Shown here: piece after piece, positions 1 through 64,000 of the stretch
Layout of the letters: each line of letters begins with the position of its first letter
Numbering within the stretch: the first letter of the stretch is position 1
DNA from: Planctomycetota bacterium
GTDB lineage: Bacteria > Planctomycetota > JAJSAM01 > JAJVHW01
DNA: 64,000 nucleotides
NCBI GenBank assembly: GCA_021776825.1
Contig: JAJFFG010000037.1
Location: 2,437-66,436 of the forward strand
Direction: 5' to 3'
The notes under the pieces: model-generated
Seen by the model: the letters and a program-made list of their open reading frames with translations, nothing else
Told to the model about the DNA's origin: nothing
The model's database searches: none
Made by a program: the position numbers and the translations under genes

Positions 1-135
1 CTCCGCGGCTGCGTCAGCCCGTACGCGAGAGCGCTTCCCCTCGGTCGCAGCCTTGCGTGGCCTCATCTCCCGCGTCACGGCGCCTGCGCTGACGCGCAAC
101 CGCAGCGCCGCGGGTGGGGATCCGGACCGGAGTAG
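1..135 (-). repeat. Partial inverted copy of the composite GC-rich palindromic repeat family (REP/MITE-like)
   Basis: Positions ~40-110 are the reverse complement of the block ggttgcgcgtcagcgcaagcgccgtgacgcgggagatgaggccacgcaaggctgcgaccga found at ~38810-38870 and ~29025-29090. Confidence 0.7.
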
Positions 136-216
136 CGGTCGCTGTGTCGGCGACGCGCGTGTCGTGATCAGCCGCCGCTGGCGCGCGTTGGTTCGCGGAC
201 GTCGATCGCCCAACCG

Positions 217-831
217 ATGAATGGCCGGCGCCCTCTCTGGCGCCATCCGGTCGTTCGCATCGCAGCGCTCTGGCTCCCGTGGGTCGCCGCCGGACTCCTG
301 CTCCCGGATCACGTCGACAACTTCGCGGCGTGGGCCTGGTTCCTCTCGATCGTCGCCGCCGCGATGCTTCTCTCAGCCGGCGCGAGGCCGTTCCCCCTCC
401 TCGTGGAGCGACGGGCGCAGGCGAGTTCGGTGCGCATGCTCATCGTCGTGCCGTTGCGGGTAGCCGCAGGCGTGCTGATCGGCGTGTGGTTGCTGGCGGG
501 ACCACTCGGGCGCGACACGCTGGGTTCGTTCGATCGGCGCGTGTTCGGCGTCCTCTATCTCGTGGTGACGTTGGCGTGGACGGCCGCGCTAGGCGGACGC
601 GAGGAGCCCGTTCGGCTCCAGGTGCTGTTCGGCGCCGCACTCTGCGCACACGAGGGTCCAGCCCTCGCTCAACTCGAAGACCTGCTTCTTCTCGCAGGGT
701 GCGCAGAACGCACGGAGCCAGCTTCTGACTACTGCCGACATCGAGACCTCCTCCAGTCGCGCTGTCTCGAACCCAGCAAGATCCGGGCCGCGCCGACGTT
801 CGGAGCGGCAGGCTCCTGTGGGCAGGGTTGA
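217..831 (+). CDS. Hypothetical membrane-like protein (doubtful; its 3' third overlaps the zinc-ribbon gene on the opposite strand)
   Basis: 204-codon ORF. Hydrophobic, Trp/Leu-rich translation with high GC3 up to ~590. After that the third-position bias decays and the ORF is antisense to 589..741. No homology recognised. Confidence 0.25.
   Translation: MNGRRPLWRHPVVRIAALWLPWVAAGLLLPDHVDNFAAWAWFLSIVAAAMLLSAGARPFPLLVERRAQASSVRMLIVVPLRVAAGVLIGVWLLAGPLGRDTLGSFDRRVFGVLYLVVTLAWTAALGGREEPVRLQVLFGAALCAHEGPALAQLEDLLLLAGCAERTEPASDYCRHRDLLQSRCLEPSKIRAAPTFGAAGSCGQG
589..741 (-). CDS. Small zinc-ribbon protein (two CxxC pairs, 50 aa)
   Basis: Translation MSAVVRSWLRAFCAPCEKKQVFELSEGWTLVCAECGAEQHLEPNGLLASA has CAPC and CAECG separated by 17 residues. 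A strong SD GGAGGAGG sits 6-7 nt upstream of the ATG at 741. Confidence 0.5.
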   Translation of the reverse strand: MSAVVRSWLRAFCAPCEKKQVFELSEGWTLVCAECGAEQHLEPNGLLASA

Positions 832-1029
832 CGGCGCGCGCGGGCGCACGCTGCTAACTCCTGTTTCCACCATCGGAAGGAATCGGGAAGGATCCGTAGC
901 GGTTGGGGCGGTGGAGGTGGGCGGGAGGTGCTCCGCGGAGGGCCGACCAGCTCGCGTGGACGCGCCCTGAGCGCCGTAGGGGCGGAGCCCCCGCTCCGCC
1001 CGCCGACGTGCGTCGCGCGGGCCTGGCGG

Positions 1030-1446
1030 GTGGATGGCGGTCAGCGCACGGTCACGCTGGATCGGACGGCCACGGGCGATCGACGTCGCCGGTCGAGAAC
1101 GCGCCGGGTTGCACGGCCGATCGACGTTGCCGCCTCGACCGATGGCCGTCCGGATCACGAGGGACGTTCGCGGTCCGCCAGTGGGTCTGCCGGACACGGC
1201 CAACCCCCGCGGGCGGGGCGGATCAGGAGATCCGCCCGTACGACCCCATTGAGGTGGCGCGCGTCGGGGATCGGATCCGCACGCGCGGCGAGATGCGGCG
1301 ACGAGCGGGAGCACCGCCGTCGACCGATGGCCGTCCGCATGACGAGGGTCGTCCGCCGAGCGCCAGTGGATCCGCCACGCGCGGATGACCCCAGCGGGCG
1401 GGGCGGACCAGGGGGGCCGCCCCTACGGCGCCGTAGTCACCGCGCA
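1030..1446. repeat. Cluster of composite palindromic repeats (units A, middle motif and B of the REP/MITE-like family)
   Basis: Contains gggcggggcggatcaggagatccgcccgtacgaccccattgaggtggcgcg, two copies of cgaccgatggccgtccg[g/c]at[c/g]acgaggg..cgt and gggcggggcggaccaggggggccgcccctacggcgccgtag. Near-identical arrangement at 38520-38760 and parts at 28780-29250. Confidence 0.8.
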
Positions 1447-3269
1447 ACGCGCGGGTACCGGTACATCACCTCCAGCGACAACGCGTTCAACGCCGTCGTC
1501 ACCAGGCGCCCTCCACGTGCCCCGGTCCGGCCGCGCGGCGGCCACGAGCCCGTGGCGCATCCGGTCCGCACCTGGTTCTGCAGCAGCATCGGTCGGAGGC
1601 TCTCGTTCCACCCGTCCCAGATCCAGTGGCCCATCTGGAACGCAGCGAGCGAGCCGTAGTACCAGTGCGTCGGATCACCGGCGCCGTAGCCGCTGCCGGG
1701 TTCGCCGTCCTCCCAGCGTGGCGACGTGCTGGAGAGCCGGTAGCCGATCCGGCGCATCTCGTCCGATGCGGGATCCGCGCCGAGCGCGATGCGGGAGTAC
1801 AGCCCGACACCGAGCAGTGCATCCGTGCCCTGTCCGCGCGCTAGGTAGCCCACGTCGCCATCCGAGTCGGTCCGCGCCGCGAGCAGCCGCCGACAGCCGG
1901 CCAGCGTGTGCGCCGGGACGCGGAGCTTGGCCCGTTGCGCGGCCGAGAGGGCCATCACGACCCACCCGGTCACCGAGGCGTCCGAGGTGCCGTCGCCCGG
2001 GCGGTAGCGCCAGCCGCCGCGCTCGCTCTGTCGTTTGACGAAGTAGTCGATCGAACGCTGCGCGGGCTCGCGCAGTACCGCGGAGCCGGTGAGTCCGTAG
2101 GCCTCGCAGAGTGCGAGTGAGCAGATGGCGCTCGCGTAGACGCGCTTGCCGTCCGACGCAAACGAGCCGTCTGACTTCTGGTCGCGCAGAAGCGCGGCGA
2201 GCCCGTCGCGAATCGTGTCGCGCCAGGGACCGTCGTGGTGCGTGTGGCCGGCTCCCAAGAACGGCAGCAGCGCGAGACCGGTCGCCGCCTCGCGGTACTG
2301 GCGTTCCCCGTGCCCCTCGCAGCGGTCGCCGACGTCGCACATCGCGCTGAAGCCGGTCGCACCCCACGCTCCGTCGATGCCCTGGTGGTCCGAGAGCCAC
2401 CGCAGCGCGAGCAGCAGCGCTCCATCGGCCGCCGCGTTGCCGCCACCTTCGCGAAGCAGGCGCTCGCGGCCCCCGATCCTCGCCGCCAGCAGCGTCCCCG
2501 CAGGGACACCGCCCACGCCGAGATCCGTCGACTCCGCCTTCTCGTCGGCCGCCGGGCCCACCTCGGCCTCGAGCTGCGCGGCGAAGTTGGAGAGGTCGAG
2601 CGGAGCGGATCGGTCGGCGTCCGTCCCGCTCTCGCCGCTCTCCTCCGGGTCCGGTGTCTCACGCGATCCCATGTGCGCCTCGGGCGGCACGTCGACCAAC
2701 GGGCTCCGGAACGCAACCTGATAGCGAAACGGCCGCTCCCGCGGCGGCGACGGGTTCGTCAGGAGCAGCAGCGCCAGCAACCCGAGCAGGATCCCGTGGA
2801 CGACCAGGGACGCCGTGACCGACGTCGGCAGGCGATTGCGACGCGATCGCGGCCGCCGCGTCGGCCGCGGTCCCCGCGGCGGAGCGGGATGCCGGTTGGG
2901 CTGCGTCGATGACGGCGCCGGGAGCCCGTCCTCCTCGAACGCGAGCGGTGCGAGTGATGCGGCGGTGGGATCGGAGGGTTCCGGCTCGGTGGCCGCCGAG
3001 GCGGAGTCGAGAAGGGCCGCCGTCAGCAGCATGGCGCCGAGGTCGAGCGTCGCGTCCATCGCCCCCAGATCGACGATGCGGCGCGACAGCTCGGGACGTC
3101 CGTCGATCACGACGCCGTCGCGGAGGGCCTCCACGAACAGCAGTCCCTCGCCGAGCGAGCGGAGGCGCGCCACCGTCGGATCGCCGACGTGCCACTCGTC
3201 ACCGACGGCCAGGCGCCGCTCGACTGCCTCGCCGTCGGGTCCCGTCCCTCGCAGGAGTACCTCTGCCAT
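1437..3269 (-). CDS. Membrane-anchored protein with C-terminal squalene-cyclase/prenyltransferase-like (QxxDGxW) repeat domain; N-terminal soluble domain and Pro-rich linker
   Basis: 610 aa. Single TM segment LVVHGILLGLLALLLLT after a Pro/Arg-rich linker. C-terminal half carries repeated Q..DG.W / Q..GGW motifs (WLSDHQGIDGAWG, LRDQKSDGSFAS, RQSERGGWRY) typical of SQHop_cyclase/prenyltransferase repeats. Confidence 0.6.
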   Translation of the reverse strand: MAEVLLRGTGPDGEAVERRLAVGDEWHVGDPTVARLRSLGEGLLFVEALRDGVVIDGRPELSRRIVDLGAMDATLDLGAMLLTAALLDSASAATEPEPSDPTAASLAPLAFEEDGLPAPSSTQPNRHPAPPRGPRPTRRPRSRRNRLPTSVTASLVVHGILLGLLALLLLTNPSPPRERPFRYQVAFRSPLVDVPPEAHMGSRETPDPEESGESGTDADRSAPLDLSNFAAQLEAEVGPAADEKAESTDLGVGGVPAGTLLAARIGGRERLLREGGGNAAADGALLLALRWLSDHQGIDGAWGATGFSAMCDVGDRCEGHGERQYREAATGLALLPFLGAGHTHHDGPWRDTIRDGLAALLRDQKSDGSFASDGKRVYASAICSLALCEAYGLTGSAVLREPAQRSIDYFVKRQSERGGWRYRPGDGTSDASVTGWVVMALSAAQRAKLRVPAHTLAGCRRLLAARTDSDGDVGYLARGQGTDALLGVGLYSRIALGADPASDEMRRIGYRLSSTSPRWEDGEPGSGYGAGDPTHWYYGSLAAFQMGHWIWDGWNESLRPMLLQNQVRTGCATGSWPPRGRTGARGGRLVTTALNALSLEVMYRYPRVAR

Positions 3270-3289
3270 GGCTCCAAGTTACCCGCGCG

Positions 3290-4477
3290 TCAACCGCGTA
3301 GGGCGACGCTCGGCGGGAGACGGCTCGCGCGCCACGCGGGGACCAGGCCCGCGATCACGCCGACCGCGGTGCTGAACACGACGGCCTGGAGGACTACATC
3401 CGCCGTGATGCGGAATGCGAACGCCTGCTCGGTGAACGTCTCCCAGTTCATCGTGCCGGTCGCGACGCCGTTGACCGGCCACGCGATGGCGACGCCGAGC
3501 ACACCGCCGAGTAGCCCGAGGATCAGTGACTCGAACAGGAAGCCGACCAGGATCGCCCACGGCCGGAAGCCGAGAGCCAGCAGCGTGCCGACCTCACGCG
3601 TGCGCCGCGCGAGGGAAGCCAGCAGTGTCACCGCCGTGCCGAACGCCGCGCCGACTGCCATGATCCCGGCGATGAAGTACGCGACGATCATGAGGATGTC
3701 GCCGAGCAGTCCGGACTGACTCTCGAAGTAGCCCGGCTCGGTGTGGGTCTCCGCGTCGAACCGGGCGTCACCCTCGATCGTCAGTCGGAACGCATCGTCC
3801 TTGGCGTCCGTCGGGTCCGGATCGTCGGGCACCGGATCGCCGCGCCGCAGGACCGCCAGCCCGTAGACCGGCCGGTCGAGCTCCTGCATGAAGACCTCGA
3901 CGTCGCACCAGATCTCGGAGTCGTATGCGCCGCCGCCCGAGTCGATCACCCCGACGACTGGCCAGCCCTGCCCCTGCAGCTCGAGCGCGCCGCCCAGACG
4001 ACAGCCCGCGATCCGCCCGAGCAGCGCCTTTCCGACGACGACCTCGTGGGTGCCCGGCTCGAACGCGCGTCCCACAGCGATCTGTGCGGAGTCGCGGATG
4101 CGGAACGACTCGAGCATGACGCCGCGGAGAGGGAAGTTCGCCGAGCCGCCGCCCTCGCGATCGAGCGAGAGCGCGGCGTACACCTCGGCCGATGCGAGTG
4201 GCGCACCGTCCTCGCCGATGGCGATGCCGGGCATGGCACGGAGCGCACGAAAGCGATCGCGTTGCATGCCACTCTCGCCCTCGCTCGTGGCGCCGTTCCG
4301 CAGCACCACGATGTTGTGCGCGTCTCCGGTGGTCTTGAGCGTGAGCTGGAACCCGCGAGCGAGAGCGAGGACCAGGACGAGGACCGCGACGGAGAGACCG
4401 ATCGACAGCACGCTGAGCGCCGTGCCAGCACGCCGCACGAGCAGGCTGCGGAGGTTGTAGCCGAGGGGAATGGCCAT
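3290..4477 (-). CDS. ABC transporter permease, FtsX/MacB-LolE family
   Basis: Start taken at the internal ATG ([16 protein letters not shown]) that forms an ATGA overlap with the stop of the upstream permease. N-terminal TM, large periplasmic loop, C-terminal 3-TM FtsX-like region. Confidence 0.8.
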   Translation of the reverse strand: MAIPLGYNLRSLLVRRAGTALSVLSIGLSVAVLVLVLALARGFQLTLKTTGDAHNIVVLRNGATSEGESGMQRDRFRALRAMPGIAIGEDGAPLASAEVYAALSLDREGGGSANFPLRGVMLESFRIRDSAQIAVGRAFEPGTHEVVVGKALLGRIAGCRLGGALELQGQGWPVVGVIDSGGGAYDSEIWCDVEVFMQELDRPVYGLAVLRRGDPVPDDPDPTDAKDDAFRLTIEGDARFDAETHTEPGYFESQSGLLGDILMIVAYFIAGIMAVGAAFGTAVTLLASLARRTREVGTLLALGFRPWAILVGFLFESLILGLLGGVLGVAIAWPVNGVATGTMNWETFTEQAFAFRITADVVLQAVVFSTAVGVIAGLVPAWRASRLPPSVALRG

Positions 4478-5643
4478 CAGTCGCGCCTCGACAGGGCGTC
4501 GACGACCGGCGTGCGGACGGCGACCCACGCGGGAACGATGCCGCTGATCAGTCCCACGGCGACCGCGGTGCCGGCAGCCAACAGCTCGGTCTCCGGGAGG
4601 ATCGCGAACGACGGGAAGAACCGGTCGAGTGCGGACACGCCGATGACGTTGAACATCACGTGCGCCCCGGCGACGCCGAACAGACCGCCGATGCCGCAGA
4701 CGACGACGCCCTCGGCGACGAACAGCGCAGCGATCGACGCGTCCGGAAACCCGAGAGCCTTGAGCACGCCGACCTCGAGCCGTCGCTCCTGGCCGTGGAG
4801 GAGCATCGTGTTCAGCGCGATCATGAACGCCGCGAACAGCACGGCGCCGCCGATCATCGACAGCAGCAACGGCACGTTGCCCCACATCGAGACGAACATC
4901 TGGTTGAACGCCGCCTCGGTCAGCGTGCGCGTGCGGTGGTCGCTCGACGCGTAGCGATCGTCGACTGCGGCTGCGATCGCAGCGAGATCCGCGCCGTCCT
5001 CGAGGTCGAGCGTGAACGTCGAGATCTTCCCCGGTCGGCCCGCCTTCTCGTCGAGGTAGTCCCAGTGGAAGAACATCGTCTGGGAGTCCATCTGTCCGCT
5101 GCCCGGCGTGTAGATGCCGGCGATGTCGAACGAGTAGTCACCGGGGAAGATGTTGCCCTTCAGCTCGATCGTCTCGCCGAGCTCCCACCCGAAGCGCTCG
5201 ATCAGTCCGTCGCCCACGATGCAGGCCTTGCGAGATCCGTCGAACGCCTCCCATTGCTCGGGAGGCATGACGATCTCCTCGCGGCGTGGGCTCCAGTCGC
5301 CGTAGACCGTTCGCAGCGTCGGCACGTCCGTGGCGAACCGCGCGAACATGTTCTCCTTGTCGATGTAGACGCCGCCGAACCAGGTCCAGTGCGTTACCTC
5401 GCGGACACCCGGCTGCGCGCGTAGATCGTTCTCGAGTTTGGCCGGCAGGAACACGAACAGCGACACCGCGCTCGACGTGATGAGGCGGTTGCTGCCCGCG
5501 GCCTTCACGGTCTGCTGCAGGCTGGTCACGACGGTGCGGAGCGTGGCCATCAGGAACACGGCCAACGCGACGCCGGCCGCCGTGAGAAGAACGCGGAACC
5601 ACGCGCCACGGAGGTGCTCGAACAGGAGACGCCACGGCGTCAT
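4477..5643 (-). CDS. ABC transporter permease, FtsX/MacB-LolE family (second copy)
   Basis: [35 protein letters not shown]... ATGA overlap with the ATPase stop at 5640-5643. FtsX-like C-terminal 4-TM bundle. Confidence 0.8.
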
Positions 5644-6326
5644 TCGCGGACGGCCTCCGACGTGGCGATGGCGCCCTTTTCGAGATGCACGAGCCGATCT
5701 GCGCGCGCCGCGGCGTTCGGATCGTGCGTGACCATCACGATCGCCTTGCCGAAGTCGGCGCGGAGCCGATCCATCAGGTGCAGGATCTCCTCCGCACTCT
5801 TGGCGTCGAGGTCTCCTGTCGGTTCGTCGGCGAGCAGGAAACTCGGGTCCGTGACGATGGCGCGCGCGATGGCCACGCGCTGCTGCTGACCGCCGGAGAG
5901 TTGTGACGGGCGGTGGTCGGAGCGATCGGCCAGACCGACCACCTCGAGCGCGGTCTGCACGTGCTCGCGACGCTGGCGTCGCGAGAGCGGAGTGAGGAGC
6001 AGCGGCAGCTCGACGTTCTGTTCGGCCGTCAGGACCGAGAGCAGGTTGTAGAGCTGGAAGATGAACCCGACGTGGCGGCTGCGCCACGCGGCGAGCTCGG
6101 CGGGCGAGCGACCAACGATCTCGTCGCCGGCGACCTGGATCGTCCCGGCGTCCGGGACGTCGATCCCGCCGATCAGATTCAGCAGCGTCGTCTTGCCACT
6201 GCCGCTGGGGCCCATGAGCGCGACCCACTCGCCCGCTTCGACGTCGAGGTCGAGGTCGTCGAGGACGCGTAGCTCTTGGCCGCCGCGGAAGTACGACTTC
6301 CCGACGCCGCGTGCCGTGATCAGCAT
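5640..6326 (-). CDS. ABC transporter ATP-binding protein (MacB/LolD-type)
   Basis: Walker [11 protein letters not shown]-loop, signature [14 protein letters not shown], Walker [13 protein letters not shown]-loop VTHD. 228 aa. Confidence 0.9.
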
Positions 6327-7783
6327 CAGTCCGCCTTCTCGTCGGCCAGGATGCGGACGGTGCCGCCATCGGCGAGGTCGTCGGGCGGAGACAGTACGAC
6401 GTCCTCGCCGCCGCGCAGTTCGCTGTGGATCTCCACACGGCCGTCGGCGTCCTCGTCACCTCGTCCCACTGCGTGGAACCGGACCACCCTCTCCGTCACG
6501 ACGAACACCCCGTTCGCTCCGTCGCGCTGCGTGATGGCGCCGTCCGGCGCGAGGACGCGGTCGGCCCCGAGGGCGCGCTCGGCGGCATCCTCGTCGAGGA
6601 ACTCCACGCGCCCGCTCATCTCCGGCAGCACGTGCTCGTCGAGCTGATCGAACGTGATCTTTACCTGCACGGTCCCACGCGTGCGGTCCGCGGTCGGGAC
6701 GACTTGGCGCACGCGGCCCTGATAGGGCTCCGTGCGCGAGTCGAGCACGATGCGGCAGGGCAGGCCCTCGCTGACTCGGCCGATGTCGCGCTCGATGACG
6801 TCGACCTCCATCTCGAGCGACGCGAAGTCGGCCAGCGTGACGATGGCGCCACGTGTCATGCTCCCGGCGGCGTTCACCGGCGCGACCATCTCGCCGACCT
6901 CGGCCTCCTTGCGCAGCACGATGCCCGCGAACGGTGCGCGCACGCTGGCATCGCGGTACAGCGCCGCGGCGCGAGCGCGGCCGGCTTCGGCACCCTCGAC
7001 CATGCGTTGCGCCACGGTGTCGCGCGCCCGTATCACGGCCAATTCAGTCTCGTGCTGGACGACCTCGACACGCGCGGTCTCGGCGCGGGCGCGAGCCACG
7101 AACAGCAGTCGCTCTCGGACGTCGCGAGCAGATCGTGCTGCCTCCAGCGTGTCGCCCATCGAGACCCTCTCTCGCAGCAGACGCTCCTCGACGGTCACGA
7201 GCCGCTTGGCCTCCACGAGCTCCGTCTCGGCGGTGGCGACGGTCGCCTCGCTCTGCGAGCGACGGCGCCTCGCCGTCTCGACAGCGGCGGACGCCGCTTC
7301 GAACTGCTTCTCCAGAACGGTCAGTTCGGCACGTCGGGTCGCGACGGTTGCCTCGGCCTCCGTGACGGCGGCTTCCAGATCTTCCGCGCCAAGCGTGCCG
7401 AGCAACTGACCGGCCTCGACCGCGTCGCCGACGTCGACGAGCAACGACTCGAGGCGTCCCGATAGCCGACTGGAGATCGCCGCGCGACGCCGCGCGACCA
7501 CGTAGCCGGAGGCCGTGGTCCGAACCGCTCCCTGCGTGGCGGCAACGCGCACGATCGGCGCCGTGCGCACCGGGCGCGCGGCGAGGAGACGCTTCAGCGG
7601 ACCGATGGACAGAGCCCCGATCGCGATGACGATCACACCGAGCACGATCCAGCGCCCGATGCCGCGACGACGGCGGCCGGTGGGGCCGCGCTCGATGCGC
7701 AGGCGCTCCAGCCGCGGTCCTGTGCTCGTCGCGGCGTTCGCGTCGGTGTTCGTGTCCGCGCTCGTCTCGTCCTGATCGCTCAC
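6326..7783 (-). CDS. HlyD/MacA-family periplasmic adaptor (membrane fusion protein)
   Basis: N-terminal TM (WIVLGVIVIAIGALSI), long coiled-coil region rich in A/E/R, beta-barrel/lipoyl-like C-terminal part. Directly upstream of the ATPase + permeases. Confidence 0.75.
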   Translation of the reverse strand: MSDQDETSADTNTDANAATSTGPRLERLRIERGPTGRRRRGIGRWIVLGVIVIAIGALSIGPLKRLLAARPVRTAPIVRVAATQGAVRTTASGYVVARRRAAISSRLSGRLESLLVDVGDAVEAGQLLGTLGAEDLEAAVTEAEATVATRRAELTVLEKQFEAASAAVETARRRRSQSEATVATAETELVEAKRLVTVEERLLRERVSMGDTLEAARSARDVRERLLFVARARAETARVEVVQHETELAVIRARDTVAQRMVEGAEAGRARAAALYRDASVRAPFAGIVLRKEAEVGEMVAPVNAAGSMTRGAIVTLADFASLEMEVDVIERDIGRVSEGLPCRIVLDSRTEPYQGRVRQVVPTADRTRGTVQVKITFDQLDEHVLPEMSGRVEFLDEDAAERALGADRVLAPDGAITQRDGANGVFVVTERVVRFHAVGRGDEDADGRVEIHSELRGGEDVVLSPPDDLADGGTVRILADEKAD

Positions 7784-7899
7784 TGCCCGTCTCCCTGGTC
7801 CGACCCCGCAGGCTATCGCGCCGGCCCCCGGGGCAAGAACGCGCGAGGAGGAGGCATCACGTCCCGCAGACGGCGAGCGCGTGGTGGGAGCTACTCGGG

Positions 7900-8706
7900 C
7901 TATCCCGGCTGCGCGTGCTTGCCGCGGTACTCGATCGTCTGAATGAGCGGCAGGGCGACGAGGATCGTCAGGATCGCGACGCCGACGAACACTCCGATCG
8001 CGACGGCCGCCGATGCCGGGTCGTCGATGCGAGCGGCCTTCTGCAGCATGTCACGACCGATCGGTGACGACTCGGGCCACATCAGGGACCGCACGTAGTA
8101 GACGAGCGTGAGCTTCGCGATCGTCCCGGCGAAGAACGACATTGAGTTCTCGATCAGGACGAACACGACACCGACGACCAGAGTCTTGCGAATGCACACC
8201 GACGAGAGGCTGAACAGGCCCACGTACGCGGGGAACGCGAGCAGCGTCGCCGTCACCGCGGACTGCATGGGACCGGCGATCTCGATCTCGAGTGGGAGTC
8301 CGATGGCGAGCACCGAGATCGGCAGGAGCAGTGTGCCCACCGCCAGCGACGCCATCGTCCGTCCGATGTAGATCGCCCACCGGGACGCCGGCGCGGTGAA
8401 CCAGTAGGTCAGTGTCCCTTCGTCGCTCTCCGGCCACGGGAACGACGTCGAGAGGATCAGCGCCACGACCGGCACCGCGATGCCGAAGTGGTAGAACGCG
8501 AGGATCAGATAGAAAAAGCCCTCTTGGCGCTCGGGCGGCTGGCCGCGCGCAATCGAGATGGCGAGCACGCCGGGGAGCAACACGAGCAGCACCGGCCAGA
8601 GCAGCCGGAACCCCCGCAACGACCGGCGCAGCGTGAGCATCGCGACCTGGAAGACCACCTCGAACGTATCGAGCCGCCGCGGTCGGTCGAAGCGTGCCTC
8701 GCTCAT
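7900..8706 (-). CDS. ABC-2 family transporter permease
   Basis: Start MSEARFDRPRRLDTFEVV forms an ATGA overlap with the upstream ATPase stop. Six predicted TM helices. ABC-2 type. Confidence 0.7.
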   Translation of the reverse strand: MSEARFDRPRRLDTFEVVFQVAMLTLRRSLRGFRLLWPVLLVLLPGVLAISIARGQPPERQEGFFYLILAFYHFGIAVPVVALILSTSFPWPESDEGTLTYWFTAPASRWAIYIGRTMASLAVGTLLLPISVLAIGLPLEIEIAGPMQSAVTATLLAFPAYVGLFSLSSVCIRKTLVVGVVFVLIENSMSFFAGTIAKLTLVYYVRSLMWPESSPIGRDMLQKAARIDDPASAAVAIGVFVGVAILTILVALPLIQTIEYRGKHAQPG

Positions 8707-9662
8707 CGGTTGCGGTCCGCGACCGCGATCACCGGTCGTTTCAGCACCAGCGTGTCGAACAGTGACTGCAAGCAGTCGTCCGGGCTTTCCATGCCCCGGA
8801 CGCCGAGATCGCCGTCCGCGCTCTCGTCGGTCATGCGGGAGTAGAACGCCTCGGGTTTCGGCGTGGTCAGCCGTACGCCCGTGTCGGTGACGCACACGCT
8901 CTCTACGCAGTCCCACTGCATCAGGTGCACGGCGAGGCGCCGCGGCTCTTCGGCAAGGATGCGGATACGGTGCGGATGCTGATCGATCAACGCTCGGATC
9001 TCGCGAGCGTTGCCCTCGGCCGCGATCCGCCCTCGATGCAGGAGCATGACGTCACGGGTGACCGCCTCGACCTCGTGGAGCACGTGCGAGCTGAACAGGA
9101 CCGTGGCGCCACGCTCAGCGCAGTCGGCCACCATCCGCTGCACCTTGTGCCGCCAGAGCGGATCGAGTCCGGTCAGTGGTTCGTCGAGCAAGAGCAGGTC
9201 CGGGTCGTGCGCGAACGCCGTGCAGATCTTGATGCGCTGGCGCATCCCCTTCGAGTAGCCACGGATGCGCCGACCGCGCGCCTCGACGAGGCCGACCCGT
9301 TCGATCCACTCGTCCGTCCGCGACGCCGCTTCGGGCGGCGACCAGCCGCGCATGCGCAGCAGGAACGAGACGAACTCGACGCCGGTCATGTCGTCGAACA
9401 TCGCCTCCTGCTCGGGGCAGATGCCGATGCGGTGATAGAGGTCGGGGTTCGCGAACGGCTCCATGCCGAGCACGGTCACCGAACCGATCGTGGGTCGCAG
9501 CTCGCCGGTGAGAATGCGCAGGAGCGTCGACTTGCCAGCACCGTTCGGGCCAAGCAGTCCGACGACACCGGGCTTGAGGTCGATCGAGACCTCGTTCAGA
9601 GCGACGACCGAGCCGTACGAGCGGGTCAGGTTCTCGACGTGGATGATCGGGTCGTCGCTCAT
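8703..9662 (-). CDS. ABC transporter ATP-binding protein (ABC-2 type)
   Basis: MSDDPIIHVENLTRSYG... Walker A GPNGAGKST, signature YSKGMRQR, Walker B LLLDEPLTGLD. ATGA overlap with the upstream permease stop. Confidence 0.9.
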   Translation of the reverse strand: MSDDPIIHVENLTRSYGSVVALNEVSIDLKPGVVGLLGPNGAGKSTLLRILTGELRPTIGSVTVLGMEPFANPDLYHRIGICPEQEAMFDDMTGVEFVSFLLRMRGWSPPEAASRTDEWIERVGLVEARGRRIRGYSKGMRQRIKICTAFAHDPDLLLLDEPLTGLDPLWRHKVQRMVADCAERGATVLFSSHVLHEVEAVTRDVMLLHRGRIAAEGNAREIRALIDQHPHRIRILAEEPRRLAVHLMQWDCVESVCVTDTGVRLTTPKPEAFYSRMTDESADGDLGVRGMESPDDCLQSLFDTLVLKRPVIAVADRNR

Positions 9663-10600
9663 GTGACGACCTCGACGGCGCGAATGCGCCACCACACGAA
9701 CGCGAACAGCGCGGCGGGGAGCACCACGCTCGGGACGAGCAGCCACGGAGTCGCGAGCCACTCGGGCAGCTCGCCACCGAACATGGGTGCCGTCAGTCCA
9801 CCCATCGCGTACGTCGGGTCGATGAGTCGCCACATCTTGTTCTGCGTGGTCTCGACGATCGCGCCTGAGATGCCCATGCTCAGCAGAGGGACGAAGACGG
9901 CGCAGACTGAGACGATCACGGGCCGGCGCAGGCTGGCGGAGAGCGCCAGCACGATGCTGCTCGCCCACAACGCATAGAGCGCGGACGCGCCGACGATCGC
10001 GAACGGCGCCATCCACGTGTTCAAGATGAACGTCGCGTCGGGGTTGAACGCGGCGCACTCGGCCCAGAGCAACAGCAGAGGCACCGCCGTCACCATGAAC
10101 GAGAACGCGCTGGTGCAGAGGATCTTCGACAGCAGGTACTCGAGCCGAGTGACCGGGCGTGCGAAGTAGATCTGCGTCGCACCGCTCACGCGATCCGACG
10201 CGAGCACACCGCCGGCCGCGACGGCCGGAAGCACGATGTTGGCCACGGCTGCGTGCTCGAGGATCTGCCAGAAGAGCCAGAGCGACTGACCCGAGAGGGC
10301 CTTGCCGACGAGCGCGGGGTTCGGGTCGACGCCGAAGCCGTACGCCGTCCACCCGGCACCGTCACCGAGCATCGAAGCGGCGGTGGCGCTGACACCGCCG
10401 CCGGCGCCGCCGGCGACCATGTTCGTGATGAAGATCGAGACCGCCCAGACGAGGTGGGGATAGAAGAGCAAGACTGCGGCGAGCAACCAGACCCACCAGC
10501 GCAGGCGCGGGCGGAAGTTCTGCCAGGCCATGGCGAGGATCGAGGAACGGCGTGAGAACTCGCCGTGGTACGGACGGTAGCCCTGCTCGAAGACCGGCAT
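9659..10600 (-). CDS. ABC-2 family transporter permease
   Basis: 313 aa, multiple TM helices. Start overlaps the stop of ATPase 10600..11553. Confidence 0.7.
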   Translation of the reverse strand: MPVFEQGYRPYHGEFSRRSSILAMAWQNFRPRLRWWVWLLAAVLLFYPHLVWAVSIFITNMVAGGAGGGVSATAASMLGDGAGWTAYGFGVDPNPALVGKALSGQSLWLFWQILEHAAVANIVLPAVAAGGVLASDRVSGATQIYFARPVTRLEYLLSKILCTSAFSFMVTAVPLLLLWAECAAFNPDATFILNTWMAPFAIVGASALYALWASSIVLALSASLRRPVIVSVCAVFVPLLSMGISGAIVETTQNKMWRLIDPTYAMGGLTAPMFGGELPEWLATPWLLVPSVVLPAALFAFVWWRIRAVEVVT

Positions 10601-11553
10601 CAGGTGTCGCCCCCGGCGGGAATGTCGAGGGCGCGCAGGAACACGCTCTCGAGCGATTGACGCAGGGTCGAGACCTCGCGCAGGACACAGCCGCTGTCAC
10701 GTGCCGCGACGAAGAGCTCCGGGGCGCCCGCGCCCGCCGGCACCACGACACGCAGCGCTTCGTCGTCTCGCCCAGCCACCTTGATGCGGCCGATCTGCAA
10801 CGCCCGGCGGAACGCGGCTTCGTCTCCGGCGATGCGCACGCGCCACGTGTCCTGCTCGAGTCGGCGGATCTCCGCGACGGATCCCGAGAGCGCGACCTCG
10901 CCCTCCCGGAGGACCACGACGTGCTCGCAGACCGCCTCGACGTCGTGCAGCAGGTGCGAGCAGAGCACGATGCTCTTCTTGTGCGTCTTGACCAGGTCGC
11001 CAATGAGATCCAGGACCTCCTCGCGACCGTCCGGGTCGAGGCCGTTCGTCGGCTCGTCGAGGAAGATCAGCTCCGGGTCGTGCACGAGGGCCTGGGCCAG
11101 ACGGAGCCGCTGGCGCATGCCCATCGAGTACTGCTCTGTACGCCGGTAGCGAGCTTCGCCGAGGCCGACGTAGTACAGGATCTCGTGCGCCCGTCGCTGC
11201 GCCTCGCGGCGGGGCAATCCGCAGAGGATCCCGCAAAAGACGACCGCGTCGGCCCCGGTCAGTCCGGGGAGGAACGCGTCGACTTCCGGCATGTAGCCGA
11301 CCTTGCGACGCACCTCGAGCGGGTCGTCGAAGACGTCCGTCCCCAGGACGTGTGCCCGGCCGGAGTCCGCGGTGAGGAGACCGAGCAGGATCTTCAGGAG
11401 CGTCGACTTCCCGGCCCCGTTCGGGCCCAGCAGCCCGACGGCGCCTTGCGGAATATCCACGGTGAGCCCACGCAGGGCGCGCGTGCGCCCATACGTCTTC
11501 ACCAGACCTGAGATCGAAACCGTCTCCACAGGCGGGGGAGGATAGCCGTCCAT
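10600..11553 (-). CDS. ABC transporter ATP-binding protein (ABC-2 type)
   Basis: Walker A GPNGAGKSTLL, signature YSMGMRQRL, Walker B IFLDEPTNGLD. 317 aa. Confidence 0.9.
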   Translation of the reverse strand: MDGYPPPPVETVSISGLVKTYGRTRALRGLTVDIPQGAVGLLGPNGAGKSTLLKILLGLLTADSGRAHVLGTDVFDDPLEVRRKVGYMPEVDAFLPGLTGADAVVFCGILCGLPRREAQRRAHEILYYVGLGEARYRRTEQYSMGMRQRLRLAQALVHDPELIFLDEPTNGLDPDGREEVLDLIGDLVKTHKKSIVLCSHLLHDVEAVCEHVVVLREGEVALSGSVAEIRRLEQDTWRVRIAGDEAAFRRALQIGRIKVAGRDDEALRVVVPAGAGAPELFVAARDSGCVLREVSTLRQSLESVFLRALDIPAGGDT

Positions 11554-11588
11554 CCCTCAGCCTCCACGTTCGGGCGTTGCCTCACTTC

Positions 11589-13610
11589 ATGCGATTCCTC
11601 CCCGCTGCTCTGAGCCTGGCCACGGTCGCCCTCCTCGTCGGAGCTGGGTGCGGCCCCGCCATGGGGCGAGACCGTCCCGCGCGAACCGTCGTGCCGCTGC
11701 GGGCCGAACAGGTGTCGGCGCGCGCGCGCCCACCCGTGCACCGCCGCGCCGCGCGGACGCATCCCGTTCTCGTGTGGACGTACGGCGACGACGCGCGACG
11801 CCCGGGCATGATCTCCGCCATCGAGGCCCTCGGGGCGACCGGCCTCTCGATGCCGCTCGAGCGCGATCTCGCCCGGTTCGTCCGTTCCGGTCAGGACTGG
11901 TACGAGGACGATGCGGCCGGAAAGGGCGAGCTGCACCTGAAGCGCGAACTCTGGAAGCGACACTGGGACCGGGTCTGGAGCGAACGGACGACCGCCTGGC
12001 CTCTGGAAACGGTTCGCAGTCGTCCACACTGCCTGCGCGCGCCGGAAGTGCGGGCCCAGATGATCGGTCGCGCCGTCCAGTCGGCAGCGCGTGGTGCCCG
12101 TCGCGCTGGAGGGAAGGGCGGCGCCGTCGCGATCTCACTCGCCGACGAGCCTTCGATGACCGTTCGGGCGAATCCGTTGGACTGGTGTCTCTGTCACCTG
12201 TGCTGCGTCGAGTTCAAGGACCGCATGCAGCTTCACTGGGAGGGGGATCTCGACGCCCTCAACGACGCCTGGGGCACGGAGTACCGCACGTGGGGAGCGG
12301 TGCGACCGTGGACGACCGCGGCCATTCGCGACCGCTGCCTGACGCAGCCGCCGCACACCTGGAACCTCGCACCGTGGATCCAGACGCGCGCCTTCCAGGA
12401 CGCCACATTCTCGGAGACGCTCGCGGCACTGCGCGAGGTGGTCTCGGCCGTCGGCCCGGGCGTCCCGTGCGGCATCACGGGCACGCAGGCACCGTCGGCC
12501 TTCGGCGGCTGGGACTACCGCGGCCTCACGGCCGCATGCGACTTCTTGGAGCCCTACGACATCGGACTGGCGGTCCCGGTGGCTCGCGACCTCGGTGGGG
12601 ACGGCCTGCTGCTCGGACAGACCGTGTTCCCGTCGAGCACGGAGCCGCTGCTGCCCATGTGGCGCGTCTGGCGCGGACTCGCGCGCGGCGTGGGGATGTC
12701 GATCGTCTGGTCCAGCAAGGACGCCGTGAAGTTCTCGGAGGCGGAGGGGGTGGCGCCCACGCTCTCGCGCTACGGCACCAAGATCGCCCCGGTGCTCGCA
12801 GAGATCAGTGCGAAGGACGGCGTGGGGGCGCGACTCGCGCAGGCGCGTCCCTTCTACGACGACACGCGGATCGTGATCTCCCAGCCCTCGCTCGCGATCC
12901 GATGGATGCTGGACAGCCAGGACGACGGCGATACATGGCTCCGGCGGTTCGGCAGCTACGAGGCCGACAACAGTCAGGCGATCCAGTCGCGCGCTGCTGC
13001 GTGGCGGGCTCTCGCGGGTCGCTCCCCGAAGTTCATCGACGAGCGTGACCTCGCTCGACCGGGCGCGCTCCAGGGAGTGAAACTGCTGGTCCTGCCCGAC
13101 GTGATGGCGCTCTCGGACGACACGTGCAGCGTGTTGCGCCGTTGGTCGCGTCACGGAGGCCGGATGGTCTCCGACATCCAGCCCGGCGCGTACGACGAGA
13201 TCGGCGCACCTCGCGGTCGCGCCGCGGAGCGCATGGGCGGTCGCGTCGTCGTGGATCCCGGGTTCGAGCGCCTTGGCCAGATCGCACGCGAGACCTGTGG
13301 CGAACGACGTCTCCAAGTCTCGGCGACGCTGGTCGGCTCTGGCGAGGAGGTCCCCGTCGAACTCGGCGTGCGTGTCGACGGCGACCGCTTCTACGTTGTC
13401 GCGGTCCCGGACTGGAACGTGACGATCGGCACCGGGGGCGAGGCGCGAGCGCGACTGCCGAAGGAGCCGGTGCACTTCGCCTTCTGGTTCTCGGACGGCG
13501 GCGATCGCGTGGTCCGCAACGAGCGCGCGAACCAGGACCTCGGTCCGGTCAACGAGTGGGACATCGAGACCGACGCCGCCGGCGGCGCCGTCTTCTCCTG
13601 GACCGAGTAG
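11589..13610 (+). CDS. Putative lipoprotein, glycoside hydrolase family 42-like (beta-galactosidase-like TIM barrel plus DJ-1/PfpI-like trimerisation-type domain)
   Basis: Signal peptide with Cys (LLVGAGCG) from the first ATG at 11589; the ORF caller begins at TTG 11577. Later segment LKLLVLPDVMALSDDTCSVLRRW..GGRMVSD resembles the GH42 class-I glutamine amidotransferase-like domain. Family assignment is from memory, not a search. Confidence 0.45.
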   Translation: MRFLPAALSLATVALLVGAGCGPAMGRDRPARTVVPLRAEQVSARARPPVHRRAARTHPVLVWTYGDDARRPGMISAIEALGATGLSMPLERDLARFVRSGQDWYEDDAAGKGELHLKRELWKRHWDRVWSERTTAWPLETVRSRPHCLRAPEVRAQMIGRAVQSAARGARRAGGKGGAVAISLADEPSMTVRANPLDWCLCHLCCVEFKDRMQLHWEGDLDALNDAWGTEYRTWGAVRPWTTAAIRDRCLTQPPHTWNLAPWIQTRAFQDATFSETLAALREVVSAVGPGVPCGITGTQAPSAFGGWDYRGLTAACDFLEPYDIGLAVPVARDLGGDGLLLGQTVFPSSTEPLLPMWRVWRGLARGVGMSIVWSSKDAVKFSEAEGVAPTLSRYGTKIAPVLAEISAKDGVGARLAQARPFYDDTRIVISQPSLAIRWMLDSQDDGDTWLRRFGSYEADNSQAIQSRAAAWRALAGRSPKFIDERDLARPGALQGVKLLVLPDVMALSDDTCSVLRRWSRHGGRMVSDIQPGAYDEIGAPRGRAAERMGGRVVVDPGFERLGQIARETCGERRLQVSATLVGSGEEVPVELGVRVDGDRFYVVAVPDWNVTIGTGGEARARLPKEPVHFAFWFSDGGDRVVRNERANQDLGPVNEWDIETDAAGGAVFSWTE

Positions 13611-13660
13611 CGACGCTCGGGGCGCGTCGCGCGTCAGGCGTCGCGCCTGACGCTTCGCAG
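13611..13660 (+). terminator. GC-rich hairpins immediately after the stop of the GH42-like gene (candidate intrinsic terminator, no U-tract)
   Basis: gcgacgc-tcggg-gcgcgtcgc followed by tcaggcg-tcg-cgcctga (7-bp stems). Confidence 0.3.
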
Positions 13661-14115
13661 GGAACGCGATGTCTGCGTCACCGATCCTCCACGAGGCTAG
13701 GCCTCGCGTCGTCGCGGTTCCTTGACCTCACGCCCCCTGCTCGGTCAGGGACCCCGTGGGCAATTCGGGGGAACGTGGGCACGGCGGACACGAGCGCCCG
13801 ATGGAGCGGTGTCGCCGCTCTGCGCAACGCCTGCCCCGCGACCCGCCCCGAGCGTCGCGCTCCGCGTGACGAGTCAGGCGTCAGGCGTCGCGCCTGACGC
13901 TTCGCAGGGAACGCGATGTCTGCGTCGTCCCTCCTCCGCGAGGCTGGGCCTCGCGTCGTCGCGGTTCCTTGACCTCACGCCTCCTGCTTGGTCAGGGACC
14001 TCGTTGGCGATTCACGCGGGGGAAGATACGGCGGTGACGACTGCCCGATGAGCACGTGCCGCCGCAGTGCGCAAGGCCTGCCGCGCGTCCCGCCCCGACG
14101 GGCGCTCGCGTGGGC
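13631..14115. repeat. Tandem direct duplication, 2 x ~247 bp, ~85% identical, each copy starting with the hairpin tcaggcgtcgcgcctga
   Basis: Copy 1 begins 13631 (gcgtcaggcgtcgcgcctgacgcttcgcagggaacgcgatgtctgcgtc...) and copy 2 begins 13878 with the same string. Similarity extends through ...ccttgacctcacgcc.cctgct.ggtcagggacc... to ...gcccgatg...gcgcaa.gcctgcc.cg....ccgccccga. Confidence 0.85.
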
Positions 14116-14325
14116 AAGCGCGGCCGGAGAGACCGGTGAGGTCGCCGGCGGCGCTCTGGTCACACGTCACTTGATCGTGCGCGAGGGGAGTCCAGCTCGG
14201 CACGTCTCAGCCGTCGAGCCCCCAACGCGAAAGCCCCGCTTCCGACGCGCGGTGCGTGTCGGGAGCGGGGCTGTGACGATCGGTTGGAGGTCGGGATCAG
14301 GTGGCGATCAGATGGCCGGAGCGAC

Positions 14326-15057
14326 CTATCTCCACTTCACCTTGTCCTTGATGGGCGCAATGTTCTTCACCAGTTCCTTGCCCTTGGCGAGGAGGCCTTC
14401 CTTGCCGAGGAGGGCGGGGCCGTAGCGGACCTCGACGATGTAGCTGGAGATCCGCTTGCCGTCGGCCCAGCCGTACCACTCACGCCGCTCGCGGTTGCCG
14501 CTGTCCTTGTCGGTGCCGACGCAGGCGCTGTAGAGCTCCACGACCTTGCCGGCCCCACGCGCCTTCTTCGCCTCGACGCTCTCCTTCTCGATGACGTCCT
14601 TGGCCGAGCGCTTCCAGTCCTGGAAGAAGCCCACCAGGAGACCCTCGAGGTCGTCGCAGCGGACCGACTCGCCGTAGTTCTCGAACGGCAGCGAGAACGG
14701 CGTGCGCGTGTTGCCGTTCTGCTTGTAGTAGATGAACTTCTGGATGATGACGTCGATGTTCATGCCGGCCGCGGCCGAAGCCTCGTTCGACCACTTGACG
14801 CGGAGCATCAGGCCCTTCTCGTGCGACTTGCCCTTGGTGGACACGCTCCAGCGGGAGTCCTCGAGCTTGGCGGCGTCGATCCAGTAGCCGAGGTCGGGGA
14901 AAGCGTAGCCCGCCTTCTTCACCTCGTACTTGGCGCGGACCTTCTCGCGCGCCTTCTTGAGCTTGGCGGCGTCGTCCTTGGCTCCGGCGGTGGAGGCCGG
15001 GACCATGAACGCAGCGAGTGCGAGTCCGAGAACAGCGAGCGAGAGTCGAGACGTCAT
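14326..15057 (-). CDS. Secreted Lys-rich hypothetical protein
   Basis: Signal peptide MTSRLSLAVLGLALAAFMVPASTAGA|KDD. Mature part unusually Lys-rich for this genome. No domain recognised. Confidence 0.6.
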   Translation of the reverse strand: MTSRLSLAVLGLALAAFMVPASTAGAKDDAAKLKKAREKVRAKYEVKKAGYAFPDLGYWIDAAKLEDSRWSVSTKGKSHEKGLMLRVKWSNEASAAAGMNIDVIIQKFIYYKQNGNTRTPFSLPFENYGESVRCDDLEGLLVGFFQDWKRSAKDVIEKESVEAKKARGAGKVVELYSACVGTDKDSGNRERREWYGWADGKRISSYIVEVRYGPALLGKEGLLAKGKELVKNIAPIKDKVKWR

Positions 15058-15203
15058 CCAGATCTCCTTCAGGTCGTCCTCGAAGATACCGCCACAGGGA
15101 CGGCACGAGAAGACCGCCGGTTCCGTTTGCGCAATTGGCGCGCCACTCCCGTGAGTCAGGTCGCCGTCATTTCACGTCTCCCAGGGGGGACACGGGCGCT
15201 CTC

Positions 15204-16280
15204 TCACTTGGTCGAATCGGGGTAGCGCGAGCCTGTGGGGTGCTGAAACCCCCAGGCCGCGACCTCCCACTGGTTCGCGAACACGGCGCGCAGGGGGCCG
15301 TCGGCGCCGGTGCCGGCAACCGGGCGCCCGCTGCGAAGCCACCACGCGCGCTCGCCATCTCGTTCGCGCAGCTGCGGGCGCGCGTCGGGCTCCGCGACGA
15401 CCTCGAACGAGAGTGACTCCCCGTCGACGCGTCGGTCCCAGGCGAACGCGCCGCCGGCCGTCCGATCGAGCGTCACGACGAGTGGGACGCCGTCCACGTA
15501 CTCTTCGACCGGACCTGCGTCGAGCTCGACGTACGGGTACAGCCGGAACGCGCCGGGGAGGTCCACGCCCAGCCCGTACGAGATGACCGCGTTGCGTCGG
15601 GCGTAGTCGTCCGAGCGCACCGCCGGGTCCGTCGGGTTGGGCTTCGGGAGGACGAGCGTGCCCGGATGCTCCGCTTTCCACGCGCGCCAGGTCATGAGCT
15701 GCGTCGGGTAGCGCGGCAACGCCTTGCCGCGGAGCGGCCCGTCCATTGCCCATCCGGTCTGGTGGTGCCAGATCGAGTCGGTCTCGGTGTCGTAGAGCAC
15801 GAAGGCGCTGTGCCAGAGCCAGCCGCGGTGGCCGAAGCGCAGGGAGCGACCGTCGATCTCGCGGACGTGCACGACGCCCGTTCGGCAAAGCGGTCACCAG
15901 CAGGCGAGGAGGTCGATCCCCTCGATCGTGTGCTCGACGATCTCGTGGTGGTTCAGCAGGAGGACCGGATAGGCGACCTGGACGCGGCCGAGATCGAGGC
16001 CCATGACCAACTCCGCACCGGCGAACCCCTCAGCGGCGTCGGCCGTGACGAACTCCGGGTCGCGGATGACGCTGAAGCAGTCCCGGAACCCGCGCGACTT
16101 GTTGAGCTGGGCCCGGAAGTCCGCGGCGCTCGGGAGCTCGCCCTCGGCCGGGGGGCGGGCCGTGGCGGTCGGGAGATCCGAGACCTCGCTGCATCCGCCG
16201 AGCGCACCCAGCAGCAGCGCGACGACGCACGAGACCAGCAGCAGGAGGCGTCGGGCGCTCACGGGCCGCGAGGGTACCAT
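15204..16280 (-). CDS. DUF3179-family lipoprotein interrupted by a single in-frame TGA (15894-15896): candidate selenoprotein, or pseudogene/sequencing error
   Basis: ORFs 15894..16538 and 15204..15872 are in the same frame and separated only by the TGA. Context EGIDLLACW-TGA-PLCRTGVVHVREIDGRSLRFGHRGWLWHSAFVLYDTETDSIWHHQ matches the family's CPLC / FG.sG.LY.S.LVMYDRET.SLW core from memory, with the TGA at the first Cys. N-terminal lipoprotein signal MVPSRPVSARRLLLLVSCVVALLLGALGGCS from the ATG at 16280. Confidence 0.5.
15862..15880 (-). promoter_or_regulatory. Candidate SECIS-like hairpin 13 nt downstream of the in-frame UGA
   Basis: mRNA CGGGCGU-CGUGC-ACGUCCG: 7-bp stem with one G-U wobble, 5-nt loop containing GU. 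Spacing resembles a bacterial SECIS apical stem-loop. GC-rich hairpins are common by chance. Confidence 0.25.
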
Positions 16281-16290
16281 CCGCGACGTG

Positions 16291-17361
16291 ATGGCCAGGC
16301 TGCCTCGGAGCGTGCGTCGGTTCGTCGTCGGTCTCGTACTGACGCTCGGGCTTGTGCTGATGTTCGGGGCCTGCGGCGATCCAGCGACGACGACGGGGGC
16401 AGTCAACTTCCCCAACGCGATCCCGCTCGGCGACGCCGCCGCGTCGCTGCAGGCAGCCCAGGCGCCGCTCCGTCGCGCGTTCGACCGCCTGGAGGTTCGG
16501 GACTGGGAGGGCTGCCTCGAGCCCTTCGAGGAGGCCATCGCCCACCTCGAGCCGCACCCGCTGCTGGGTGGGCTGCGGGACCAGTGCCTCTACAACGTGG
16601 CCTGCGCGCAGAGTCGTCTCGGGCGTCCCGACGAGGCGCTCACGGCGTTCGCGGCGAGCGTCGAGCACGGGCTTCGCGATGTCGTCCAGGCCGTGTCCGA
16701 GACGCACGGTCTGAAGGTGTCCGGACTCTCGATCGCGCACATCCTGGTCGACGGCGACCTCGACGCGATCCGCGAGCTCTCCGGGTTCGACGCCGCGCTG
16801 GCGCCGCTCGTCGCCGGCGGTTCGAGCATCGTCCTCGACGGCGGGCTCTCGTTGGGCGGAGTTGCGGTGGTGCTGCTGGCTGCGGACCAGGAGGCGGACG
16901 CGGCGCGCGTTCGCTGGTGGAACGTGCTCGGGCGGATGTACTCGAACGTCATGCTCGTCGAGGGGCCGATCCGACCTCGCGCCGATCGCCGCCGCTGGGT
17001 GCTCGAAGACGGCGACGAACGCTTCGGGGTCGCCCGGCTGGACGCGGTCGCCGCAGAAGTCGGTGAGTCGCCCGAGGTGCGCGTCCATGTGTTCGCCGAT
17101 GGCGACGACGCCGCGCGCGTCGCGTTGACCTGGGCAGCCACGAACCCGGCGCGCGTAGCGGCGCTCGCTCTACACGCTGAGCGCCTGGATGTCGCGCATC
17201 ACGCGGATGCGCTGGCGGCGTTCGACGTCCCGCTCCGCATCGTGCTTGCCGGCGACACCGATGGTGCCGTGGCCCGTTTGCGCGATCTTGGAGTGGATGT
17301 TGTGGAACTGTCGGCGGACGAGTTCCCAGCTGGAGCGGAGCGAGTCCTACGCGCGCGCTGA
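16291..17361 (+). CDS. Hypothetical lipoprotein / secreted protein
   Basis: Start taken at MARLPRSVRRFVVGLVLTLGLVLMFGACGD (signal peptide with Cys), only 10 bp from the divergent DUF3179 start. No domain recognised. Confidence 0.5.
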   Translation: MARLPRSVRRFVVGLVLTLGLVLMFGACGDPATTTGAVNFPNAIPLGDAAASLQAAQAPLRRAFDRLEVRDWEGCLEPFEEAIAHLEPHPLLGGLRDQCLYNVACAQSRLGRPDEALTAFAASVEHGLRDVVQAVSETHGLKVSGLSIAHILVDGDLDAIRELSGFDAALAPLVAGGSSIVLDGGLSLGGVAVVLLAADQEADAARVRWWNVLGRMYSNVMLVEGPIRPRADRRRWVLEDGDERFGVARLDAVAAEVGESPEVRVHVFADGDDAARVALTWAATNPARVAALALHAERLDVAHHADALAAFDVPLRIVLAGDTDGAVARLRDLGVDVVELSADEFPAGAERVLRAR

Positions 17362-17802
17362 ACCCGCCTCGCCGCCGTACCCCTCGACCCACTCCTCGCC
17401 GTCCGCGAAGCGCTCGCGCTTCCACACCGGCAACGACGTCTTGATCTGCTCGATCACGAATCGGCACGCGTCGAAGGCGTCGCCGCGGTGGGGGGCCGAG
17501 ACGGCGATCGCCACCGACGCTTCGCCGATCGCGACCTCGCCGGTGCGGTGCCAGCACGCGACGCCACGAATGTCGAAGCGGCTCGTCGTCTCCGCGCCGA
17601 TCTCCCGCAGCTTGCGTAGAGCCATCGGGCCGTACGCCTCGTACCAGAGCGTCTCGACCGGACGCTCGACCTGGTTCGCGTCGTTCGACGACTCGCGCGA
17701 GACGCCGAGGAACGTCACGATCGCTCCCGCGCCCGAGTCCGCTATGAACGCGGCGAGCGCCTGAACGTCGAGGGGCTCCGCGGTGACTCCAAATGGCTCC
17801 AC
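17347..17802 (-). CDS. moaE: Molybdopterin synthase catalytic subunit MoaE
   Basis: GTG start 1 codon after the MoaD stop, with GGAGGA 9 nt upstream. Translation VEPFGVTAEPLDVQALAAF..GAGAIVTFLGVSRE...WHRTGEVAIGEASVAIAVSAPHRGDAFDACRFVIEQIK matches the MoaE fold. Confidence 0.8.
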   Translation of the reverse strand: MEPFGVTAEPLDVQALAAFIADSGAGAIVTFLGVSRESSNDANQVERPVETLWYEAYGPMALRKLREIGAETTSRFDIRGVACWHRTGEVAIGEASVAIAVSAPHRGDAFDACRFVIEQIKTSLPVWKRERFADGEEWVEGYGGEAGSARA

Positions 17803-17806
17803 GGCT

Positions 17807-18055
17807 CTATCCTCCCGACACCGGCGGGAGCACGGCCATGGTGTCGCCGTTGCTGAGCGATCGGCTCGGCGGAGCGAACTCCTCGTCGACGGCTGCGCGG
17901 GACGCGCCGAGCACGGGGCCGAGTGCCGGATGCGCCACCCGCAGGTGCGCGAAGGCGTCGCCGACCGTCGCGTCATCGGGGAGCTCGACCCGGATCGAGC
18001 CCGCGCCGGCGGCCTCGCGGGCCGCGGCGAACAGCAGCACCTCGATCGTGATCAT
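17807..18055 (-). CDS. moaD: Molybdopterin synthase sulfur-carrier subunit MoaD (C-terminal Gly-Gly)
   Basis: 82 aa, MITIEVLLFAAAREAAGAGSIRVELPDDATVGD...NGDTMAVLPPVSGG. ATGA overlap with the upstream gene. Confidence 0.8.
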   Translation of the reverse strand: MITIEVLLFAAAREAAGAGSIRVELPDDATVGDAFAHLRVAHPALGPVLGASRAAVDEEFAPPSRSLSNGDTMAVLPPVSGG

Positions 18056-19071
18056 CCGGTCGATGCCGTGGCGTCGCGAAACAGTCCGTCGCGCAGGTCC
18101 GGTGAGCGCCGTGCCTCGATCACGTAGCGACGCATCCGATCGGGATTGAGTGGTCGCGGGCCGTCGCCCGTGGGCGTCGTCCACGCGGCCGCAGCCTGCG
18201 CTCCGACGACATCGTCCGCGCCGGCACTCAGCAGGAGCGCCGCCAGTTTGTGCCCGATGACGTGCGCATCGATCGTCACATGCGAGATGGTGTGGCCCAG
18301 CGCCAACCGCGTGAGTGCGCACGCCAGCGTGTCCTCGGTCCCTGCTGGTCCGTGGAGTGGGCTCGCGCCCTCGGTCCGGTCGGGGAGCACGACCGCCGAC
18401 AGGAATCCGCCGCCGTTCTCGTCGAGCTCACGGATCGCATCGAGCCGCCCGAGGAACGCTTCGTCAACGCCACCCTTGCTGTAGCCGACCGGCGCCACGG
18501 TCTTCATCCGCGCGTCGTGCGCGTGTTCGTGGACGCGCAGCGCCGCACCGTCGGTCCCGTCGCCGGGCGCCCAGTCCAGCGTGTCCAGGCCGACCCGCGC
18601 CAGTTCGGTGACGACGTCGCCGAGACTCGCGCCGTCCGTGATCGAGAGCTCCTCGACCTGACTCGGCGAGAACGCGCGCAGCGGCACGTCGGGCCGCGCC
18701 GACTTGACCGAGCGGATCATCTCGAGGGCGAGCCCCAGCGGCAGGTCCGATGGCAGCGCGCCGACCAGCTGTGTCTCCGTGGCGGGCACGCCCGCGAGCC
18801 GATCGATGGGATGCGAGACGAACATCGCGCTCTCGGCGACGAACGGGATGCTCGGGGCGCGCACGCGCAGCGTCCACGGGTGCGTCACGACGACGCCGGC
18901 CGCCTGTTCCCTGCGCGCGTCGGCGAGTGCCGCCGCCGCGAGCGGATGGCCGCACGTGCGGACGCGCTCGAGGTCGCTCCGCGCGATGCGTGCGCCGCGG
19001 CGCGCAGCGATCCAGAGGTCGCCCAGACCGGCGGCGTCGACGATGCGCTTCAACAGGCTCTCGCGGCTCAA
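18052..19071 (-). CDS. CofH/MqnC/MqnE-family paralog lacking the radical-SAM CxxxCxxC motif
   Basis: C-terminal half aligns by eye with the adjacent radical-SAM protein (EDTLACALTRLALGHTISHVTIDAHVIGHKLAALLLSAGADDVVG vs EYLRTVALSRLYLQNVANMQSSWVTMGPKIGQMALWFGCNDMGS). The N-terminal region has a single Cys. Confidence 0.5.
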   Translation of the reverse strand: MSRESLLKRIVDAAGLGDLWIAARRGARIARSDLERVRTCGHPLAAAALADARREQAAGVVVTHPWTLRVRAPSIPFVAESAMFVSHPIDRLAGVPATETQLVGALPSDLPLGLALEMIRSVKSARPDVPLRAFSPSQVEELSITDGASLGDVVTELARVGLDTLDWAPGDGTDGAALRVHEHAHDARMKTVAPVGYSKGGVDEAFLGRLDAIRELDENGGGFLSAVVLPDRTEGASPLHGPAGTEDTLACALTRLALGHTISHVTIDAHVIGHKLAALLLSAGADDVVGAQAAAAWTTPTGDGPRPLNPDRMRRYVIEARRSPDLRDGLFRDATASTG

Positions 19072-19092
19072 GTCGTCCTCCGGCTGAACGTT

Positions 19093-20301
19093 CTACTCAC
19101 GACCGGAGACGGTCGCAGGCACCTGATCGAAGGCCTCGGCGGGCAGCGCCAGGTTGCGTGGGTTCTCGCCGCAGACCTCGCGCATGCGCTCGGGCGTGTC
19201 GAGGAACCGGGCGTCCACCGGCTCGTAGAAGAAGTTGCGCTGCTGCGCGCGGAACCCGGCGGCCTCGATGACGCTGCAGATCTCGGGCGAGAGCATGCGG
19301 TAGGCGACACCGGCCGACGAGACGACGTTCTCCTCGATCATCGTCGAGCCCATGTCGTTGCAGCCGAACCAGAGCGCCATCTGGCCGATCTTCGGTCCCA
19401 TCGTGACCCACGAGCTCTGCATGTTGGCGACGTTCTGCAGGTAGAGCCGCGAGAGCGCCACCGTGCGCAGGTACTCGGCGCCGCCCTTCGGCTCGTCGGC
19501 CTTCAGTACGTGCGTCGGCTGGAACAGCCACGAGATGTAGGCTGTGAAGCCGGCGTCCGTCGACCCGGCGTTCTCGTGCGCCAGGTCCTGCGTCTGCCGC
19601 AGGAACTCGAGGTGCTGGATGCGATCGATCGGCCGCTCGCGGTGACCGAGCATCATCGTCGCCGTGGTGCGCAGCCCCAGCGCGTGCGCCTCGCGGTGCA
19701 CCTCGAGCCACTGGTCGGTCGTGCACTTCAGCGGCGAGATCGCGTCGCGCGCGTAGTCGGTCAGGACCTCCGCGCCGCCGCCCGGGATCGAGTCGAGACC
19801 CGCCTCGTGCAGTCGCGCGATCGTGTCGCGGACGGAGATCCCCGAGACCTGCGCGATCTTGTGGATCTCGGGCGACGAGAGCGCGTGCACGTGGATGTCG
19901 AACGACTTGCAGTACGCGATCAGGTCGGCGTACCACTCGACGTCCCACTCCGGGTGCGTGCCGCCCTGCATGAGGATCTGCTCGCCGCCGAGCGCCTTCG
20001 TCTCGAGGATCTTCTTCCGCAGTGCCGCGCGGGAGAGGACATAGCCGTTCTTGGACCCGGGCGCGGCGTAGAAACTGCAGAAGTTGCAGTAGGAGTCGCA
20101 CACGTTCGAGTAGTTGACGTTGCGATCGACGATGTACGTCACGACCCGTTCGGGGTGCAGACGCATCCGCACCTCGTGCGCCGCGGCGCCGAGCGAGAGC
20201 AGGTCCGCCTCGTCGTGGAGGTAGAGACCCTCGTCGGGCGTCAGGCGACCACCGTCGATGGCCTTCGCCAGCAGGTCCTCGGTGCGTGCAGGATCACTCA
20301 T
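19093..20301 (-). CDS. Radical SAM menaquinone (futalosine pathway) enzyme, MqnC/MqnE family
   Basis: CDSYCNFC radical-SAM motif and the CofH/MqnC-like C-terminal domain (GGTHPEWDVEWY, MIEENVVSSAG). MqnC versus MqnE cannot be resolved by eye. Confidence 0.8.
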   Translation of the reverse strand: MSDPARTEDLLAKAIDGGRLTPDEGLYLHDEADLLSLGAAAHEVRMRLHPERVVTYIVDRNVNYSNVCDSYCNFCSFYAAPGSKNGYVLSRAALRKKILETKALGGEQILMQGGTHPEWDVEWYADLIAYCKSFDIHVHALSSPEIHKIAQVSGISVRDTIARLHEAGLDSIPGGGAEVLTDYARDAISPLKCTTDQWLEVHREAHALGLRTTATMMLGHRERPIDRIQHLEFLRQTQDLAHENAGSTDAGFTAYISWLFQPTHVLKADEPKGGAEYLRTVALSRLYLQNVANMQSSWVTMGPKIGQMALWFGCNDMGSTMIEENVVSSAGVAYRMLSPEICSVIEAAGFRAQQRNFFYEPVDARFLDTPERMREVCGENPRNLALPAEAFDQVPATVSGRE

Positions 20302-20332
20302 CGTGGGTCGAGGAGGATAGCCGTGACGGCCC

Positions 20333-20698
20333 TCAGAGCCTCCGGCTCTCCGGCCGCAGCCACCAACTCGCGAGCGTGATGACGAGCACGATCACCGGCG
20401 CCGGGAGCTCCGCCGTGTCGCCGATGGCCAGATGCGAGAAGAAGGCGCCGACGACGTCGATCACGAATCCGGCGTAGGCCCACTCCTTGAGACGCCGGAA
20501 CCCGGGTGCGAGCACCGCGGCGAGCCCGAGCAGTTTCGCGATGCCCAGGATCGTGAGCAGATACTCGGGATAGCCCAACTTCGCGAATGCGACTCGCACG
20601 TCGTCGCCGCGCCAGAGGTCCATCACTCCGCAGTAGCCCATGGCGACCACGAGCAACGCCGTCGCGATCCAGTACCCGATCGTCTTCCGATCCATCAC
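20333..20698 (-). CDS. DoxX-family membrane protein
   Basis: 121 aa, 4 TM helices, MDRKTIGYWIATALLVVAMGYCGVMDL...GIAKLLGLAAVLAPGF typical of DoxX. Confidence 0.65.
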   Translation of the reverse strand: MMDRKTIGYWIATALLVVAMGYCGVMDLWRGDDVRVAFAKLGYPEYLLTILGIAKLLGLAAVLAPGFRRLKEWAYAGFVIDVVGAFFSHLAIGDTAELPAPVIVLVITLASWWLRPESRRL

Positions 20699-20709
20699 GT
20701 CTCCCTCGC

Positions 20710-22545
20710 TCAGACCGTCTCGGCCAGCGCCGGCTCACGCCAGACGCCGTGCTCCCTCAGCAGCTCGACGAGCCGATCGTCCGCCTCTGCCTCGGGCACC
20801 GCGCGACGCACGATCTCCTGCCCGACGTACAGATTGACGAGCCCCGGGGCACTGCCGACATAGCCGAAGTCGGCGTCGGCCATCTCTCCGGGTCCGTTCA
20901 CGATGCAGCCCATCACGGCGATCTTCACGCCCGGCAGGTGCCCCGTGCGCGCCTTGATCCGCTGCGTGGTCGTCTCGAGGTCGAACAGCGTGCGACCGCA
21001 GCCCGGGCACGCGATGTACTCCGTCCGCGAGGAGCGCAGCCGCGCCGACTGGAGCACCGAGAGGCAGAGATGCAGTAGCAGCTCCGGCTCGTGGGGGCCC
21101 GCGAGCCGGATCGCGTCGCCGATGCCGTCAGCCAGCAGCGGACCGGCGATCCCAGCGGCTTCGAGCAGGGCGTCGTCGGCGTCCGCCGGCAGATCCACGT
21201 GCAGGATCAGCGGTGCCCTCGGCTCGCTGGCCGCGAGTCGTCGCTGTGCCGCCACGCCGGCTTCGCGCAGCGAGAGGGCGTCGGTGCCGCCGCACGACTC
21301 CCGGCGCGGACCGTCCGACGGCTCGTCCACCACGATCGCGAGACCTGGCACGGCCGCACGCAGCGCGGGAACTCGGTCTGCCTCGTCGGACGGCACGAGC
21401 ACTCCCTCGAGCGCCGGAAGACCGGGCTCTGCGGGCGTCGCCAGGCGAGCGAGCCGACCGTGGGCATCGTCCCGATCGAGGAACCCCTCGCGCAGCCCGA
21501 CCAGGGCCAGGACCGGGGCACTGCCACCGAGCCGATGCACGCCGAAGCCGGTCTCGTGGGACGCGCGGCGTGCGTACACGTACGGATCGAACGCCAGCTC
21601 CGCATTCGCGAACGTCGCGTCGGTCGCGAGGGGCAGCGGCCCCGTGAGGCGCACGAGAGCGCGGGCAACCGGGATCTCACGTACGGGGGACTCGGTGAGG
21701 GAGACGCGAATGGTGTCGCCGAGACCGTCGCGCAGGAGCGACGCGATGCCGATCGCGCTCTTGATGCGCCCGTCCTCGCCCTCGCCTGCTTCCGTCACGC
21801 CGAGGTGGAACGGATGGTCCCAGCCGCGCTCGGCCAGCCGCGCCGAGAGCAGACGGTAGGCCTGGATCATGACCTGCGGATTGCTGGCCTTCATCGAGAG
21901 CACGACGTCGCGATGGCCCTCCGCCTCGCAGACCTCGAGGAACTCGAGCGCCGACTCAACCATGCCCAGCGGCGTGTCGCCGAAGCGGTTCATGATTCGA
22001 TCGCTGAGCGAGCCGTGGTTCGTGCCGACGCGGATCGCGACGCCGCCCTTCCGCGCCGCGACGACCAGCGGCCGGAATCGGTCCTGGACCCGCTCGATCT
22101 CGGCGACGTACTCCGCGTCGGTGTACTCGCGCCGGCGGAAGTGCTTCGAATCGACGTAGTTGCCCGGGTTGACGCGCACCTTCTCGACGTGCTTCACGGC
22201 TTCCATCGCGGCGGCCGGGGTGAAGTGGATGTCGGCGCAGAGCGGGACGGTCACGCCCGCCGCGCGGATCTGCGCGCGAATCTCGGCGAGCGCGGCCGCG
22301 GCCTTCACGGTGGGGGCGGTAATCCGCACGAGGTCCGAACCCGCCTCGGCTAGGGCGAGGGACTGGGCGACCGTCCCCGCGACATCGAGCGTGTCCGTCG
22401 TCGTCATCGACTGGACGGCGATGGGTCGATCGCCCCCGATCTCCAGGTCGCCCATGCGGATCACGCGGGCGCGTCGGCGGCGGGGCTGGAGCGGATCGGG
22501 ACAGTACGAGGCGGTCACGGGGAGAGCGTATCGCGGCGCGCTCAC
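20710..22545 (-). CDS. ispG: 4-hydroxy-3-methylbut-2-enyl diphosphate synthase IspG/GcpE, long form with large internal insertion
   Basis: N-terminal TIM-barrel part RRRARVIRMGDLEIGGDRPIAVQSMTTTDT. C-terminal 4Fe-4S part YIACPGCGRTLFDL...IAVMGCIVNGPGE. ~250-aa insertion between them. GTG start overlaps the upstream stop (GTGA). Confidence 0.9.
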   Translation of the reverse strand: MSAPRYALPVTASYCPDPLQPRRRRARVIRMGDLEIGGDRPIAVQSMTTTDTLDVAGTVAQSLALAEAGSDLVRITAPTVKAAAALAEIRAQIRAAGVTVPLCADIHFTPAAAMEAVKHVEKVRVNPGNYVDSKHFRRREYTDAEYVAEIERVQDRFRPLVVAARKGGVAIRVGTNHGSLSDRIMNRFGDTPLGMVESALEFLEVCEAEGHRDVVLSMKASNPQVMIQAYRLLSARLAERGWDHPFHLGVTEAGEGEDGRIKSAIGIASLLRDGLGDTIRVSLTESPVREIPVARALVRLTGPLPLATDATFANAELAFDPYVYARRASHETGFGVHRLGGSAPVLALVGLREGFLDRDDAHGRLARLATPAEPGLPALEGVLVPSDEADRVPALRAAVPGLAIVVDEPSDGPRRESCGGTDALSLREAGVAAQRRLAASEPRAPLILHVDLPADADDALLEAAGIAGPLLADGIGDAIRLAGPHEPELLLHLCLSVLQSARLRSSRTEYIACPGCGRTLFDLETTTQRIKARTGHLPGVKIAVMGCIVNGPGEMADADFGYVGSAPGLVNLYVGQEIVRRAVPEAEADDRLVELLREHGVWREPALAETV

Positions 22546-24077
22546 TCCGGCATGGGGATCACGACGCGGGCCGCCGCGCGCTTCTCGCGACCCTCGTGAG
22601 AGCGCGCGAGCGCGAGGCCCTTCTTCCCGAAGGAGCCGTAGCTCGCGCCGCGCACGCCATGCGGGTCATCCCGATTGCCGGCGCGCGGCGACCCGTCCTG
22701 AGGCGTCTCGTCGTAGCGGTGCACGACGCGATCCGCCACCCACTCCTTCTCGTTCCCGATCATGTCGTAGAGGCCCCACGGATTTGGCTTCAGCTGGCCG
22801 ACGGGGCGGCACCACGTGTTCGCCGGCGTCTCGGTGGAGTCGAGCGGCAGCGGAGTCGCGCCACTGTTCATGGAGAGCCACTCGTACTCGTACATCGGCT
22901 CGAGGTCGTTGCCCCAGTACCAGGTCGTCGTGGTGCCGGCGCGACACGCGTACTCCCACTGTGATTCAGACGGAAGCTGGCCGCCGATCCAGCGGCTGAA
23001 GCCGGCCGCGGTGTCCCACGGCGTGCGCAGAGGGTCTCGAGGATCAGCCGGCGGTTTGGTGCGGGGCGCCGAGCGCGGCGGAGGCTCTCGCAACCCGACA
23101 GCAGCGGGGCCGAAGCGCTCTGTCCAGGCGTTGAAGCGCCGCATGTCGTCACGTGTCGACTCGTGGCGCGCCATGAGGAAGGCGGCGTGCTTGACGCGGA
23201 TGACGGGCCTGGCGTCGAGCCGCGTCGGGGTGTTCTCGAGCGACATGCCGCCCAGGTCGAACGAGCCGGCGGGAATCGCCGCGAACGCGAGCTTCGGGAA
23301 CCAGCGCGCGGTCGCGAGGGCGTCGAGCAGCGCTCGCTCGTCGTCCGACGTCTCCGTCGCCGTTGAGTCGTCGGCGGTCACCTCGATGGTCTCGCCCGCC
23401 TCGATCTCCACGTCACCGACCACGACGGTGCCGTCGGAGACCGCCACGCGCGTCGACGCTCCCACCGACACCACGAAGGTCGTCCCACGGACGCCCATCG
23501 AGGCCTGCGGCGTCTCGACGCGGAACTCGGCCTCGGCGGGCAGATCCTCGAGCTTGACGCCGGCACGCCCCCGCAGGACGCTCATCGTGGCCGTCTTCGT
23601 CGCCTGGAAGCCGACCTCGCTCTCGGCCCCGACGTGGACGACGCCCCAGCCGACGTCCAGCTCGACCTTCGACTCCGGTCCCGTCTTGACCCGGTCGCCG
23701 GGCAAGAGCCTCAGCGGGAACTCGATCTCCCCCGTGGAACCGTCATCGGCGAACCGGATGCGCTTCCACGTCTTGCCCTTGTCCGTGCTGCGCGAGACCT
23801 CACCCGTCAGGCCATAGACGCGCACGACGTCCAGACGCATCACGGGATCGCTCTTCTTCGCCTTGAGGTGCTTCTTCAGCCGGCTCTTTGCGAAGTCGAC
23901 GGTGCCGAACGTCGTCCGAATGGACAGCCAGGGCTGCTCCTTCTCGTCCTCGTACTCGCGATCGACGTAGCCGTAGAAGCGGCCGCCGCCCTTGATGAGG
24001 AACGTGTCGGCGCGGGCCGAAGCCGCAGCCAGCAGCGCCACGGTCGCCGCGATGAGCCACACGACGCGGTTCGACAT
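22542..24077 (-). CDS. Secreted FecR-domain + formylglycine-generating-enzyme (FGE-sulfatase/SUMF1) domain protein
   Basis: Signal peptide MSNRVVWLIAATVALLAAASARA with GGGAGG SD. FecR-like beta region. C-terminal WEYACRAGTTTTWYWGND...NPWGLYDMIGNEKEWVADR is the FGE-sulfatase signature. Confidence 0.7.
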   Translation of the reverse strand: MSNRVVWLIAATVALLAAASARADTFLIKGGGRFYGYVDREYEDEKEQPWLSIRTTFGTVDFAKSRLKKHLKAKKSDPVMRLDVVRVYGLTGEVSRSTDKGKTWKRIRFADDGSTGEIEFPLRLLPGDRVKTGPESKVELDVGWGVVHVGAESEVGFQATKTATMSVLRGRAGVKLEDLPAEAEFRVETPQASMGVRGTTFVVSVGASTRVAVSDGTVVVGDVEIEAGETIEVTADDSTATETSDDERALLDALATARWFPKLAFAAIPAGSFDLGGMSLENTPTRLDARPVIRVKHAAFLMARHESTRDDMRRFNAWTERFGPAAVGLREPPPRSAPRTKPPADPRDPLRTPWDTAAGFSRWIGGQLPSESQWEYACRAGTTTTWYWGNDLEPMYEYEWLSMNSGATPLPLDSTETPANTWCRPVGQLKPNPWGLYDMIGNEKEWVADRVVHRYDETPQDGSPRAGNRDDPHGVRGASYGSFGKKGLALARSHEGREKRAAARVVIPMPE

Positions 24078-24163
24078 GAGGTGCCTCCCGTGGACCACTA
24101 GTCTCGCATGCCCCTTGCGCATGTCCCTTGCGTGGGGGGCGAGGCGTGGCCGAACCTGGGCGG

Positions 24164-26125
24164 ATGGCCGAGAGCACGCAGGCGGAACAGCTCTGGCGGA
24201 AGCGCCGGACGGGTGTCTTGCTCGGGCTGCTCGGCTGGGCGGTGGGGGTGCTCCTCGGCGTCTCCGGGCTCTCCAAGTTCGTCGACGCCCCGATCTACGA
24301 CGCGTTCGCAAGGGCGAGTGACTCGATCCCGCAGGACGAGCGCGTCGGACTCGTCTACGTCGGTGACCGCGACGTGGCGCTCTATCGGGAGACGCAGGGG
24401 CGTTGGCCCTGGACCACCCGGCTGCCGCACGCGACGGCCGCCCAGGTCATGTACGAGGCCGGAGCGCTGACCGTCGGCTACGACATCATGTTCCCGGAGG
24501 GTGCGGACGAGGACTCCGACTTCGAGCTGATGGAGTCGATGGCGTTCTTCGACGCCGCAGTGCACGGCGTCCTGTTCCAGACCGCCGGCGGGACGCGCTG
24601 GTCGGACGTCGGCCTCACGGATCGGGCCCTGGAGGCCCTCGCGAACGAGGGCGCGACGTTCGGCACCGACCCCGACACGACCGGCTTGCTCGAGGGGCAC
24701 TCGCCGTCGATGCCGATCGACCTCTTCCTCGAGGGGTCCGAGGCGATGGGTCACCTGAACCCGACGCCCGACCACGACAACGCCATTCGTCGGGTGCCAC
24801 TCTTCGTCCGGAACGAGGGCCTCCTCTATCCCTCACTCGCGTTCCGCATGGCGATGGCCGCTCTCGGCGTCACGCACGAGCAGGTCACACTCGACCTCGA
24901 AGGGCGTGAGGTCCGGATCGAGGTGGCCGAAGGCGATGTGGTCCGAGTGCCGGTGGACCCGGACGGGACGATGTGGGTGCACTACGACCGGCCGATCGAG
25001 GAGCTGGAGGCGATCCTCTACAGCCGCCTCGACGACGCCGCCGCAGCCGGGAAACTCACGGGTCGCCACGTTGTGATCGGCGTCTCAGTGACCGGGTCCC
25101 GTGATGCCTGGCGCACACCGATGGGCGTCCAATGCCCGGGGTTTCTGATCCACGGACAGATCCTCGAGAACGTCCTCACGCGACGCTTCATGACGGCGAT
25201 CCAGCCCGATACCTACCCGACCGGATCGTCGGAGCTGCTCGTGCACGTCTGCGTGCTGCTCGGATGCGTCCTGCTCGGTGTGATTGCTGCGTCCGTCGAG
25301 CCACGTTTCGGGTGGAGCGCCACCCTCGTGCTCGGCGCCGGGCCCCTCGTGCTCGGTTACGTGCTCTTGACCCGCATGGACATCTGGCTGACCCCCGCGA
25401 CCTCGACGTTCGCGCTGTTCGGATCAGGATTCCTCGGCGTCGGCTACCACCAGATCATGCAGGCGCGCGAGCGCCGTCGCATCCGCGGGATCTATGAGCG
25501 CTACCTGTCGCCGCAGGTGCTGGCGCGCGTCATCGACGACCCGACGCTGATGCAGCTCGGCGGGGCCCGCAAGGAGCTGTCCGTGTTCTTCTCGGACATC
25601 CGCGGATTCACGTCGTTCTCCGAGTCCGTCGAGCCGGAGGAACTCACTGAGCGGCTGAACGAGTACTACACGGCGATGATCGACGTCGTCCACGCACACG
25701 AGGGCACGGTCGACAAACTCATCGGCGACAGCCTGATGGTCTTCTTCGGCGATCCCGTGCCGCAGGAGGACCACGCCCTGCGGTCGGTGCGCATGGCGCT
25801 CGACATGCGCGATCGCGTCGAGGAACTCACAACCGAGTGGATTGCGCGCGGTGTGCACCCCTTCGAGGTGGGCATCGGGATCGCGACCGGCCACGTCGCC
25901 GTTGGCAACCTCGGGTCGGAGAAGTTCATCGACTACACGGTCGTCGGGCAGGTCGTGAACCTGGCTGCCAGGCTCCAGGGCGGGGCGAAGCCACGAGAGA
26001 TCCTCGTGAGCGATCGCGTGCGTGAGCTCGTGGACCACGAGATCGAGACCGAACCGTTCGGGAGTCGCGAGTTCAAGGGCATCACCAGCGAGGTCGAAGT
26101 CTTCCGTGTGGTCGGTCCGCGTTAG
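24164..26125 (+). CDS. CHASE2 sensor domain-containing class III adenylate/guanylate cyclase
   Basis: N-terminal TM, periplasmic CHASE2-like region, 3 TM helices, then cyclase catalytic domain (LSVFFSDIRGFTSFSE...KLIGDSLMVFFGDP...GIATGHVAVGNLGS). Start could also be TTG 24128. Confidence 0.8.
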   Translation: MAESTQAEQLWRKRRTGVLLGLLGWAVGVLLGVSGLSKFVDAPIYDAFARASDSIPQDERVGLVYVGDRDVALYRETQGRWPWTTRLPHATAAQVMYEAGALTVGYDIMFPEGADEDSDFELMESMAFFDAAVHGVLFQTAGGTRWSDVGLTDRALEALANEGATFGTDPDTTGLLEGHSPSMPIDLFLEGSEAMGHLNPTPDHDNAIRRVPLFVRNEGLLYPSLAFRMAMAALGVTHEQVTLDLEGREVRIEVAEGDVVRVPVDPDGTMWVHYDRPIEELEAILYSRLDDAAAAGKLTGRHVVIGVSVTGSRDAWRTPMGVQCPGFLIHGQILENVLTRRFMTAIQPDTYPTGSSELLVHVCVLLGCVLLGVIAASVEPRFGWSATLVLGAGPLVLGYVLLTRMDIWLTPATSTFALFGSGFLGVGYHQIMQARERRRIRGIYERYLSPQVLARVIDDPTLMQLGGARKELSVFFSDIRGFTSFSESVEPEELTERLNEYYTAMIDVVHAHEGTVDKLIGDSLMVFFGDPVPQEDHALRSVRMALDMRDRVEELTTEWIARGVHPFEVGIGIATGHVAVGNLGSEKFIDYTVVGQVVNLAARLQGGAKPREILVSDRVRELVDHEIETEPFGSREFKGITSEVEVFRVVGPR

Positions 26126-26223
26126 GCCGGGGCGAACCAGGCTCGACGAGTGCGGTTCCCCCTTCCGACTGGTGGGAGACGCCGACTACAGTGGCGGCGG
26201 TCCGTAGCGGGAGGGTCAGCGAC

Positions 26224-26988
26224 ATGTTCAAGCGTCTCGGCAACCTCATCCGAGGCTTCTTCGCGCTCTTCGTGGGAGACCTCGAACGGCAGAACCCCGA
26301 GGCGCTCCTCGAGGTGGAGAAGGAGAACCTTCGGACCCAGATCGCGAAGTACAACCGCGGTCTCGCCGCCCACGCGGCGCTCTGCGAGCGGCTGATCGGT
26401 CAGGTGAAGAGGCAGGAGAAGGAGCACACGCAGCTCAAGGCCAAGATCACGGCCCACCTGCGTGCCGGCAACCAGGACGCCGCCGGTCAGTACGCGCTGC
26501 GCTTCCAGGAAGTCACGCGCGACCTCACCGAGAACCGCGCTCAGCTCGACGACGCAGAGAAGACCTACAAGGAACTGACCCGCGCTCGCGACACCGCGGT
26601 CGAAGCCGCGCGCGCCAAGCTCCAGTCGCTGAAGCAGTCGATCAGCGACATGAAGGTCAAGCAGGCCACTGCCGAACTGAATGAGATGGCCTCCGGCATG
26701 ATCTCCGAGATCGGGGGCGCCGGCGACACGCTCAACCGTCTAGAGGAGATGGTCAACGAGGAGCGGGATCGCGCCGCGGGCCGCGCCCGGGTCGCGAGCG
26801 ACGCCCTCGAGATGAAGGAGATCAACCTCCAGGAGGTGGAGCGGGACGCGATGGCGCAGATGGCGCTCGCGGACTTCGCCGCCGCCGAGGGCATCTCGCT
26901 GGGCGCCGACGACGCCGCTCCGGTTGCCGACGAGCCGGCGGCCGAGGACGGTGGCAAGTCGATGGGCCCCGTCGCCGGGACCGAGTAG
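26224..26988 (+). CDS. pspA: PspA/IM30 (Vipp1/ESCRT-III-superfamily) protein
   Basis: MFKRLGNLIRGFFALFVGDLER... coiled-coil protein with PspA-like heptad pattern and acidic C-terminus. Confidence 0.8.
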   Translation: MFKRLGNLIRGFFALFVGDLERQNPEALLEVEKENLRTQIAKYNRGLAAHAALCERLIGQVKRQEKEHTQLKAKITAHLRAGNQDAAGQYALRFQEVTRDLTENRAQLDDAEKTYKELTRARDTAVEAARAKLQSLKQSISDMKVKQATAELNEMASGMISEIGGAGDTLNRLEEMVNEERDRAAGRARVASDALEMKEINLQEVERDAMAQMALADFAAAEGISLGADDAAPVADEPAAEDGGKSMGPVAGTE

Positions 26989-26997
26989 CGCGAGATC

Positions 26998-28707
26998 GTG
27001 AACGAGGCGGACGCCCCGTCGTCCACGTCGTCCACCGGGTCCAGCGGCTCCTCCGCGGCGCCGCGGCTGCCCGCGTGGGCCGCCGAGCTCTCGTCGCTCT
27101 ACGAGAGTGACGCGGCCAGCCAGTTCGTCCTGCACGGGAACGTGCACGATCGCGTCTTGCTGCCGCTCTCCGACGGCCCGGCGCTGGGCGGGATCGTCGA
27201 CTTCCTGCTCCGTGCGTTGATGCCGCGCTTCGACGTGATCCTCACGTACGACCTCGGGAACGGCATCCGGCTCGAGAAGGGCGGCGAGATCTTCGCCCAG
27301 TGGCCGAGCGGCGGGAAGGGGACGCTGCCGAAGCAGCCCCGCCCGGCGGTCGAGACGCTGACGCACTACCTGCGCTATGTCGCGAACCTACACGCGCTCG
27401 GACAGAAGAGGCTCCAGGTGGGCATCGTGGTCCGGGATGCGAGTCTCGTCTGCCCGCGGACGCATGGCGCCACGAGCCACGACCAGGCCGCGACGGCGTT
27501 GCTGCTGCGTGACTGGTCGTCCGACTCGGCCTTCGCCGACATGCCTCTCGCGACGTTCCTGCTCGCCGAGAACCTGAATGACCTCCATCCGATCGTGGCG
27601 GCCAACGGCCGCGCCGCGACGCTCGAGGTGCCGCTGCCCGCGGCGAGCGAACTGGCGGACGGCCTCGGCCTGCTCGCCCCGGGGTTCCCGCGCGCTCTCG
27701 TCAAGTACGCCGACGGTCTCGACGATCTCGCCGCGCAATTGGTCGGCGCGTCGCTGGGCGCCGTCGAGTCGCTCCTCCACATGCACGAGCATCGCGGCGA
27801 GTCGCTCGACGACGGGGACCTCGCGGAACTGAAGAAGGCGCTCGTCGAGAAGGACACCGGAGGGCTCATCGAGTTCGTCGAGTCCACGCGGACGCTCGAC
27901 GACTTCCGCGGCCAGGATCACGTTCGCGACTGGCTGCGAGACGACATCGCGCTGTGGCGCCAGGGCGAACTCGGCGCACTCCCGATGGGCTACCTGCTCT
28001 GCGGCCCCGTGGGCACGGGCAAGACGTTCCTCGTCAAGTGCCTGGCAGGAGAGGCGGGCGTGCCGGTCGTGCGCATCCGCAACTTCCGCGACAAGTGGAT
28101 CGGCAGCACGGAAGGCAACCTCGAGACGATCTTCCGGCTTCTGCACGCCCTCGGCCGCTGCTTCGTGTTCGTGGACGAGGCCGACCAAGCGCTCGGCCGC
28201 CGCGGACAGTCGAGCGGCGACTCGGGGCTCTCGGGTCGCATCTACTCGATGATCGCGCAGGAGATGAGCAACCCGGAGAACCGGGGGCGCATCGTCTGGG
28301 TCCTCGCGTCGAGCCGACCGGATCTGATCGAGGTCGATCTGAAGCGTCCCGGTCGCGTCGACGTCCGCATCCCACTGTTCCCGACGACCGACCCGGCGAC
28401 GGCCGCCGATCTCCTGTCCGCGCTGTGTCGTCGCCAACACGTCGATGTCAGCGCCGCGGACCTGGAGCCGCTGCATGCCGTGCTCCCCGATCTGCTGACC
28501 CCGGGTGCCGCCGAGGCCCTCGCGGTCAAGACGTACCGCGCGATGCGCACCCGTGGACTGGCGCCGATCGACGCGCTGCGTGAGTGTCTCGACGGCTACC
28601 AGAGCCCGGTCCCCGAGGCTGTGTTGGAAGCCCAGATCCGGCTCGCGCTGGCCGAGGCAAGTGACCTCGATCTCGTTCCGAAGGCGATCCGCGAGCGGTT
28701 CGCGTAG
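26998..28707 (+). CDS. Classical-clade AAA+ ATPase with ~300-aa N-terminal domain of unknown function, co-operonic with pspA
   Basis: GTG start 9 bp after the pspA stop. Walker A LLCGPVGTGKTFLV, Walker B FVFVDEADQ, second-region-of-homology SRPDLIEVDLKRPGRVDVRIPL. Confidence 0.8.
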   Translation: MNEADAPSSTSSTGSSGSSAAPRLPAWAAELSSLYESDAASQFVLHGNVHDRVLLPLSDGPALGGIVDFLLRALMPRFDVILTYDLGNGIRLEKGGEIFAQWPSGGKGTLPKQPRPAVETLTHYLRYVANLHALGQKRLQVGIVVRDASLVCPRTHGATSHDQAATALLLRDWSSDSAFADMPLATFLLAENLNDLHPIVAANGRAATLEVPLPAASELADGLGLLAPGFPRALVKYADGLDDLAAQLVGASLGAVESLLHMHEHRGESLDDGDLAELKKALVEKDTGGLIEFVESTRTLDDFRGQDHVRDWLRDDIALWRQGELGALPMGYLLCGPVGTGKTFLVKCLAGEAGVPVVRIRNFRDKWIGSTEGNLETIFRLLHALGRCFVFVDEADQALGRRGQSSGDSGLSGRIYSMIAQEMSNPENRGRIVWVLASSRPDLIEVDLKRPGRVDVRIPLFPTTDPATAADLLSALCRRQHVDVSAADLEPLHAVLPDLLTPGAAEALAVKTYRAMRTRGLAPIDALRECLDGYQSPVPEAVLEAQIRLALAEASDLDLVPKAIRERFA

Positions 28708-28729
28708 GCCGGGTTGCGCCCCGCCCGTT

Positions 28730-29260
28730 GCGGTGGCTCGGTGATGTCGCGTGGGTGGCGCTCGGCGTGCGATGGCGGTCGTCCGGACGGCCATCGGTCG
28801 ACGGCGCACGTCTCCTCGGGACCCTCCGGGACGACGGCTGCGACGGATCTCGCCCGGAGCCGTCCGACCCCCCGGCGTCGTTCGCTGACCGCCATCCACC
28901 CGCCTGGTCCGAGCACCGCGTGTCGGCGGGGCGGACCAGGGGGCCCGTCCCTACGGCGCCGTAGCAACAGCGATCGCGTGGGGCTGGCGGCGGCGAGATC
29001 GGTCCGGAGCCCCACCCGGGGCGGGGCGGTTGCGCGTCAGCGCAAGCGCCATGACGCGGGGAATGAGGCCACGCAGGGGTGCGGCCGACGGGGTGGCACT
29101 CGCGTGAGAGCCCTCGCACCCGCGGAGCCGACCAGAAAGATGGGAGGCGCGGCGATTGCCGCACGCCCCGATCTACGTCACCAACCAATCGCTCTGCAAT
29201 CGACGTGCCCCCCCCCCCGGCGGGGCGAATCAGGAGATCCGCCCGTACGCGGCCTTGGGG
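28730..29260. repeat. Composite palindromic repeat cluster (REP/MITE-like family), upstream flank of the flotillin block
   Basis: Contains ggcggggcggaccagggggcccgtccctacggcgccgtag, ~250 bp ~85-90% identical to 38700-38960 (…ggttgcgcgtcagcgcaagcgcc.tgacgcgggg.atgaggccacgca.gg.tgcg.ccgacgggg…ctcg.gtgagag.…gcagccgcggagccgaccag.aa..atgggaggcgcggcgattgc…), and ggcggggcgaatcaggagatccgcccgtacg. Confidence 0.85.
29208..29218. repeat. Homopolymeric C11 tract in intergenic DNA 87 bp upstream of the alpha/beta hydrolase start
   Basis: gtgccccccccccccggcgggg, counted directly. Confidence 0.9.
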
Positions 29261-29304
29261 CAGGCGACACGAGCGACGTGTCCACACGCTAGCCTCCATC
29301 CCTG

Positions 29305-30021
29305 ATGACCGAGGCCCTCGTCCCCATCCGCGACGCCACGCTCTGGACTCGCGTCCACGGCTCCGGCCCGCCGCTCGTCCTCCTCCACGGTGGCCCCGGC
29401 GCGAACGACTATCTCGACCCGGTCGCCGCCATGCTCGACGACCTTGTCACGGTTCATCGCTACGAGCAGCGCGGTTGCGGACGTTCGACCGCCGGCGATC
29501 ACAACGACGTCGCCACGAACGTTGCCGACCTCGAGGCGCTCCGCGAACACTGGGGACATGACCGGTGGATCGTGATGGGGCACTCTTGGGGCGCCGCTCT
29601 CGGTCTGGCCTACGCCCTCGATCACCCGGACCGCGTCGTGGGCCTCGGCTATCTCGCCGGCATCGGCATCGACCGCGCGTGGCGCCCCGCGTTCGAGGAG
29701 GCGTGTCGGACCCGGCGCGACCTCCCGACCGATCCGCCGACCGTGCTCGATCGAGAGCTCAACCGCGTCGTCCAGGCGGATTGGACCCGCCGCTGTGAGG
29801 ACCCGGAACTGATCGGTCGCGTCGAGGCGCTCGACGTCCCAGCCGTGCTCGTCCACGGCACCGCCGACCTGCGACCGAGCATCTCGGCCCGCCGTCTCGC
29901 TGAACTTCTGCCGCGGGCGACGTTTGTCTCACTCCCCGATGCCGACCACGTTCTCTGGCTCTCGCATCCCGACGCGACGTGCTCCGTCCTGCGTGAGATC
30001 GTCGGCCTGTTCGCGCGCTGA
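29305..30021 (+). CDS. Alpha/beta hydrolase (proline iminopeptidase-like)
   Basis: HGGPG oxyanion motif and GHSWG nucleophile elbow. 238 aa. Confidence 0.75.
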   Translation: MTEALVPIRDATLWTRVHGSGPPLVLLHGGPGANDYLDPVAAMLDDLVTVHRYEQRGCGRSTAGDHNDVATNVADLEALREHWGHDRWIVMGHSWGAALGLAYALDHPDRVVGLGYLAGIGIDRAWRPAFEEACRTRRDLPTDPPTVLDRELNRVVQADWTRRCEDPELIGRVEALDVPAVLVHGTADLRPSISARRLAELLPRATFVSLPDADHVLWLSHPDATCSVLREIVGLFAR

Positions 30022-30274
30022 GGGCGCCTGCGAGATCGTCCGAACTCGGCGAACCACAACGGCTTCCGGCGGTTGGACTTCGCAGGGACGACGATCGCAC
30101 GGCACAGGGCTGCGTGGCAGCGACGTCCACTGAGGTTGGATCGAGGCGCGTTGGGACGGGCCACGATCGCGACACGGTCGTGCGCGCCATCGAGAGCTCG
30201 CAGATCCGGCCGCGATCCGGAGGTGGGAGTCGCGGTAGCATCCGCACCCGCACCCGAAGTCCGGGCGCCGAGGG

Positions 30275-30997
30275 ATGAGGGTGATGCAAGGCTTCCTGGA
30301 GTCGATCGTGGCGTTCCCGACGGTGGTCTTCACCGTTCTGATGGGGATCGCGCTGCTCTTCTGGGCTGTGTCGATGCTCGGCGGGATCGATCTCGACGGC
30401 TTCGACGTCGATCTGGACGCCGACATCGACCTCGATGGGGATGCCGATGGCGGCGCGGCGCACACCGGACTCTTGGATACGCTCGGCCTAGCCGGCGTCC
30501 CCATCAGCATCGCGGCGACGGCGCTCGTGTTCTTCGCGTGGGTCATCTCCTTCGTCGCCTCCAGTTGGCTCCTCCCCCTCGTCGGCGGCGGCGTGGTCGG
30601 CACACTCGCTACCGTGGGCATTGGCATCGGCTCGTTCCTGCTGGCCATCCCGCCGGCAGCGATCTGCATGCGCCCTCTGCGCGGCGCGTTCACGACGCAT
30701 CGCGCTGTCCGCAAGCGGACGCTCGTCGGGAGCATCTGCACGATCACCACTCAGCGCGTCACGGACACGTACGGCCAGGCCGAGATCCGCGACGGCGGCG
30801 CAGGCCTGCTGATGCAGGTGCGCTGCCGCGAGGGCGTCACGCTCTCGCGCGACGACACCGCCGTCGTCTGTGAGTACGACGCGGAAGAAGACATCTACGT
30901 CATCGCGCCAGCCGATCAGCTGAGTGCCGCCGACGTCGTGAACAGCGGACACGAGGCGACTTCCCGGGACTCGGGAAGCGCCCACAACGAGAGGTAG
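30275..30997 (+). CDS. YqiJ/NfeD-like inner-membrane protein (flotillin partner) with C-terminal OB-fold-like domain
   Basis: N-terminal TM helices with acidic DLDGFDVDLDADIDLDGDADG stretch, C-terminal soluble beta-rich domain. Ends 7 bp before the flotillin gene. Confidence 0.55.
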   Translation: MRVMQGFLESIVAFPTVVFTVLMGIALLFWAVSMLGGIDLDGFDVDLDADIDLDGDADGGAAHTGLLDTLGLAGVPISIAATALVFFAWVISFVASSWLLPLVGGGVVGTLATVGIGIGSFLLAIPPAAICMRPLRGAFTTHRAVRKRTLVGSICTITTQRVTDTYGQAEIRDGGAGLLMQVRCREGVTLSRDDTAVVCEYDAEEDIYVIAPADQLSAADVVNSGHEATSRDSGSAHNER

Positions 30998-31003
30998 ACG
31001 GTC

Positions 31004-32998
31004 ATGGAGACCCTCATCACGGTCGCGGTTTTCATCGGAGTCGCGTTCTTCGTCATCGTCGCGGGGCTGTTCTTCTTCTCGCGGATCTACCGCAAGGTGG
31101 ACCAGGGCAAGGCGCTGATCGTCAACACGACGGCAGCCGATCCGGACGTCACGTTCACGGGACGCCACGTGATCCCCGTCTTCCACCGCGCCGAGATCAT
31201 GGACATCTCGGTCAAGACGATCGAGCTCGACCGTCGCGGCAAGGAGGGCCTGATCTGCATGGACAACATCCGTGCGGACATCAAGGTCACGTTCTTCGTC
31301 CGTGTCAATAAGACCACCGACGACGTGCTCAAGGTCGCGCAGGCCATCGGCTGCAAGCGCGCCTCGGAGCAGAAGACGCTCGAGGACCTCTTCATCGCGA
31401 AGTTCTCGGAAGCGCTGAAGACCGTCGGCAAGCAACTCGACTTCGTCGACCTCTACACCAAGCGCGACGAGTTCCGCGATCAGATCATCCAGATCATCGG
31501 CCGCGACCTGAACGGCTACGTCCTCGAGGACGCGGCGATCGACTACCTCGAGCAGACTCCGCTGGAGATGCTCGACGGCGACAACATCCTCGACGCCGAG
31601 GGCATTCGGAAGATCACCGAGCTGACCGCGCGGGAGCACGTTCACACGAACCTGTTCCGCAACAACGAGGTCAAGCAGATCAAGAAGCAGGACGTCGAAC
31701 GCGCCGAGGCCGTGTTCCAGCTCGTGCGGCAGGAGGCCGACGCCAAGGCGAAGCAGGAGCGTGAGATCCGCACGGTGCAGGCCCGCGAGGCGGCCGAGAT
31801 CGCTCGCGTCGAGGCAGAAGAGCGCCTGAAGGCCGAGAGCGCGCGCATCAAGAGCGACGAGGACCTCGAGGTCCAGGAACAGAACAAGATGCGTCAGGTC
31901 GAGGTCGCCGAGAAGAACCGCGAGCGTGTGATCGGCATCGAGATCGAGCGCGTCCAGAGGGACCGCGATCTCGAGGCGATCTCTCGCGAGAAGGCGACGG
32001 AGCTCGAGCGCATCGCGAAGGAGAAGGCGCTGGAGATCGAGCGGAAGGCCATCCAGGAGGTCATCGCCGAGCGCGTCGCGGTCGAGAAGACCGTCGCGAT
32101 CGAGGAGGAGGCCATCAAGGAGCTGCGCGTCGTCGAGGAGGCGAGTCGCACGAAGCAGGCCACCGTCATCACGGCCGAGGCCGAGGCGCAGGAACTCCTG
32201 ATCAAGGACGTCAGGGCCGCCGAGGCGCAGGAGTCCGCCGCGAAGCACGAGGCGAGGAAGACGATCATCATGGCCGAGGCGTCGCTCGAGGCCGCGGACA
32301 AGGAAGCACAGGCGAAGATCCGACTGGCCGAGGGCATTCAGGCCCACGAGGCCGCGAGCGGGCTTGCTGCGGCGCGCGTGAAGGAGGCGGACGCCGTCGC
32401 CACGGAGAAGGCCGGCATGGCCGATGCCACGGTGCGTCGCGAGGTCGGCCTGGCCGATGCGGTCGCCATCAAGGAGAAGATGAACGCCGAGGCGTCGGGC
32501 CTCCACGAGAAGGCTGCCGCGATGAAGGAACTCGACGGTGTGGGCCGCGAGCACGAGGAGTTCCGCATCCAGCTCGAGAAGGAGAGGGACGTCCAGATCG
32601 CGGCAATCGACGCGCAGCGGCAGATCGCCGAGGCGCAGGCCCTCACGCTGGGCGAGGCGTTCAAGTCGGCTGACATCGACATCGTCGGTGGCGACGGCCA
32701 GTTCTTCGATCGCATCCTCGGCGCCGTCGGCAACAGCAAGGCGCTAGATGGCTTCGTCAACGGGAGCGACTCGACACGCGCGCTGGTCGGTGAGTACACC
32801 GACGGCACGCGGAGTCTGCCGGCCGACCTCCGCGACGTGCTGACCAACCCCTCGGTCTCGACCGAGGACGCCAAGAACGTCACGCTGACCGCACTGCTCA
32901 TGAAGCTCATGAGCGGTGCGGATGCGGACACGCGCTCGAAGCTCGCGAAGCTTGCCGAGAGTGCGCGCGACATGGGCCTGATGGACTCGAGCAAGTAG
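31004..32998 (+). CDS. Flotillin-like SPFH/band-7 protein (YqiK-like)
   Basis: N-terminal TM, SPFH domain, very long Ala/Glu-rich flotillin repeat region (EAxxEA heptads). 664 aa. Confidence 0.85.
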   Translation: METLITVAVFIGVAFFVIVAGLFFFSRIYRKVDQGKALIVNTTAADPDVTFTGRHVIPVFHRAEIMDISVKTIELDRRGKEGLICMDNIRADIKVTFFVRVNKTTDDVLKVAQAIGCKRASEQKTLEDLFIAKFSEALKTVGKQLDFVDLYTKRDEFRDQIIQIIGRDLNGYVLEDAAIDYLEQTPLEMLDGDNILDAEGIRKITELTAREHVHTNLFRNNEVKQIKKQDVERAEAVFQLVRQEADAKAKQEREIRTVQAREAAEIARVEAEERLKAESARIKSDEDLEVQEQNKMRQVEVAEKNRERVIGIEIERVQRDRDLEAISREKATELERIAKEKALEIERKAIQEVIAERVAVEKTVAIEEEAIKELRVVEEASRTKQATVITAEAEAQELLIKDVRAAEAQESAAKHEARKTIIMAEASLEAADKEAQAKIRLAEGIQAHEAASGLAAARVKEADAVATEKAGMADATVRREVGLADAVAIKEKMNAEASGLHEKAAAMKELDGVGREHEEFRIQLEKERDVQIAAIDAQRQIAEAQALTLGEAFKSADIDIVGGDGQFFDRILGAVGNSKALDGFVNGSDSTRALVGEYTDGTRSLPADLRDVLTNPSVSTEDAKNVTLTALLMKLMSGADADTRSKLAKLAESARDMGLMDSSK

Positions 32999-33026
32999 GC
33001 GCCGGGATCGACACGGAGAGATCGCG

Positions 33027-36000
33027 GTGAGCGACGCATCTGACGGCGACACGGGCGCCCCCTCGATCGAGCGGGGGACGTACGAGGTCATCCGCGAACG
33101 GCTTCTCGGCAGCGGCCGAGAGTTGTCGCAGAAGGCCGAGGCGCTGAACGCGAGTCGGCTCGAGATGTTCGGTGGAACGCAGCTCGCCGTCAGTGGCAGC
33201 GAGCGCCTGCGGACCGAGAACAACTGCGTTCCCCGCGACATCGTCGCGATCGGGAACCGACTGCTGTTCGGCTACAACGTCTTCATCGGACTCAAGCGCG
33301 AGACGCGCGTCGATGACGTGTTCTCGTTCCAGACCGCAACGGCGCAGAACGGGACGTACGAGTTCTCGCCGGTCGAGGACGACGGCACCCCGAACCCGTT
33401 CGCTGACGAGCGCTTCCGTCACGACTTCCGGGAGCTCTACGCGTACTACAGCCAGGCGCGACTGCTCACGTTGCGCAAGGTCGACGGGAAACTGCTTGCC
33501 GTGTTCCAGGTGGGCCGCAACGTCACCGACGTGAAGGGCTTCCGCTGGGCCCTCGGCGTCGACGGGTCGATCACGTACATCGACAACCAGGCCGACCGCG
33601 ATCACGGCTATCCGCCGACGCACGACTTCGAGTGGACGGAGACGTCGCGGGACGACCACGCCCTCGGCCTGCACCCGCACGTGTCCATTCTCGACGAGGT
33701 GTTCGTCGAGACCGTCGGGGGCGATCTCACGGTCAAGGTCGAGGACAACACCGCCGACGGCCTTGGCGTCTATCGCGAGTCAGTGGTCGACGAGAACCAA
33801 GGGCTCGACGACGCCTCGATTCACTACGCGAAACTCGGCAGCCTGATCCTGATCCGCTTGCTGCCGTTCCGCGAGGAGCAGTGGCGCTACCTCGTGTTCA
33901 ACACGCTGACGCAGCACGTCTCGCGCATCGACCACATCGGCCAGGCGTGCGTCCAGTTGCCCGAGGACCACGGGATCATCTTCCCGGGCGGCTACTACCT
34001 GCAGCGCGGTGAGACGAAGACCTTCGCGGCAGACATCCAGGGCATGCGGCTCGAGCGCACCGTCCGCTCGCCGAACGGCGAGGACGTGCTGTACGTCTTC
34101 TATCGCCAGGAGGACGGCGCGTACGTCCTGCTGCCCTACAACATGATCCGCAAGCAGGTCGACACACCGATCCGGTGTCACGGCTACTGCCTGTTCGAGG
34201 ACGGTCGCATGGTCGTCGTCCGGGCAGCCGGGAGCGAAGCGACGCGGGTTCATCCCATCCAGGTGTGGCAGACGCCGTTCACGGGCGACGTCTTCGCGGA
34301 CGCGCGGGCCACGGGGAACAGCTTCCTCGAGCGGGTCGGCAATGCGGATCTCGTCCGCGGGATCTCCGACTGCCTCTCCGTGCATCGCATGGTGGAGGAG
34401 CAGAAGCCGACGCTCGCGATGTACGAGGAGCTCATCGCCGAGACCTCGCGCGTCTTGGATCAGTACCACTGGCTTGGCGCGGACGACGTCGACAACCTTC
34501 TCGCGACGTTGCGCCAGGTGCGCGAGACGGCGGAGCTCGTCATCGACGAGTTCGAGAAAGTGCAGGCGCTGCGCGCCGAGGCCTCGCGCGTGTTGGCCGA
34601 GGCCGACGAGCGCGTGAAGAAACTGGTCACGCGGCTGCGGTCGGCGGGCTGGAAGGCGGTCGAGAAGTTCGTCGATGCGATGACCGAACTGCGTCGCGAA
34701 CGCGGACGGCTCATCTCGCTGCGCGACGTGCGCTACATCGACGTCGACCGAGTGACAGCGCTCGAGCAGTCCGTCATCGATCGCTTCGACGCCGTGAGTG
34801 CGAAGTCGGTGGAGTTCCTCGTCGGGGCCTCGGCGCTCGAGCCATACCTCGTGCGTGTCGCCGACATCGAGGCCGCCGTCGAGACCGTCGCCAAGGTCAC
34901 CGAGACCGCGCCGCTGACCGAGTCGTTGAACGAGACGAGTGGCGCTCTCAACATGCTCACGGAGGTTGTTGGCGGTCTGGCGATCGACGACGCCACCGTT
35001 CGCACCTCGATCCTCGAGGCGATCAGCGAGGTGATGGCGTCGCTCAACCGAGCGCGCGCGCTGCTCCAGGCGCGTCGCCGTCAGTTGCTTCGCCAGGAGG
35101 GCGTTGCCGAGTTCGCCGCGCAGTTCTCGCTGCTTGCGCAGAGCGTCTCCGGGGCGCTCGCGATGGCGGACACGCCGGAGCGTTGCGACGACCAGCTCTC
35201 GCGCCTCATGGTGCAGCTCGAGGAGATGGAGGGGCGGTTCAGCGAGTTCGACGAGTTTCTCGAACAGCTGACGACGAAGCGCGAGGAGATCTACGAGGCG
35301 CTGGAGGGCAAGAAGCAGTCCCTCCTCGATCAGCAGCAGCGTCGTGCACATCATCTGATGCAGGCCGTCGAGCGCATCCTGGCCGGCGTGGCGCGCCGCG
35401 CGTCCGGGCTCGGCGAACAGGACGATCTGAACGCGTACTTCGCATCCGACGCGATGGTGATGAAGGTCCGCGAGATGGCGGGCCGTCTGCGTGACCTGGA
35501 CGACTCGGTGCGCGCCGACGAGGTCGAGTCACGACTGAAGTCCGCGCGCGAGGACGCCGTACGCGCGCTGCGCGATCGTCAGGATCTCTTCGAGGACGGC
35601 GCGTCCGTCATCCGCCTGGGCAAGCACCGGTTCAGCGTGAACACGCAAGCGCTCGACCTGACGCTCGTGCCGCACGACGACGGCTTGGCGCTGCACCTGA
35701 CCGGTACGGACTTCCGCGAGCCGATCGTCGACGAGACGTTCGAAGCGACCCGCGAGTACTGGGCGCAGGAACTCGTCTCCGAGACGCCGGCTGTCTATCG
35801 GTCCGAGTACCTCGCGTACTCGATCCTCGCGGCTGCCGAGACCGAGAGCGACGGGCTGTCGTTGACGCGTCTGACCGAGGCCGTCGTCGACGACGCCGCG
35901 TTGCTCGCCTTGGTCCGCGAACACGCGGCCTCCCGATACGACGAGGGGTACGAACGCGGCGTTCACGATCACGACGCTGCGGCGATCCTGTCGCGCCTTG

Positions 36001-38402
36001 TCGGGCTCTATGGGACTGCCGGGCTTCTGCGCTTCGCCCCGCACGCCCGCGCCGCGGCGTCGGTGGCATGGGCGTTCTCGCCCGCCTCGGATCGCCGCGA
36101 CAGCTTGGCGAGCCGCGCGTCGAGCCTCGCTCGGTTGCGCACGGCATTCGCGCACAGCGAGGCGATCACGTCCGTCGAGTCCGATCTCTGCCGCTTCGTT
36201 GCCGAGTTCCACTCGGAGCACGGGCTGGAACTGAACGACGGGACGGCTCGCGTGGCGGGGCGCTATCTGTTCGAGGAGCTCGCGCGGGGCACCGATCGGT
36301 TCGTCGCGAGTGGCGAGGCCGCGGCTCTGCGCGACGCCTTCCTCGCGCGCCTCGACACGCTCGGCGTGCGTCATGCGTTGACCGAGGACCTCGACGGGCT
36401 CGACGGTCGACTCGCGGAGCGCCATGCCTTGCTGACGGCGTGGATGGAGACGTGGCTGGAGGCGCAGCCGGATGCCGAGGCCTCACGCCCGGTCCTTCCG
36501 GAGTCGGTCGGATTGGTGCTCACCGACGGTGTCCTTGCTCGCGACGTGCAGAGCTCGTTGAGCACCGCCGTCGTCGAGGGCGTCCTCGGCCAGCACGCGC
36601 GGATCGACGATCGACGTCTCCCGCTGCGGCTCGACGAGTTCCTCGGGCGACTCTCCCGTTTCCTGCACGAGCGTGTGCCCGCGTACCGCGCGTATCAGCG
36701 TGTTCGGGCAGAGCTGCTCGAGCGCGAGCGCGAGCGACTGCGGATCTCGGAGTACCTGCCGCGCGTGCTGAGCTCGTTCGTGCGCAACCGCCTGATCGAC
36801 GAGGTCTACCTTCCGCTGATCGGTGACAACCTGGCCAAGCAGCTCGGAGCGAGAGGCGAGGGCAAGCGCACCGATCTGATGGGGTTGTTGCTCCTCATCT
36901 CACCGCCGGGCTACGGCAAGACGACCTTGATGGAGTACGTCGCCAATCGACTCGGTCTGGTCTTCATGAAGATCAACGGTCCGGCGCTCGGCCACGGCGT
37001 CACGTCGCTCGATCCGGCCGAGGCGCCGAGTGCGACGGCGCGGCAAGAGGTCCAGAAGATCAACCTCGCGTTCGAGATGGGCAACAACGTGCTGCTCTAC
37101 CTCGACGACATCCAGCACACGCACCCGGAACTGCTCCAGAAGTTCATCTCGCTCTGCGACGCGACACGCAAGGTCGAGGGTGTCTGGCGTGGGCGCACGC
37201 AGACGTACGACCTGCGCGGGAAGAAGTTCGTCGTCTGCATGGCGGGCAATCCCTACACGGAGTCGGGCGAGCGCTTCCAGGTGCCCGACATGCTGGCCAA
37301 CCGCGCCGACGTCTACAACCTGGGCGACGTGCTCTCCGGCAAGGACGACCTCTTCGCGCTGAGCTACATCGAGAACGCGCTCACGTCGAACCCGGTGCTC
37401 GCGCAGATCACGACGCACGATCATCGCGACGTCCACGTGCTGGTGCGGATGGCGCGTGGCGAAGAGGTCCCCGCGTCCGAGCTTCAGCACGACTACCCGC
37501 AGGTGGAGCGCGAGGAGATCCTCGCGGTGCTGCGGAAGGTCCTGCGTGTGCAGGAGGTGCTCCTCGCGGTCAATCGCGAGTACATCCGCTCCGCGTCGAT
37601 GGACGACGACTTCCGCACCGAGCCACCATTCGGGCTGCAGGGCAGCTACCGCAACATGAACAAGCTCGCCGAGAAGATCGTCGCCGTGATGAACGACGCC
37701 GAGCTCGAGGCGTTGCTCGTGGATCACTACGCCGGCGAATCGCAGACGCTCACGAGCGGTGCGGAGCAGAACCTCCTGAAACTGGCGGAGTTGCGTGGCG
37801 CGCTGACCGAAGAGCAGGCAGCGCGTTGGGACGAGATCCGCGCGGCGTTCCAGCGGCGTCAGCGGATGGGCGGAGACGACGACGATCCGGTTCTGCGGGT
37901 GACCTCGCAACTGGGACATCTCGGCGATCGCGTCGAGTCGGTGGGGGAGTCGATCCGCTCGGCGGCCGAGGCGGCGACGGAACGTCAACGCGGGTGGCAG
38001 GATGCCTTGGTCGCGCGTCGAGAGCAGACCGCTGCCGAGACCGCATTCGAGTCGGCGCTGGCCGCCGCGCAGGCCGACGATGGCGACGCGGAGCGCACGG
38101 GCGAGGCCGTCGGTCGTGCGCTCACGCCGGTGCTGGAACGGATCGCGGAGCTGGCGGCTGCGCGCCCCGAGCCGGCTCTGGACCTCGACGGTGTGGACGA
38201 CGCCGACGGCTTCGCGGCTCTGGCGACGCGCCAGGCCGAGGTCATCGAGGTCGGCCTGCTACCCGTCCTTCGTTCGCTGAACCAGAACCTCCGCGTCTCA
38301 CGCACGGTATGGGATCGACTGAACTCCGTCAGCCAGGCTCTCGCCGCCCTGGCCGGGACCGAACCGCCGGGACCGTTGCCGGAGGCGGACGACGGGACGT
38401 AG
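33027..38402 (+). CDS. Giant (1791 aa) protein with AAA_5/MoxR-like ATPase domain, co-operonic with flotillin
   Basis: GTG start 28 bp after the flotillin stop with GGAGAG SD. Walker A ISPPGYGKTTLMEY, Walker B LLYLDDIQ, FVVCMAGNPY sensor region at residues ~1240-1400. Long helical N- and C-terminal regions. No other domain recognised. Confidence 0.7.
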   Translation: MSDASDGDTGAPSIERGTYEVIRERLLGSGRELSQKAEALNASRLEMFGGTQLAVSGSERLRTENNCVPRDIVAIGNRLLFGYNVFIGLKRETRVDDVFSFQTATAQNGTYEFSPVEDDGTPNPFADERFRHDFRELYAYYSQARLLTLRKVDGKLLAVFQVGRNVTDVKGFRWALGVDGSITYIDNQADRDHGYPPTHDFEWTETSRDDHALGLHPHVSILDEVFVETVGGDLTVKVEDNTADGLGVYRESVVDENQGLDDASIHYAKLGSLILIRLLPFREEQWRYLVFNTLTQHVSRIDHIGQACVQLPEDHGIIFPGGYYLQRGETKTFAADIQGMRLERTVRSPNGEDVLYVFYRQEDGAYVLLPYNMIRKQVDTPIRCHGYCLFEDGRMVVVRAAGSEATRVHPIQVWQTPFTGDVFADARATGNSFLERVGNADLVRGISDCLSVHRMVEEQKPTLAMYEELIAETSRVLDQYHWLGADDVDNLLATLRQVRETAELVIDEFEKVQALRAEASRVLAEADERVKKLVTRLRSAGWKAVEKFVDAMTELRRERGRLISLRDVRYIDVDRVTALEQSVIDRFDAVSAKSVEFLVGASALEPYLVRVADIEAAVETVAKVTETAPLTESLNETSGALNMLTEVVGGLAIDDATVRTSILEAISEVMASLNRARALLQARRRQLLRQEGVAEFAAQFSLLAQSVSGALAMADTPERCDDQLSRLMVQLEEMEGRFSEFDEFLEQLTTKREEIYEALEGKKQSLLDQQQRRAHHLMQAVERILAGVARRASGLGEQDDLNAYFASDAMVMKVREMAGRLRDLDDSVRADEVESRLKSAREDAVRALRDRQDLFEDGASVIRLGKHRFSVNTQALDLTLVPHDDGLALHLTGTDFREPIVDETFEATREYWAQELVSETPAVYRSEYLAYSILAAAETESDGLSLTRLTEAVVDDAALLALVREHAASRYDEGYERGVHDHDAAAILSRLVGLYGTAGLLRFAPHARAAASVAWAFSPASDRRDSLASRASSLARLRTAFAHSEAITSVESDLCRFVAEFHSEHGLELNDGTARVAGRYLFEELARGTDRFVASGEAAALRDAFLARLDTLGVRHALTEDLDGLDGRLAERHALLTAWMETWLEAQPDAEASRPVLPESVGLVLTDGVLARDVQSSLSTAVVEGVLGQHARIDDRRLPLRLDEFLGRLSRFLHERVPAYRAYQRVRAELLERERERLRISEYLPRVLSSFVRNRLIDEVYLPLIGDNLAKQLGARGEGKRTDLMGLLLLISPPGYGKTTLMEYVANRLGLVFMKINGPALGHGVTSLDPAEAPSATARQEVQKINLAFEMGNNVLLYLDDIQHTHPELLQKFISLCDATRKVEGVWRGRTQTYDLRGKKFVVCMAGNPYTESGERFQVPDMLANRADVYNLGDVLSGKDDLFALSYIENALTSNPVLAQITTHDHRDVHVLVRMARGEEVPASELQHDYPQVEREEILAVLRKVLRVQEVLLAVNREYIRSASMDDDFRTEPPFGLQGSYRNMNKLAEKIVAVMNDAELEALLVDHYAGESQTLTSGAEQNLLKLAELRGALTEEQAARWDEIRAAFQRRQRMGGDDDDPVLRVTSQLGHLGDRVESVGESIRSAAEAATERQRGWQDALVARREQTAAETAFESALAAAQADDGDAERTGEAVGRALTPVLERIAELAAARPEPALDLDGVDDADGFAALATRQAEVIEVGLLPVLRSLNQNLRVSRTVWDRLNSVSQALAALAGTEPPGPLPEADDGT

Positions 38403-38404
38403 GG

Positions 38405-39412
38405 GTGAGGGCGGTTGACCGGGCGGCGACGCAAGGGATAGCGACGCCCTCGACCGAGAGCCGCCCGCATTCCACGGGCCGCCGCCCAGCGCCATCGGAT
38501 CCGCGTCGTCCGCGCGACCCAAGCGGGCGGGGCGGATCAGGAGATCCGCCCGTACGACCCGATTGAGGTGGCGCGACCTGCGGATCGAATCCGGACATGG
38601 GGCGCGACGCGGACCGAGAACACGGTTCTCGACCGATGGCCGTCCGCATCACGAGGGTCGTTCGCCGAGCGCCATCGGACCCGCCTCGCGCGGACAACCC
38701 CAGCGGGCGGGGCGGACCAGGGGGTCCGCCCCTACGGCGCCGTTGACCCAGCGATCGCGTGGGGCTGGCGGAGGCGAGGTCGCCACGGATCCGCACCCGG
38801 GGCGCGGCGGTTGCGCGTCAGCGCAAGCGCCGTGACGCGGGAGATGAGGCCACGCAAGGCTGCGACCGACGGGGCGGCTCTCGTGTGAGAGCTGACGCAG
38901 CCGCGGAGCCGACCAGGAACATGGGAGGCGCGGCGATTGCGACATGCCCCCAACGAGCGTCCACGTTCGACTGGCGCCGCAATCGACGTGACCCCGGGGC
39001 GCTGCGGTTGCGCGTCAGCGCAAGCGCCGTGACGCGGGGCAACGAGGCCACGCAAGGCTGCGACCGAGGGGGTTGCGCTCTCGTGTGAGAGGTGACGCAG
39101 CCGCGGAGCCGACCAGGGACAATGAGGGCGGGGCGGACCAGGGGGTCCGCCCCTACGGCGCCGTTGACCCAGCGATCGCATGAGGTTGGCGGGGGCGAGG
39201 TCGAGCCGGATCCCCACCCGGGGCGCGCTGGTTGCGCTCGAGCGCAAGCAGCGTGACGCGGGGAATGTGTGCGCGGAGGTCCTCGACCGGCGCCGATGGC
39301 TCTCGCGAGACGTGTGACGAGACCGAGCACACACCAGACAGAAACACAGGGCGCGGCGATTGCCGCATCTCTCGACGCGCGCTCACCCGAGACGCGCCCT
39401 GCAATCGCCGTG
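38405..39412. repeat. Largest cluster of the composite palindromic repeat family (units A, middle motif, B, then two to three ~300-bp B-type copies), downstream flank of the flotillin block
   Basis: 38523 gcgggcggggcggatcaggagatccgcccgtacgacccgattgaggtggcgcg. 38700 and 39125 gggcggggcggaccagggggtccgcccctacggcgccgttgacccagcgatcgc.tg.gg.tggcgg. ttgcgcgtcagcgcaagcgccgtgacgcgggg at 38810 and 39005, degenerate at 39230. Confidence 0.85.
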
Positions 39413-39416
39413 ACCG

Positions 39417-39779
39417 CTACGCGATTTCGAGCAACTCCATGTCGAACACCAGGTCCTGCTTCGGCGGGATGCCGGCCGGGTGCCCCTGTTCGCCGTACGC
39501 CAGCAGATACGGGATCGTCGCGCTCCACCGATCGCCGACGCACATCTCCGCGACGATCAGATCCCAGCCGCGGATGACCATCCCGGCGCCGAGCGTGAAG
39601 GCGAAGGGCGACCCGCGATCTCGCGAACTGTCGAAGGAGCGCCCGTCGGGGTAGGTCCCGACGTAGTGCATGCTGACCCGGTCACTGGCGAGCGGTTTCT
39701 GACCCTGACCGCTCGTGATGATCTCGATCTGGATCGCCGGAACCCCGTCCATCCCCGCTTCGATCTGCATGTCCGCCAT
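39417..39779 (-). CDS. FKBP-type peptidyl-prolyl cis-trans isomerase
   Basis: DRVSMHYVGTYPDGRSFDSSRDRGSPFAFTLGAGMVIRGWDLIVAEMCVGDRWSATIPYLLAYGEQGHPAGIPPKQDLVFDMELLEI is the FKBP12 signature. Confidence 0.9.
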   Translation of the reverse strand: MADMQIEAGMDGVPAIQIEIITSGQGQKPLASDRVSMHYVGTYPDGRSFDSSRDRGSPFAFTLGAGMVIRGWDLIVAEMCVGDRWSATIPYLLAYGEQGHPAGIPPKQDLVFDMELLEIA

Positions 39780-39822
39780 CGCTCCTCCTTCTCGCCGTCC
39801 TCGACAGCGCGCGGAGGCTACC

Positions 39823-40248
39823 TCAGGTCGCCAGCGAGAGCGTGAGGAAGGCGTGCCAGGTCTCGTCGTCGTCCGAGGCGATGGTCAGGTCGTGGACCTG
39901 ATGACCGACCAGGTCCCGCAGGCGATCGTTGATGCGCTCGTCGAGTTCCTCGAGCGCGCCCTCGACGCGGATCACCTTGAACTCGGGTGAGGGCGTCTCT
40001 GGACGCTGCGGGCCCGCCTGCTGGACGGCGCCGAGCATCTGCGACGCGAGGAAGAGGCGCTGTCCGAAGCGATCCTCCATCTCCTGGTAGGAGTAGGAGA
40101 AGCCGGGTCCGGCGAGGTCCTCCTCGTTCTCGACGGCCTTGTCGACGAGCTGGCTGACCATGCCCCGCCAGACGCGGTGGAGCGAGCGCTGTGCGCGACG
40201 GCGATCGCTCTCGTCGATGGGGACTCCGCCGTCACGGCGCTGACTCAT
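39823..40248 (-). CDS. Hypothetical cytoplasmic protein
   Basis: 141 aa, high GC3 coding bias. No domain recognised. Confidence 0.5.
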   Translation of the reverse strand: MSQRRDGGVPIDESDRRRAQRSLHRVWRGMVSQLVDKAVENEEDLAGPGFSYSYQEMEDRFGQRLFLASQMLGAVQQAGPQRPETPSPEFKVIRVEGALEELDERINDRLRDLVGHQVHDLTIASDDDETWHAFLTLSLAT

Positions 40249-40324
40249 CTGCGCAATCTACCGCCGAGACCGTGGCGGTGCGCGATCCGTAACGCTCTGT
40301 CCGTCGTCTCGTAGACTCGAACAG

Positions 40325-41542
40325 ATGCACCTGCAACGATCCTCCGTGGTCCGAGCGACGGCTCTGGTCGTCGGTCTGGCCGCCCTCGCCACCTCCTCGT
40401 CGTCGCTGGCGGCGAAGACGGCTCCCGCCTGGGTGCTCGATGGGCAGCGCGTGGTCGCGATCGAGGCGGGCGTCGGTTCGCTGGCCGGTCGGTACGGCTA
40501 CGATCTCGGCCCGTTCTTCGCGAATGTCTCGTTGGCCTACGACGGGCGCGGGAAACTCTCCGGCGGCGGGCTCGCTGGCACCTCGATCTACAACGTCTCG
40601 GGCACGTGGGGCGTCGATCCCGCGACGGGTCGCGCCGCCGTCCATCTCGAGGAGGTCTCGCCGACACCGAAGTTGGTGTTCGACGGCGTCCAGTCCGAGG
40701 ACCTGCTGCGCATCGACGGCACGTACACCCGAGTGGCGGGCTTCGCGGGGATCTCCGAGGCAGCGGCGGGGCCGTTGTCGCTCGGGCGCACGCCGCCGGT
40801 GCCAGCCGAGACCGCGTTCACGCTGCGCTTCAGCGCTCGGCAGTCGGGTGGGGGCAAGATCTCCAATGCCGTCCGCACGGTCGCGGCCAAGCGCGAGAAG
40901 GTCCTGGCGTCGCTGGAGATCTTCGGGGACGAGGTGCTGGAGAGCGGCAAGGTCCGTGGGAAGCTCAAGACCGATCGCGCCGGCTTCTCGACGGCGAAGC
41001 TCCAGGTGAAGGGGAAGGGCTGGTCGGTGAAGATGACCGGCCCCGTGGACGCCGACGGGTTCCACGCCACGGCGACCGTCAAGACGCCCATCTTGAACCT
41101 GGAAGGCGTGCTTCTCGAATTGCCGGCGGAGGCCGCGCCCGACGCGCCGCCGCCCCCGCCTCCATCGGTGCCGGAGGACTTCCTCGACGGCGCCTTCGCA
41201 CGCATCGAGGCCGGCCAGATCACGATCACGCGCGGCAACGTCCCGAAGCGCTTCTTCGGGAAGTCGAGCGACCTGACGATCCGGTTCCCGGCCACGGTGG
41301 GCGCGGGCGTCACGTCCTGCACGCCCCTGACGGCAGGTGGAGCGAACCCGCGCCTCTTCCTTGTCGAGCAGGGCAATAAGGCATTCGGGACGGCGCTCGA
41401 GCCGGCGAACGTCCAGCTCGACATCACCACGTTCTCGACGCAGACCGGGCAGACCATCCGCCTCCGCGCCACCGGCACGACGGTGCGCGACGACGGCAAG
41501 ACGAAGACCGTCGACGTGGACATCCTCGCGACGATCCTCTGA
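40325..41542 (+). CDS. Secreted hypothetical protein (Gly/Thr-rich beta protein)
   Basis: Signal peptide MHLQRSSVVRATALVVGLAALATSSSSLAA. PPPPPP linker at ~290. No domain recognised. Confidence 0.55.
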   Translation: MHLQRSSVVRATALVVGLAALATSSSSLAAKTAPAWVLDGQRVVAIEAGVGSLAGRYGYDLGPFFANVSLAYDGRGKLSGGGLAGTSIYNVSGTWGVDPATGRAAVHLEEVSPTPKLVFDGVQSEDLLRIDGTYTRVAGFAGISEAAAGPLSLGRTPPVPAETAFTLRFSARQSGGGKISNAVRTVAAKREKVLASLEIFGDEVLESGKVRGKLKTDRAGFSTAKLQVKGKGWSVKMTGPVDADGFHATATVKTPILNLEGVLLELPAEAAPDAPPPPPPSVPEDFLDGAFARIEAGQITITRGNVPKRFFGKSSDLTIRFPATVGAGVTSCTPLTAGGANPRLFLVEQGNKAFGTALEPANVQLDITTFSTQTGQTIRLRATGTTVRDDGKTKTVDVDILATIL

Positions 41543-41588
41543 GTAGGAGAGCGCCGGGTCGGTGGCGAGCTCTCGCTCGCGCGGGGCC

Positions 41589-42926
41589 TCAGTCCGATGT
41601 GCGGCGGCCGATCAGCGCGCTGACGGGGAGCGCGGCCAGGACGATCAGGAACGGGTCGAGCGGGAGGCGTACGCGGGAGTACCCGGCGCCGATCGCGTGC
41701 GAACTCGAGTAGAGGCCGAGCACCAGCACCGAGAACACGACGAATCGACGCCGCTCCGGATCGCGCGCGACCCGCGCCAGTGCCAGCCCGGCCAGGAGCA
41801 GCAACGGCGTGTACGCCAGGATCTGCACCAGGTTGCGTTGGGAGTGCCCCTCGAGCTCGCGCGCTCCCCAGCGACGCGGATGAAAGCGCGGATCCCAGAT
41901 CCGCAGGAAACGCGTCCCGACGAGCCGCAGGAACGTACCGGGGTTCGCCTGCACCCACGTGCGGGTTGCCGCGCTGAAGCGGTCGCGAGCGGCGAGGGTC
42001 TCGTGCGGCGTGAGGCGCGTATGGAACTGCCCGATCGAGAGCGGGCCCCTCGCGTACTGGGGCAGGATCGCCACCGCGTCGTACGACGAGTCAGCGTCGG
42101 TCGCGACGACTGCTTCGTCACAGTTCGCCGACCAGATGGCCTCGGCACCGTGGGCGCCGACGAGCGGAAACTCGCCCGTGAGCAACGCGTTGCGCACGAG
42201 CCACGGCATCATCGCCGCGACCGTCACCGTGAGGGCGAGTGCCACGCGACGAACCAGCACCGCGCGCGCGGTGGGCGTCAGCCACAGCAGCACCGCCGCC
42301 GCCGGTAGGAGCGGGAGGAGCGACGGTCGCGTCAGCAGCCCAGCTGCTGTCCAGAGCCCCCACTGCACGGCGCGGCGCCGCAGCGGCGTGGCGGCCAGGG
42401 CGGCCGTCGAGTCCAGCCATCCGAGGAGCAGAAGCGTGAACAGCGCCGTGTCGCTGATCGAGGTTCCGTGCCACGCGAGATACGGATAGAGCGCCGCAGC
42501 GAAGGCTGCCCACGCTCCCGCGCGAGGCGAGATCCGCGATGCGAATCGGTGGGCGATGGTCGTGGTCAATGCGCCGATCGCCGCAGAGAGCGCCCCGACG
42601 GCCCAGAACGTCTTGCCGAACAGCAGATACGCCGCCGCGAGGCACGCCGGGTAGCCAGGGTGCTGGTAGACGTTCGGCAGCCCGTGGAGCTGGAACCCCT
42701 CGAACGCGGCCAACGAGCTCGCGAGATCGCTGAGGACGTACAGGTTGTTCCCGGAGACGAGAACCTCATCCCGGCGAAGCCACGCGATGGCCACGCGCAG
42801 GAAGACGGCGACCACGCACGCTGCTACCAGCGGGCCGCGGCTGCGCCCGTTGGTCGTTCCCGTCTCGCCGTCGCCTGGATCATGCGTCACGCGCCGGGAG
42901 AGTACTGAGGGGTGACCCCGATCCAC
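41589..42926 (-). CDS. Glycosyltransferase family 39 (ArnT/PMT-like) integral membrane protein
   Basis: Approximately 11 TM helices; family assigned from overall topology and composition, no specific motif checked. Start uncertain. Confidence 0.55.
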   Translation of the reverse strand: MDRGHPSVLSRRVTHDPGDGETGTTNGRSRGPLVAACVVAVFLRVAIAWLRRDEVLVSGNNLYVLSDLASSLAAFEGFQLHGLPNVYQHPGYPACLAAAYLLFGKTFWAVGALSAAIGALTTTIAHRFASRISPRAGAWAAFAAALYPYLAWHGTSISDTALFTLLLLGWLDSTAALAATPLRRRAVQWGLWTAAGLLTRPSLLPLLPAAAVLLWLTPTARAVLVRRVALALTVTVAAMMPWLVRNALLTGEFPLVGAHGAEAIWSANCDEAVVATDADSSYDAVAILPQYARGPLSIGQFHTRLTPHETLAARDRFSAATRTWVQANPGTFLRLVGTRFLRIWDPRFHPRRWGARELEGHSQRNLVQILAYTPLLLLAGLALARVARDPERRRFVVFSVLVLGLYSSSHAIGAGYSRVRLPLDPFLIVLAALPVSALIGRRTSD

Positions 42927-43036
42927 GAAAGGTCTCGACGCCGCCGTCGTGCGCCGCGCAGGGGGATCGCTGCGACCGACGACGGGAGCGCGCTACGCTC
43001 CGCGGTTCGAGACCATAGTCCCGAGGAGAGTGCCCC

Positions 43037-44098
43037 GTGCCCGCGACCAAAGATGAGATCATGAGCGCTCTGACGCAGGTTCAGGACCCCGAGCTCCACA
43101 AGGACATCGTGTCGCTGGGCATGGTGAAAGACATCGAGTTCGGCGGCGACAAGCTGTTCCTCGGCATCGAGCTCACGACGCCGGCGTGCCCGATGAAGGA
43201 CCAGATCAAAGGCGACATCGAGGCGGCGCTCGCCCCCCTCGGCATCACCGAGTCGGTGGAGATCAACTGGAGCGCGCAGGTCGGGTCCTCTCGCGGTCCC
43301 GATGCGGAGCGCGCTCCCGGGATCAAGAACGTCATTGCCGTCGCCTCCGGCAAGGGCGGGGTCGGCAAGTCGACCGTCGCGGTGAACCTCGCCGTCTCGC
43401 TCCAGCAGGAGGGAGCCAAGGTCGGGTTGATGGATGTCGACATCTACGGCCCCAGCGCACCGCTGATGACAGGCACGGTCGGTCGCAGTCCCGAGGTCCT
43501 CGAGGGGCGGCTGCGGCCCGTGCAGGCCCACGGCATCTGGATCCTCTCGATGGGGTACCTGGTGCCCGAGGGGCAGGCCGTGGTGTGGCGCGGACCGATG
43601 CTCCACAAGGCCATCACCCAGTTCTTCGAGGACGTCGATTGGGGCGACCTGGACTACCTGGTCGTCGACCTTCCGCCGGGCACAGGCGACGTGCAGCTCT
43701 CGCTCTCGCAGATCTTCCCGCTGACCGGTGCCGTCATGGTGACGACGCCACAGGCGGTCGCACTCGCCGACGTCGTCAAGGGCGCCAACATGTTCGAGCG
43801 CGTCAACGTGCCGATGCTGGGCGTGATCGAGAACATGAGCTACTTCGTCTGCCCGTGCTGTGACACGCGGAGCGAGATCTTCGACCACGGTGGGGGCCGG
43901 AAGACCGCGCTCGAGCACGGCTGGCCGTTCCTCGGCGAGATCCCGATCGATCCGAGCGTGCGCGTGGGCGGCGATGACGGCACGCCCGTCGTCATCAGCC
44001 ACCCGGACTCGCCGGTCTCCCAGGAGTTCCGGGCGACCGCCCGTATCCTGGCGGGGAAGGTGAGCCAGATCGCACGGCTCGGAAAGGTGGAGGTATGA
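43037..44098 (+). CDS. apbC: Mrp/ApbC/NBP35 Fe-S cluster carrier ATPase
   Basis: N-terminal DUF59-like (ALTQVQDPELHKDIVSLGMV), P-loop VASGKGGVGKSTVAVNLA, C-terminal CPCC motif. Start may be ATG 43061. Confidence 0.9.
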   Translation: MPATKDEIMSALTQVQDPELHKDIVSLGMVKDIEFGGDKLFLGIELTTPACPMKDQIKGDIEAALAPLGITESVEINWSAQVGSSRGPDAERAPGIKNVIAVASGKGGVGKSTVAVNLAVSLQQEGAKVGLMDVDIYGPSAPLMTGTVGRSPEVLEGRLRPVQAHGIWILSMGYLVPEGQAVVWRGPMLHKAITQFFEDVDWGDLDYLVVDLPPGTGDVQLSLSQIFPLTGAVMVTTPQAVALADVVKGANMFERVNVPMLGVIENMSYFVCPCCDTRSEIFDHGGGRKTALEHGWPFLGEIPIDPSVRVGGDDGTPVVISHPDSPVSQEFRATARILAGKVSQIARLGKVEV

Positions 44099-45012
44099 AG
44101 GGCGGATCGGTCGCACTGGTTGCCGGATTGGCGGGCTTCTTCCTCGGCGGCGTCGGAGTGTTCTTCGCGACGGACGCGCAACGCACGGTCAAGGACGTTC
44201 AGAACGTCCAGATCGCGGATGAGCAGCAGTTCACCGACCTCTTCGAGCGGCTGCGCGCCGCCGAGGCGGCGGAGCAGGGGCTCAGCAAGCGTCTCGTTCG
44301 CGTGACCGAGGACGAGACGCAGCTCCGCGCCAAGGTGCGCGAGCTGATCGAGCGCATCGATGCCCTCGAGAAGCGTGGGGCCAGTGGCCCACGGACGGAC
44401 ATTCGCCCTAACCCGGACAAGACGAAACGGTTCCAGGACATCGGGGCGCAGCGCCGTCGATTCGAGGAGCTGCGAGCGAAGGTCTGGAGTGGTGACGCCA
44501 GCGCCGACGAAGAGGCCGAGTTCTGGAAGGCGGCCCGCGAGAGTGGCGTCCTCGATGAGATCCTGAAGGACCTCGAGGAGCAGTCCGAGACCAACCCTCG
44601 CGATACCGCGGCGCTGATGAATCTCGCCCGGGGCTACACCGCCAAGCTCCTGAGCGTGCCGGACGGTCCGGAGCGTGGTGCGTGGGCGGTGAAGGGCGAG
44701 GCGCAGTACCAGAAGGTGCTCGAGATCGATCCCGAGCATTGGGTGGCGCGCTTCAGCCTCGCCTTCTCGTGGAGCCAGTGGCCGGCGTTCGCGAACAAGG
44801 GTCCGGCCGCGATCGACCAGTTCGAGAAACTGCGCGACATCCAGGAGCGCGGCGTCGCGCAGCCGCGTCAGTCGCGCGTCTACGTGCAGCTCGCCACTCT
44901 CTATCGCACGCAGGGCAATGCGGAGCGCGCGCAGAAGACACTCGAAGACGGGCTCGAACGCCACCCCGGCGACCCGGGCCTCAAGGACGCGCTCGACGCG
45001 GCGACTCGCTAA
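44095..45012 (+). CDS. TPR-like repeat protein with N-terminal transmembrane anchor
   Basis: ATGA overlap with apbC. TM GGSVALVAGLAGFFLGGVGVFFA. Helical repeat region. 305 aa. Confidence 0.55.
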   Translation: MKGGSVALVAGLAGFFLGGVGVFFATDAQRTVKDVQNVQIADEQQFTDLFERLRAAEAAEQGLSKRLVRVTEDETQLRAKVRELIERIDALEKRGASGPRTDIRPNPDKTKRFQDIGAQRRRFEELRAKVWSGDASADEEAEFWKAARESGVLDEILKDLEEQSETNPRDTAALMNLARGYTAKLLSVPDGPERGAWAVKGEAQYQKVLEIDPEHWVARFSLAFSWSQWPAFANKGPAAIDQFEKLRDIQERGVAQPRQSRVYVQLATLYRTQGNAERAQKTLEDGLERHPGDPGLKDALDAATR

Positions 45013-45058
45013 CTCGAATCGTTGGTGTCGGCGGACGCTGCTTGACGACGCCCTCGCG

Positions 45059-48000
45059 CTACCAGCCCAGACTGAGTGCCAGCGCCGCGACCGCCATCGC
45101 GCGGCCGATGCGCGTGATCTTCTTCGCGTCGACGTGCTCGAGGGTGTCGCTCGTCGAGTGCATCGCGCGGTAGTCACCCGACCAGAGGTCCACGGCCGGC
45201 AGACCGGCTTCGTGGAACGGCCAGTGGTCGCTCCCGTGCGCGAACGCGAACCGATCGATGTCCTTACCGACGTTGGTCGCCGACTGCGCCAGTGCGGCCT
45301 CGACGACGCGAGCCAGTCGCGGATGGTGCGAGATCCCCACGATGTTGACGTCGGCCACGCCGCGGCGGCCGATCGTGTCCGCGTTCACCACGGCCGAGAC
45401 GCTTCCCGGCTTCATCGTCTGCACGAAGTGGCGGCTGCCGCGCAGTCCCCACTCCTCGGCGCCGAACGCGACGAACAGGACGTCCCGTCCGATCAGGTCC
45501 ACGTGCGCGGAGAGGATGTTGGCCGCCTCGATCAGCGCCGTCACTCCCGAGGCGTTGTCGTCTGCGCCCGGGAACCCGGGGCCGAGATGGTCCGCGTGCG
45601 CTCCCAGCAGCACGGCGCCGTCCCCGCTCGCCTCACCGGCGCGGAGCCGAGCGACGACGTTGCGACTCGTCACCTCGAACTGGGCGAACCGAACGCGCAG
45701 GCTGAGCGACTTCGCGTCGGCATCGAAGTCGTGCGGAACGACCAGGGTGGGCAGCGGTAGCTCGTCGTCCGATCCGCGCCGCGCGGCAGTCCCGGACGCG
45801 CGCAGCAGCGCGTCGCCGTGGCCGCCGGTCTTGCGTCGCTTCGCCAGACGTGCCGTGATGTCCGGGTGCAGCGACTCCGGCGTCTCCCAGAGCTCGGCGA
45901 TGCGAGGCGTGACCTTCTCGGGCAGACGCAGCAGGAGTGCGCTCGCGCCTGCGTCGCGCGCTACCAGACCGACGTCGCGCGCGAACGCGAGTGGGGCCTC
46001 CGACGCAGTGGGGAAGTCGAGCAGGAGTGCGCGCCCGGTCAGCTCGTCCGCCGGATCCGTGGCCACGCCCGCGACGACAATTCCCTCGGGGGGTGTCATG
46101 GCGGACGCCGTGAACGGGTGCGCGTCGGCGACGCTCACTCCGTCGAGTTGCACGACGGGCTCGATGTCGCGGCGTCGCACCGTGAACGTGAAGTCCTGCT
46201 CGCTGACCGTCAGTCCTGCCAGGCGGAACGCCTCGCTGATCCTGGCCAGGGCGCGACGTTCGCCATCGGTGCCGGCGAGTCGCCCGTCCATGCCTTCGCC
46301 GGTCAGGGTGGCGAGCATCTCCTCCGCCCGCGTGACGTCCTCGGCGGCTCGAACATCCGGCAGCACCCAGCGACTGGTCCGCTGAGGCGTCTCGGCTGCG
46401 GTGCGCTCCTTCGGCACGCGACCCTCGAAGACGATCCGACCGTCGTACTGGTAGTAGAAGAGCGCGCGCGCTCGACCGGCCAGCACCTCGGCCGGGCCCG
46501 TGAACGTCGTGATGAACTCGTTGGAATCGGCGGGGTTGCGCACGCTGGCGAGGATCGTCGTTGTCTCTCCGCCGCGACTGTCGAAGTGCTTCGGCAGGCT
46601 GGATCGCAGGGCCGCGAGCAGCGGCACTCGTTCCGCGTCGCCGAGGATCAGAAGCGAGGTTCCAGCGGGCGCGGTGGTGGGGGCCTCCGACGCCTTCGCG
46701 ACGCGCGCTCCCGCGCGTTGCGCCATCGCGGCGACGCCGGCGAGTGCCGCGTCGTCATCCGGATGGATCACGAGCACATCGGGCCGCGAGAGCGTCACGG
46801 CGAGACACGGCGGGACCTCCTCCGGTCCCAGGCGTCGAAACACGTGGAAGTCCGGGTCAGCGGTCACGCGGAGCGGCAGCGACGGCGCGAGCATCGTGAA
46901 CGAGGTCTCCTCCGTCGAGACGTCCACGAGCAGTTCCTCGCTGCCGTCGAGCAGCTCGGCCACGATCGGCACGGTCACGCGCCACGGCTCCTCGCCCTCG
47001 GCGAGACGCTGACGCAGCACGCCGGCGATCTGCAGACGGCCCATCGCCGTCGTGACCTTGACGTCGGAGAGCTCGAGCAGCGGGGCACCCGGGCGCTCCA
47101 ACCACTGCGCGAAGAACTCAGCGAGGTTGCGCTGCGACTCGGCCTCGAATGCGGCGCGCCAGCCATCCCAGCCGAGATGCTTCCCGGCGTGCTCGCGCGA
47201 GACCGTTCGCAGTGTGCGCCAGAACGCGTCGTCGCCGATCTCGCGGCGCAGCTGATGGAAGACCATCGACGCCTTGCCGTAGCCGATGTCGTTCTCGAAG
47301 TCCTCGCGCTTGCCGACGAACTTTCGCAGCGGGTAGTCGCGCTCCGGAGTGACGTTGATCGAGTACCGGATGCAGGTCCGCTCGCGGTGTCGTCGGGCCT
47401 CCTCCGGTCCCTGGCGCTCCTTGGCGAGGTAGTTGGAGCAGTAGGAGGTCAGGCCCTCGCACCAGTTGCCCGTCGCGTAGTCCGGGTAGACGAGGTTGCC
47501 CCACCAGCAGTGCACGATCTCGTGGTCGAGGTAGCCAGGCGGGATGCGCCCGGACCGGCGGCTCTCGCCCACCATGCGCGCCACGACGTGGCGCCCGAGC
47601 AGCGTGAACGCCGGCATGCCGTACCCGGTCGTGAACCAGTTCTCGACGATGTCGAAGCGGTCGTAGGCGTAGGGACCGAGCAGTTCGGAGTACGTGGCGA
47701 TCTCGCGTTCGGCAGCGTCGAGCAGGATGTCCGCACCGGCGGCGTTCTGCTCGGAGAGGTAGACCCCCAGCGTGACGGCGCCGGCCTGGCGGGTGACGTG
47801 CTTCCAGCGTCCGGCCACCAGTGCCAGTCCGTCTGCGGGCAGCCGACTGGTCCAGTGACTGAGTCGCCGGGTCTCGGTATCGCGGCGCTCGGCCAGTGAG
47901 CCCTGCGTGACCACGGAGTACGGCAACGGGACGTCCGCCCGCACCTCGAAGCGTGCGAGACCCCCGTCGTCGGCGTACCAGTACGTGCCCCCGGAGAGGT

Positions 48001-48448
48001 ACGCGCCCTCGGCGCAGACCACACCCCGGGACGAGTCGCCGACGACGAAGCCCAGCGCCTCGCTCTTCTCGACACCGTCCGCGATGGTCCCGGCGTAGCG
48101 GATCAGCAGGACCGCCTTGGGGCCGGGCTCCCGGGTGATCGCGAGCTTCCAAGTCGTCCGCCAGCCGTCGTCCGCGGTCTTCTCGAGCCCCTCGACAGCC
48201 TCGCCGTCGAGCTCGATGGCGGAGATCGCGAGGTTCGAGTTGAGGACGAAACTGAGCTCGCCGCCTCCGTCGCGCTGCACGACCATCCGGTCCTCGACTT
48301 CGATGCGCTGCGCGGCAGGCTCGAGGCTGATCCGGATCTCGTGGGACTCGATCGCAGGGTCCGCGAGGGCTGGGCTCGCCATCGCGATCAGGAGCGCGAG
48401 CGTGGCGGACGCGCGGAACGGGACGGATGATTCGCGACGCAGGGCTCA
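45059..48448 (-). CDS. Secreted fusion peptidase: N-terminal M1 (aminopeptidase N-like, HEIVH) + C-terminal M28 (PA-domain Zn aminopeptidase) domains
   Basis: HEIVHCWWGNLV...EG M1 zincin motif. C-terminal HADHLGPGFPGADDNASGVTALIEAAN...FVAFGAEEWGLRGSRHF M28 motif. First ATG is 48382. In-frame GTG at 48448 yields signal peptide MSPASRIIRPFRASATLALLIAMASPALA|DP. Confidence 0.7.
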
Positions 48449-48490
48449 CCTCCGAGGCTGTCGGGTGCCGATCGAGGAAGACCGGGCGTC

Positions 48491-49840
48491 TTGCCCGGAC
48501 GTCGGATCTTCGGCTCCGGAACCCAACCCCGCGAGGGAAACGTGTCGCGCCTGATTCAACGCTTCGTCGCACCGGCCTTGGTGGTTGCCGCCGCCATCGG
48601 CGTGGCGTCCACCCTGGCCGTGCCCGGCGACGGCGAGCCTGCGCCGGAGCCGACGCCCGAGGAGATCGCACGCATTGACGATCTGGTGCGGCGGTTCCAT
48701 CACGGGCAGCGCCTGTTCGGCAGCGGGAAGGACGAGCAGGCCGAGCAGGTCTTCCGCGATCTGATCGTGGATGCTCCCGAGACGCCCGAGATCTACCACG
48801 CCCTTGGGCTCCTGCTGGTGTTCCGCAAGCGACCCGACGAGGCGCTCGACGCGTTGCGAGAGGCCGTGCGCCTGGGGCCCGAGAACCCCGTGATCCTGCG
48901 GGATACCGGGCAGATTCTCCTCGATCGAGGAGCGGCGCGCGAGGCCGCACCGCTCTTCGCCCGAGCCCGCAAGGTCTGGCCACGCGAGGTCGAGGTCGCC
49001 GTCGGCCACGGCACGGCGCTCCGCGCTCTCGGGCGACTGGAGGAGGCCACCGCGGCCCTTCGCGCCGCACACGAGATTGATCCGGGCTCAGTCGACGCTC
49101 GCGTCGGACTCGCGGGCTGCATCCTGCTCGCCGAGCCGGCGGCCGCGCTCGACCTCGTCTCTGGTCTCCAGGTGGCCTGGCCAGACGTCGCACTCGTCCA
49201 CGGGCTGGCACTGGCGCGACTCGACCGCCATGACGAGGCACGGCCGCATCTCGTTCGCGCGGCGGACGGCGCCGCTCCGGGCGTGGCCGGGAGGGCGTAC
49301 CTGCAGGAAGCAGCCGAGGCGCTGGTCCGCACGGGACACGCCGGCGACGCAGCCCTGGTGGCCACGCGCTGGGTGGCGACGTTCGATCCGCCGTCAGCGC
49401 GCGCCTCGTTCTGTCTGGCCATGGCGCTCGCGGCCGACGGCAAGAGCGATCAGGCCCTCGCGGCGCTCGACGCTGTGCCCGCAGACGGCGCCGGCCCTGA
49501 GAGCGTCCGACGCCACGTCGCGCTCTTCCGCGCGGCGGTGATCCTGCGAGCGGGTGGAGTCGACGCTGCTCGTGCGGCGCTGACCGTCCTCGCTGACGCC
49601 GATACCGAGTCGTTCGAGCGAGCGGCAGCGCGTCGCGTCCTCGACCGCACGAAGGCCGACTGGGCCGCCGCGATCTCGACGACGCCTGGTCGCGCCAACG
49701 ACGTCGCGTGGATCGAGTCCCTGCGAGCCACGCTCGCGCTCGACACGGAGTCGGCTGCGGCACACGCCGCCCGCGCCCACGAGCTCAGCTCCCCGCCAGG
49801 GGAGTACCCGGGCCTGCTCGTCATGCCTCGCTCGGACTGA
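48491..49840 (+). CDS. Secreted TPR-repeat protein
   Basis: N-terminal hydrophobic segment RLIQRFVAPALVVAAAIGVASTLAVPG, multiple TPR-like helical pairs (EIYHALGLLLVFRKRPDEALDALREAVRL...). Confidence 0.6.
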   Translation: MPGRRIFGSGTQPREGNVSRLIQRFVAPALVVAAAIGVASTLAVPGDGEPAPEPTPEEIARIDDLVRRFHHGQRLFGSGKDEQAEQVFRDLIVDAPETPEIYHALGLLLVFRKRPDEALDALREAVRLGPENPVILRDTGQILLDRGAAREAAPLFARARKVWPREVEVAVGHGTALRALGRLEEATAALRAAHEIDPGSVDARVGLAGCILLAEPAAALDLVSGLQVAWPDVALVHGLALARLDRHDEARPHLVRAADGAAPGVAGRAYLQEAAEALVRTGHAGDAALVATRWVATFDPPSARASFCLAMALAADGKSDQALAALDAVPADGAGPESVRRHVALFRAAVILRAGGVDAARAALTVLADADTESFERAAARRVLDRTKADWAAAISTTPGRANDVAWIESLRATLALDTESAAAHAARAHELSSPPGEYPGLLVMPRSD

Positions 49841-49945
49841 CCGGCGCCCTGGTCGCGCCCTTGCGTTGGCCCCGTCTCGGGTCCGTTCGCTTCTCAGAGC
49901 GATCCCCGTCGAGGCAGCCTCACGCCCGCGCTACACTCCGCGGCC

Positions 49946-50785
49946 GTGGAAGAACGCGTGATCGCCGGTCGATACGAAGTGCTGGGTCGCCTCGGTGAAG
50001 GTGTGCTTGGCGAGGTCGTGAAGGTGCGGGACCGCACCGACGGCGAGATCAAGGCAGTGAAGCTCCTCAAGCCGAACTCGCTCGTGGGGACCACGCTGGG
50101 ACGCTTCCAGCGCGAGTTCCGTGTGATCTCGAACATCGACCATCGCAACATCGTGCGGGTCTACGACTTCGGGATGCACGACGGCGGGCAGCCCTACTTC
50201 TCGATGGAGCTGCTTCCGGGCAGCGATCTCGGCGCCTGGCGTGAGGCGTTCCGACCTGTCGAGGGGCAGGACGGCTACGAGGCGTTCGCTGGGAACGTGG
50301 CGTACATCTTTCATCAGGTCGCGGACGCGCTCGCGACGGTGCACCGAGCGGAGATCATTCACCGCGACCTCAAGCCGGAGAACATCTTCGTGCGTCCGGG
50401 GCGTCACCCGCGCGCGAAGCTGCTCGACTTCGGTCACGCTCGGGACAACGAGGGCGAGAACCTGACGCAGACGGGCACGGTGCTGGGGACGGCCTCCTAC
50501 ATCGCGCCGGAGCAGGCGATGGGGCGGACGCCCGCGCCGCCGGCCGATCTCTATGGCCTCGGCTGCGTTCTCTATCAGACGCTGACCGGCTCGCAGCCGT
50601 TCACGGGCACGTCGGTCGTGCAGGTCCTGATGGGGCACATCCAGAAGCCGCCGCCCGATCCGCGCGCTGCGGACCCTCGCGTTCCGGATCAGATCGCGGA
50701 CCTGTGCCTCCAACTGATGGCCAAGGACCCCGCCGAGCGCCCGGGCGGAGCCCAGGAGGTCGCGGATCTCCTGGTCGCGATGTAA
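49946..50785 (+). CDS. Ser/Thr protein kinase (catalytic domain only)
   Basis: Glycine loop LGEGVLGEV, VAIK-like IKAVK, HRDLKPEN, DFG, APE motifs. 279 aa with no regulatory extension. Confidence 0.9.
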   Translation: MEERVIAGRYEVLGRLGEGVLGEVVKVRDRTDGEIKAVKLLKPNSLVGTTLGRFQREFRVISNIDHRNIVRVYDFGMHDGGQPYFSMELLPGSDLGAWREAFRPVEGQDGYEAFAGNVAYIFHQVADALATVHRAEIIHRDLKPENIFVRPGRHPRAKLLDFGHARDNEGENLTQTGTVLGTASYIAPEQAMGRTPAPPADLYGLGCVLYQTLTGSQPFTGTSVVQVLMGHIQKPPPDPRAADPRVPDQIADLCLQLMAKDPAERPGGAQEVADLLVAM

Positions 50786-50789
50786 CTCC

Positions 50790-53570
50790 GTGCGTGGTCT
50801 CCGCCTGCTGCCGTTCGCTCTCGTCGCCGCGTGTGCTGCGCCGACGGCCGGAACGGCGCCGCGGCCGACTCGCGTGGACCTGGATCCCGCCGCTCCGCTC
50901 GACGACCGCCTGCCGGCGCTTCCCGAGAAGACCGACCACCCGTACGAGCCGTGGCTCTTCGACGTCCGCCACTACGACATCGACGTCGCCCTCGATTTCG
51001 AACGGGAGAGCGTCGACGGGCGGGTCACGATCACGTTCCGCACGCTGCACGATGCGCCGCCGATCCTGCCGCTCGACATCGTCGGGCTCGAGATCCAGAG
51101 CGTCACCGACGGCGATGGCGTCGAGGTTGCGTACCGCGTCGACGGCGATCGGCTCCTCCTGGGGCTCGGCGCTGGCTTCCTGATCGGCGAGGAGCGCACG
51201 GTCGAGATTGCGTACCGCGGCACGCCGCGTCGCGGCCTGTACTTCAATCGAGTGCCCGCGGGAGACCCGGCCGCTCGGCTCCAGGCGTTCACGCAGGGAG
51301 AGTGTGAGGACACCCGCCACTGGCTGCCCTGCCACGACTTCCCCGATGACCGGGCGACCTCGACCACGCGCGTGACGGTGCCGACCGGGATGCACGTCGC
51401 CGCGGCCGGTGAACTCGAGGGGGTCACCAAGGCGTCGCGCGGACGAAGCACGTGGACGTATCGCATGGACGTGCCACACGTCAGCTACCTGACGACGATC
51501 GTGGCCGGCGGCTACGAGGTGGTCCGGGAAGACGGTCCGGTCCCGCTCGAGTTCGTTGCCGACGAGCGGGACGCCGAGCACGCGGCGTACTCGCTGCGGA
51601 AGACCGACGAGATCCTGCGCTTCTTCGGCGAGTACACCGGGCGGTCGTATCCCTACGCGCGCTACGCCCAGTGTTGCGTCCGCGACTTCATGTTCGGCGG
51701 CATGGAGAACATCACTGCGACCACCCTCACCGACGGGACGGTGCATCCGCCGCACTGGGAGCCCGCTCGGACGAGCCACGGGCTCGTGGCGCACGAGGCC
51801 GCGCATCAGTGGTTCGGCGATCTCATCACGTGTCGCGACTGGTCACACATCTGGCTGAACGAGGGCTTCGCGACCTACTTCACGCAGCTCTGGCGCGAGC
51901 ACGACGAGGGCGAGGCCGCGTTCCTCGCCGCCATGCGCGGGACGATGAACGGCGCGACCCGAGCCTGCGAGCGCGCCCGCCGCCCCGCGATCTCGAACCG
52001 CTACGCCGACCCGTTCGACCTGTTCTTCGACGGTCACGCCTACGGCGGCGGCGCCGCACGCCTGCACATGCTGCGAATCGAGCTCGGCGACGAGACCTTC
52101 CGGAAGGGCGTTCGCCTCTACGTGGAGCGACATGCCGGGACCGTGGCCACCACGCGCGAGCTCGAGCGCGCGATGTCCGATGCGGCGGGGCAGGACCTGC
52201 GCTGGTACTTCGATCAGTGGCTCCGCACCCCGGGGCGTCCCAAACTGAAGGTGCGCTGGACGTGGGACGACGCCGCCCGCGCTCTGCGCGTGACCGTGAA
52301 GCAGACGCACGACGAGAAGGCGTTCCCGAAGACCTATCGCCTCTCGTTGGACATCGCCTGCGACCTTGCCCGCGGCCGCAGCGAGACGGTCCGCCTCGCG
52401 GTCTCGAAGCGCGAGGAGACCTTCGAGATCGCGCTGCCGAACCAGCCGCGTCTGGTGCGGGTCGACCCGCGCCGCGGGCTGATTGCCCGGATCGATCTCG
52501 AGCGGACTCCGGAGGCGTGGACGGCGCTCGCTCGCACTGATCCAAGCCCCGGGGGGCGCCTGGACGCCGTCGAGGCCCTCGGTGCGATCGCGCGCGACCG
52601 CAAGCGGGACGCGAAGGTGCGGACGGCGGCTCGCGAGACCCTCCTGGCCGCGATGGACGATCCGTTCCATCAGGTGCGCACAACTGCGCTCCGTCAGGTG
52701 AAGCGTTCGGGCGGCGTCGACGTGACGGCGGAACTGCTCTCGCTCTACGAGCGCGACGAGGACCTCCGCGTGCGGCTGGCGGTGCTCGGCGCGCTGCGCG
52801 ATCGCGACGGGGATGACGCCGCTCGTGCGGCCCTCCGCGCTGCGGCGACTTCGGATCACGACCTCGTGCGGGCAGAGGCCCTGCCGGGCGTCGGGCGGCT
52901 GGCGGGTCCCGGTGCGTTCGAACTGCTCGTCGCGGCCGTCGACTGGCCCGGCTGGCACTCACGTGCGCGCGGGGCAGCGCTGGGCGCCCTCGCTGACCTC
53001 GGCGACGAGCGGGCGTTTCCCCTCCTCGTCCGGTATGCCGCCGTAGAGGCCGACCCGCGAAGTCGATCCGCCGCGATCCGAGCCCTCGGCCGGATGGGGG
53101 CGGAGCGTCCCGAGTACACCGATGCCGTGCTGGCGCACCTGTACGACGAGCGCAGCGGGATCCGCAAGGCGGCCATCGACGCCGCTGGCGCGCTGGCCGA
53201 TCCGGGAGCGCTGGCTCCGCTCGTCGCGGCGTTCCACCGGGAGACGTGGAAGCCGAACCGCCGTGCGCTGCGCCGTGCGATCGAGGCCTGTCGTCGCACC
53301 GCGGTCGATCGGGGCGAGTGGGTCACGATCGAGGCCGCCCGCGGCGGACGCCTCCGTGAGGAGCATGCGGCTCTCCGCGACGGCTCGACGACGGACGCAG
53401 CGGCCCGCCGGAAGCGGCTTCGGGAGCTGAAGAAGGAGCTCGACGCCCTCGGCGTGCGGCCGTTGCCCGCCCCGAAGAAGGCCCCGAAGAAGGCCCCGAA
53501 GAAGGCACCGAAGAAGGCACCGAAGAAGGCCGGGGCCCCCAAGAAGGGCCCGAAGAACGCTCCGAAGTAG
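50790..53570 (+). CDS. pepN: Aminopeptidase N (M1 family) with C-terminal HEAT-like repeats and Lys/Ala/Pro-rich KKAP-repeat tail
   Basis: GAMEN-type FGGMENI and HEAAHQWFGD...E zincin motifs. Signal/lipoprotein-like N-terminus LVAACAAP. C-terminus KKAPKKAPKKAPKKAPKKAGAPKKGPKNAPK. Confidence 0.85.
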   Translation: MRGLRLLPFALVAACAAPTAGTAPRPTRVDLDPAAPLDDRLPALPEKTDHPYEPWLFDVRHYDIDVALDFERESVDGRVTITFRTLHDAPPILPLDIVGLEIQSVTDGDGVEVAYRVDGDRLLLGLGAGFLIGEERTVEIAYRGTPRRGLYFNRVPAGDPAARLQAFTQGECEDTRHWLPCHDFPDDRATSTTRVTVPTGMHVAAAGELEGVTKASRGRSTWTYRMDVPHVSYLTTIVAGGYEVVREDGPVPLEFVADERDAEHAAYSLRKTDEILRFFGEYTGRSYPYARYAQCCVRDFMFGGMENITATTLTDGTVHPPHWEPARTSHGLVAHEAAHQWFGDLITCRDWSHIWLNEGFATYFTQLWREHDEGEAAFLAAMRGTMNGATRACERARRPAISNRYADPFDLFFDGHAYGGGAARLHMLRIELGDETFRKGVRLYVERHAGTVATTRELERAMSDAAGQDLRWYFDQWLRTPGRPKLKVRWTWDDAARALRVTVKQTHDEKAFPKTYRLSLDIACDLARGRSETVRLAVSKREETFEIALPNQPRLVRVDPRRGLIARIDLERTPEAWTALARTDPSPGGRLDAVEALGAIARDRKRDAKVRTAARETLLAAMDDPFHQVRTTALRQVKRSGGVDVTAELLSLYERDEDLRVRLAVLGALRDRDGDDAARAALRAAATSDHDLVRAEALPGVGRLAGPGAFELLVAAVDWPGWHSRARGAALGALADLGDERAFPLLVRYAAVEADPRSRSAAIRALGRMGAERPEYTDAVLAHLYDERSGIRKAAIDAAGALADPGALAPLVAAFHRETWKPNRRALRRAIEACRRTAVDRGEWVTIEAARGGRLREEHAALRDGSTTDAAARRKRLRELKKELDALGVRPLPAPKKAPKKAPKKAPKKAPKKAGAPKKGPKNAPK
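53470..53567 (+). repeat. 12-bp tandem repeat (ccgaagaaggcc x5 plus degenerate copies) encoding the KKAP tail of pepN
   Basis: Read directly at 53472-53567. Confidence 0.85.
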
Positions 53571-53901
53571 TTCACCGGCTCGTCCGAGGGCGAGATGCCC
53601 CCGAATTCGGCGTGTCCACACACGGCTCTCGCGCGCGGCAGCGCCTCCGATCTCGTGGTGCGGGACCCGTGTGACGCAGGCGGAGCACAGGCTCGACTCA
53701 CCGCTCCGCGCACGGTTCGCGTTCTCGTTGCGAGAAGTTCGAGGCACAGGCTCCATCTCAGAGTGAGAAACGCGGCCCCAGGCTCGCGTCCTGTGCGGGT
53801 CCGACCCGATCTCTCTAGTGCAGCCGGCGCCCCGGGGTGTCTGTCGAGGCCGCAAGCGCGGTCGGGACCCCCGGGAGCGACCGGTTGAGGAGGGCCTGTC
53901 A

Positions 53902-54144
53902 GTGTTTCGAGCGACGCTCGTGACCGGCTTCTTCCTCAGCGTCGCCGCCCTCGCGGGCGGCGTGCTGCGCCTGACCGAGGTCAGCACAGCGGGTGAGGTG
54001 GAGTTCCGCCCCCGCATCGATCGCGCCGCGCTCACGTGGTACGTGGAGCGCGCCGTCGAGGTGATCGACGAGGCCCGTGGCGACGCCCCGATCGAGGGCG
54101 TTGAGCAGGCTTCGCTGCCCGTGCGCCCCGCCGCTCCCGAGTAG
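53902..54144 (+). CDS. Small hypothetical membrane protein upstream of nuoA
   Basis: GTG start with GAGGAGGG SD 7 nt upstream. N-terminal TM VFRATLVTGFFLSVAALAGGVL. 80 aa. Confidence 0.4.
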   Translation: MFRATLVTGFFLSVAALAGGVLRLTEVSTAGEVEFRPRIDRAALTWYVERAVEVIDEARGDAPIEGVEQASLPVRPAAPE

Positions 54145-54349
54145 CCCCCCGCTCCGTCGGAGCACGTCACGGGGGCGTCCCCCCGAATTGGCTCGTCGGG
54201 TCGCGCGATCCTTCTTATAGGTTGCGGCAACCGTTCTCAGAACGGGGTGGGCGTGAGGTGGTTTCGGGGCGTCTCGGCGGACGTCGTGGCTGCTCCAGTG
54301 ACGTCCCGCTCTGTCCCCGCGAGCGCGATGCACTCGGTCTGGATCCGCG

Positions 54350-54742
54350 TTGAACGACTACCTGCCCGTCCTCTTCATGGCGCTCTTCGGAGTGTTGTTC
54401 GCGACTGCGGCCCTCGGTGTGTCCGCACTGCTGGGTCAGCGTGGACGGCAGAACCGCGTCAAGAACACGCCGTACGAGTGCGGCATGCCGATCGAGAGCC
54501 ATGCCCACGCGCGATTCAGCGTGAAGTTCTACATCGTGGCGATGCTCTTCATCCTGTTCGACGTCGAGGTGGTCTTCATGTACCCCTGGGCGGTCTCGTT
54601 CGGGAACAGCGACTTCGCTCGCGACGCGTTCCCCGGCACCGGGCTCTTGCTGGCCGAGGCGGCCGCCTTCGTGGTGGTGCTCTTCCTCGGCTGGGTCTAC
54701 GTGGTGAAGAAGGGAGTCCTCGAGTGGCATCAGGAAGCCTGA
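54350..54742 (+). CDS. nuoA: NADH-quinone oxidoreductase subunit A
   Basis: [17 protein letters not shown]...[41 protein letters not shown]. Confidence 0.95.
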
Positions 54743-54795
54743 CATCTCTCCACGTCGGTGAGTCGCAGGAGGAGGGCGGCGCCCTCGTCACGAGC

Positions 54796-55269
54796 GTGGA
54801 CGCGGTCGTGAACTGGGCGCGTCGTAACTCGATCTGGCCGTTGCCACTCGGGCTCTCGTGCTGCGCGATCGAGTTCATGGCGACGGCCGCCTCGCGCTTC
54901 GACATGGCTCGGTTCGGCGCCGAGGTCGCACGCTTCTCGCCGAAGCAGGCCGACCTGATGCTCGTGGCCGGCACCCTCACCTACAAGATGGGCGAGGCCT
55001 GCCGCCGGCTCTACGACCAGATGGCCGAGCCGAAGTGGGTCATCGCGATGGGCGCCTGCGCGTCGACGGGCGGCATGTTCCGCAGCTACCCCGTCATGCA
55101 GGGCATCGATCACGTGATCCCCGTGGACTACTACATCCCGGGGTGCCCCCCGCGGCCAGAGATGGTCCTGAACGCCATCATCCACCTGCAGAAGACGATC
55201 TCGGAGGAGCGCTCCCACAAGCGCCTCCAGCTCACGAGCATCCTCGGCGGCGGCGAGAAGGAAGAGTAG
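54796..55269 (+). CDS. nuoB: NADH-quinone oxidoreductase subunit B (start uncertain; GTG at 54796 chosen)
   Basis: [23 protein letters not shown]...CPPRPE conserved NuoB cysteines. The ORF is open upstream to 54247 in a frame overlapping nuoA. Confidence 0.85.
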
Positions 55270-55275
55270 GCGCGG

Positions 55276-55845
55276 GTGAGCGAGTCCACGAGCGCCGCGA
55301 CCGGGGAATCTCCCCAGAGCGAGTCACCGACCGAGTCGGCGGCCGTGCAGGCCATCCGTGCCCGCTGGGGCGCTGACGTCGACCTCGCCGAGGAGAACCG
55401 CGGCCAGTGGCGCGTCGAGCTCAGGCGGCGCGAGCCACTGAACGACATCGTCGACCACCTCGTCGAGGAGCCGTCGCTGCGGTTCGACTTCTGCGTCGAT
55501 GTCACCGCGCTCGACCACTACGGCGAGGAGCCGCGTTTCCGCGCCGTGTACGTGCTCCGGAGCATGCAGCTCCGCGAGGACCTCGTGCTCAAGGTGCCGG
55601 TTCCGGAGGAGGACTGCTGGGCACCGAGCCTGACGGGCCGCTTCCGCACCGCCGACTGGCTGGAGCGCGAGGCCTACGACATGTTCGGCATCACGTTCCG
55701 TGGTCACCCGAACATGATCCGCATCCTGATGCCGGACATCTTCGAGGACCACCCGCTGCGCAAGGACTTCCCCATGGAAGGGCGCATGACGGATCAGGAA
55801 TGGGCGGAGTGGATCATCGCCCGCGCCCAGCGCGAGGAGGCCTGA
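55276..55845 (+). CDS. nuoC: NADH-quinone oxidoreductase subunit C
   Basis: 30-kDa subunit motifs EREAYDMFGITFRGHPNMIRILMPDIFEDHPLRKDFP. Confidence 0.9.
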   Translation: MSESTSAATGESPQSESPTESAAVQAIRARWGADVDLAEENRGQWRVELRRREPLNDIVDHLVEEPSLRFDFCVDVTALDHYGEEPRFRAVYVLRSMQLREDLVLKVPVPEEDCWAPSLTGRFRTADWLEREAYDMFGITFRGHPNMIRILMPDIFEDHPLRKDFPMEGRMTDQEWAEWIIARAQREEA

Positions 55846-57101
55846 TGTCCGCCGCGCGCCCGACCGTCGACGACAACCCGCTGCGGAACAGCATGACGTC
55901 AGGGGACAGCAGCGCTCTGCATGCCGACCCCGACGGCGAGTACATGACCCTGAACATGGGTCCGTCGCACCCCTCGACACACGGGGTGCTGCGCATCGTG
56001 CTCGACCTCGACGGCGAGGTGATCATCCGCGCCGTGCCGGACCTCGGCTACCTCCACCGCGGGATGGAGAAGATTGCCGAGACGTATGGCTACAACAAGT
56101 TCATCCCCTACACGGACCGGATGGACTACCTGGCGCCGATCTCGAACAACATCGCCGTCGCCATGGGCATCGAGGCGGTAAACGGGATCGTGCTCCCGCC
56201 GCGCGGTCAGGCCATCCGTGTGATCTGCTGCGAGCTGGCCCGCATCAGCGCCCACCTGCTGGGCCTCGGCGCCTTCGCGATGGACGTCGGCGCGATGACG
56301 GTCTTCCTCTACACCTTCCGCGAGCGCGAGGTCATCTACGACTTCATGGAGTCGCTCACCGGCGCGCGGTTCACCGTCAGCTTCACGCGTGTGGGCGGGC
56401 TGGCGCGCGATCTGCCCGATGGCTGGGCCGAATCCGTCCGGCGCTTCGCCGAGCGCATCCCGAAGACGGTTGAGACCGACATCGAGAACATGCTCACGAC
56501 CAACCGCATCTGGGTCGACCGACTCCAGGGGGTGGGCGTGATCCCGAAGGACGTCGCGATGTCCTACGGCATGACGGGCCCCTGCCTGCGTGGCTCCGGA
56601 GTCGAGTGGGACCTGCGCAAAGAGCAGCCGTACCTCGGCTACGAGAACTACGACTTCGACGTTCCCGTCGGCGAGCACGGCGATGCGTACGACCGTTACC
56701 TCTGCCGCATCGAGGAGATCAAGCAGAGCGCCAGCATCATCCAGCAGGCGATCGCGAAGCTCCCCGACGGTCCGATCTCGGTCGAGGACCACAAGGTCAC
56801 GCTCCCGGAGAAGACCAAGGTCCTGACGAGCATGGAAGAGCTGATCCACCAGTTCATGGTGGTCACCGAGGGGCCGGCGCTGCCCCCGGGGGAGCGCTAC
56901 TTCGGGTTCGAGAACCCCAAGGGTGAGCTCGGCTTCTACGTGAAGACGGACGGCACCGGTCGACCGCATCGGCTGCGGATGCGCGCGCCGTCGTTCGTGA
57001 ACCTGGGCATCATCCCGTACGCCTTCGACCGCGCGATGGTGGCCGACACCGTCGCGATCCTCGGGAGCCTGGACTTTGTGATGGGGGAGTGCGACCGATG
57101 A
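55845..57101 (+). CDS. nuoD: NADH-quinone oxidoreductase subunit D
   Basis: ATGA overlap with nuoC. MTLNMGPSHPSTHGVLRIVLDLDGEVI... 418 aa. Confidence 0.95.
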   Translation: MSAARPTVDDNPLRNSMTSGDSSALHADPDGEYMTLNMGPSHPSTHGVLRIVLDLDGEVIIRAVPDLGYLHRGMEKIAETYGYNKFIPYTDRMDYLAPISNNIAVAMGIEAVNGIVLPPRGQAIRVICCELARISAHLLGLGAFAMDVGAMTVFLYTFREREVIYDFMESLTGARFTVSFTRVGGLARDLPDGWAESVRRFAERIPKTVETDIENMLTTNRIWVDRLQGVGVIPKDVAMSYGMTGPCLRGSGVEWDLRKEQPYLGYENYDFDVPVGEHGDAYDRYLCRIEEIKQSASIIQQAIAKLPDGPISVEDHKVTLPEKTKVLTSMEELIHQFMVVTEGPALPPGERYFGFENPKGELGFYVKTDGTGRPHRLRMRAPSFVNLGIIPYAFDRAMVADTVAILGSLDFVMGECDR

Positions 57102-57625
57102 GCGTGGGGACCGGTCCGACGTTCACGGATGAACAGGCCGCCGCGGCCGACGCCAAGGCGTCGTTCGGCGATCTGCGTCCGCGTCTCGAGACACTCGTCG
57201 CGCGCTATCCCGAGCGTCGCGCAGCCATGCTGCCCGTGCTCTGGGAGGTCCAGACCGCGCGCGGCTGGCTCACGCCGACGTCGATCCGCGAGATCGCGGA
57301 CTATCTCGGCACACCGCAGGCCCACGTCGAAGGCGTCATCACCTTCTACACCATGTTCAAGGACGTCCCCGTCGGGCAGGACGTGGTGATGGTCTGCAAG
57401 ACGCTCTCGTGCCGACTCCGCGGCGCCCAGGAGGTCATCGACGCACTCGAGGACCGCTACGGGATCGAGCTCGGCGGCACGACGTCCGACGGCCGCTACA
57501 CGATCGACGAGGCCGAGTGCCTCGGCCTCTGCGACATGGCGCCCTGCATGCTCGTCGTCGACGGCGCGCGGCACGGCAATCTGACGCCCGAGAGCGCCGT
57601 CCAGGCGCTGGAAGGTGGTCGCTGA
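57098..57625 (+). CDS. nuoE: NADH-quinone oxidoreductase subunit E (24 kDa, 2Fe-2S)
   Basis: Cys ligands CKTLSC...CLGLCDMAPC. Start ATG 57098 (ATGA overlap) or GTG 57089. Confidence 0.9.
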   Translation: MSVGTGPTFTDEQAAAADAKASFGDLRPRLETLVARYPERRAAMLPVLWEVQTARGWLTPTSIREIADYLGTPQAHVEGVITFYTMFKDVPVGQDVVMVCKTLSCRLRGAQEVIDALEDRYGIELGGTTSDGRYTIDEAECLGLCDMAPCMLVVDGARHGNLTPESAVQALEGGR

Positions 57626-58944
57626 TGGGCCTTCGCGATCGTCTGCTCCAACACGCCCCGCCGATCGGCTCGAGTCAGTCGTACGACGACTACGTCGCAT
57701 CGGGCGGGTACCAGGGTCTGAAGAAGGCCCTCGGCATGGAGCCCGACGCCGTCACGCAGATGGTGCTCGAGGCCGGGGTTCGCGGGCGCGGTGGCGCGGG
57801 CTTCCCCGCCGGGCGCAAGTGGAGCTTTGTCCCGAAGGGCACGGGCAAGCCCGTGTACCTCGCGTGCAACGCCGACGAGTCGGAGCCCGGCTGCTTCAAG
57901 GATCGCCAGATCATGGAGCGTGTGCCGCACCTCCTGATCGAGGGCTGCGTCGCTGCGTGTCACGCGATCGGCGCGCAGATCGCCTACATCTACGTTCGTG
58001 GCGAGTACCCACAGTCGATCGCGGCGCTCGAGGCTGCGCTGGTCGAGGCGCGCGAGAAGGGCACCGTCGGCAGCGACGTGATGGGCAGCGGCTGGGCGTG
58101 CGACGTCTGGGTCCACAAGGGCGCCGGCGCGTACATCTGCGGCGAAGAGACGGGACTGCTGTCGTCGCTCGAGGGTGGCCGCGGCTACCCGCGCATCAAG
58201 CCGCCGTTCCCCGCCGTCGAGGGCCTGTGGCGCTCGCCGACGATCATCAACAACGTCGAGACGCTCGCGAACGTGCCGCTCATCGTCCGCGACGGTGTCG
58301 AGGCCTTCAAGTCGGTTGGCAACGACGACACCACGGGCACGCGTCTGGTCGGCATCTCCGGCCACGTCGAGAACCCGTGTGACGTCGAGATCGATCCGGC
58401 GACGACCACGATCCGCGACCTCATCGAGACACACGCCGGCGGCGTGTGGAAGGGTCGCAAGCTGAAGGCGGTCATCCCCGGCGGCTCGTCCGTCCCGGTG
58501 ATGCCGGCCGACGCCATCGACGTGCCGTTCACCTACGGCGCAGTGCGCGACGCGGGCAGCCTCGCGGGCGCCGCGGGCGTGATCGTCATGGACGAGACGA
58601 CCTGCATGGTCGACGCGCTGCTGAACCTCATGCAGTTCTATCACCACGAGAGCTGCGGTCAGTGCACGCCGTGCCGCGAGGGCACGGGCTGGCTCGAGAA
58701 GCTCGTGACGCGGATCTGGAAGGGCGAGGGCCGGCCCTCGGACATCGACCTGCTCGACAGCGTGGCCGACACGATCGGCGGCGCTCAGAACGGGAAGACG
58801 ATCTGCTTCCTGGCGGACTCCGCGGTGATGCCGACGAAGTCCTTCCTGAAGCACTTCCGCGGCGACTTTGTCGCGGCCGTCGAGAACGGCGGCTCGCCCG
58901 TCTGGAAGGCGCAGGAAGCGCGCCGTGCGAAGGTGAGTGCGTAG
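57625..58944 (+). CDS. nuoF: NADH-quinone oxidoreductase subunit F (51 kDa, FMN/NADH)
   Basis: GRGGAGFPAGRKW FMN site, ESCGQCTPCREG 4Fe-4S motif. 439 aa. Confidence 0.95.
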   Translation: MGLRDRLLQHAPPIGSSQSYDDYVASGGYQGLKKALGMEPDAVTQMVLEAGVRGRGGAGFPAGRKWSFVPKGTGKPVYLACNADESEPGCFKDRQIMERVPHLLIEGCVAACHAIGAQIAYIYVRGEYPQSIAALEAALVEAREKGTVGSDVMGSGWACDVWVHKGAGAYICGEETGLLSSLEGGRGYPRIKPPFPAVEGLWRSPTIINNVETLANVPLIVRDGVEAFKSVGNDDTTGTRLVGISGHVENPCDVEIDPATTTIRDLIETHAGGVWKGRKLKAVIPGGSSVPVMPADAIDVPFTYGAVRDAGSLAGAAGVIVMDETTCMVDALLNLMQFYHHESCGQCTPCREGTGWLEKLVTRIWKGEGRPSDIDLLDSVADTIGGAQNGKTICFLADSAVMPTKSFLKHFRGDFVAAVENGGSPVWKAQEARRAKVSA

Positions 58945-60603
58945 ATGGCCGACGAGCTCGTCAAGCTGACCATCGACGGCCGCGAGGTCGAGGTGCCGCG
59001 CGGCACGAAGGTCATCGAGGCCGTGCGCGACATGGGTTCGGACGTGCCGCACTACTGCTGGCACCCGGGCCTGACCGTCGCGGGCAACTGCCGCATCTGC
59101 ATGGTCGAGGTCGACATGGGCCGCGGTCGCCAGACCGTCATCTCGTGCAACCTCGACTGCTCGCCCGGCATGCAGGTCTTCACGCAGAGCGATCCTGCCA
59201 AGCAGGCGCGCCAAGACGTGATGGAACTGCTCCTCATCAACCACCCGCTGGACTGCCCGATCTGCGATCAGGCCGGCGAGTGCAAGCTGCAGGAGTACAG
59301 CTTCGAGTTCGGCGCCGACGGCTCGCGCTTCGAGTTCCCGAAGGTGCACAAGCCGAAGCACGTCGACTTCTCGGAGCACGTGAAGTTCGATGCCGAGCGC
59401 TGCATCCTCTGCACGCGTTGCGTGCGCTTCTGCGACGAGATCGCGGGCGAGGACGAGCTCTCGATCGTCAACCGCGGCGACCGCAACGAGATCGCGGTGG
59501 CGCGCGGCGGCGAGATGACGAACGCGTACCAACTGAACACCGTCGACATCTGTCCGGTGGGGGCGCTGACGTCGACCGACTTCCGCTTCAAGAGCCGCGT
59601 CTGGTTCCTGAAGCAGACGCGCTCGGTCTGCGGCTCCTGCTCACGTGGTTGCAACACGACCGTCGGCACGCGCTGGAACAAGGTGCTGCGGATGGTTCCG
59701 GCCGAGAACGACGACGTGAACCAGTGGTGGATGTGCGACGCCGGGCGTCTCGCGTTCAAGCACACGGCGGCCGACGAACGCCTCGGCGCCCCGATGGTGC
59801 GCAAGGACGGCAAGCTCGTCGAGGCCAGTTGGGACGAGGCGCTCTCCGCGGCCGTCGAGGGCCTCGAGGCCGCGGGCGATGGACTGTTCGCGCTCGTCTC
59901 CGCCCGTCTCACCAACGAGGAACTCTTCCTCGCGCGCGGCATCCTCGACAAGGTCGGAACGCAGCACGTCGACTTCAAGCCGCGCACGTGGCCGAAGGAC
60001 GACCTGCTGCGCACCGGCGACGGCAACCCGAACGCCGCTGGAGCGCGCTTCTTCGGAATCGCGCCTGGAGACGGTGCTCACGGGCTGGAAGCGCTCGCGG
60101 AGTCCGGCCTGAAGGCCGCGTTCCTCTGCGGCGAGGACCTCGACGAGCGTCCCGACGATCTCGCAGCGCTCGAGGCGATGGACTTCGTGCTCTGCACGGG
60201 CTTCCACGAGACCGAGACGATGCGCCGCTGTGCGAGCGTCGTGCTGCCAGGCGTCACGGAGTTCGAGAAGGACGGCTCCTTCACGAACATCGATGGCCGC
60301 ATGCAGCGCATCCAGCCCTCGCTCAGCGCGCCCGGCTCGGCGCGCCCCGACTGGAAGCTCCTCGGCCAGCTCCTGGCGCGACTCGGCGGCGGCGAGGCCC
60401 CGCGCAGCGCGGATCAGGTGCTGAAGTCGATGGGCGCCACGCATCCGGAACTCGAGGGCCTCTCCCTCGGTCGCCTCGGCCCGCTCGGCAAGTCGCTGCC
60501 GCAGGGCGAGAGCCCTGTGACGGAAGGTGAGAACACTGTGACGGCAGGTGAGAACACCGTGACGGAAGGTGAGAACACCGTGACGGAGGGCGCGTCCGCG
60601 TGA
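58945..60603 (+). CDS. nuoG: NADH-quinone oxidoreductase subunit G (short, 552 aa) with C-terminal GENTVTE heptapeptide repeats
   Basis: 2Fe-2S CWHPGLTVAGNCRIC, His/Cys 4Fe-4S HPLDCPICDQAGEC, CILCTRCVRFC. Repeat tail VTEGENTVTAGENTVTEGENTVTEGASA. Confidence 0.9.
   Translation: MADELVKLTIDGREVEVPRGTKVIEAVRDMGSDVPHYCWHPGLTVAGNCRICMVEVDMGRGRQTVISCNLDCSPGMQVFTQSDPAKQARQDVMELLLINHPLDCPICDQAGECKLQEYSFEFGADGSRFEFPKVHKPKHVDFSEHVKFDAERCILCTRCVRFCDEIAGEDELSIVNRGDRNEIAVARGGEMTNAYQLNTVDICPVGALTSTDFRFKSRVWFLKQTRSVCGSCSRGCNTTVGTRWNKVLRMVPAENDDVNQWWMCDAGRLAFKHTAADERLGAPMVRKDGKLVEASWDEALSAAVEGLEAAGDGLFALVSARLTNEELFLARGILDKVGTQHVDFKPRTWPKDDLLRTGDGNPNAAGARFFGIAPGDGAHGLEALAESGLKAAFLCGEDLDERPDDLAALEAMDFVLCTGFHETETMRRCASVVLPGVTEFEKDGSFTNIDGRMQRIQPSLSAPGSARPDWKLLGQLLARLGGGEAPRSADQVLKSMGATHPELEGLSLGRLGPLGKSLPQGESPVTEGENTVTAGENTVTEGENTVTEGASA
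60517..60597 (+). repeat. 21-bp tandem repeat (gtgacggaaggtgagaacacc x3.5) at the 3' end of nuoG
   Basis: Read directly. Units at 60517, 60538, 60559 and a partial copy at 60580. Confidence 0.9.
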
Positions 60604-61769
60604 ACCCGCTCCTCGCGCAACTGACGGCCGCTGAGACGGACGGCTGGTGGGCCGGCTTCCAGGCGTTCTTCGTTGCGCCGGAGAATGCGTGGGCAGTCAG
60701 CCTGCTACTCGTGCTGATCGTTGGCAAGACGATCCCCGGGATGGTCTCGCTGCTCGTGTGGGTCGAGCGCCGCGGTGCCGCGCTGCTCCAGGACCGCCTC
60801 GGGCCGAACCGCGTGGGTCCGTTCGGGATCCTTCAGTCGATCGCCGACCTCGTGAAGTTCATCTTCAAGGAGGACGTGCTCCCCGGGCACGTGAACAAGC
60901 CGATCTTCCTGCTGGCGCCGGCGCTCGCCGTCATCCCGCCGTTGGTCGTGCTCTCGTTCATTCCGTGGGGCGCGAACGTCGCCATCGCCGACGTCGACAC
61001 GGGCATCCTCGCGTGCTTCGCGTTCAGCTCTCTGCACGTGTACTCGGTGTCTCTCGGTGGCTGGGCCAGCAACTCCAAGTACCCGCTCCTCGGCGGCGTG
61101 CGCGCGGCCGCGCAGATGATCTCGTACGAGATCGCACTCGGCCTCTCGGCCTTGAGCGTCTTCGTCATCGCCGGGACCCTGCGGCTGCACGACGTCGTGA
61201 TGTTCCAGACCGACGGACTGACGATCGCCGGCACCACGTACGACGCACTGTGGGCGCGCATCCTCGACTGGAACCTCTTCAAGCAGCCGCTCGGAGCGAT
61301 CATCTTCCTGATCGCGGGCTTCGCGGAGACGAACCGGCACCCGTTCGATATGCCCGAGGCCGAGAGCGAACTGGCAGCCGGCTATCACACCGAGTTCTCG
61401 TCGATGAAGTTCGCGCTGTTCTTCCTCGGCGAGTACGCGGCGATGATCGTGATGTCGTCGCTCTTTATCGTGATGTACCTCGGTGGCTGGACGTTCTTCG
61501 GCGTCGAGAACCTGCTCACCGACTGGGTGGCCGAGTATGGCGCGGCGAACCCCGGCTGGATCAACTGGCCGCTCATCGTCGAGGCGCACCTGCACGTCGG
61601 GATCTTCCTCGGCAAACTGGCGTTCCTGCTCTGGTTCTTCATCTGGGTCCGGTGGTCGCTGCCGCGGTTCCGCTACGACCAGCTCATGAGCATCGGTTGG
61701 AAGCGGTTGCTGCCGGCATCGCTGCTCTGGTTCGCGCTGACGGCTGTCGGCGTGGCGTTGGTGAGGTGA
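60600..61769 (+). CDS. nuoH: NADH-quinone oxidoreductase subunit H
   Basis: ATGA overlap with nuoG. LVWVERRGAALLQDRLGPNRVGPFGILQSIADLVKF... Confidence 0.95.
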   Translation: MNPLLAQLTAAETDGWWAGFQAFFVAPENAWAVSLLLVLIVGKTIPGMVSLLVWVERRGAALLQDRLGPNRVGPFGILQSIADLVKFIFKEDVLPGHVNKPIFLLAPALAVIPPLVVLSFIPWGANVAIADVDTGILACFAFSSLHVYSVSLGGWASNSKYPLLGGVRAAAQMISYEIALGLSALSVFVIAGTLRLHDVVMFQTDGLTIAGTTYDALWARILDWNLFKQPLGAIIFLIAGFAETNRHPFDMPEAESELAAGYHTEFSSMKFALFFLGEYAAMIVMSSLFIVMYLGGWTFFGVENLLTDWVAEYGAANPGWINWPLIVEAHLHVGIFLGKLAFLLWFFIWVRWSLPRFRYDQLMSIGWKRLLPASLLWFALTAVGVALVR

Positions 61770-61773
61770 CCCG

Positions 61774-62343
61774 ATGAGCTACGTCAAGGTGTCCCGTCGC
61801 GAGCTGACTCTGGCTGAGAAGCTCTACCTGCCGTCGATCCTCGCCGGTCTGAAGAACACGATGTCGCACCTGCTACGGCGGGGCGACAACGAGATCACGA
61901 CCATGCAGTACCCCGAGGAAAAGTGGGACCTGCCCAGCTACTACCGCGGCGTACCGGTGCTCGTGAAGGATGAGGACGAGCGCGAGAAGTGCGTGGCGTG
62001 CTCGCTCTGCGAGTTCGTGTGCCCCCCGCGCGCCATCTCGATCATCCCCAAGCAGATCGAGGGAGTGGTCGAGAAGGCGCCCGAGGTCTTCGACATCGAC
62101 ATGCTGCGCTGCATCTTCTGCGGCTACTGCGAGGAGGTGTGCCCTGAGCAGGCCATCTTCATGTCGAAGGAGTACGAGATCTGCGGGCAGACCCGCGAGG
62201 AGCTCGTCTATCCGATGGACAAGCTCTACGAGCTCGGCAAGACGCTCGGGACGGACGGCGGTGTGAAGGACGCACCGAAGAAGTGGGAGACGCTCGCACG
62301 CGAGCAGGGTCAACAGGGGCTGGCGTCCGACCAGGACGCCTAG
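61774..62343 (+). CDS. nuoI: NADH-quinone oxidoreductase subunit I (2x 4Fe-4S ferredoxin)
   Basis: CVACSLCEFVCP and CIFCGYCEEVCP motifs. Confidence 0.95.
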   Translation: MSYVKVSRRELTLAEKLYLPSILAGLKNTMSHLLRRGDNEITTMQYPEEKWDLPSYYRGVPVLVKDEDEREKCVACSLCEFVCPPRAISIIPKQIEGVVEKAPEVFDIDMLRCIFCGYCEEVCPEQAIFMSKEYEICGQTREELVYPMDKLYELGKTLGTDGGVKDAPKKWETLAREQGQQGLASDQDA

Positions 62344-62358
62344 AGGGAAGACGAAGCG

Positions 62359-62889
62359 TTGGATCCTTGGACCTTCTGGTTGGGCGGAACGCTCGTTCTC
62401 ACGAGCGGGCTGATGACGGTCACGCGGCGCAACGCCGTGTCGAGCGTGCTCTGGCTCGTCGTCGCGTTCCTGGGGATGTCCGCGCTGTTCCTCGGGATGG
62501 ATGCGGGCTTCATCGGCGTGATCCAGGTGCTGGTCTACGCCGGCGCGATCATGGTCCTGTTCCTGTTCGTCATCATGCTCTTGAACCTCACGCCGAGCGG
62601 CCTGCTGCGTGTGGATCGACCACGCATGAAGGCCGCGGGCCTCGCCGCTGGCGTCGCGTTCGTGGCGCTTATCGTCGCCATTGTCACCGGCGGCGCGCTC
62701 TGGACTCGCGGCAGTGGCGACGAGGCCGCGATCCTCGCTCGCACGGGCTCCGAGAAGCTCGTCGAAGGCAGCGTCCTCGATATCGCCGACGCGCTGTTCA
62801 CCGACCACCTGCTCCCGTTCGAACTCGCCTCGGTGCTGCTGCTCGTGGCCATCATCGGCGCCGTCGCCCTCACCAAGAGGAGGCTGTAG
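62359..62889 (+). CDS. nuoJ: NADH-quinone oxidoreductase subunit J
   Basis: 176 aa, 5 TM helices, VLVYAGAIMVLFLFVIMLL. Confidence 0.9.
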   Translation: MDPWTFWLGGTLVLTSGLMTVTRRNAVSSVLWLVVAFLGMSALFLGMDAGFIGVIQVLVYAGAIMVLFLFVIMLLNLTPSGLLRVDRPRMKAAGLAAGVAFVALIVAIVTGGALWTRGSGDEAAILARTGSEKLVEGSVLDIADALFTDHLLPFELASVLLLVAIIGAVALTKRRL

Positions 62890-63198
62890 GTGGCCGACAT
62901 CACCACCAGTCACTACATCGTCCTCTCGGCGCTCATCTTCGCCGTCGGGCTCTTCGGCGTCGTCACGCGGAAGAACACCGTCATCATCCTGATGAGCCTC
63001 GAGCTGATGCTGAACGGCACGAACCTCGCGTTCGTCGCGTTCAGTCGTCACTGGGGCAACCTGCAGGGCCAGGTCTTCACGTTCTTCGTGATCGCCGTGG
63101 CCGCCGCCGAGGCCGCCGTGGCCCTCGCGATCATCATCGCGCTCAATCGCGTTCGGAAGGGTGTGACCCTCGATGAGGCGACGGAGCTGAAGGGCTGA
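62890..63198 (+). CDS. nuoK: NADH-quinone oxidoreductase subunit K
   Basis: 102 aa, SLELMLNGTNLAFVAFS. GTG start. Confidence 0.9.
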   Translation: MADITTSHYIVLSALIFAVGLFGVVTRKNTVIILMSLELMLNGTNLAFVAFSRHWGNLQGQVFTFFVIAVAAAEAAVALAIIIALNRVRKGVTLDEATELKG

Positions 63199-64000
63199 TG
63201 ACTCACGAGCTCCTCGGTTACATCGCGCTCTTCGCGCCGTTCGTCGCGGCGTGCGTGATCACGTTGTTCACGCTGCGTTCGAAGGCGACATCCGGCGGCA
63301 TCGCGCTCGCGGGCATCGTCGCCGCGCTCGTCGCGACGGTGCTCATCGCCGTCGACGTGTTCCCCGCGGAGCCGACCACGGCTGCCTACGAGATCGAGTG
63401 GCTCGCGGTCGGCGGCGTCACGATCCCGTTCGGCATCCAGATCGACGCGCTGTCGATCCTGATGTCGCTCATCGTGACGGGCGTCGGCTCGTGCATCTTC
63501 CTCTACAGCACGGGCTACATGAAGGGTGAGGACGGGTACTCGCGGTACTTCGCCTGCCTGTCGCTCTTCGCCTTCTCCATGCAGGGCATCGTCTTCAGCA
63601 CGAACCTGGTGCAGACGTTCATGTTCTGGGAACTCGTGGGCGTCAGCAGCTACGCGCTGATCGGCTACTACTTCCACAAGCCGGCGGCCGTGGATGCGGG
63701 CAAGAAGGCCTTCCTCACGAACCGCATCGGCGACTTCGGGATGACGGTCGGCATCCTGTTGCTCTTCTACACACTGGTGCAGGCGAGCGAGACGATCAGC
63801 GGGGTCACGGCGAGCTTCACGTTCGACCACATCCGCGCGATCTACCAGGACGAGGCGATCTGGACGCAGCTCGTGCAGTCGCACGAGACGGCGCTGATGT
63901 GGGCCGGACTTCTGATCTTCACCGGCGCGGTCGCCAAGTCCGCGCAGGTGCCGCTGCATGTGTGGCTGCCGGACGCCATGGAGGGCCCGACGCCTGTCTC
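63198..64000 (+). CDS. nuoL: NADH-quinone oxidoreductase subunit L (5' partial, runs off window end)
   Basis: ATGA overlap with nuoK. MTHELLGYIALFAPF...VQTFMFWELVGVSSYALIGYYFHKPAAVDAGKKAFLTNRIGDFG...HVWLPDAMEGPTPV. Confidence 0.9.
   Translation, partial: MTHELLGYIALFAPFVAACVITLFTLRSKATSGGIALAGIVAALVATVLIAVDVFPAEPTTAAYEIEWLAVGGVTIPFGIQIDALSILMSLIVTGVGSCIFLYSTGYMKGEDGYSRYFACLSLFAFSMQGIVFSTNLVQTFMFWELVGVSSYALIGYYFHKPAAVDAGKKAFLTNRIGDFGMTVGILLLFYTLVQASETISGVTASFTFDHIRAIYQDEAIWTQLVQSHETALMWAGLLIFTGAVAKSAQVPLHVWLPDAMEGPTPV

Follow-up and report, generated by a model that had tools for sequence, protein, structure and literature searches.

Two open reading frames on the minus strand (15894..16538 and 15204..15872) of the window, i.e., the whole 64-kb stretch of DNA analysed here, lie in one frame and are separated by a TGA at 15894-15896. 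Does this TGA end a gene, disrupt one, or encode selenocysteine (Sec), as the initial annotation had proposed? The minus-strand reading across the site is GCC TGC TGG TGA CCG CTT TGC CGA ACG GGC GTC GTG CAC GTC CGC, which translates as A-C-W-[TGA]-P-L-C-R-T-G-V-V-H-V-R and is preceded by L-L. In agreement with that annotation, the TGA is the sole break between the two frames: the intervening 21 nt up to the GTG at 15872 are stop-free. From the comparisons described below, we consider it highly probable that 15204-16280 forms a single, intact gene that encodes an exported DUF3179 protein and whose UGA at 15894-15896 is decoded as Sec.

Read as a single gene (15204..16280, minus strand), the locus comprises 358 codons from the ATG at 16280 to a terminal TGA at 15204-15206, with the UGA (Sec) as codon 129. 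The product aligns end to end with full-length Cys homologues of 340-367 aa, and homologues that begin with M-[VL]-P-S-P-A-V-R agree with the start at ATG 16280. With the stop replaced by Cys, we obtain one match to PF11376 (DUF3179), which spans the TGA and covers residues 67-331 of the product and positions 2-273 of the 292 profile positions (E = 4.6e-42, 144.9 bits against a cutoff of 27). The assignment to DUF3179 and the consensus given for it in the initial annotation were thus essentially right. No NCBIfam model matches the 358-aa product, and this may explain why annotation fails to rescue the gene.

Among the 43 open reading frames of the window with coding-like composition, 24 end with TGA, 17 with TAG and 2 with TAA. 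TGA is therefore the commonest ordinary stop here, which indicates a standard genetic code without reassignment of TGA. When the window was scanned for in-frame TGAs flanked by coding signal on either side, 15894-15896 was the only one found. Two other candidates were considered and rejected. The TGA at 49838-49840 is an ordinary stop that separates a gene for a TPR-like protein from a Ser/Thr-kinase-like gene, both assigned from their translations. The terminal TGA at 15204-15206 has no Cys of homologues at its position, and the loop of the inverted repeat that follows it is devoid of G.

A protein search returned 40 homologues. Thirteen of them aligned over the full length and carry (C/V)-W-C-(P/A)-L-C, one being cut at its own N-terminus. 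Another 21 (P0014-P0035 except the full-length P0022) have only 215-236 aa and start with (V)-V-H-x-R shortly past the motif, and the window's own 222-aa fragment (P0001) starts in the same way. The 21 short proteins and P0001 look like truncations made by gene callers at an in-frame TGA. The DNA of relatives was taken from one-genome-per-species and metagenome collections, and the codon at the motif column was read. The best relatives of the window gene (47-60% identity) come from metagenome-assembled genomes (MAGs) of Planctomycetota.

Within the close clade, TGA occupies the column in the window and in nine other loci (L001, L002, L003, L004, L006, L007, L018, L019 and L020), in the context C-W-U-P-L-C-R-T-G-V-V-H; wherever one of these loci is taxonomically labelled, it comes from a Planctomycetota MAG. 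TGA is also found in a distant PF11376 subclade with the motif F-U-V-V-C-N-(T/S)-G, namely in L013 (Calditrichia), L014 and L015 (both Gemmatimonadota) and L024. Membership in PF11376 was confirmed for L013 and L014, and L024 appears to be the L014 contig again, such that the four loci of this subclade represent three distinct contigs. A Cys codon (TGC or TGT) stands at the column in 11 loci, comprising the close-clade Cys forms L005, L017 and L021 as well as L008-L012, L016, L022 and L023; Cys codons are also found in distant relatives from Acidimicrobiia, Pseudomonadota and Chloroflexota. Neither TAA nor TAG was observed at this column in any of the 24 loci read. The homologue comparison suggested in the initial annotation thus yields TGA (13 loci) or TGC/TGT (11 loci), and no other stop. 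At every TGA locus examined, gene callers split the gene at the TGA.

Identity to the TGA-bearing relatives amounts to 42-65% over the 100 residues before the TGA and to 49-62% after it. Conservation to an equal degree on either side indicates that both halves are under selection. In a rough neighbour-joining tree, the Cys forms are nested within the truncated, putatively Sec, forms; this topology hints that Sec may be ancestral in the Planctomycetota-type clade and was later replaced by Cys.

The same column was inspected across the whole family. A profile search against 1.84 billion cluster representatives revealed 14,192 members, and in an alignment of 183 of them, 157 sequences extend over the column, 155 of these with Cys, and the other 26 start just past it. 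The motif at the column reads (Y/W/F)-C-P-L-C across the family, and homologue alignments place the U-P-L-C of the window gene (15885..15896, minus strand) opposite it, with the in-frame UGA (15894..15896, minus strand) at the first position. The TGA does fall on the first Cys of CPLC. The second motif Cys is looser, with C in 149 sequences, T in 4, A in 2, S in 1 and V in 1 of the same alignment. Further near-invariant polar residues are H97, E98, N101, D102, R125, D149, T152, S154 and W156 (numbering of the Cys homologue P0002). Where the family shows an H-E-(I/V)-V-N-D box, the window gene has H-E-I-V-E-H, and its W-U-P-L-C stands in the corresponding columns of the motif; the extra His residues of its clade are not conserved family-wide.

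A Sec codon in bacteria is expected to be accompanied by a SECIS element, and a SECIS-like hairpin had been noted 13 nt downstream of the TGA. Folding of all loci and RNAalifold place a predicted bacterial SECIS hairpin at 15862..15880 (minus strand), exactly as described: the 5' arm (15880-15874) and the 3' arm (15868-15862) form the stem CGGGCGU/ACGUCCG of 7 bp including one G.U pair, and they enclose the loop CGUGC (15873-15869), with a free energy of -9.8 kcal/mol. The distance from the UGA is 13 nt to the stem and 20 nt to the loop, and G-U occupies loop positions 2-3. The GTG at 15872, which gene callers use as a false start, sits inside this loop. A published bacterial SECIS (bSECIS) model (PMC13188914) prescribes an upper stem of 4-16 bp, a UGA-loop distance of 16-37 nt, a minimum free energy of at most -7.5 kcal/mol and a loop with G followed by U. 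The folded window hairpin lies within all of these bounds, in line with its earlier designation as SECIS-like.

A hairpin is found at the same place in 13 of 13 TGA loci, 13-14 nt past the UGA, with stems of 7-9 bp, UGA-loop spacings of 20-22 nt and free energies between -6.9 and -15.2. The loops are GUC, GUG, GUU, GUA or CGUGC, with G-U within the first three bases. Twelve of these 13 loci agree with the published model in all four respects, the exception being L013 with a free energy of only -6.9. RNAalifold on the ten close TGA sequences predicts exactly this 7-pair stem, and none of its pairs is lost in any of the ten. A compensatory change from C-G to A-U occurs in L001 and L018, brought about by a synonymous change of a Gly codon and a Val-to-Ser change, and one stem position alternates between G.U and G-C. 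Since the stem overlaps the conserved coding stretch T-G-V-V-H-x-R, covariation is limited to a single compensatory pair, shared by two related sequences, and part of the stem conservation is, judging by this overlap, owed to the protein sequence. The close Cys genes L005, L017 and L021 encode T-G-V-V-H-E-R, and there the stem cannot form; the more distant Cys genes are likewise devoid of it. The hairpin is present in 13 of 13 TGA loci versus 1 of 8 Cys loci (Fisher p = 7e-5, calculated on related and hence not independent sequences).

It is this homologue comparison that gives the hairpin its significance, as the window sequence alone is not unusual. Compared with dinucleotide shuffles, the 45 nt past the UGA have a z-score of +1.49, and 195 of 200 shuffles fold as well or better. 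Under loose SECIS criteria, a hairpin follows 14.5% of the 1288 TGA trinucleotides in the window (69% GC), and this drops to 1.2% once the criteria are tightened to roughly match the real hairpin. Rfam, searched at the gathering threshold over the whole window, returned zero matches, and thus none to a SECIS model. A permissive Rfam search of 15700-16000 produced only hits at chance level, such as neisseria_FSE (E = 0.61) on the opposite strand, and these were discarded.

Could the TGA be a simple accident? A recent nonsense mutation of TGC or TGT would require no more than one base change, from C or T to A, and the NCBI-derived gene calls, two open reading frames at the locus including the 222-aa P0001, are what such a pseudogene would show. 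Some 3' decay is even conceivable, since a relic of the C-terminal tail seen in homologues follows the terminal TGA. Against this reading, TGA recurs at the same column in no fewer than 12 further distinct contigs, which represent three phyla or more, and is never exchanged for TAA or TAG; moreover, the two halves are conserved to an equal degree, and the TGA is followed at a fixed position by a hairpin that the Cys-encoding genes lack. Given these comparative data, a pseudogene is very unlikely. The chance that the codon is a TGC or TGT misread at 15894 by sequencing or assembly is practically negligible, although the window contig is metagenome-derived: a separate Logan assembly of SRR15505515 (L025) differs from the window by only 2 mismatches over 11,921 nt, is identical in the 120 nt around the TGA, which it carries too, and has likewise been called as two ORFs. 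This assembly may share the same reads, but TGA is found in homologues from unrelated samples as well.

Gene callers propose, in every TGA locus, two separate genes, here an N-terminal fragment of 128 aa and a 222-aa protein that starts at GTG 15872. We give this arrangement scarcely any credence. The seven codons between TGA and GTG (P-L-C-R-T-G-V) are conserved including the second motif Cys, the proposed start falls within the hairpin loop, and the Cys homologues are single polypeptides. In the AlphaFold model of a Cys homologue, the motif lies between adjacent strands of one beta domain, such that a split would cut this domain. It is likewise highly improbable that the TGA is read through other than by Sec, be it that Trp or Cys is inserted by a near-cognate or suppressor tRNA or that TGA is reassigned. 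Such recoding draws its appeal from the fact that the Sec machinery of this genome is only inferred. However, TGA terminates 24 of the 43 coding-like reading frames, the aligned residue of homologues is Cys, the standard partner of Sec, and not Trp or Gly, and the hairpin fits a SelB-type model. We therefore retain the decoding of the UGA as Sec at the first Cys of CPLC, the initial proposal, which is supported by the Sec/Cys column, the conservation on both sides and the conserved hairpin.

By analogy with known bacterial systems, SelB in complex with GTP and Sec-tRNA(Sec) would bind the hairpin at 15862-15880 in the mRNA when the ribosome reaches the UGA. SelB would then deliver Sec in competition with release factor 2, and the product would contain U-P-L-C instead of the C-P-L-C of the family. 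The selenol would most likely act as the reactive nucleophile of an extracytoplasmic redox centre that forms a selenylsulfide; possibly, it belongs instead to an extracytoplasmic centre that binds a metal or a chalcogen. Sec insertion, SelA/B/C/D encoded in the same genome, export, lipidation and the chemistry of the site are what we infer from these comparisons.

ARAGORN found zero tRNAs in the 64-kb window, and neither the window nor about 450 kb of related loci contains tRNA-Sec, selA, selB or selD. Probing the window and 29 loci by tblastn with E. coli SelA, SelB and SelD gave zero matches. Because only 64 kb of the genome are covered, this absence is uninformative rather than negative. 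A 95-nt "tRNA-Gly(ccc)" in L004, the single call that ARAGORN made in the related loci, was considered as tRNA-Sec-like; it lies in GC-rich sequence, has no Rfam match to tRNA or tRNA-Sec and was dismissed as a false positive. Complete gene sets for Sec insertion are documented in several Planctomycetes (PMC4807772), and so the trait exists in the phylum of the closest relatives.

DUF3179 is no newcomer among selenoproteins. DUF3179 (pfam11376) is listed with the motif UxxC/T as a predicted prokaryotic selenoprotein family in a review of 2022 (PMC9312934), and the same UxxC/T entry with one Sec appears in Table 1 of a 2026 review (PMC13188914), in a row well past the heading "Experimentally verified". 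MBW1804167.1 and MDJ0986319.1 serve as representatives (PMC9312934, PMC13188914). Both reviews attribute the family to Zhang & Gladyshev 2007 (PMC1976440), whose original description concerned symbionts of a marine worm. The window gene shares with the catalogued DUF3179 selenoproteins the Pfam domain, one Sec at the first position of U-x-x-C, a hairpin past the UGA and the existence of Cys homologues, and differs from them in belonging to a high-GC Planctomycetota-type clade. It is thus a new member, from a Planctomycetota-type lineage, of an already catalogued and functionally uncharacterised selenoprotein family. Since DUF3179 is on published lists, the case is real yet ordinary, and knowledge of Sec decoding is unchanged by it.

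The predicted element resembles the bacterial SECIS, with E. coli fdhF as the prototype (PMC13188914, Fig. 2A), in being a stem-loop that lies within the gene and shortly follows the UGA, with an upper stem of 7-9 bp, an apical loop of 3-5 nt with G, and U after it, in the first two positions, and a spacing of 20-22 nt. Likeness to the fdhF element at the sequence level is not expected. In contrast to the fdhF type, neither a bulged U nor a lower stem is established here, and SelB binding is presumed.

Inspection by eye suggests a lipoprotein signal peptide at 16188..16280 (minus strand), MVPSRPVSARRLLLLVSCVVALLLGALGG followed by C. Its N-region is basic, its core is hydrophobic, and in the lipobox-like LGGC the Gly at -2 is atypical; at the equivalent site, homologues carry the clearer lipoboxes L-A-G-C, L-A-A-C or V-V-A-C. 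The DUF3179 protein is probably lipid-anchored.

The structure was modelled with AlphaFold on the Cys homologue P0002. The motif lies between two beta strands (107-114 and 119-124), and the N-terminal domain adopts a Rieske-like beta-fold, with likeness to 3gce_A, 2qpz_A and 3c0d_A. The first motif position is the most conserved residue of this domain. No PDB entry related by sequence was found, and likewise no solved relative of the remaining ~170 residues. The beta-fold of the N-terminal domain is shared with Rieske [2Fe-2S] and NirD-type proteins. In the window gene, however, H-E-x-x-E-H and U-x-x-C stand in place of the cluster ligands C-x-H...C-x-x-H, PF11376 is the only Pfam match, with none to Rieske, and the other His residues of the family are not conserved; for these reasons, the DUF3179 protein is not classed as Rieske. 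Two further differences are that most DUF3179 homologues are without a twin-arginine export motif, and that the conserved set H, E, N, D, C, (C), R, D, T, S, W is unlike a cluster site. We would read the conserved residues as forming a reactive or catalytic site, on a scaffold derived from the Rieske fold, rather than a Rieske cluster.

Motifs derived from CxxC indicate a redox function as a general rule (PMC9312934, PMC13188914). DUF3179 has in common with the redox motifs CxxC, CxxS and CxxT (UxxC, UxxS, UxxT) that the near-invariant first position is replaced by Sec, and that the second Cys gives way to T, S or A in about 5% of the family, which matches the UxxC/T of the reviews. It differs from thiol oxidoreductases in that the fold is not thioredoxin-like and the motif of the P0002 model is located between strands, not before a helix. 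A position between two beta strands is more typical of metal-binding knuckles. On balance, we lean towards redox chemistry by the U-x-x-C pair; that the pair binds metal is less probable, though a serious possibility. Rather doubtful, but worth stating, is the wider proposal that DUF3179 represents an undescribed class of extracytoplasmic enzymes or metal-handling proteins on a Rieske-derived beta domain. Its site would consist of the first Cys or Sec together with the H-E-x-x-N-D box, R125, D149 and the T-x-S-x-W box (P0002 numbering), and selenium would serve as nucleophile or ligand in the Planctomycetota-type clade.

From a practical point of view, the TGA split has left a couple of dozen 5'-truncated "DUF3179" proteins in the databases, and merging the two open reading frames with Sec at residue 129 restores a protein of 358 aa. 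The taxonomic range is widened by the high-GC Planctomycetota-type clade and the Gemmatimonadota/Calditrichia subclade. The alignments would also mark the first Cys of C-P-L-C as a functionally critical DUF3179 residue, and its location within a Rieske-like fold offers a starting point for the function of a family of ~14,000 representatives.

Finally, we consider the gene neighbourhood. Pfam annotation of the neighbours in the window, L013 and L014 reveals no consistent functional partner, and the gene context as a whole gives no pointer to a function. Directly downstream of the DUF3179 gene, a 243-aa secreted protein is encoded at 14326..15057 (minus strand), for which no Pfam match was obtained. 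By tblastn, it is found in the same place in L001-L007 and L019 (31-53% identity), beside Sec and Cys forms alike, and this synteny suggests that it may be functionally linked to the DUF3179 gene. The other conserved flank of the Planctomycetota-type loci is a divergent 349-aa lipoprotein-like gene, again beside both forms. Farther along on the downstream side are ABC-type transporters, and a radical-SAM(CofH_C)-339aa-ThiS-MoaE block is located upstream.

The TGA codon at the first Cys column of the C-P-L-C motif is also found in a distant DUF3179 subclade, with members in Calditrichia (L013, 10217) and Gemmatimonadota (L014, 8848; L015, 8306), where it stands in the context F-U-V-V-C-N-T/S-G. 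The hairpin of this subclade has a sequence of its own, e.g., GGGGAUCA-GUA-UGGUCCCC, and its spacing is unchanged. A relative from Chloroflexota (L016) carries Cys at the TGA column.

Approximately 26 of the 183 aligned DUF3179 family sequences begin directly past the C-P-L-C-x-T-G columns, and thus truncation at the Sec codon appears to be systematic across public protein sets. P0041, which ranks first in the search with the family profile, has 1587 aa and six separate DUF3179-matching stretches, i.e., a multi-repeat architecture. In several further matches of 500-750 aa, the domain is C-terminal.

In all Planctomycetota-type loci, a conserved syntenic block encoding a radical-SAM protein with a CofH_C domain, a 339-aa protein, and ThiS/MoaD and MoaE proteins is located upstream of the DUF3179 gene (17347-20391 in the window, minus strand). 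The 339-aa protein has no Pfam family; its identity across these loci is 47-65%. The DUF3179 gene is flanked by the minus-strand gene of a secreted, Lys-rich 243-aa protein (14326-15057; no Pfam match) and the plus-strand gene of a lipoprotein-like 349-aa protein (16312-17361; weak TPR match). The latter is divergent from the DUF3179 gene, the two start codons being just 31 bp apart. Both neighbours are kept at equivalent positions in L001-L007 and L019 and adjoin Sec and Cys forms equally. In L014, the DUF3179 gene and the gene of a pyridine nucleotide-disulphide oxidoreductase (6856-8343) point in divergent directions.

ARAGORN called a 95-nt "tRNA-Gly(ccc)" at 765-859 of L004, a close-clade TGA locus. 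This call is probably a false positive, since the segment matches neither tRNA nor tRNA-Sec in Rfam and the surrounding sequence is GC-rich.

At the 3' end of the window gene, the in-frame codons past the terminal TGA (15204-15206, minus strand) read E-S-A-R-V-P-P-G-R-R, similar to the C-terminal tail S-A-R-E-S-V-P-x-R-G-R that ends many TGA-form homologues. The DNA beneath this tail-like sequence is an inverted repeat, GTCCC-N(4-8)-GGGAC, which lies immediately 5' of the stop codon in L001, L002 and L004, and beyond the stop codon in the window (15176-15191, minus strand; the stretch including the TGA spans 15176-15206). Either the window gene shed its tail through a nonsense change, or what is conserved is an RNA/DNA hairpin and not a peptide.

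Follow-up and report, generated by a model that had tools for sequence, protein, structure and literature searches.

The window, a 64,000-nucleotide stretch of a Planctomycetota contig, carries a gene for a PspA/IM30 protein of the ESCRT-III superfamily directly upstream of a gene for a AAA ATPase. Both genes, and the features mapped within and between them, lie on the forward (+) strand. The first gene, pspA (positions 26224 to 26988), encodes 254 amino acids and extends from an ATG start codon, which we fixed by the conserved MFKRL N terminus of the protein, to a TAG stop codon. The second gene (26998 to 28707) starts with GTG and encodes a tandem classical AAA ATPase of 569 amino acids, with a dead first module (D1) and an active second module (D2). 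A 9-nt spacer (CGCGAGATC, 26989 to 26997) separates the stop codon of pspA from the start codon of the ATPase gene, and the two genes share one reading frame across it. A preliminary description of this DNA had reported the same spacing, start codon, and protein length, and these were confirmed by the list of open reading frames, by the sequence, and by an independent gene call on a public contig that carries the identical protein, which gave the same two genes. Because the gap is 9 nt, pspA and the ATPase gene are almost certainly co-transcribed.

Among the genes called from approximately 9 kb upstream to 10 kb downstream of the pair, none is of the PspB, PspC, or PspF type, in agreement with the earlier claim that this is not a PspF-ABC arrangement. 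A scan for promoters and terminators between positions 25900 and 30400 returned no match, and an Rfam search returned no RNA match. The PADLOC defense-system models gave nothing specific, only generic AAA (IetA, 31 bits) and coiled-coil matches. A flotillin/DUF3686 cluster is located downstream; it is linked to the pspA-AAA pair in 0 of 80 related loci.

The product of pspA matches the Pfam family PspA_IM30 (PF04012) with an E value of 2.9e-10 and 40.6 bits, which is above the curated cutoff of 33.9 and upholds the previous family assignment. The match spans profile positions 3 to 206 of 220, and all 35 aligned PspA homologues match the same family (best E value 9.6e-15). Comparisons of the single sequence and of a 35-sequence profile with the PDB reached no PspA/Vipp1 entry, and an hhalign comparison with E. 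coli PspA was not significant; assignment to the PspA family therefore rests on Pfam. The protein begins with a putative amphipathic helix, alpha0 (MFKRLGNLIRGFFALFV, 26224 to 26274), that is highly conserved in 63 homologues. By inspection, the N-terminal consensus MFKRLxNLIRGFFxLFV fits such a helix, and by analogy with published work on PspA/Vipp1, alpha0 is presumed to bind the membrane.

PspA proteins linked to the ATPase share a specific extension past the Pfam domain, made up of a helix, then a linker that varies, and finally a terminal motif; in the protein described here, this tail spans residues 209 to 254. The conserved C-terminal helix (AMAQMALADFAAAEGISL, 26848 to 26901), referred to here as the ALADFAA helix, carries an LA[DE][FL]AA motif that is present in 61 of the 62 AAA-linked PspA proteins, and its residues A214, L215, A216, A219, A220, and G223 are invariant. 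It is followed by an 18-residue linker of low complexity (26902 to 26955), rich in acidic residues, Ala, and Pro, whose sequence and length vary among homologues. The terminal motif, K-S-M-G-P in this protein (26956 to 26970), lies 5 residues from the C terminus. A strict terminal basic-x-M-G-P (K-x-M-G-P) motif occurs in 52 of the 62 linked proteins, with near variants in nine of the other ten, and it is kept as QKTMGP in a very distant PspA-AAA pair (L083). K-x-M-G-P is a candidate tag by which the ATPase may recognize or engage PspA. To our knowledge, the motif is unrelated to known MIM sequences.

The C-terminal half of the second protein had been described as a classical AAA module, and a Pfam match to PF00004 over residues 332 to 459 (E value 9e-24) bears this out. 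D2, including its lid, comprises residues 296 to 531 (27883 to 28590). The three motifs reported for it, GPVGTGKT, VDEAD, and RPGRVD, were verified by translation and are invariant in 54 homologues. The first is the Walker A motif (residues 336 to 343, 28003 to 28026), the second is part of the Walker B motif FVFVDEAD (residues 389 to 396, 28162 to 28185; D393 and E394 invariant), and the third belongs to the second region of homology, KRPGRVD (residues 449 to 455, 28342 to 28362), with invariant arginine fingers R450 and R453. Pore loop 1, DKWIGS (28090 to 28107), has the aromatic-hydrophobic-Gly pattern, with W367 and G369 invariant. Residues K366-W-I-G369 align with the KWVG/MWFG pore loops of the VAT and Cdc48 D2 modules, and KRPGRVD aligns with RPGRLD of Cdc48 D2. 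By its sequence, D2 is a bona fide classical-clade AAA module with an aromatic pore loop and two arginine fingers, and its invariant Walker A and B motifs, W367/G369, and R450/R453 are what a threading motor would require. A C-terminal extension follows the lid (residues 532 to 569, 28591 to 28704; Y534, P537, and Q546 invariant), with two helices at residues 540 to 553 and 562 to 568 in the structure model. In D2, an invariant Ser (LASSRPD) stands in place of the Asn that is typical of sensor 1 in this clade, and the usual DG motif between subunits is missing; these two features count against the unfoldase mechanism proposed below.

The N-terminal approximately 300 residues had been called unannotatable by eye, and they are also silent in Pfam, with no match even at E values of ≤10. 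The preliminary description placed this region where Vps4 carries its MIT domain and suggested that its structure be examined for an MIT-like fold. The structure model does not agree with that expectation: the region is predicted to be a degenerate AAA+ fold, not a three-helix MIT bundle, it has no MIT match in Pfam, and its position is not that of a Vps4-like adaptor domain. In the model, approximately 24 disordered residues alone precede D1, which comprises residues 25 to 290 (27070 to 27867) and has an alpha/beta core and a four-helix lid. The N-terminal helix of D1 (LPxWAxELxxLYES) is conserved. The sequence LHGNVHDR (27130 to 27153) follows strand beta1 of the model and occupies the P-loop position. 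It has no GK[ST], and D1 thus has no nucleotide-binding loop. Residues G47, N48, and D51 are invariant, and a Walker A lysine is found in 0 of 54 sequences. A profile-profile comparison of the N-terminal and C-terminal halves of the ATPase (hhalign) gave a topologically sensible alignment that was not significant (E value 0.19), therefore the fold was settled by structure prediction. A profile of the N-terminal domain compared with the PDB gave a marginal match to the AAA module of Rpt2 (E value 0.02).

Taken as a whole, the protein is a tandem (type II) classical AAA in which D1 is dead and D2 is active. Across the full chain, Pex1 is the best structural match, and Sec18 is matched across the full chain as well. 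All 60 of the PDB sequence matches listed for it are classical AAAs, among which the best single stretches for D2 are from the D2 modules of Cdc48 and VAT (74 and 67.5 bits). NCBIfam models rank CDC48 first (73 bits), followed by FtsH (64.5) and PAN (57), with CdvC well behind (27.6); the scores for CDC48 and CdvC are far below the respective cutoffs of 802 and 650. We detected no MIT or Vps4_C domain in the ATPase with Pfam, and there was no Vps4_C match at E values of ≤10 on residues 453 to 569. Sigma54_activat and HTH matches are likewise absent, and BLASTP against E. coli PspF revealed no similarity (E value 0.69). On these comparisons, the ATPase is an analogue of Vps4 rather than a member of its family, and it has no specific affinity to Vps4/CdvC. 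Membership in the Cdc48/p97/VAT group was also rejected, given that the tandem AAA modules are present but the N-terminal double-psi barrel is not. Like Pex1/Pex6, NSF/Sec18, Cdc48/p97/VAT, and Rix7/NVL, the ATPase has two stacked AAA modules, and in Pex1/Pex6, too, D1 is dead and D2 is active. Unlike these type II AAAs, it has no adaptor-binding N-domain, it is much shorter at 569 residues, and its D1 is entirely without a P-loop. Family members of 820 to 856 residues were considered as PspA-AAA (Rosetta-stone) fusions, but their extra 250 residues are a second dead AAA module.

We surveyed related genomes, as the preliminary description had suggested, and found the pair to be conserved. A PspA gene is located upstream of the ATPase gene on the same strand at 64 of 80 species-level loci. 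At least six phyla are represented among the linked loci, which come from Planctomycetota, Verrucomicrobiota, Acidobacteriota, Armatimonadota/Abditibacteriota, Desulfobacterota, and Gammaproteobacteria. Cultured carriers of the pair include Luteolibacter, Abditibacterium, and Acidobacteriaceae strains. The upstream PspA homologues have 43 to 66% identity (51 to 66% for full-length matches). At eight more of the 80 loci, the upstream sequence is too short for PspA to be judged, and at another eight, where the upstream sequence extends for 3.9 kb or more, there is no PspA within 6 kb of the ATPase gene; the ATPase gene can thus stand apart from pspA. In one relative, with a D1 identity of only 30%, a PspA gene still lies 15 nt upstream. 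Pairwise distances of PspA and the ATPase are correlated (r = 0.76), consistent with co-inheritance.

At 31 loci, a third gene is added that encodes a coiled-coil protein with two transmembrane segments; this gene is absent from the window. Beyond PspA and this protein, no other neighbor is conserved across the related loci. The third protein matches no Pfam family and has no significant profile similarity to PspA, and the label "divergent Snf7" that has been published for the transmembrane coiled-coil partner found no confirmation in these Pfam and profile comparisons. Instead of PspA, deeper relatives of the ATPase adjoin other coiled-coil membrane proteins, transporters, or additional genes for dead AAAs, so the substrate of the ATPase may be broader.

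A dyad of PspA and an "Inactive-Classical-AAA+Classical-AAA" protein has already been described, together with the ESCRT analogy, by Ravi et al. (mSystems 2024, PMC11237479), who also noted an optional extension by a membrane-anchored divergent Snf7 and an ABC transporter (main text, Text S2.2/Table S3). The locus studied here belongs to this dyad: a PspA gene adjoins the gene for a two-AAA protein whose N-terminal module is inactive, and the architecture, the optional transmembrane coiled-coil partner, and the proposed ESCRT-like role are the same. The extended operon of Table S3 is reproduced in a distant member (L092), where genes for SBP+OmpA, a permease, an ABC ATPase, a transmembrane coiled-coil protein, and the AAA protein occur together. 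The examples named by Ravi et al., from Clostridium (where the gene order differs, AAA then PspA) and Handelsmanbacteria, are likened to our pair by architecture. Beyond that work, we describe the PspA C-terminal tail motif, quantify the linkage, and confirm D1 structurally. In the literature, we found no experimental work on the dyad of PspA and a tandem AAA. In haloarchaeal "Halo_adaptin" loci, a PspA-like gene is likewise directly upstream of a gene for a Vps4-like, Cdc48-related classical AAA without MIT (Makarova et al., mBio 2024, PMC10936438). Those loci differ in being archaeal, in encoding a single AAA module with a VAT-N-like double-psi barrel N-domain, and in having extra winged-helix and adaptin-like genes.

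The preliminary description called the two genes an ESCRT-III/Vps4-like pair, and this may hold for function but is not supported for ancestry. Given a conserved pair and a classical AAA with a pore loop and arginine fingers, a functional analogy to ESCRT-III/Vps4 is reasonable. As in CdvB/CdvC and Snf7-Vps2/Vps4, the gene for an ESCRT-III-superfamily polymer adjoins one for a classical-clade AAA with an aromatic pore loop, and the flexible C-terminal tail of the polymer subunit ends in a short conserved motif at a position comparable to that of MIM. The ATPase differs from Vps4 in lacking an MIT domain and the signatures of the Vps4 beta-domain and C-terminal helix, and in having a tandem rather than a single AAA ring.

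We think it most likely, with modest confidence, that pspA and the ATPase gene form a self-contained two-gene module, extended to three genes in many other genomes, for the ATP-driven extraction or disassembly of PspA polymers. Put more generally, the ATPase probably remodels these polymers. A dedicated PspA subfamily member would polymerize on the cytoplasmic membrane through alpha0, and the ATPase would form a double-ring hexamer in which the dead D1 ring may serve as a scaffold or docking platform and the D2 ring would hydrolyze ATP. The ATPase would grip the flexible PspA tail, with its linker and K-x-M-G-P, and draw PspA subunits through the KWIG-lined pore, and the polymer would be disassembled, recycled, or remodeled as the outcome. 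A tandem AAA that resembles Cdc48/Pex1 and was recruited independently, not a Vps4 orthologue, would then perform the task that Vps4 carries out for ESCRT-III.

The roles might instead be reversed, with PspA as the regulator or adaptor of the ATPase, which it would hold inactive or target to damaged membrane; once membrane stress titrates PspA away, the ATPase would extract or unfold clients other than PspA, for example membrane proteins that were misinserted. We regard this as unlikely on balance. E. coli offers a precedent for PspA as a negative regulator of a AAA+ protein (summarized in PMC7619361): PspA there is functionally coupled to PspF and inhibits it, thus the direction of control could be reversed here. 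The eight loci at which the ATPase has no adjacent pspA fit this alternative, as do the membrane-associated coiled-coil proteins and transporters beside its deeper relatives. PspF, however, is a divergently transcribed AAA+ protein of the sigma-54 enhancer-binding type that carries an HTH. Neither a DNA-binding nor a sigma-54 module is present in the ATPase, which also bears no similarity to PspF, and the locus has no PspB/PspC. Moreover, a conserved, flexible terminal tail on PspA resembles an engagement tag more than a regulatory surface, and the neighborhood contains no conserved gene for a candidate client.

The ATPase could also be an assembly or priming chaperone that keeps PspA monomeric or opens it for polymerization and membrane loading, which we consider improbable. 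The genetic linkage speaks for it as it does for disassembly, and NSF/Sec18, of which Sec18 is a whole-chain structural match, return components to an assembly-competent state. Against this role, PspA and Vipp1 are reported to self-assemble without an ATPase (PMC8281802, PMC11746142). Sequence data alone do not separate the chaperone role from disassembly. A true Vps4-type (meiotic-clade) ATPase with an MIT-like ESCRT-III-binding N-domain is very improbable, since the N-domain is predicted to be AAA+ rather than a three-helix bundle, Pfam finds neither MIT nor Vps4_C, and CdvC (27.6 bits against a cutoff of 650) ranks below CDC48, FtsH, and PAN; its MIT part is already refuted. That two unrelated genes are adjacent by chance, for which nothing speaks except that both families are common, has a negligible probability and is refuted by conservation of the pair, which is linked at 64 of 80 loci in at least six phyla amid otherwise unrelated neighborhoods and is kept at 30% identity.

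Disassembly by the ATPase would bear on the way in which bacteria take apart their ESCRT-III-like polymers (PspA, Vipp1). A review states that a Vps4-like ATPase "appears absent in bacteria" (PMC7619361), and an independent bacterial ESCRT-III/Vps4-type machine, if real, would contradict this statement that PspA has no Vps4-like partner. The value of the result is tempered, since both the association and the hypothesis have been published before (PMC11237479). We tentatively propose that the PVC group, Acidobacteriota, Armatimonadota, and Desulfobacterota possess such an independently evolved machine, in which PspA would carry a K-x-M-G-P handle, a compact tandem AAA would strip subunits off membrane-bound polymers, and a membrane-anchored coiled-coil protein would be a third subunit in many lineages. 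In that event, a classical AAA would have been recruited convergently to a polymer of the ESCRT-III family. Compact, widespread, tightly linked, and with a candidate tag on PspA, it offers a directly testable bacterial counterpart.

The pspA gene (window positions 26224-26988, + strand) is followed after a 9-nt spacer, CGCGAGATC, by a 569-codon ATPase gene with a GTG start (26998-28707, + strand). The ORF table, the raw sequence, and the same two gene calls on a public contig whose ATPase is identical confirm the gene order, gap, start codon, and protein length reported in the preliminary description. The PspA protein matches PF04012 (PspA_IM30; E 2.9e-10) beyond the curated Pfam cut-off, and ATPase residues 332 to 459 match PF00004 (AAA; E 9e-24). 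The TAG stop of pspA and the GTG start of the ATPase gene lie in one reading frame, three codons apart (26986-27000), therefore read-through of the stop would yield a PspA-AAA fusion. This in-frame arrangement has a one-in-three likelihood by accident, and no natural PspA-AAA fusion was found among relatives. With just its two genes, the window pair is a clean, minimal example of a PspA/tandem-AAA module described before.

We scanned one genome per species, detected at least 546 relatives, and examined the best 80 loci. In this survey of conservation, which the preliminary description had proposed, 64 of the 80 encode a PspA homologue upstream of the ATPase gene and on its strand, with 43 to 66% identity (51 to 66% for full-length matches). 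Upstream sequence was too short to judge PspA presence at eight more loci, and eight, mostly from Verrucomicrobiales, have no PspA despite at least 3.9 kb of upstream sequence. Carriers of the pair belong to Planctomycetota, Verrucomicrobiota, Acidobacteriota, Armatimonadota/Abditibacteriota, and Desulfobacterota, with one Gammaproteobacterium. Pairwise distances of PspA and ATPase are correlated (r = 0.76). The linkage reaches deep: a PspA gene lies 15 nt ahead of one ATPase family representative (P0156) whose N-terminal module is only 30% identical to that of the window.

No Pfam family matches the N-terminal 300 residues of the ATPase, even at E <= 10. Across 54 aligned homologues, this half is nonetheless as conserved as the catalytic half, and it defines a family with 671 representatives (50% clustering). 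In AlphaFold2 models of the full-length protein (pTM 0.75) and of this half by itself (pTM 0.81), it reaches a pLDDT of about 90 and folds as five beta-alpha units that lead into a four-helix bundle. LHGNVHDR (consensus GNVxDR) occupies the P-loop position, where no aligned homologue has GK[ST], and conservation is lacking at the acidic pair of Walker B. Together, the predicted fold, the missing GK[ST], and the unconserved acidic pair identify this domain as a dead AAA module (D1); the AAA fold of the model contradicts the MIT-like adaptor suggested previously. Three longer representatives (P0211, P0238, and P0264; 820 to 856 aa) carry two dead D1-type modules ahead of the active C-terminal module (D2). 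At locus L084, a separate 275-aa gene (4181-5008) directly upstream of the ATPase gene encodes a further stand-alone dead-D1-like module; its neighbours encode FHA-domain and HEAT-repeat proteins, and no PspA is found there.

Translation places the D2 motifs GPVGTGKT, FVFVDEAD, and KRPGRVD where they had been reported, and these, together with pore-loop residues W367 and G369, are invariant across the 54 aligned homologues. The nearest sequences in the PDB comparison are the D2 modules of Cdc48 and VAT. NCBIfam ranks CDC48 first (73 bits), then FtsH (64.5), PAN (57), Mpa (36.6), and CdvC (27.6), each score being far under the family cut-off. Judged by this ranking and the nearest sequences, D2 is a classical-clade AAA of its own lineage, so the earlier clade assignment stands and the proposed Vps4 affinity, given the low CdvC score, does not. 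D2 shows two small deviations: its sensor-1 residue is an invariant Ser (LASSRPD), and a two-helix C-terminal extension of 38 residues is conserved. The ATPase is not similar to E. coli PspF.

Linked PspAs run about 40 residues past the Pfam domain. The extension starts with a nearly invariant helix, ...ALADFAAxEGI.L (61 of 62), continues with a variable Ala/Pro/Ser/acidic linker of 10 to 20 residues, and closes with a basic-x-M-G-P motif 5 to 10 residues before the C-terminus. Of 62 linked PspAs, 52 carry the strict motif and nine of the remaining ten have near variants (KTMSGP, NAMGP, etc.); in the window it is K245-S-M-G-P249 (26956-26970, + strand). The PspA of the distant locus L083 ends in ...ALAKFAA...QKTMGPTQTVNA. 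A recruitment or engagement tag would be expected to take this form, a short conserved motif closing the flexible tail of a polymer-forming protein that partners a pore-loop AAA; its position is comparable to that of the MIM of ESCRT-III.

One flank of the pair encodes MoaE, ThiS, a radical-SAM enzyme, DoxX, GcpE, a FecR/FGE-sulfatase protein, and a CHASE2 cyclase; the other encodes an alpha/beta hydrolase, a YqiJ-like protein, a Band-7 protein, and a DUF3686 ATPase. As previously noted, PspB, PspC, and PspF are missing, here among the genes called within about -9 kb to +10 kb of the pair. The CHASE2 sensor fused to an adenylate/guanylate cyclase (24128-26125, + strand) ends 98 nt upstream of pspA and could in principle have a transcript or signal in common with the pair; it is not conserved there in the 80 related loci. 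The 597 nt after the ATPase gene (28708-29304) have no coding signature (flat GC3 of about 0.7-0.75, versus 0.9 in flanking genes) and no Rfam match; none of 100 shuffles matches the stability of their predicted RNA fold (z -2.95), in which the initial ~230 nt form a long imperfect hairpin. At a distance of 1.6 kb downstream from the pair, three co-directional genes (30275-38402, + strand) encode a YqiJ/NfeD-like membrane protein (YqiJ_N, weak, E 0.069), a 664-aa Band-7/flotillin-like protein (Band_7 in its N-terminal part, E 5.4e-9), and a 1791-aa DUF3686 + AAA protein (E 8e-204). Such a trio has itself been described as a PspA-associated membrane-dynamics operon (PMC11237479). Because it is linked to the pair in none of the 80 related loci, its proximity in the window may reflect coincidence or be specific to the lineage.

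When neighbouring ORFs at the 80 loci were clustered all against all, one conserved partner besides PspA emerged. This third gene encodes a 255- to 286-aa protein that combines two TM helices at its N-terminus with a long coiled coil of ~190 aa, and it is present at 31 of 80 loci (including L004, L006, L009, L010, L013, L015, and L016; e.g., L006:5132-5953; also L092:3110-3955), where it separates pspA from the ATPase gene or immediately precedes pspA. Its product belongs to no Pfam family and does not resemble PspA significantly, and the window lacks a copy of the gene. Ravi et al. (mSystems 2024, PMC11237479) reported that the dyad of PspA and an inactive-AAA+AAA protein can accompany a membrane-anchored divergent Snf7 protein, which the third gene probably encodes, and also occurs with an ABC transporter and a PBPB-OmpA protein. 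The distant locus L092 reproduces their extended operon, with the third-gene family standing where their "TM+Snf7" does; on this operon description, we regard the two families as the same. The most divergent pair examined (L083; Logan SRR25158211 contig, 1-11620) lies on a low-GC contig, possibly a phage or mobile element, flanked by TerD-TerC-TerD genes and many small unannotated ORFs; the contig also holds an RNA ligase (PHA02142) and an HNH gene. Tellurite-resistance-type genes (TerB, TerC, and TerD) recur beside distant members (L092:6475-7008 and L083:1898-4200), hinting at a common membrane-stress context.

We somewhat favour a mechanism in which the ATPase would form a double-ring hexamer, the dead D1 ring serving as scaffold and dock while the D2 ring would thread PspA, beginning at its C-terminal tail, and thereby dissolve or recycle membrane-bound PspA polymers. 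In the main rival reading the logic is reversed: PspA would regulate or target the ATPase, as it does PspF, and other proteins would be the clients. This reading, which we consider unlikely, draws support from ATPase copies unlinked to pspA and from deeper relatives adjoining other coiled-coil membrane proteins, ABC transporters, TerB/TerC/TerD genes, or additional dead-AAA genes. Assembly of PspA by the ATPase as a chaperone, which sequence cannot separate from disassembly, seems quite improbable. A true MIT-bearing Vps4 orthologue and chance adjacency of the two genes are both refuted.

Ravi et al. suggested ATP-dependent membrane remodelling, likened to Snf7/Vps4. Popp et al. (2022) do not mention the ATPase, a 2025 review (PMC7619361) states that Vps4-like ATPases appear absent in bacteria, and Makarova et al. 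(2024, PMC10936438) confine ESCRT-III-plus-Vps4 systems to archaea and eukaryotes, while describing a haloarchaeal PspA-like gene upstream of an MIT-less, VAT-N-bearing ATPase. Our full-text literature search turned up no experimental work on this bacterial pairing; the module, although described, is experimentally untouched. The pairing in the preliminary description is confirmed, and its interpretation as ESCRT-III/Vps4-like is supported in part only. What is new here is the structural (predicted) confirmation of the N-half as a dead AAA, an ATPase without Vps4 affinity, the strength and depth of its linkage to PspA, and the conserved C-terminal K-x-M-G-P tail carried by linked PspAs. Tentatively, the module may be an independently evolved bacterial machine of the ESCRT-III/Vps4 type with a defined handle.

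Follow-up and report, generated by a model that had tools for sequence, protein, structure and literature searches.

An operon of an NfeD-like protein, a flotillin and a giant AAA+ ATPase in a planctomycete genome

The window, a stretch of 64,000 nucleotides from a planctomycete, contains a single three-gene operon (30275-38402) that encodes an NfeD-like membrane protein, a flotillin and a giant ATPase. The co-linear linkage of these three proteins is near-universal across phyla. The giant's most likely role is that of an ATP-driven partner that remodels the flotillin scaffold. The explanation that we find best overall, and lean towards, is that the operon consists of a flotillin/NfeD scaffold and a giant AAA+ remodeller that serve membrane-stress maintenance. 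Here we infer both the interaction between the proteins and the ATPase activity.

Organization of the operon

The four open reading frames of the original prediction, a hydrolase and the three genes that we call the triad, lie where it had put them and all on the plus strand (Table 1). Its spacing of 28 bp between the flotillin gene and the giant gene is exact. The gap between the yqiJ-like gene and the flotillin gene is 6 nt instead of 7 bp, and the interval between the hydrolase and the yqiJ-like gene is 253 nt, where 250 bp had been given. GC3 is 0.83-0.92 for all four reading frames, as is typical of real genes in a window of about 70% GC. Judging from the alignment, the NfeD-like protein probably starts at M4 (30284). 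Transmembrane segments are predicted in the NfeD-like protein (three) and in the flotillin (one). None is predicted in the giant.

Table 1. Features of the window discussed in the text
Feature	Position (nt)	Residues	Strand	Details and evidence
Third repeat cluster	1-129 and 971-1455			Repeat mapping; 27 kb upstream
PspA/IM30 gene	26191-26988		+	Pfam PspA_IM30 2.3e-10, 40.9 bits vs cutoff 33.9
Classical AAA ATPase gene	26998-28707		+	569 aa, 9 nt after PspA gene; Pfam AAA 9e-24
Upstream repeat cluster	28717-29250			Dispersed structured intergenic family; repeat mapping
Alpha/beta hydrolase	29305-30021		+	238 aa; Pfam Abhydrolase_1 5e-21
YqiJ/YuaF-type short NfeD-like membrane protein (operon gene 1)	30275-30997		+	240 aa
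YqiK-type flotillin	31004-32998		+	664 aa
Giant soluble ATPase, DUF3686-DUF7902-AAA+ family	33027-38402		+	1791 aa; GTG start
DUF3686 (Pfam PF12458)	33120-34469	32-481	+	E 8.4e-204
DUF7902 (Pfam PF25472)	34833-35084	603-686	+	E 4.9e-28
AAA+ nucleotide-binding core	36888-37262	1288-1412	+	Pfam AAA 1.1e-7, AAA_5 3.2e-5
Walker A, SPPGYGKTT	36900-36926	1292-1300	+	ISPPGYGKTT spans aa 1291-1300
Walker B, LLYLDDIQ	37092-37115	1356-1363	+	Invariant Asp-Asp instead of Asp-Glu
Sensor-1 and candidate Arg finger of the giant		N1408; R1426	+	Alignment columns
Downstream repeat cluster	38423-39415			About 2.5 units; copies include 38993-39135 and 39126-39415; repeat mapping

Linkage across genomes

We surveyed 80 genome loci from at least five phyla (Myxococcota, Actinomycetota, Gammaproteobacteria, Planctomycetota, Acidobacteriota and others), a check of flotillin and giant AAA co-occurrence that had been suggested with the original prediction. 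The flotillin gene lies immediately 5' of the giant gene in 78 of 79 evaluable loci, and about 70 of 75 have an NfeD-like gene 5' of the flotillin gene. This gene order is kept in essentially every giant-bearing genome, which bears out the prediction that the three genes form one operon. Intergenic gaps within the triad are commonly negative (-1, -4 or -8 nt), and stop/start overlaps of 1-8 nt are frequent. In two loci from Polyangiales/Myxococcales (L015 and L048) an adjacent NfeD-like gene is missing; L048 has its flotillin gene 6.5 kb away from the giant gene. The triad recurs in three further contigs (L085-L087) with unrelated flanks, and it is also carried on some megaplasmids, pQBR103 among them.

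Homologues of the giant form more than 7000 clusters at 90% identity. Identity to the window protein is 54-68% among the 120 homologues listed, which include metagenome-assembled genomes named as Myxococcota, Acidobacteriota and Planctomycetota, and 46-59% in the genome loci across phyla.

The NfeD-like protein and the flotillin

The NfeD-like protein combines its predicted membrane helices with an Asp-rich acidic loop and, at the C terminus, a cytoplasmic domain rich in beta structure (OB-like). Its conserved motif is GQAE..DGGAGL..VR. The proposed YqiJ/NfeD-like identity holds: E. coli YqiJ aligns to a 34-member alignment of the family with 93% probability (hhalign, E 2.8e-7), and six of the 34 members give Pfam YqiJ_N matches, all of them sub-threshold.

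The flotillin has an N-terminal transmembrane anchor (aa 1-30), an SPFH/Band-7 domain, a long Glu/Ala/Lys-rich coiled coil and a C-terminal tail. It had been recognized as a flotillin, and BLASTP makes it YqiK-type (1e-33 to E. coli YqiK, 28% identity over 446 aa, SPFH region included). Pfam Band_7 gives no match to the window's own protein at E 0.01; the orthologue in L002 matches Band_7 above threshold. Giant-linked flotillins are a tight subfamily, with 47-78% identity to the window protein as against 25% for YqiK. A segment of about 70 aa (aa ~486-556, AEA.GL..K..AM...R.HEEFR) is specific to this subfamily and absent from E. coli YqiK.

The giant ATPase

Both ATPase motifs of the giant are present as predicted, and so is the single MoxR-like AAA module. 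The closest structures to the core are MoxR-type (NorQ, CbbQ and midasin), though ClpA scores almost alike, and the Pfam AAA_5 score is just over the gathering threshold. Alignments of 14 and 54 sequences show no variation in Walker A, DDIQH, sensor-1 or the Arg finger. The motif after sensor-1 has the form 'P-D-x-L-x-x-R'. No aromatic pore-loop motif is found in the AAA+ module.

The ATPase is preceded by an N-terminal extension of 1250 aa. The original prediction saw no other domain there; this is incorrect, as Pfam finds DUF3686 in the N-terminal 450 aa (E 8e-204) and DUF7902. Every protein with DUF3686 is full-length, of about 1550-2040 aa, and has the giant's architecture (779 clusters at 50% identity). 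In AF2 models of the giant (pLDDT 82), DSSP assigns to the DUF3686 region one N-terminal helix and then a beta-rich domain (aa ~54-415). This beta-rich part models as a divergent beta-propeller. A Foldseek search with the model, the remote-homology check that had been proposed, returns propellers, WD40 among them (E 1e-6 to 1e-4, TM to target 0.3-0.4). A helical-bundle region of about 430 aa follows in the model (aa ~421-854, DUF7902 inside), and a compact helical domain sits between the helical bundles and the C-terminal AAA+ module.

This architecture could also be that of a structural protein. The giant would then chiefly be a coat or tether, whose propeller and helical arm polymerize on flotillin assemblies or bridge them, and the AAA+ module would only be a nucleotide-gated assembly switch. 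About 800 aa of helical domains come after the propeller, and the longest Foldseek alignments are to propeller and solenoid proteins (IFT-A, Nup, clathrin), with very low TM-scores. The missing pore-loop motif and an Asp that invariantly replaces the catalytic Glu point the same way. However, the TM-scores to coat proteins are 0.04-0.15 and reflect no more than a shared order of secondary structure, and the invariant Walker A, sensor-1 and Arg finger argue for a working ATPase cycle. We regard a mainly structural giant as unlikely, though it is the strongest of the alternatives to an active remodeller.

Genomic neighborhood

A pspA-AAA pair had been noted upstream, and Pfam PspA_IM30 and AAA matches agree with it. 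The PspA gene lies 3.3 kb 5' of the triad, with a repeat cluster and the hydrolase in between. The pair is absent beside the triad in the three nearest relatives (L085-L087). Of the 80 loci, one has an AAA gene of its family directly next to the triad and a second has one about 9 kb off. L046 is the sole case in which a homologous AAA (5e-32) and a coiled-coil protein, in divergent orientation, adjoin the triad. The pair in the window is a separate two-gene unit; it is possibly a functional partner here, but it is not a conserved neighbor.

Other PspA genes do accompany the triad. In 15 gammaproteobacterial loci the triad has DUF2170 and a PspA of another subfamily on its 5' side. Two genes, of 190 aa and 230 aa, recur on the 3' side in 8-9 of the 15, and L034, the only one of them with downstream genes scanned, has rhomboid and PLD genes 3' of the triad. 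On pQBR103 the order is PspA-rhomboid-DUF2491-DUF350-DUF1190-GspS, then the triad. PspA genes joined the triad independently in Gammaproteobacteria and on pQBR103. Among the subset of window ORFs that was scanned, none has a Pfam match to YjfI/DUF2170, and the interval between the hydrolase and the yqiJ-like gene is too short for such a gene. A membrane-stress supercluster had been predicted for this region: the association of PspA with the triad stands, on the 15 gammaproteobacterial loci and pQBR103, but that of this particular PspA-AAA pair does not (1 of 80 loci).

Different neighbors would suit an anti-phage or conflict system, in which a large NTPase would be coupled to flotillin and NfeD as membrane sensor or effector, an arrangement that many defense systems have. 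Such a function would explain the Pseudomonas neighbors in L034, with a PLD-family and an SF1 helicase-REase gene 3' of the triad. It is also consistent with the triad on pQBR103 and other megaplasmids, and with neighborhoods that differ from genome to genome. Yet PADLOC models yield nothing but coiled-coil noise for the three proteins, and 50,697 phage records contain no homologue. The flanks are largely housekeeping genes instead of defense islands, and the recurrent partner PspA is a membrane-repair protein. The window giant is 46-68% identical to all recovered homologues, across phyla, unlike fast-evolving defense genes. We consider a defense function improbable.

The region could also be read as a repeat-bounded island of 9 kb that contains the hydrolase and the triad, is mobile or recently acquired, and lies beside pspA-AAA in a membrane-stress supercluster at 26.2-38.4 kb. 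The block does have repeats of one family on either side, in direct orientation (28843-29212 and 38622-38995 are 80% identical over 374 nt). The PspA-AAA pair is close, 1.6 kb 5' of the yqiJ-like gene and 597 nt 5' of the hydrolase. Furthermore, the surroundings of the triad differ between genomes and some copies are on megaplasmids. However, the repeat family also occurs in a third cluster (Table 1), so the block is not uniquely bracketed. Each unit is a string of hairpins of about 290 nt (fold z = -3.3), not the single palindrome of about 300 bp that had been described. The repeats have no match in Rfam, and none of the relatives fetched carries them. The block borders carry no integrase, transposase or tRNA, and GC3 of the block is the same as that of its neighbors. 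Three genes 3' of the repeats (141 aa, 405 aa and Mrp/ApbC) recur 3' of the triad in L086, a relative with a giant of 66% identity.

The third cluster within the window and the downstream synteny with this relative thus speak against the island behavior that was to be checked. Neither the hydrolase nor the PspA-AAA pair lies beside the triad in L085-L087 or in 79 of the 80 genome loci, and no hydrolase homologue adjoins the triad in any of 87 loci. The hydrolase, which had been counted as part of the block, is linked to the operon in no relative; it is an incidental neighbor outside the conserved module. The repeats are an ordinary dispersed intergenic family and not the ends of a mobile island. 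We give a mobile island, supercluster included, little chance of being correct.

Comparison with known systems

The Pfam description of DUF3686 and the NCBI product name call the giant a 'DNA repair ATPase', but a repair enzyme akin to SbcC/Rad50/SMC with an incidental flotillin linkage is very improbable: the weak Rad50, SMC and LmuB matches (aa ~490-890) are confined to the coiled-coil/helical region and well under curated cutoffs, the ATPase is AAA+ without an ABC/SMC head, the Pfam search finds no nuclease or DNA-binding domain, the constant partners are two membrane proteins, and the literature searched holds no link between the family and DNA repair. The database name is unsupported.

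The original prediction held that the giant is not a textbook flotillin partner. This is true, but the combination has already been described. A comparative-genomics study of PSP (mSystems 2024, PMC11237479) reports an operon of a YqiJ/YuaF transmembrane protein, a Band-7, coiled-coil and flotillin protein, and a beta-propeller, coiled-coil and AAA+ ATPase, with an example from Dokdonia donghaensis in its Table S3. One paragraph, without experiments, proposes a role in sub-membrane dynamics. The window operon is an instance of this type: the three proteins, their domain order and the gene order are the same. It corresponds to the 'abbreviated' operon without the CesT/Tir-PspA dyad and differs in having another PspA gene and a 569-aa AAA upstream. 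We found no experimental work on this operon in the literature searched. The same study describes pairs of PspA with Vps4-like or double-AAA+ proteins. The window pair (26191-28707) resembles them in being PspA then AAA, with the C-terminal AAA domain alone recognizable, but it is not conserved beside the triad, L046 being the sole comparable case.

The operons yqiJ-yqiK of E. coli and yuaF-yuaG (floT) of B. subtilis are SPFH2-type NfeD-flotillin operons (Hinderhofer 2009, PMC2636767). They share the homologous NfeD-like and flotillin genes, the identical order and the short gap. In contrast to the triad, the E. coli operon has no third gene (sibD/ibsD come after yqiK), and YqiK lacks the HEEFR segment of giant-linked flotillins.

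The MoxR class (NorQ, CbbQ, RavA) and midasin give the best structural matches to the giant's core and share with it the form of the motif after sensor-1. Unlike this class, the triad has no VWA partner gene, Walker B of the giant is DD, not DE, and its ATPase comes after the 1250-aa extension. SPFH cages that work with AAA+ machines are known from HflK/C-FtsH and from prohibitin and the m-AAA protease. The principle of an SPFH membrane scaffold with an AAA+ ATPase would be the same here, by analogy only. FtsH is a membrane-anchored classical AAA protease, whereas the giant is soluble, lacks a protease domain and has a MoxR-like core, a propeller and helical arms. Homology ends at the AAA+ fold.

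Proposed role

By analogy with HflK/C, eukaryotic flotillin cages and FloA-NfeD of S. aureus, we propose that flotillin and NfeD build an SPFH scaffold at the inner membrane, on its cytoplasmic face. The propeller and helical arm of the giant would dock onto this scaffold, with the flotillin's HEEFR segment and C-terminal tail as candidate docking sites. Acting through its AAA+ ring, the giant could then build up, remodel or take apart this scaffold or the clients in it. Because the module is MoxR-like, has no aromatic pore-loop motif and carries an invariant Asp-Asp Walker B, the giant may be a slow, switch-like remodeller and not a threading unfoldase. With such a Walker B, hydrolysis could be very low.

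In other lineages the triad is recurrently fused to PspA operons, which would put the system in membrane-stress maintenance. Since yqiJK of E. coli functions without a giant, the ATPase is an accessory of one flotillin subfamily and not a general requirement.

Gene organization and coding signal

Comparison across genomes shows three genes that are predicted to be co-transcribed and are co-inherited (hereafter the triad). Two of them encode putative membrane proteins of the NfeD-flotillin type. The third encodes a soluble protein that appears to combine a propeller, a helical part and an AAA+ module (hereafter the giant). The original prediction placed four open reading frames (ORFs), those of the triad and of an upstream alpha/beta hydrolase; all four positions are exact, and the ORF listing puts all of them on the plus strand. 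GC content of the window is about 70%, and GC3 ranges from 0.83 to 0.92 in the four ORFs, the level of genuine genes in this genome.

The hydrolase and NfeD-like genes are 253 nt apart. The NfeD-like and flotillin genes are adjacent and co-directional (6-nt gap), and the giant gene follows the flotillin gene immediately (28-nt gap). Purine-rich, Shine-Dalgarno-like stretches lie 5' of the flotillin start and of the giant start. A promoter and terminator scan found none above shuffled expectation. Conserved linkage, matches to YqiK and YqiJ and Pfam hits support both the single operon that had been proposed and the identities given to its proteins.

Coordinates of genes, protein regions and repeats (aa, amino acid positions; remaining coordinates in the window unless another locus is named)
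Feature	Location	Strand	Length	Remarks
CHASE2-adenylate/guanylate cyclase gene	24128-26125	+		Pfam
PspA/IM30 gene	26191-26988			Pfam score above threshold but weak; 65 nt after cyclase gene
Classical AAA ATPase gene	26998-28707		569 aa	starts 9 nt after PspA gene
Alpha/beta hydrolase ORF	29305-30021	+	238 aa	
NfeD-like ORF	30275-30997	+	240 aa	
Flotillin ORF	31004-32998	+	664 aa	
HEEFR-bearing subfamily segment	~32459-32671			flotillin aa ~486-556
Giant ORF	33027-38402	+	1791 aa	
Giant, helix	aa 18-48			model
Giant, beta-rich domain	aa ~54-415			model
Giant, long helical bundles	aa 421-854		~430 residues	model; followed by a small beta unit
Giant, compact helical domain	aa ~925-1165			model, very high confidence; followed by two long helices
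Giant, C-terminal part				model; AAA+ alpha/beta core and lid, then a low-confidence, poorly conserved helical tail
Repeat family copies	1-129, 971-1455, 28717-29250, 38423-39415	both		three intergenic regions
Cluster parts around the triad in locus L034 of another genome	L034 5376-6711 and 15196-19169			

Conservation of the triad

Clustered at 90% identity, the giant family amounts to more than 7000 clusters. The 120 listed homologues, with MAGs named as Myxococcota, Acidobacteriota and Planctomycetota among them, share 54-68% identity with the window protein; the nearest carry the label Myxococcota or Planctomycetota. Identity is 46-59% in genome loci of other phyla.

Our linkage survey used one genome per species, which gave at least 570 loci, and examined the best 80. 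These belong to Myxococcota, many Actinomycetota, Planctomycetota, Acidobacteriota and Gammaproteobacteria (Pseudomonas, Xanthomonas, Stenotrophomonas, Xenorhabdus, Methylomonas and others). The suspected pairing of flotillin and giant is borne out: tblastn with the window proteins finds a flotillin homologue (45-65% identity) directly upstream of the giant gene in 78 of 79 evaluable loci. Upstream of the flotillin gene, an NfeD-like gene (23-41% identity, tblastn) is present in about 70 of 75 loci. Across 64 loci, the gap between these two genes mostly falls between -8 and about 130 nt. Gaps within the triad are short across loci, often -1, -4 or -8 nt. Judged by this close and often overlapping spacing, translational coupling of the triad genes is indicated. 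No fourth universally conserved gene was found beside the triad in the surveyed loci.

DUF3686, the N-terminal domain of the giant, is restricted to full-length proteins (~1550-2040 aa) of the giant's architecture. Carriers of giant and flotillin include Streptomyces, Myxococcus, Pseudomonas, Xanthomonas, Proteus, Xenorhabdus and Deinococcus megaplasmids. The giant family occurs on 13 plasmid-collection records (megaplasmids, chromids and mislabelled Proteus chromosomes) and on no phage record.

The two membrane proteins

E. coli YqiK is a flotillin-family inner-membrane protein. The window flotillin matches it by BLASTP (1e-33, aa 10-445) over 446 residues, including the membrane anchor and the SPFH region. 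It belongs to the flotillin-type SPFH proteins, with an anchor at the N-terminus (a single TM segment, aa 1-30) and a long coiled coil at the C-terminus. Pfam gives no match to it at E 0.01, and no PDB sequence matched; an orthologue with 60% identity (from locus L002 of another genome) clears Pfam Band_7 with 41.6 bits against a cutoff of 23.6.

Giant-linked flotillins form a tight subfamily, with 47-78% identity to the window flotillin compared to 25% for E. coli YqiK. They have in common a conserved segment of ~70 aa (AEA.GL..K..AM...R.HEEFR), which falls in a gap of E. coli YqiK in the alignment. The giant may dock on this segment.

The NfeD-like protein is a short partner of NfeD/YqiJ type, encoded upstream. 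Its sequence shows three hydrophobic segments, a loop rich in Asp and, at the C-terminus, a conserved beta-rich domain that is predicted to be OB-like. In hhalign, a profile of 34 sequences aligns with E. coli YqiJ (93% probability, E 2.8e-7) over the TM2-3 region as well as the beta domain; the Pfam matches to YqiJ_N and NfeD are sub-threshold. NCBIfam and PADLOC hold no family for the NfeD-like protein or the flotillin. E. coli yqiJK is a pair of the same NfeD-flotillin type but lacks the giant.

Domains and ATPase site of the giant

The giant is without any hydrophobic segment. No domain besides the AAA module had been recognised in it, which is wrong because Pfam detects two: DUF3686 at the N-terminus (PF12458, aa 32-481, E 8.4e-204, full profile 1-448) and DUF7902 in the centre (PF25472, aa 603-686, E 4.9e-28). 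A single AAA+ module, holding Walker A and B, lies C-terminally. Its matches to PF00004 (1.1e-7) and AAA_5 (24.4 bits, cutoff 22) are both weak, PF00004 scoring higher. A search of PDB sequences with the giant matched at Walker A only.

Two AlphaFold2 models were built from 54-sequence alignments, one of aa 1-1000 (mean pLDDT 82.4) and one of aa 901-1791 (81.8). A fold search on these models also departs from the single-domain picture: besides AAA+, a propeller-like N-terminal domain appears. Foldseek matches of this beta domain to WD40 and other propellers are weak (E 1e-6 to 1e-4, TM to target 0.3-0.4) and include DCAF1, Ski8, paraoxonase and prolyl oligopeptidase. On the model, a divergent beta-propeller is the description that fits this domain best.

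Both Walker strings are present as claimed, ISPPGYGKTT (A) at aa 1291-1300 and LLYLDDIQ (B) at aa 1356-1363. GYGKTT and YLDDIQH are invariant in the homologue alignment, and so are sensor-1 N1408 and the candidate Arg finger R1426. A Walker B usually ends in Asp-Glu. Here hhhhDD (YLDDIQH, window 37092-37115) is found in 54 of 54 aligned homologues. An aromatic-hydrophobic pore-loop motif was sought after strand beta-2 of the giant and none was found. From the invariant Asp-Asp and the missing pore-loop motif we infer that the giant may be a slow or switch-like remodeller and not a threading unfoldase.

MoxR systems usually have a VWA-domain partner gene. No VWA gene lies next to the triad in the window or the surveyed loci. 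Aligned with E. coli RavA in hhalign, the giant profile gave an uninformative 6% probability. In the nearest relative (locus L085), a VWA_CoxE and AAA pair is located 7 kb from the triad on the opposite strand.

Upstream genes and the PspA connection

The original prediction joined the triad and the upstream PspA and AAA genes into a membrane-stress supercluster. In the window the PspA gene is not part of the triad operon: it is 3.3 kb upstream, and the AAA gene, a repeat cluster and the hydrolase gene intervene. The window pair is no conserved neighbour. The idea nevertheless has some basis: other PspA proteins join the triad in 15 gammaproteobacterial loci and on the P. fluorescens plasmid pQBR103.

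In the 15 gammaproteobacterial loci, from Pseudomonas among others, DUF2170 (YjfI) and a YjfJ-type PspA immediately precede the triad. Downstream genes of 190 aa and 230 aa recur in 8-9 of them. Downstream genes were scanned in L034 alone: there, genes for a rhomboid protease, a PLD-family protein and an SF1 helicase that bears an MTES_1575 nuclease domain lie beyond the giant. On pQBR103 (L091 1-12190) a whole yjf-type operon is joined to the triad: PspA, rhomboid, DUF2491, DUF350, DUF1190, glutathionylspermidine synthase, a hypothetical protein, SPFH and a 'DNA repair ATPase'.

In the 569-aa ATPase of the window an AAA domain is recognisable only in the C-terminal half. Among the loci, an AAA protein of this family adjoins the triad only in L046, from a Planctomycetota MAG (5e-32, including the N-terminal motif). 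There, genes for a 296-aa coiled-coil protein and then a 642-aa AAA protein (3915-6780, minus strand) are divergent from the triad. The coiled-coil protein cannot be called a PspA because BLASTP against the window PspA was negative and a jackhmmer search started from that PspA detected no relative in 84 loci. In locus L032 a second, weaker match of the AAA family lies downstream of the giant at a distance of about 9 kb. The PspA-AAA neighbour in the window, though unusual, is probably incidental.

Cyclase, PspA and AAA genes (window 24128-28707) possibly form a three-gene signalling and membrane-remodelling unit. In L085 a MASE10-cyclase lies 1.6 kb downstream of the giant gene. A FecR and FGE-sulfatase-domain gene (22542-24311, minus strand) overlaps the cyclase ORF head-to-head by 184 nt as listed. 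The TTG start of either ORF or of both was probably called too far upstream.

Hydrolase, repeats and flanks

The hydrolase had been counted as a member of the module. This was mistaken, as no locus has a counterpart adjoining the triad. The repeats said to flank the block are real (80% identity over 374 nt, direct orientation), but the family is not limited to the flanks. Its unit is ~290 nt long, G+C-rich and a chain of several hairpins, for example GGGGCGGACCAGGGGGTCCGCCCC (fold z = -3.3). The family resembles REP/BIME-type elements. Rfam has no match for the repeats, nor for anything else within the whole window. The family is absent from every relative fetched, and a metagenome scan for the repeat core returned one unrelated 46-nt match only.

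In the three nearest relatives (giant 64-68% identical) the triad is kept and the flanks are unrelated. Downstream synteny is partial between window 39823-44098 and 18356-25229 of L086, a relative whose giant is 66% identical. It covers a 141-aa gene (64% identity), a 405-aa gene (47%) and Mrp/ApbC (80%). These three genes lie beyond the downstream repeats in the window and also downstream of the L086 triad. The synteny, the uniform GC3, the dispersed repeats and the lack of any mobility gene argue against a repeat-bounded island.

The 405-aa protein (window 40325-41542) is conserved, unannotated and without a Pfam domain. Window 45059-48382 (minus strand) encodes a 1107-aa protein with a peptidase M1 domain (aa ~285-427) and a C-terminal peptidase M28 (aa 908-1098).

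Discussion

SPFH cages paired with AAA+ proteins are known from HflK/C-FtsH and prohibitin-m-AAA. Our leading, still tentative reading is that the giant is a dedicated nucleotide-driven partner of one flotillin subfamily, whose putative MoxR-like ring, carried on a propeller-and-helical arm, docks on the flotillin and loads, reshapes or dismantles an SPFH/NfeD cage during membrane stress. Flotillin and the NfeD-like protein would build an SPFH scaffold on the inner side of the membrane. The giant would bind this scaffold through its propeller or its helical arm, with the HEEFR segment or the C-terminal tail of the flotillin as candidate docking points. With its AAA+ ring, it would then assemble, remodel or take apart the scaffold or the scaffold's clients, in a membrane-stress setting that it would have in common with PspA.

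The giant could instead be chiefly a structural coat, which we consider unlikely. The triad is quite improbable as an anti-phage system: PADLOC models give only a coiled-coil-level hit, LmuB to the giant (4e-6, aa 510-886), besides noise, the system is too highly conserved and most of its neighbours are housekeeping genes. Least credible is a DNA repair ATPase, the function given in databases ('DNA repair ATPase' in NCBI, 'ATPase involved in DNA repair' in Pfam DUF3686, next to 'MoxR-like ATPase'), as these names seem to rest only on coiled-coil-level similarity to Rad50, SMC and LmuB and the genomic context is membrane-related throughout.

The type of triad is already described computationally and is experimentally untouched; the window holds one more instance and no new kind of system. 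A survey of PSP systems (PMC11237479, mSystems 2024) reports a CesT/Tir-PspA dyad combined with three genes, one of them for a 3TM protein prototyped by YqiJ/YuaF. It also notes PLD in some Proteobacteria, and its Table S3 has the same gene order in Dokdonia. The survey also pairs PspA with a double-AAA+ protein, a type that the PspA-AAA pair of the window fits. An earlier SPFH survey (PMC2636767) covers yqiJK and not the third gene. Our search found no experimental study of the giant, and no literature under DUF3686/PF12458 or under 'DNA repair ATPase' with SPFH or flotillin. Five points that go beyond the accessible part of PMC11237479 may be useful: near-universal linkage, a single architecture for DUF3686, the invariant DD Walker B, the insert of the flotillin subfamily and the case for renaming.

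Thousands of genomes list the giant family under the wrong name 'DNA repair ATPase', and the context evidence favours a new annotation, flotillin-associated AAA+ ATPase. If the giant does act on an SPFH/NfeD cage, then the pairing of an SPFH cage with AAA+ would count as a general design principle that has found a second solution, one without proteolysis. How bacterial flotillins work is disputed, widely studied as they are. One flotillin subfamily has an obligate, very highly conserved ATPase of 1600-1900 aa, and such a defined, predicted ATP-dependent partner would offer a tractable route to the function of SPFH scaffolds.

Follow-up and report, generated by a model that had tools for sequence, protein, structure and literature searches.

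What are the long, GC-rich palindromic repeats that recur between the genes of this Planctomycetota-like genome fragment, and how did they come to be there? The window – the whole stretch of 64 kb analysed here, with a GC content of 69% – had been described in an initial annotation as carrying a composite, REP- or MITE-like family at four loci. The answer reached here is that they are an ordinary kind of bacterial repeat, a new and lineage-specific family of the REP/BIME type: the clusters are probably GTAG-tagged REPs of the RAYT (Y1/HUH) class, set in mosaic BIME-like arrays and known so far from a 64-kb window without a RAYT. Other readings – relics spread by local duplication, structured RNAs, MITEs, transcription terminators – are weighed below, where the evidence bears on them.

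One repeat family at four non-coding loci

Repeat finding, blastn self-comparison and nhmmer all recovered the four loci proposed initially, as one family: R0 (1-143, inverted and truncated where the window begins), R1 (963-1455), R2 (28702-29267) and R3 (38423-39415), which span 39 kb and occur in either orientation. Elsewhere in the 64 kb, profiles made from these copies found no further member. The 28-nt core, GGGGCGRAYCAGGRGNNCCGYCCNTACG, matches eight times (seven on the + strand, one on the - strand), against 0.00 matches expected from 100 shuffles. The window starts inside a copy, so a repeat of this kind may be where the contig broke. Contig ends in repeats (Logan, SRR15505515) were also considered as a sign of more copies, and this was rejected because the contigs of that sample are short throughout, the repeat-free nuo operon being fragmented too (1454-nt contig).

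The copies are more diverged than the 85-90% identity over hundreds of base pairs with which they had been credited; the actual figures are 72-81% over 290-374 nt. R1 and R3 align at 78% over 323 nt (1133-1455 versus 38448-38763), R2 and R3 at 80.5% over 374 nt (38622-38995 on the R3 side), and the most diverged tail, T3, is 72-75% identical to T1 and T2 over about 290 nt. Identities of 88-94% are found only among copies of the tail core, over 88-143 nt.

All copies occupy non-coding gaps, 3′ of at least one gene, and here the proposed intergenic placement stands: GC content in the repeat regions is flat, at about 0.73 at each codon position, whereas the flanking genes have a GC3 of 0.8-0.9. 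The flat profile rules out coding potential for the repeats and marks the long ORFs that cross them as spurious. The arrays should accordingly not be called as genes, as many such spurious ORFs of 100-250 aa run across them.

Modular architecture of the arrays

Alignment of the copies resolves three kinds of module (Table 1). One is the hairpin core itself. Unit X, of about 120-155 nt, consists of an M motif, a spacer and a hairpin of type A or type B. Tail T, of about 250 nt, lies 3′ of the B hairpin and is complete in three copies, T1, T2 and T3; its central part of about 130-140 nt, the T-core, also occurs alone as Tp and at R0, which brings the T-cores to five.

Table 1. Modules of the repeat family in the 64-kb window
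Module	Position	Strand	Evidence and remarks
R0 tail-core module (T-core), inverted, cut by window start	1-143	-	upstream of ORF 217-831(+)
R1 inverted X unit (hairpin + M)	963-1089	-	nhmmer E = 2.7e-23
R1 X unit type A (M + hairpin)	1109-1261	+	nhmmer E = 4.8e-34; core 1215-1242, GTAC head on - strand
R1 X unit type B	1293-1452	+	nhmmer E = 1.2e-34; core 1400-1427, then palindrome CTACGGCGCCGTAG
R2 inverted X unit, hairpin eroded	28702-28817	-	nhmmer E = 4.5e-17
R2 X unit type B	28826-28979	+	nhmmer E = 5e-30; core 28928-28955
R2 tail T2	28956-29212	+	alignment with R3 tail; T-core ~29005-29154, terminal hairpin H4 29142-29212
R2 lone type-A hairpin	29216-29256	+	core match and nhmmer; core 29222-29249
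R3 X unit type A	38426-38581	+	nhmmer E = 7.5e-31; core 38529-38556
R3 X unit type B	38605-38760	+	nhmmer E = 1e-36; core 38709-38736
R3 tail T1	38737-38993	+	T-core ~38786-38935, hairpin H4 38927-38993
R3 lone T-core, Tp	38993-39125	+	88% identity over 143 nt to 38796-38935; no B hairpin
R3 B hairpin and most diverged tail T3	39126-39415	+	core 39130-39157; H4 39349-39415

This map changes the order of modules at two loci. R1 had been read as A-M-M-B over 1030-1446 and proves to be an inverted hairpin-plus-M unit followed by M+A and M+B; the inverted hairpin, whose core at 975-1002 reads GTAGGGGCGGAGCCCCCGCTCCGCCC on the + strand, had been overlooked. R3 had been read as A-M-B with a tail, B with a tail and a degenerate tail; the order is M′+A, M+B, a complete tail, Tp without a B hairpin, and finally B with a diverged tail, this last block (39126-39415) being 75% identical to 38705-38993 over 293 nt (blastn). 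A degenerate inverted REP at 38398-38430 (GTAGGGGTGAGGGCGG...) is suggestive by eye and was dropped after nhmmer failed to detect it.

The X units stand in two arrangements. In R1 and R3, an X(A) is followed by an X(B) in the same orientation, at a period of 180-185 nt from one core start to the next; seven of the eight cores lie on the + strand. In R2 the inverted and the direct unit together make a head-to-head long hairpin of about 250 nt, which is REPIN-like; as DNA, 28700-28960 folds at -87.1 kcal/mol (z = -2.64, a value matched by none of 200 shuffles), with its left REP eroded. The left part of R1, again an inverted plus a direct X, is likewise a long hairpin, and nhmmer detects no inverted unit in R3.

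The modules meet at short GC-rich microhomologies, among them ACCCCGGGGCGC, ...GTGACCCC/GGGGCGC... (the stroke marks the junction) and GGCG(C/G)GGCG...; it is at such sequences that Tp is joined to the end of T1 and to the next hairpin.

Compensatory change in the hairpin core

Read on the opposite strand, the core consists of a GTAG or GTAC head, a GC stem of 9-10 bp and a loop of 4 nt. The head is GTAG in five of the eight cores (those at 975, 1400, 28928, 38709 and 39130) and GTAC in three (1215, 29222 and 38529). On the + strand, type B reads GGGGCGGACC-AGGG-GGTCCGCCCC-TACG and type A GGGCGGATC-AGGA-GATCCGCCC-GTACG, while in the inverted copy (975-1002) the stem is GGGCGGAGC/GCTCCGCCC. Folded as DNA, the cores have energies between -14.9 and -15.7 kcal/mol, with z between -2.3 and -4.6.

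There is moderate evidence, from these eight sequences, that compensatory change has preserved the core stem. At position 14-21, four copies have C-G, three have T-A and one (the inverted copy in R1) has G-C, and 91% of the cells in the hairpin alignment are paired, against 39-63% when the partners are slid. The notion that each unit is a near-perfect inverted repeat is borne out for A and B (stems of 9-10 bp, z = -3.1 to -4.6) and fails for M (z = -0.29), which was rejected as a conserved hairpin also because the copies do not share its pairing. Another candidate that was set aside is a second, GTAG-tagged palindrome 3′ of the B hairpin: CTACGGCGCCGTAG occurs in only two of the four B copies, and the palindromes further downstream are not alike.

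A structured tail

Stem-loops follow one another along tail T; the last, H4, has a stem of 13-14 bp (GGCGATTGC...GCAATCGNC) around a fast-diverging loop of about 36 nt. In the RNAalifold structure of the T-core, six compensatory pairs are seen where 1.9 are expected (1 of 500 shuffles); they fall in two helices, and T3 contributes four of the changes and T2 one. Alignment cells are paired in 89% of cases, compared with 32-51% when slid. From five sequences, this amounts to moderate evidence that the structure of the T-core is constrained; like that for the hairpin, it does not separate single-stranded DNA from RNA, or one strand from the other.

Could the T-core, or the whole array, act at the RNA level, as a structured 3′-UTR element or a small-RNA gene that selection maintains for its RNA structure, the REP hairpins being incidental? 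The compensatory changes in the two helices would fit, as would the RNA fold of 38700-38995 (z = -3.44 on the + strand, -2.20 on the - strand), the invariant G-U pair and the other G-U pairs on the + strand, and the position of all three complete loci 3′ of a + strand gene in the same orientation. Counts of G-U versus A-C cells (about 10 versus 4) were set aside as a guide to the strand of action, half of them coming from one invariant column. Hairpins of single-stranded DNA would, moreover, benefit from compensatory change just as much, and the statistics, from five copies, are thin. Rfam gives no match in the window at the gathering score and, in 38380-39440 at E <= 10, a single chance-level lncRNA match (E = 1.7); the arrays contain no sigma-70-like promoter and no + strand terminator-like site; and nothing related appears in the relatives or in the 704 kb of metagenome loci described below. 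We consider a primary function at the RNA level improbable.

Doubtful, if worth keeping in view, is the idea that the T-core is an element in its own right, either a small non-autonomous single-stranded DNA element that hitch-hikes on hairpins of the RAYT type or a multi-copy structured RNA of this lineage. It draws on the five copies, the two covarying helices and the occurrence with and without a REP hairpin, as well as on the closest pair: R0 is 90% identical to 38786-38908 over 124 nt and 94% over 88 nt (nhmmer E = 9e-39), in inverted orientation and at a distance of 38.7 kb.

The repeats and their neighbouring genes

The genes on either side of R1, and those on either side of R3, converge; those around R2 run in one direction. 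R1 separates ORF 217-831(+) from a convergent 610-aa gene (1437-3269, - strand), whose stop codon lies 10 nt after the type B hairpin. R2 follows an AAA-ATPase gene, the TAG stop of which (28705-28707) is also the TAG of the eroded GTAG head, and its type-A hairpin sits 49 nt upstream of the start codon of an alpha/beta-hydrolase gene at 29305. R3 takes up the 1014 nt that separate a DUF3686 gene (1791 aa) from a convergent FKBP gene, ending 2 nt short of the FKBP stop codon (39417-39419, - strand). The arrays account for the four largest REP-bearing gaps of the fragment, which matters for both annotation and assembly. That a REP insertion might have truncated the upstream proteins was considered and gave no signal, the C-terminal tails of DUF3686 homologues being variable.

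GC-rich hairpins just 3′ of the stop codons in R1, R2 and R3 invite the reading, raised at the outset, that they are intrinsic terminators or attenuators, in which case their resemblance would be convergent. However, across R1-R3 there is no site on the + strand, where seven of the eight hairpins lie, at which a hairpin precedes a T tract; several hairpins share each gap; and blocks of 300-370 nt at 78-80% identity indicate common descent, not convergence. We give the terminator reading next to no credence. The single, weak terminator-like site is on the - strand (39367-39352): inside T3, at 50 nt downstream of the stop codon of FKBP, a small hairpin with a T-rich tract may represent a co-opted terminator. 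The window contains no tRNAs.

R2 and R3 do bracket 29305-38402, so the observation that repeats flank a gene block is geometrically true. Since R0 and R1 hold related copies as well, the arrangement suggests two insertions of one family, not a pair of attachment sites. The wider block (26191-38402) encodes a PspA-like protein, the AAA ATPase, then, beyond R2, the hydrolase, proteins of 240 and 664 aa and the DUF3686/AAA protein (1791 aa), the last three forming a tight operon that three relatives (L007-L009) have kept. The 664-aa protein, initially labelled ‘flotillin’, has no Pfam match.

Gain in one lineage

The nearest named homologues of the NuoH protein, 64% identical, are from Planctomycetota; relatives that are closer, at 70-73%, are syntenic with the window, and one of their records is labelled Planctomycetota_PLA2. 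Neither the profiles nor a scan for GTAG hairpins found a copy of the family in 118 kb from relatives L005-L009. Three of these (L007-L009, found via their DUF3686 homologues) keep the operon of 237-aa, 665-aa and DUF3686 proteins, followed by a spacer of 84, 94 or 11 nt, compared with 1014 nt in the window. With three syntenic relatives that lack the family and have short spacers, the arrays are a gain in this lineage relative to its kin.

The same stems accompany RAYT genes elsewhere

The exact core was absent from the metagenome contigs of a first scan and from viral contig collections, and matched once only among genome contigs, in an unrelated CPR MAG. A distant blastn against the plasmid collection gave no match, and a literature text search for the core sequence returned nothing relevant. 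As an observation apart, GTAGGGGCGGACCTCCTGGTCCGCCCC is found at 5333-5360 of L002 (Patescibacteria MAG JBGSIU010000042.1, 37% GC, from a very different phylum), in frame within a DHFR-like ORF (5015-5578, - strand), where this GC-rich, REP-type hairpin encodes ...VGADLLVRPNSAAGG....

A relaxed pattern, GGGCGGANCNNNNGNTCCGCCCSTACG, which fixes the stem and head only, matched at least 120 metagenome contigs (L010-L129) with GC contents from 0.39 to 0.71. So wide a distribution is unusual for a single REP stem, and such recurrence may interest those who study the co-evolution of RAYTs and REPs. Among the matches listed, the dominant variant, GGGCGGACC-TGAA-GGTCCGCCCCTACG, occurs 58 times. The 704 kb of matched loci contain 203 GTAG-tagged perfect hairpins, with neighbours arranged head-to-head in 23 pairs, tail-to-tail in 17 and head-to-tail in 15.

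Clustering of all ORFs across these loci yielded a single family of transposases, in which four proteins match PF01797 and score 81.7-110.6 bits against the NCBIfam model NF047646, REP-associated tyrosine transposase (cutoff 80 bits). At locus L074, the RAYT gene is bracketed by groups of REPs that include GTAGGGGCGGATC-TTCA-GATCCGCCC, the A stem of the window; at L128, a RAYT gene is bracketed by GTAGGGGCGGACC-CATT-GGTCCGCCCC, the B stem, and an inverted partner. The hairpins at both loci have outward GTAG heads. Stems of the window type also adjoin NF047646-positive genes at L072 and L097, and doublets of about 110 nt with a conserved spacer occur at L072 and L123. A GTAG head on a short GC stem-loop, together with the same stems next to or around RAYT genes, bears out the designation of the family as REP-like.

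Only the hairpin is common to the window and the metagenome loci: the M and T modules were not found in the 704 kb. These two companion modules – X with its M, and T – were seen nowhere else and are lineage-specific. Within the 64-kb window itself, neither a transposase nor a RAYT came to light in Pfam scans of some 40 ORFs, in the L001 annotation or in tblastn with four RAYT queries, so the earlier remark that no transposase is associated holds for this stretch.

How the family may have spread

On the preferred reading, of REPs of the RAYT class, the hairpins and adjacent DNA would have been copied as single-stranded DNA by a RAYT encoded elsewhere in the genome, or lost since, and the family would then have expanded in this lineage. 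Alternatively, copying may have proceeded by template switching or recombination at the hairpins, giving rise to truncated and tandem modules, a route that the GC-rich microhomologies at the junctions would fit. At about 120 nt for X and 250 nt for T, the conserved units greatly exceed a REP in size, and something other than the hairpin may therefore drive copying. In E. coli, REPs near stop codons affect expression of the upstream gene. Copies here would persist in 3′ gaps, where those that are transcribed may secondarily stabilise mRNA 3′ ends.

A more passive history is also conceivable, in which hairpins derived from REPs, with no RAYT acting on them, were multiplied by local segmental duplication, replication slippage and gene conversion within some 40 kb, and would then not constitute a mobile family of the whole genome. 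The lack of a RAYT in the window, the tandem reiteration inside R3 (T1, Tp and T3), the microhomologies at module junctions, the 72-81% identity, which suggests old copies, and the confinement of all known copies to 39 kb would each agree with it – this last with the proviso that copies are known from the window alone. On the other side, different loci carry different combinations of modules, and the most similar pair of all (R0 and the T1-core, at 90-94%) is both distant and inverted, which is not the product of simple tandem slippage. We judge the passive history unlikely, though it keeps an appreciable chance.

That the repeats are classical MITEs – deletion derivatives of insertion sequences with a DDE transposase, moved by cut and paste – was part of the first description, and they do resemble such elements in being short, non-coding, multi-copy and intergenic, with some units in both orientations. 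Their ends tell against it: under all seven unit definitions, local alignment of the left end with the reverse-complemented right end scores 7-9, which does not exceed the 95th percentile of shuffles, and no target-site duplications flank the units beyond trivial GC strings of 3-7 nt. Nor does the window encode a DDE transposase. A MITE origin is thus very improbable.

Other repeats in the window

The window holds several repeats of other kinds. One, unrelated to the family and also in a convergent gap, is itself MITE-like: two tandem units of 247 nt with 81% identity occupy 13607-14100 (in the spacer 13611-14325), each bounded by inverted repeats of about 37 nt (13610-13646 and 13822-13858, 89% complementary). 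Two others touch genes. At 53469-53573, a 12-nt tandem repeat, GCCCCGAAGAAG, encodes the (APKK)n C-terminal tail of a peptidase M1/HEAT protein (50790-53570), and at 60505-60586 a 21-nt tandem repeat (GGTGAGAACACYGTGACGGAA, three to four copies) lies at the end of a NuoG-like gene and adjoins the NuoH start. Finally, an isolated GTAG-tagged hairpin with a different stem, GTAGCGCGGCAACGCCTTGCCGCG, lies at 15708-15731 in a DUF3179-like ORF and may be a chance match.

Comparison with known repeat systems

GTAG-type REPs are defined, in the text of PMC3733652 (Di Nocera 2013), by a GTAG head and a short GC stem-loop, the head being given as GT(A/G)G in PMC2817692 (Nunvar 2010); such stem-loops measure 20-40 bp. 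The same text of PMC3733652 describes a GTAG superfamily with stems of 6-13 bp, sub-families that differ by complementary changes and clusters that reiterate flanking DNA, and it reports head-to-tail orientation as under-represented in most genomes. The present family agrees with these accounts in its GTAG head, its GC stem of 9-10 bp and its short loop (PMC2817692 and the text of PMC3733652). It agrees further in its extragenic position between unidirectional or convergent genes, its clustering with reiteration of flanking DNA, its sub-families distinguished by complementary stem changes, and the presence of the same stems around RAYT genes at L074 and L128. It departs from the type in its GTAC heads (three of the eight cores, a variant absent from the list in the text of PMC3733652), its mostly head-to-tail cores, the very large conserved companion modules in which these cores sit, and a window without a RAYT. 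Moreover, GTAG-type REPs usually number more than 100 per genome, whereas the eight cores here were counted within 64 kb. No motif in common with the GTAG-23 blocks of Thermomicrobium roseum appears in the text or supplements of PMC3733652.

Like the BIMEs of E. coli, the arrays are mosaic and intergenic, and in both cases two kinds of hairpin – A and B in the window, Y and Z in E. coli – alternate with conserved linkers at a regular distance. Unlike BIMEs, in which REPs alternate in orientation and are separated by linkers of 10-40 nt, they have seven of eight cores in one orientation, a period of about 180 nt and an attached tail of 250 nt. They resemble REPINs – doublets copied as a unit, such as the R0 repeats of Pseudomonas in PMC2817692, not to be confused with our locus R0 – in that an inverted REP pair around a conserved spacer folds as a single long hairpin at 28702-28955 and in the left part of R1; the doublets of about 110 nt at L072 and L123 are comparable. 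The doublet here is, in contrast, about 250 nt long, its spacer is a long palindrome (M inverted plus M), and one arm is eroded in R2 and has probably been lost in R3. The family adds a GC-rich, Planctomycetota-like lineage to the probable hosts of REPs of the RAYT class, in an unusual packaging of head-to-tail arrays with long conserved companions.
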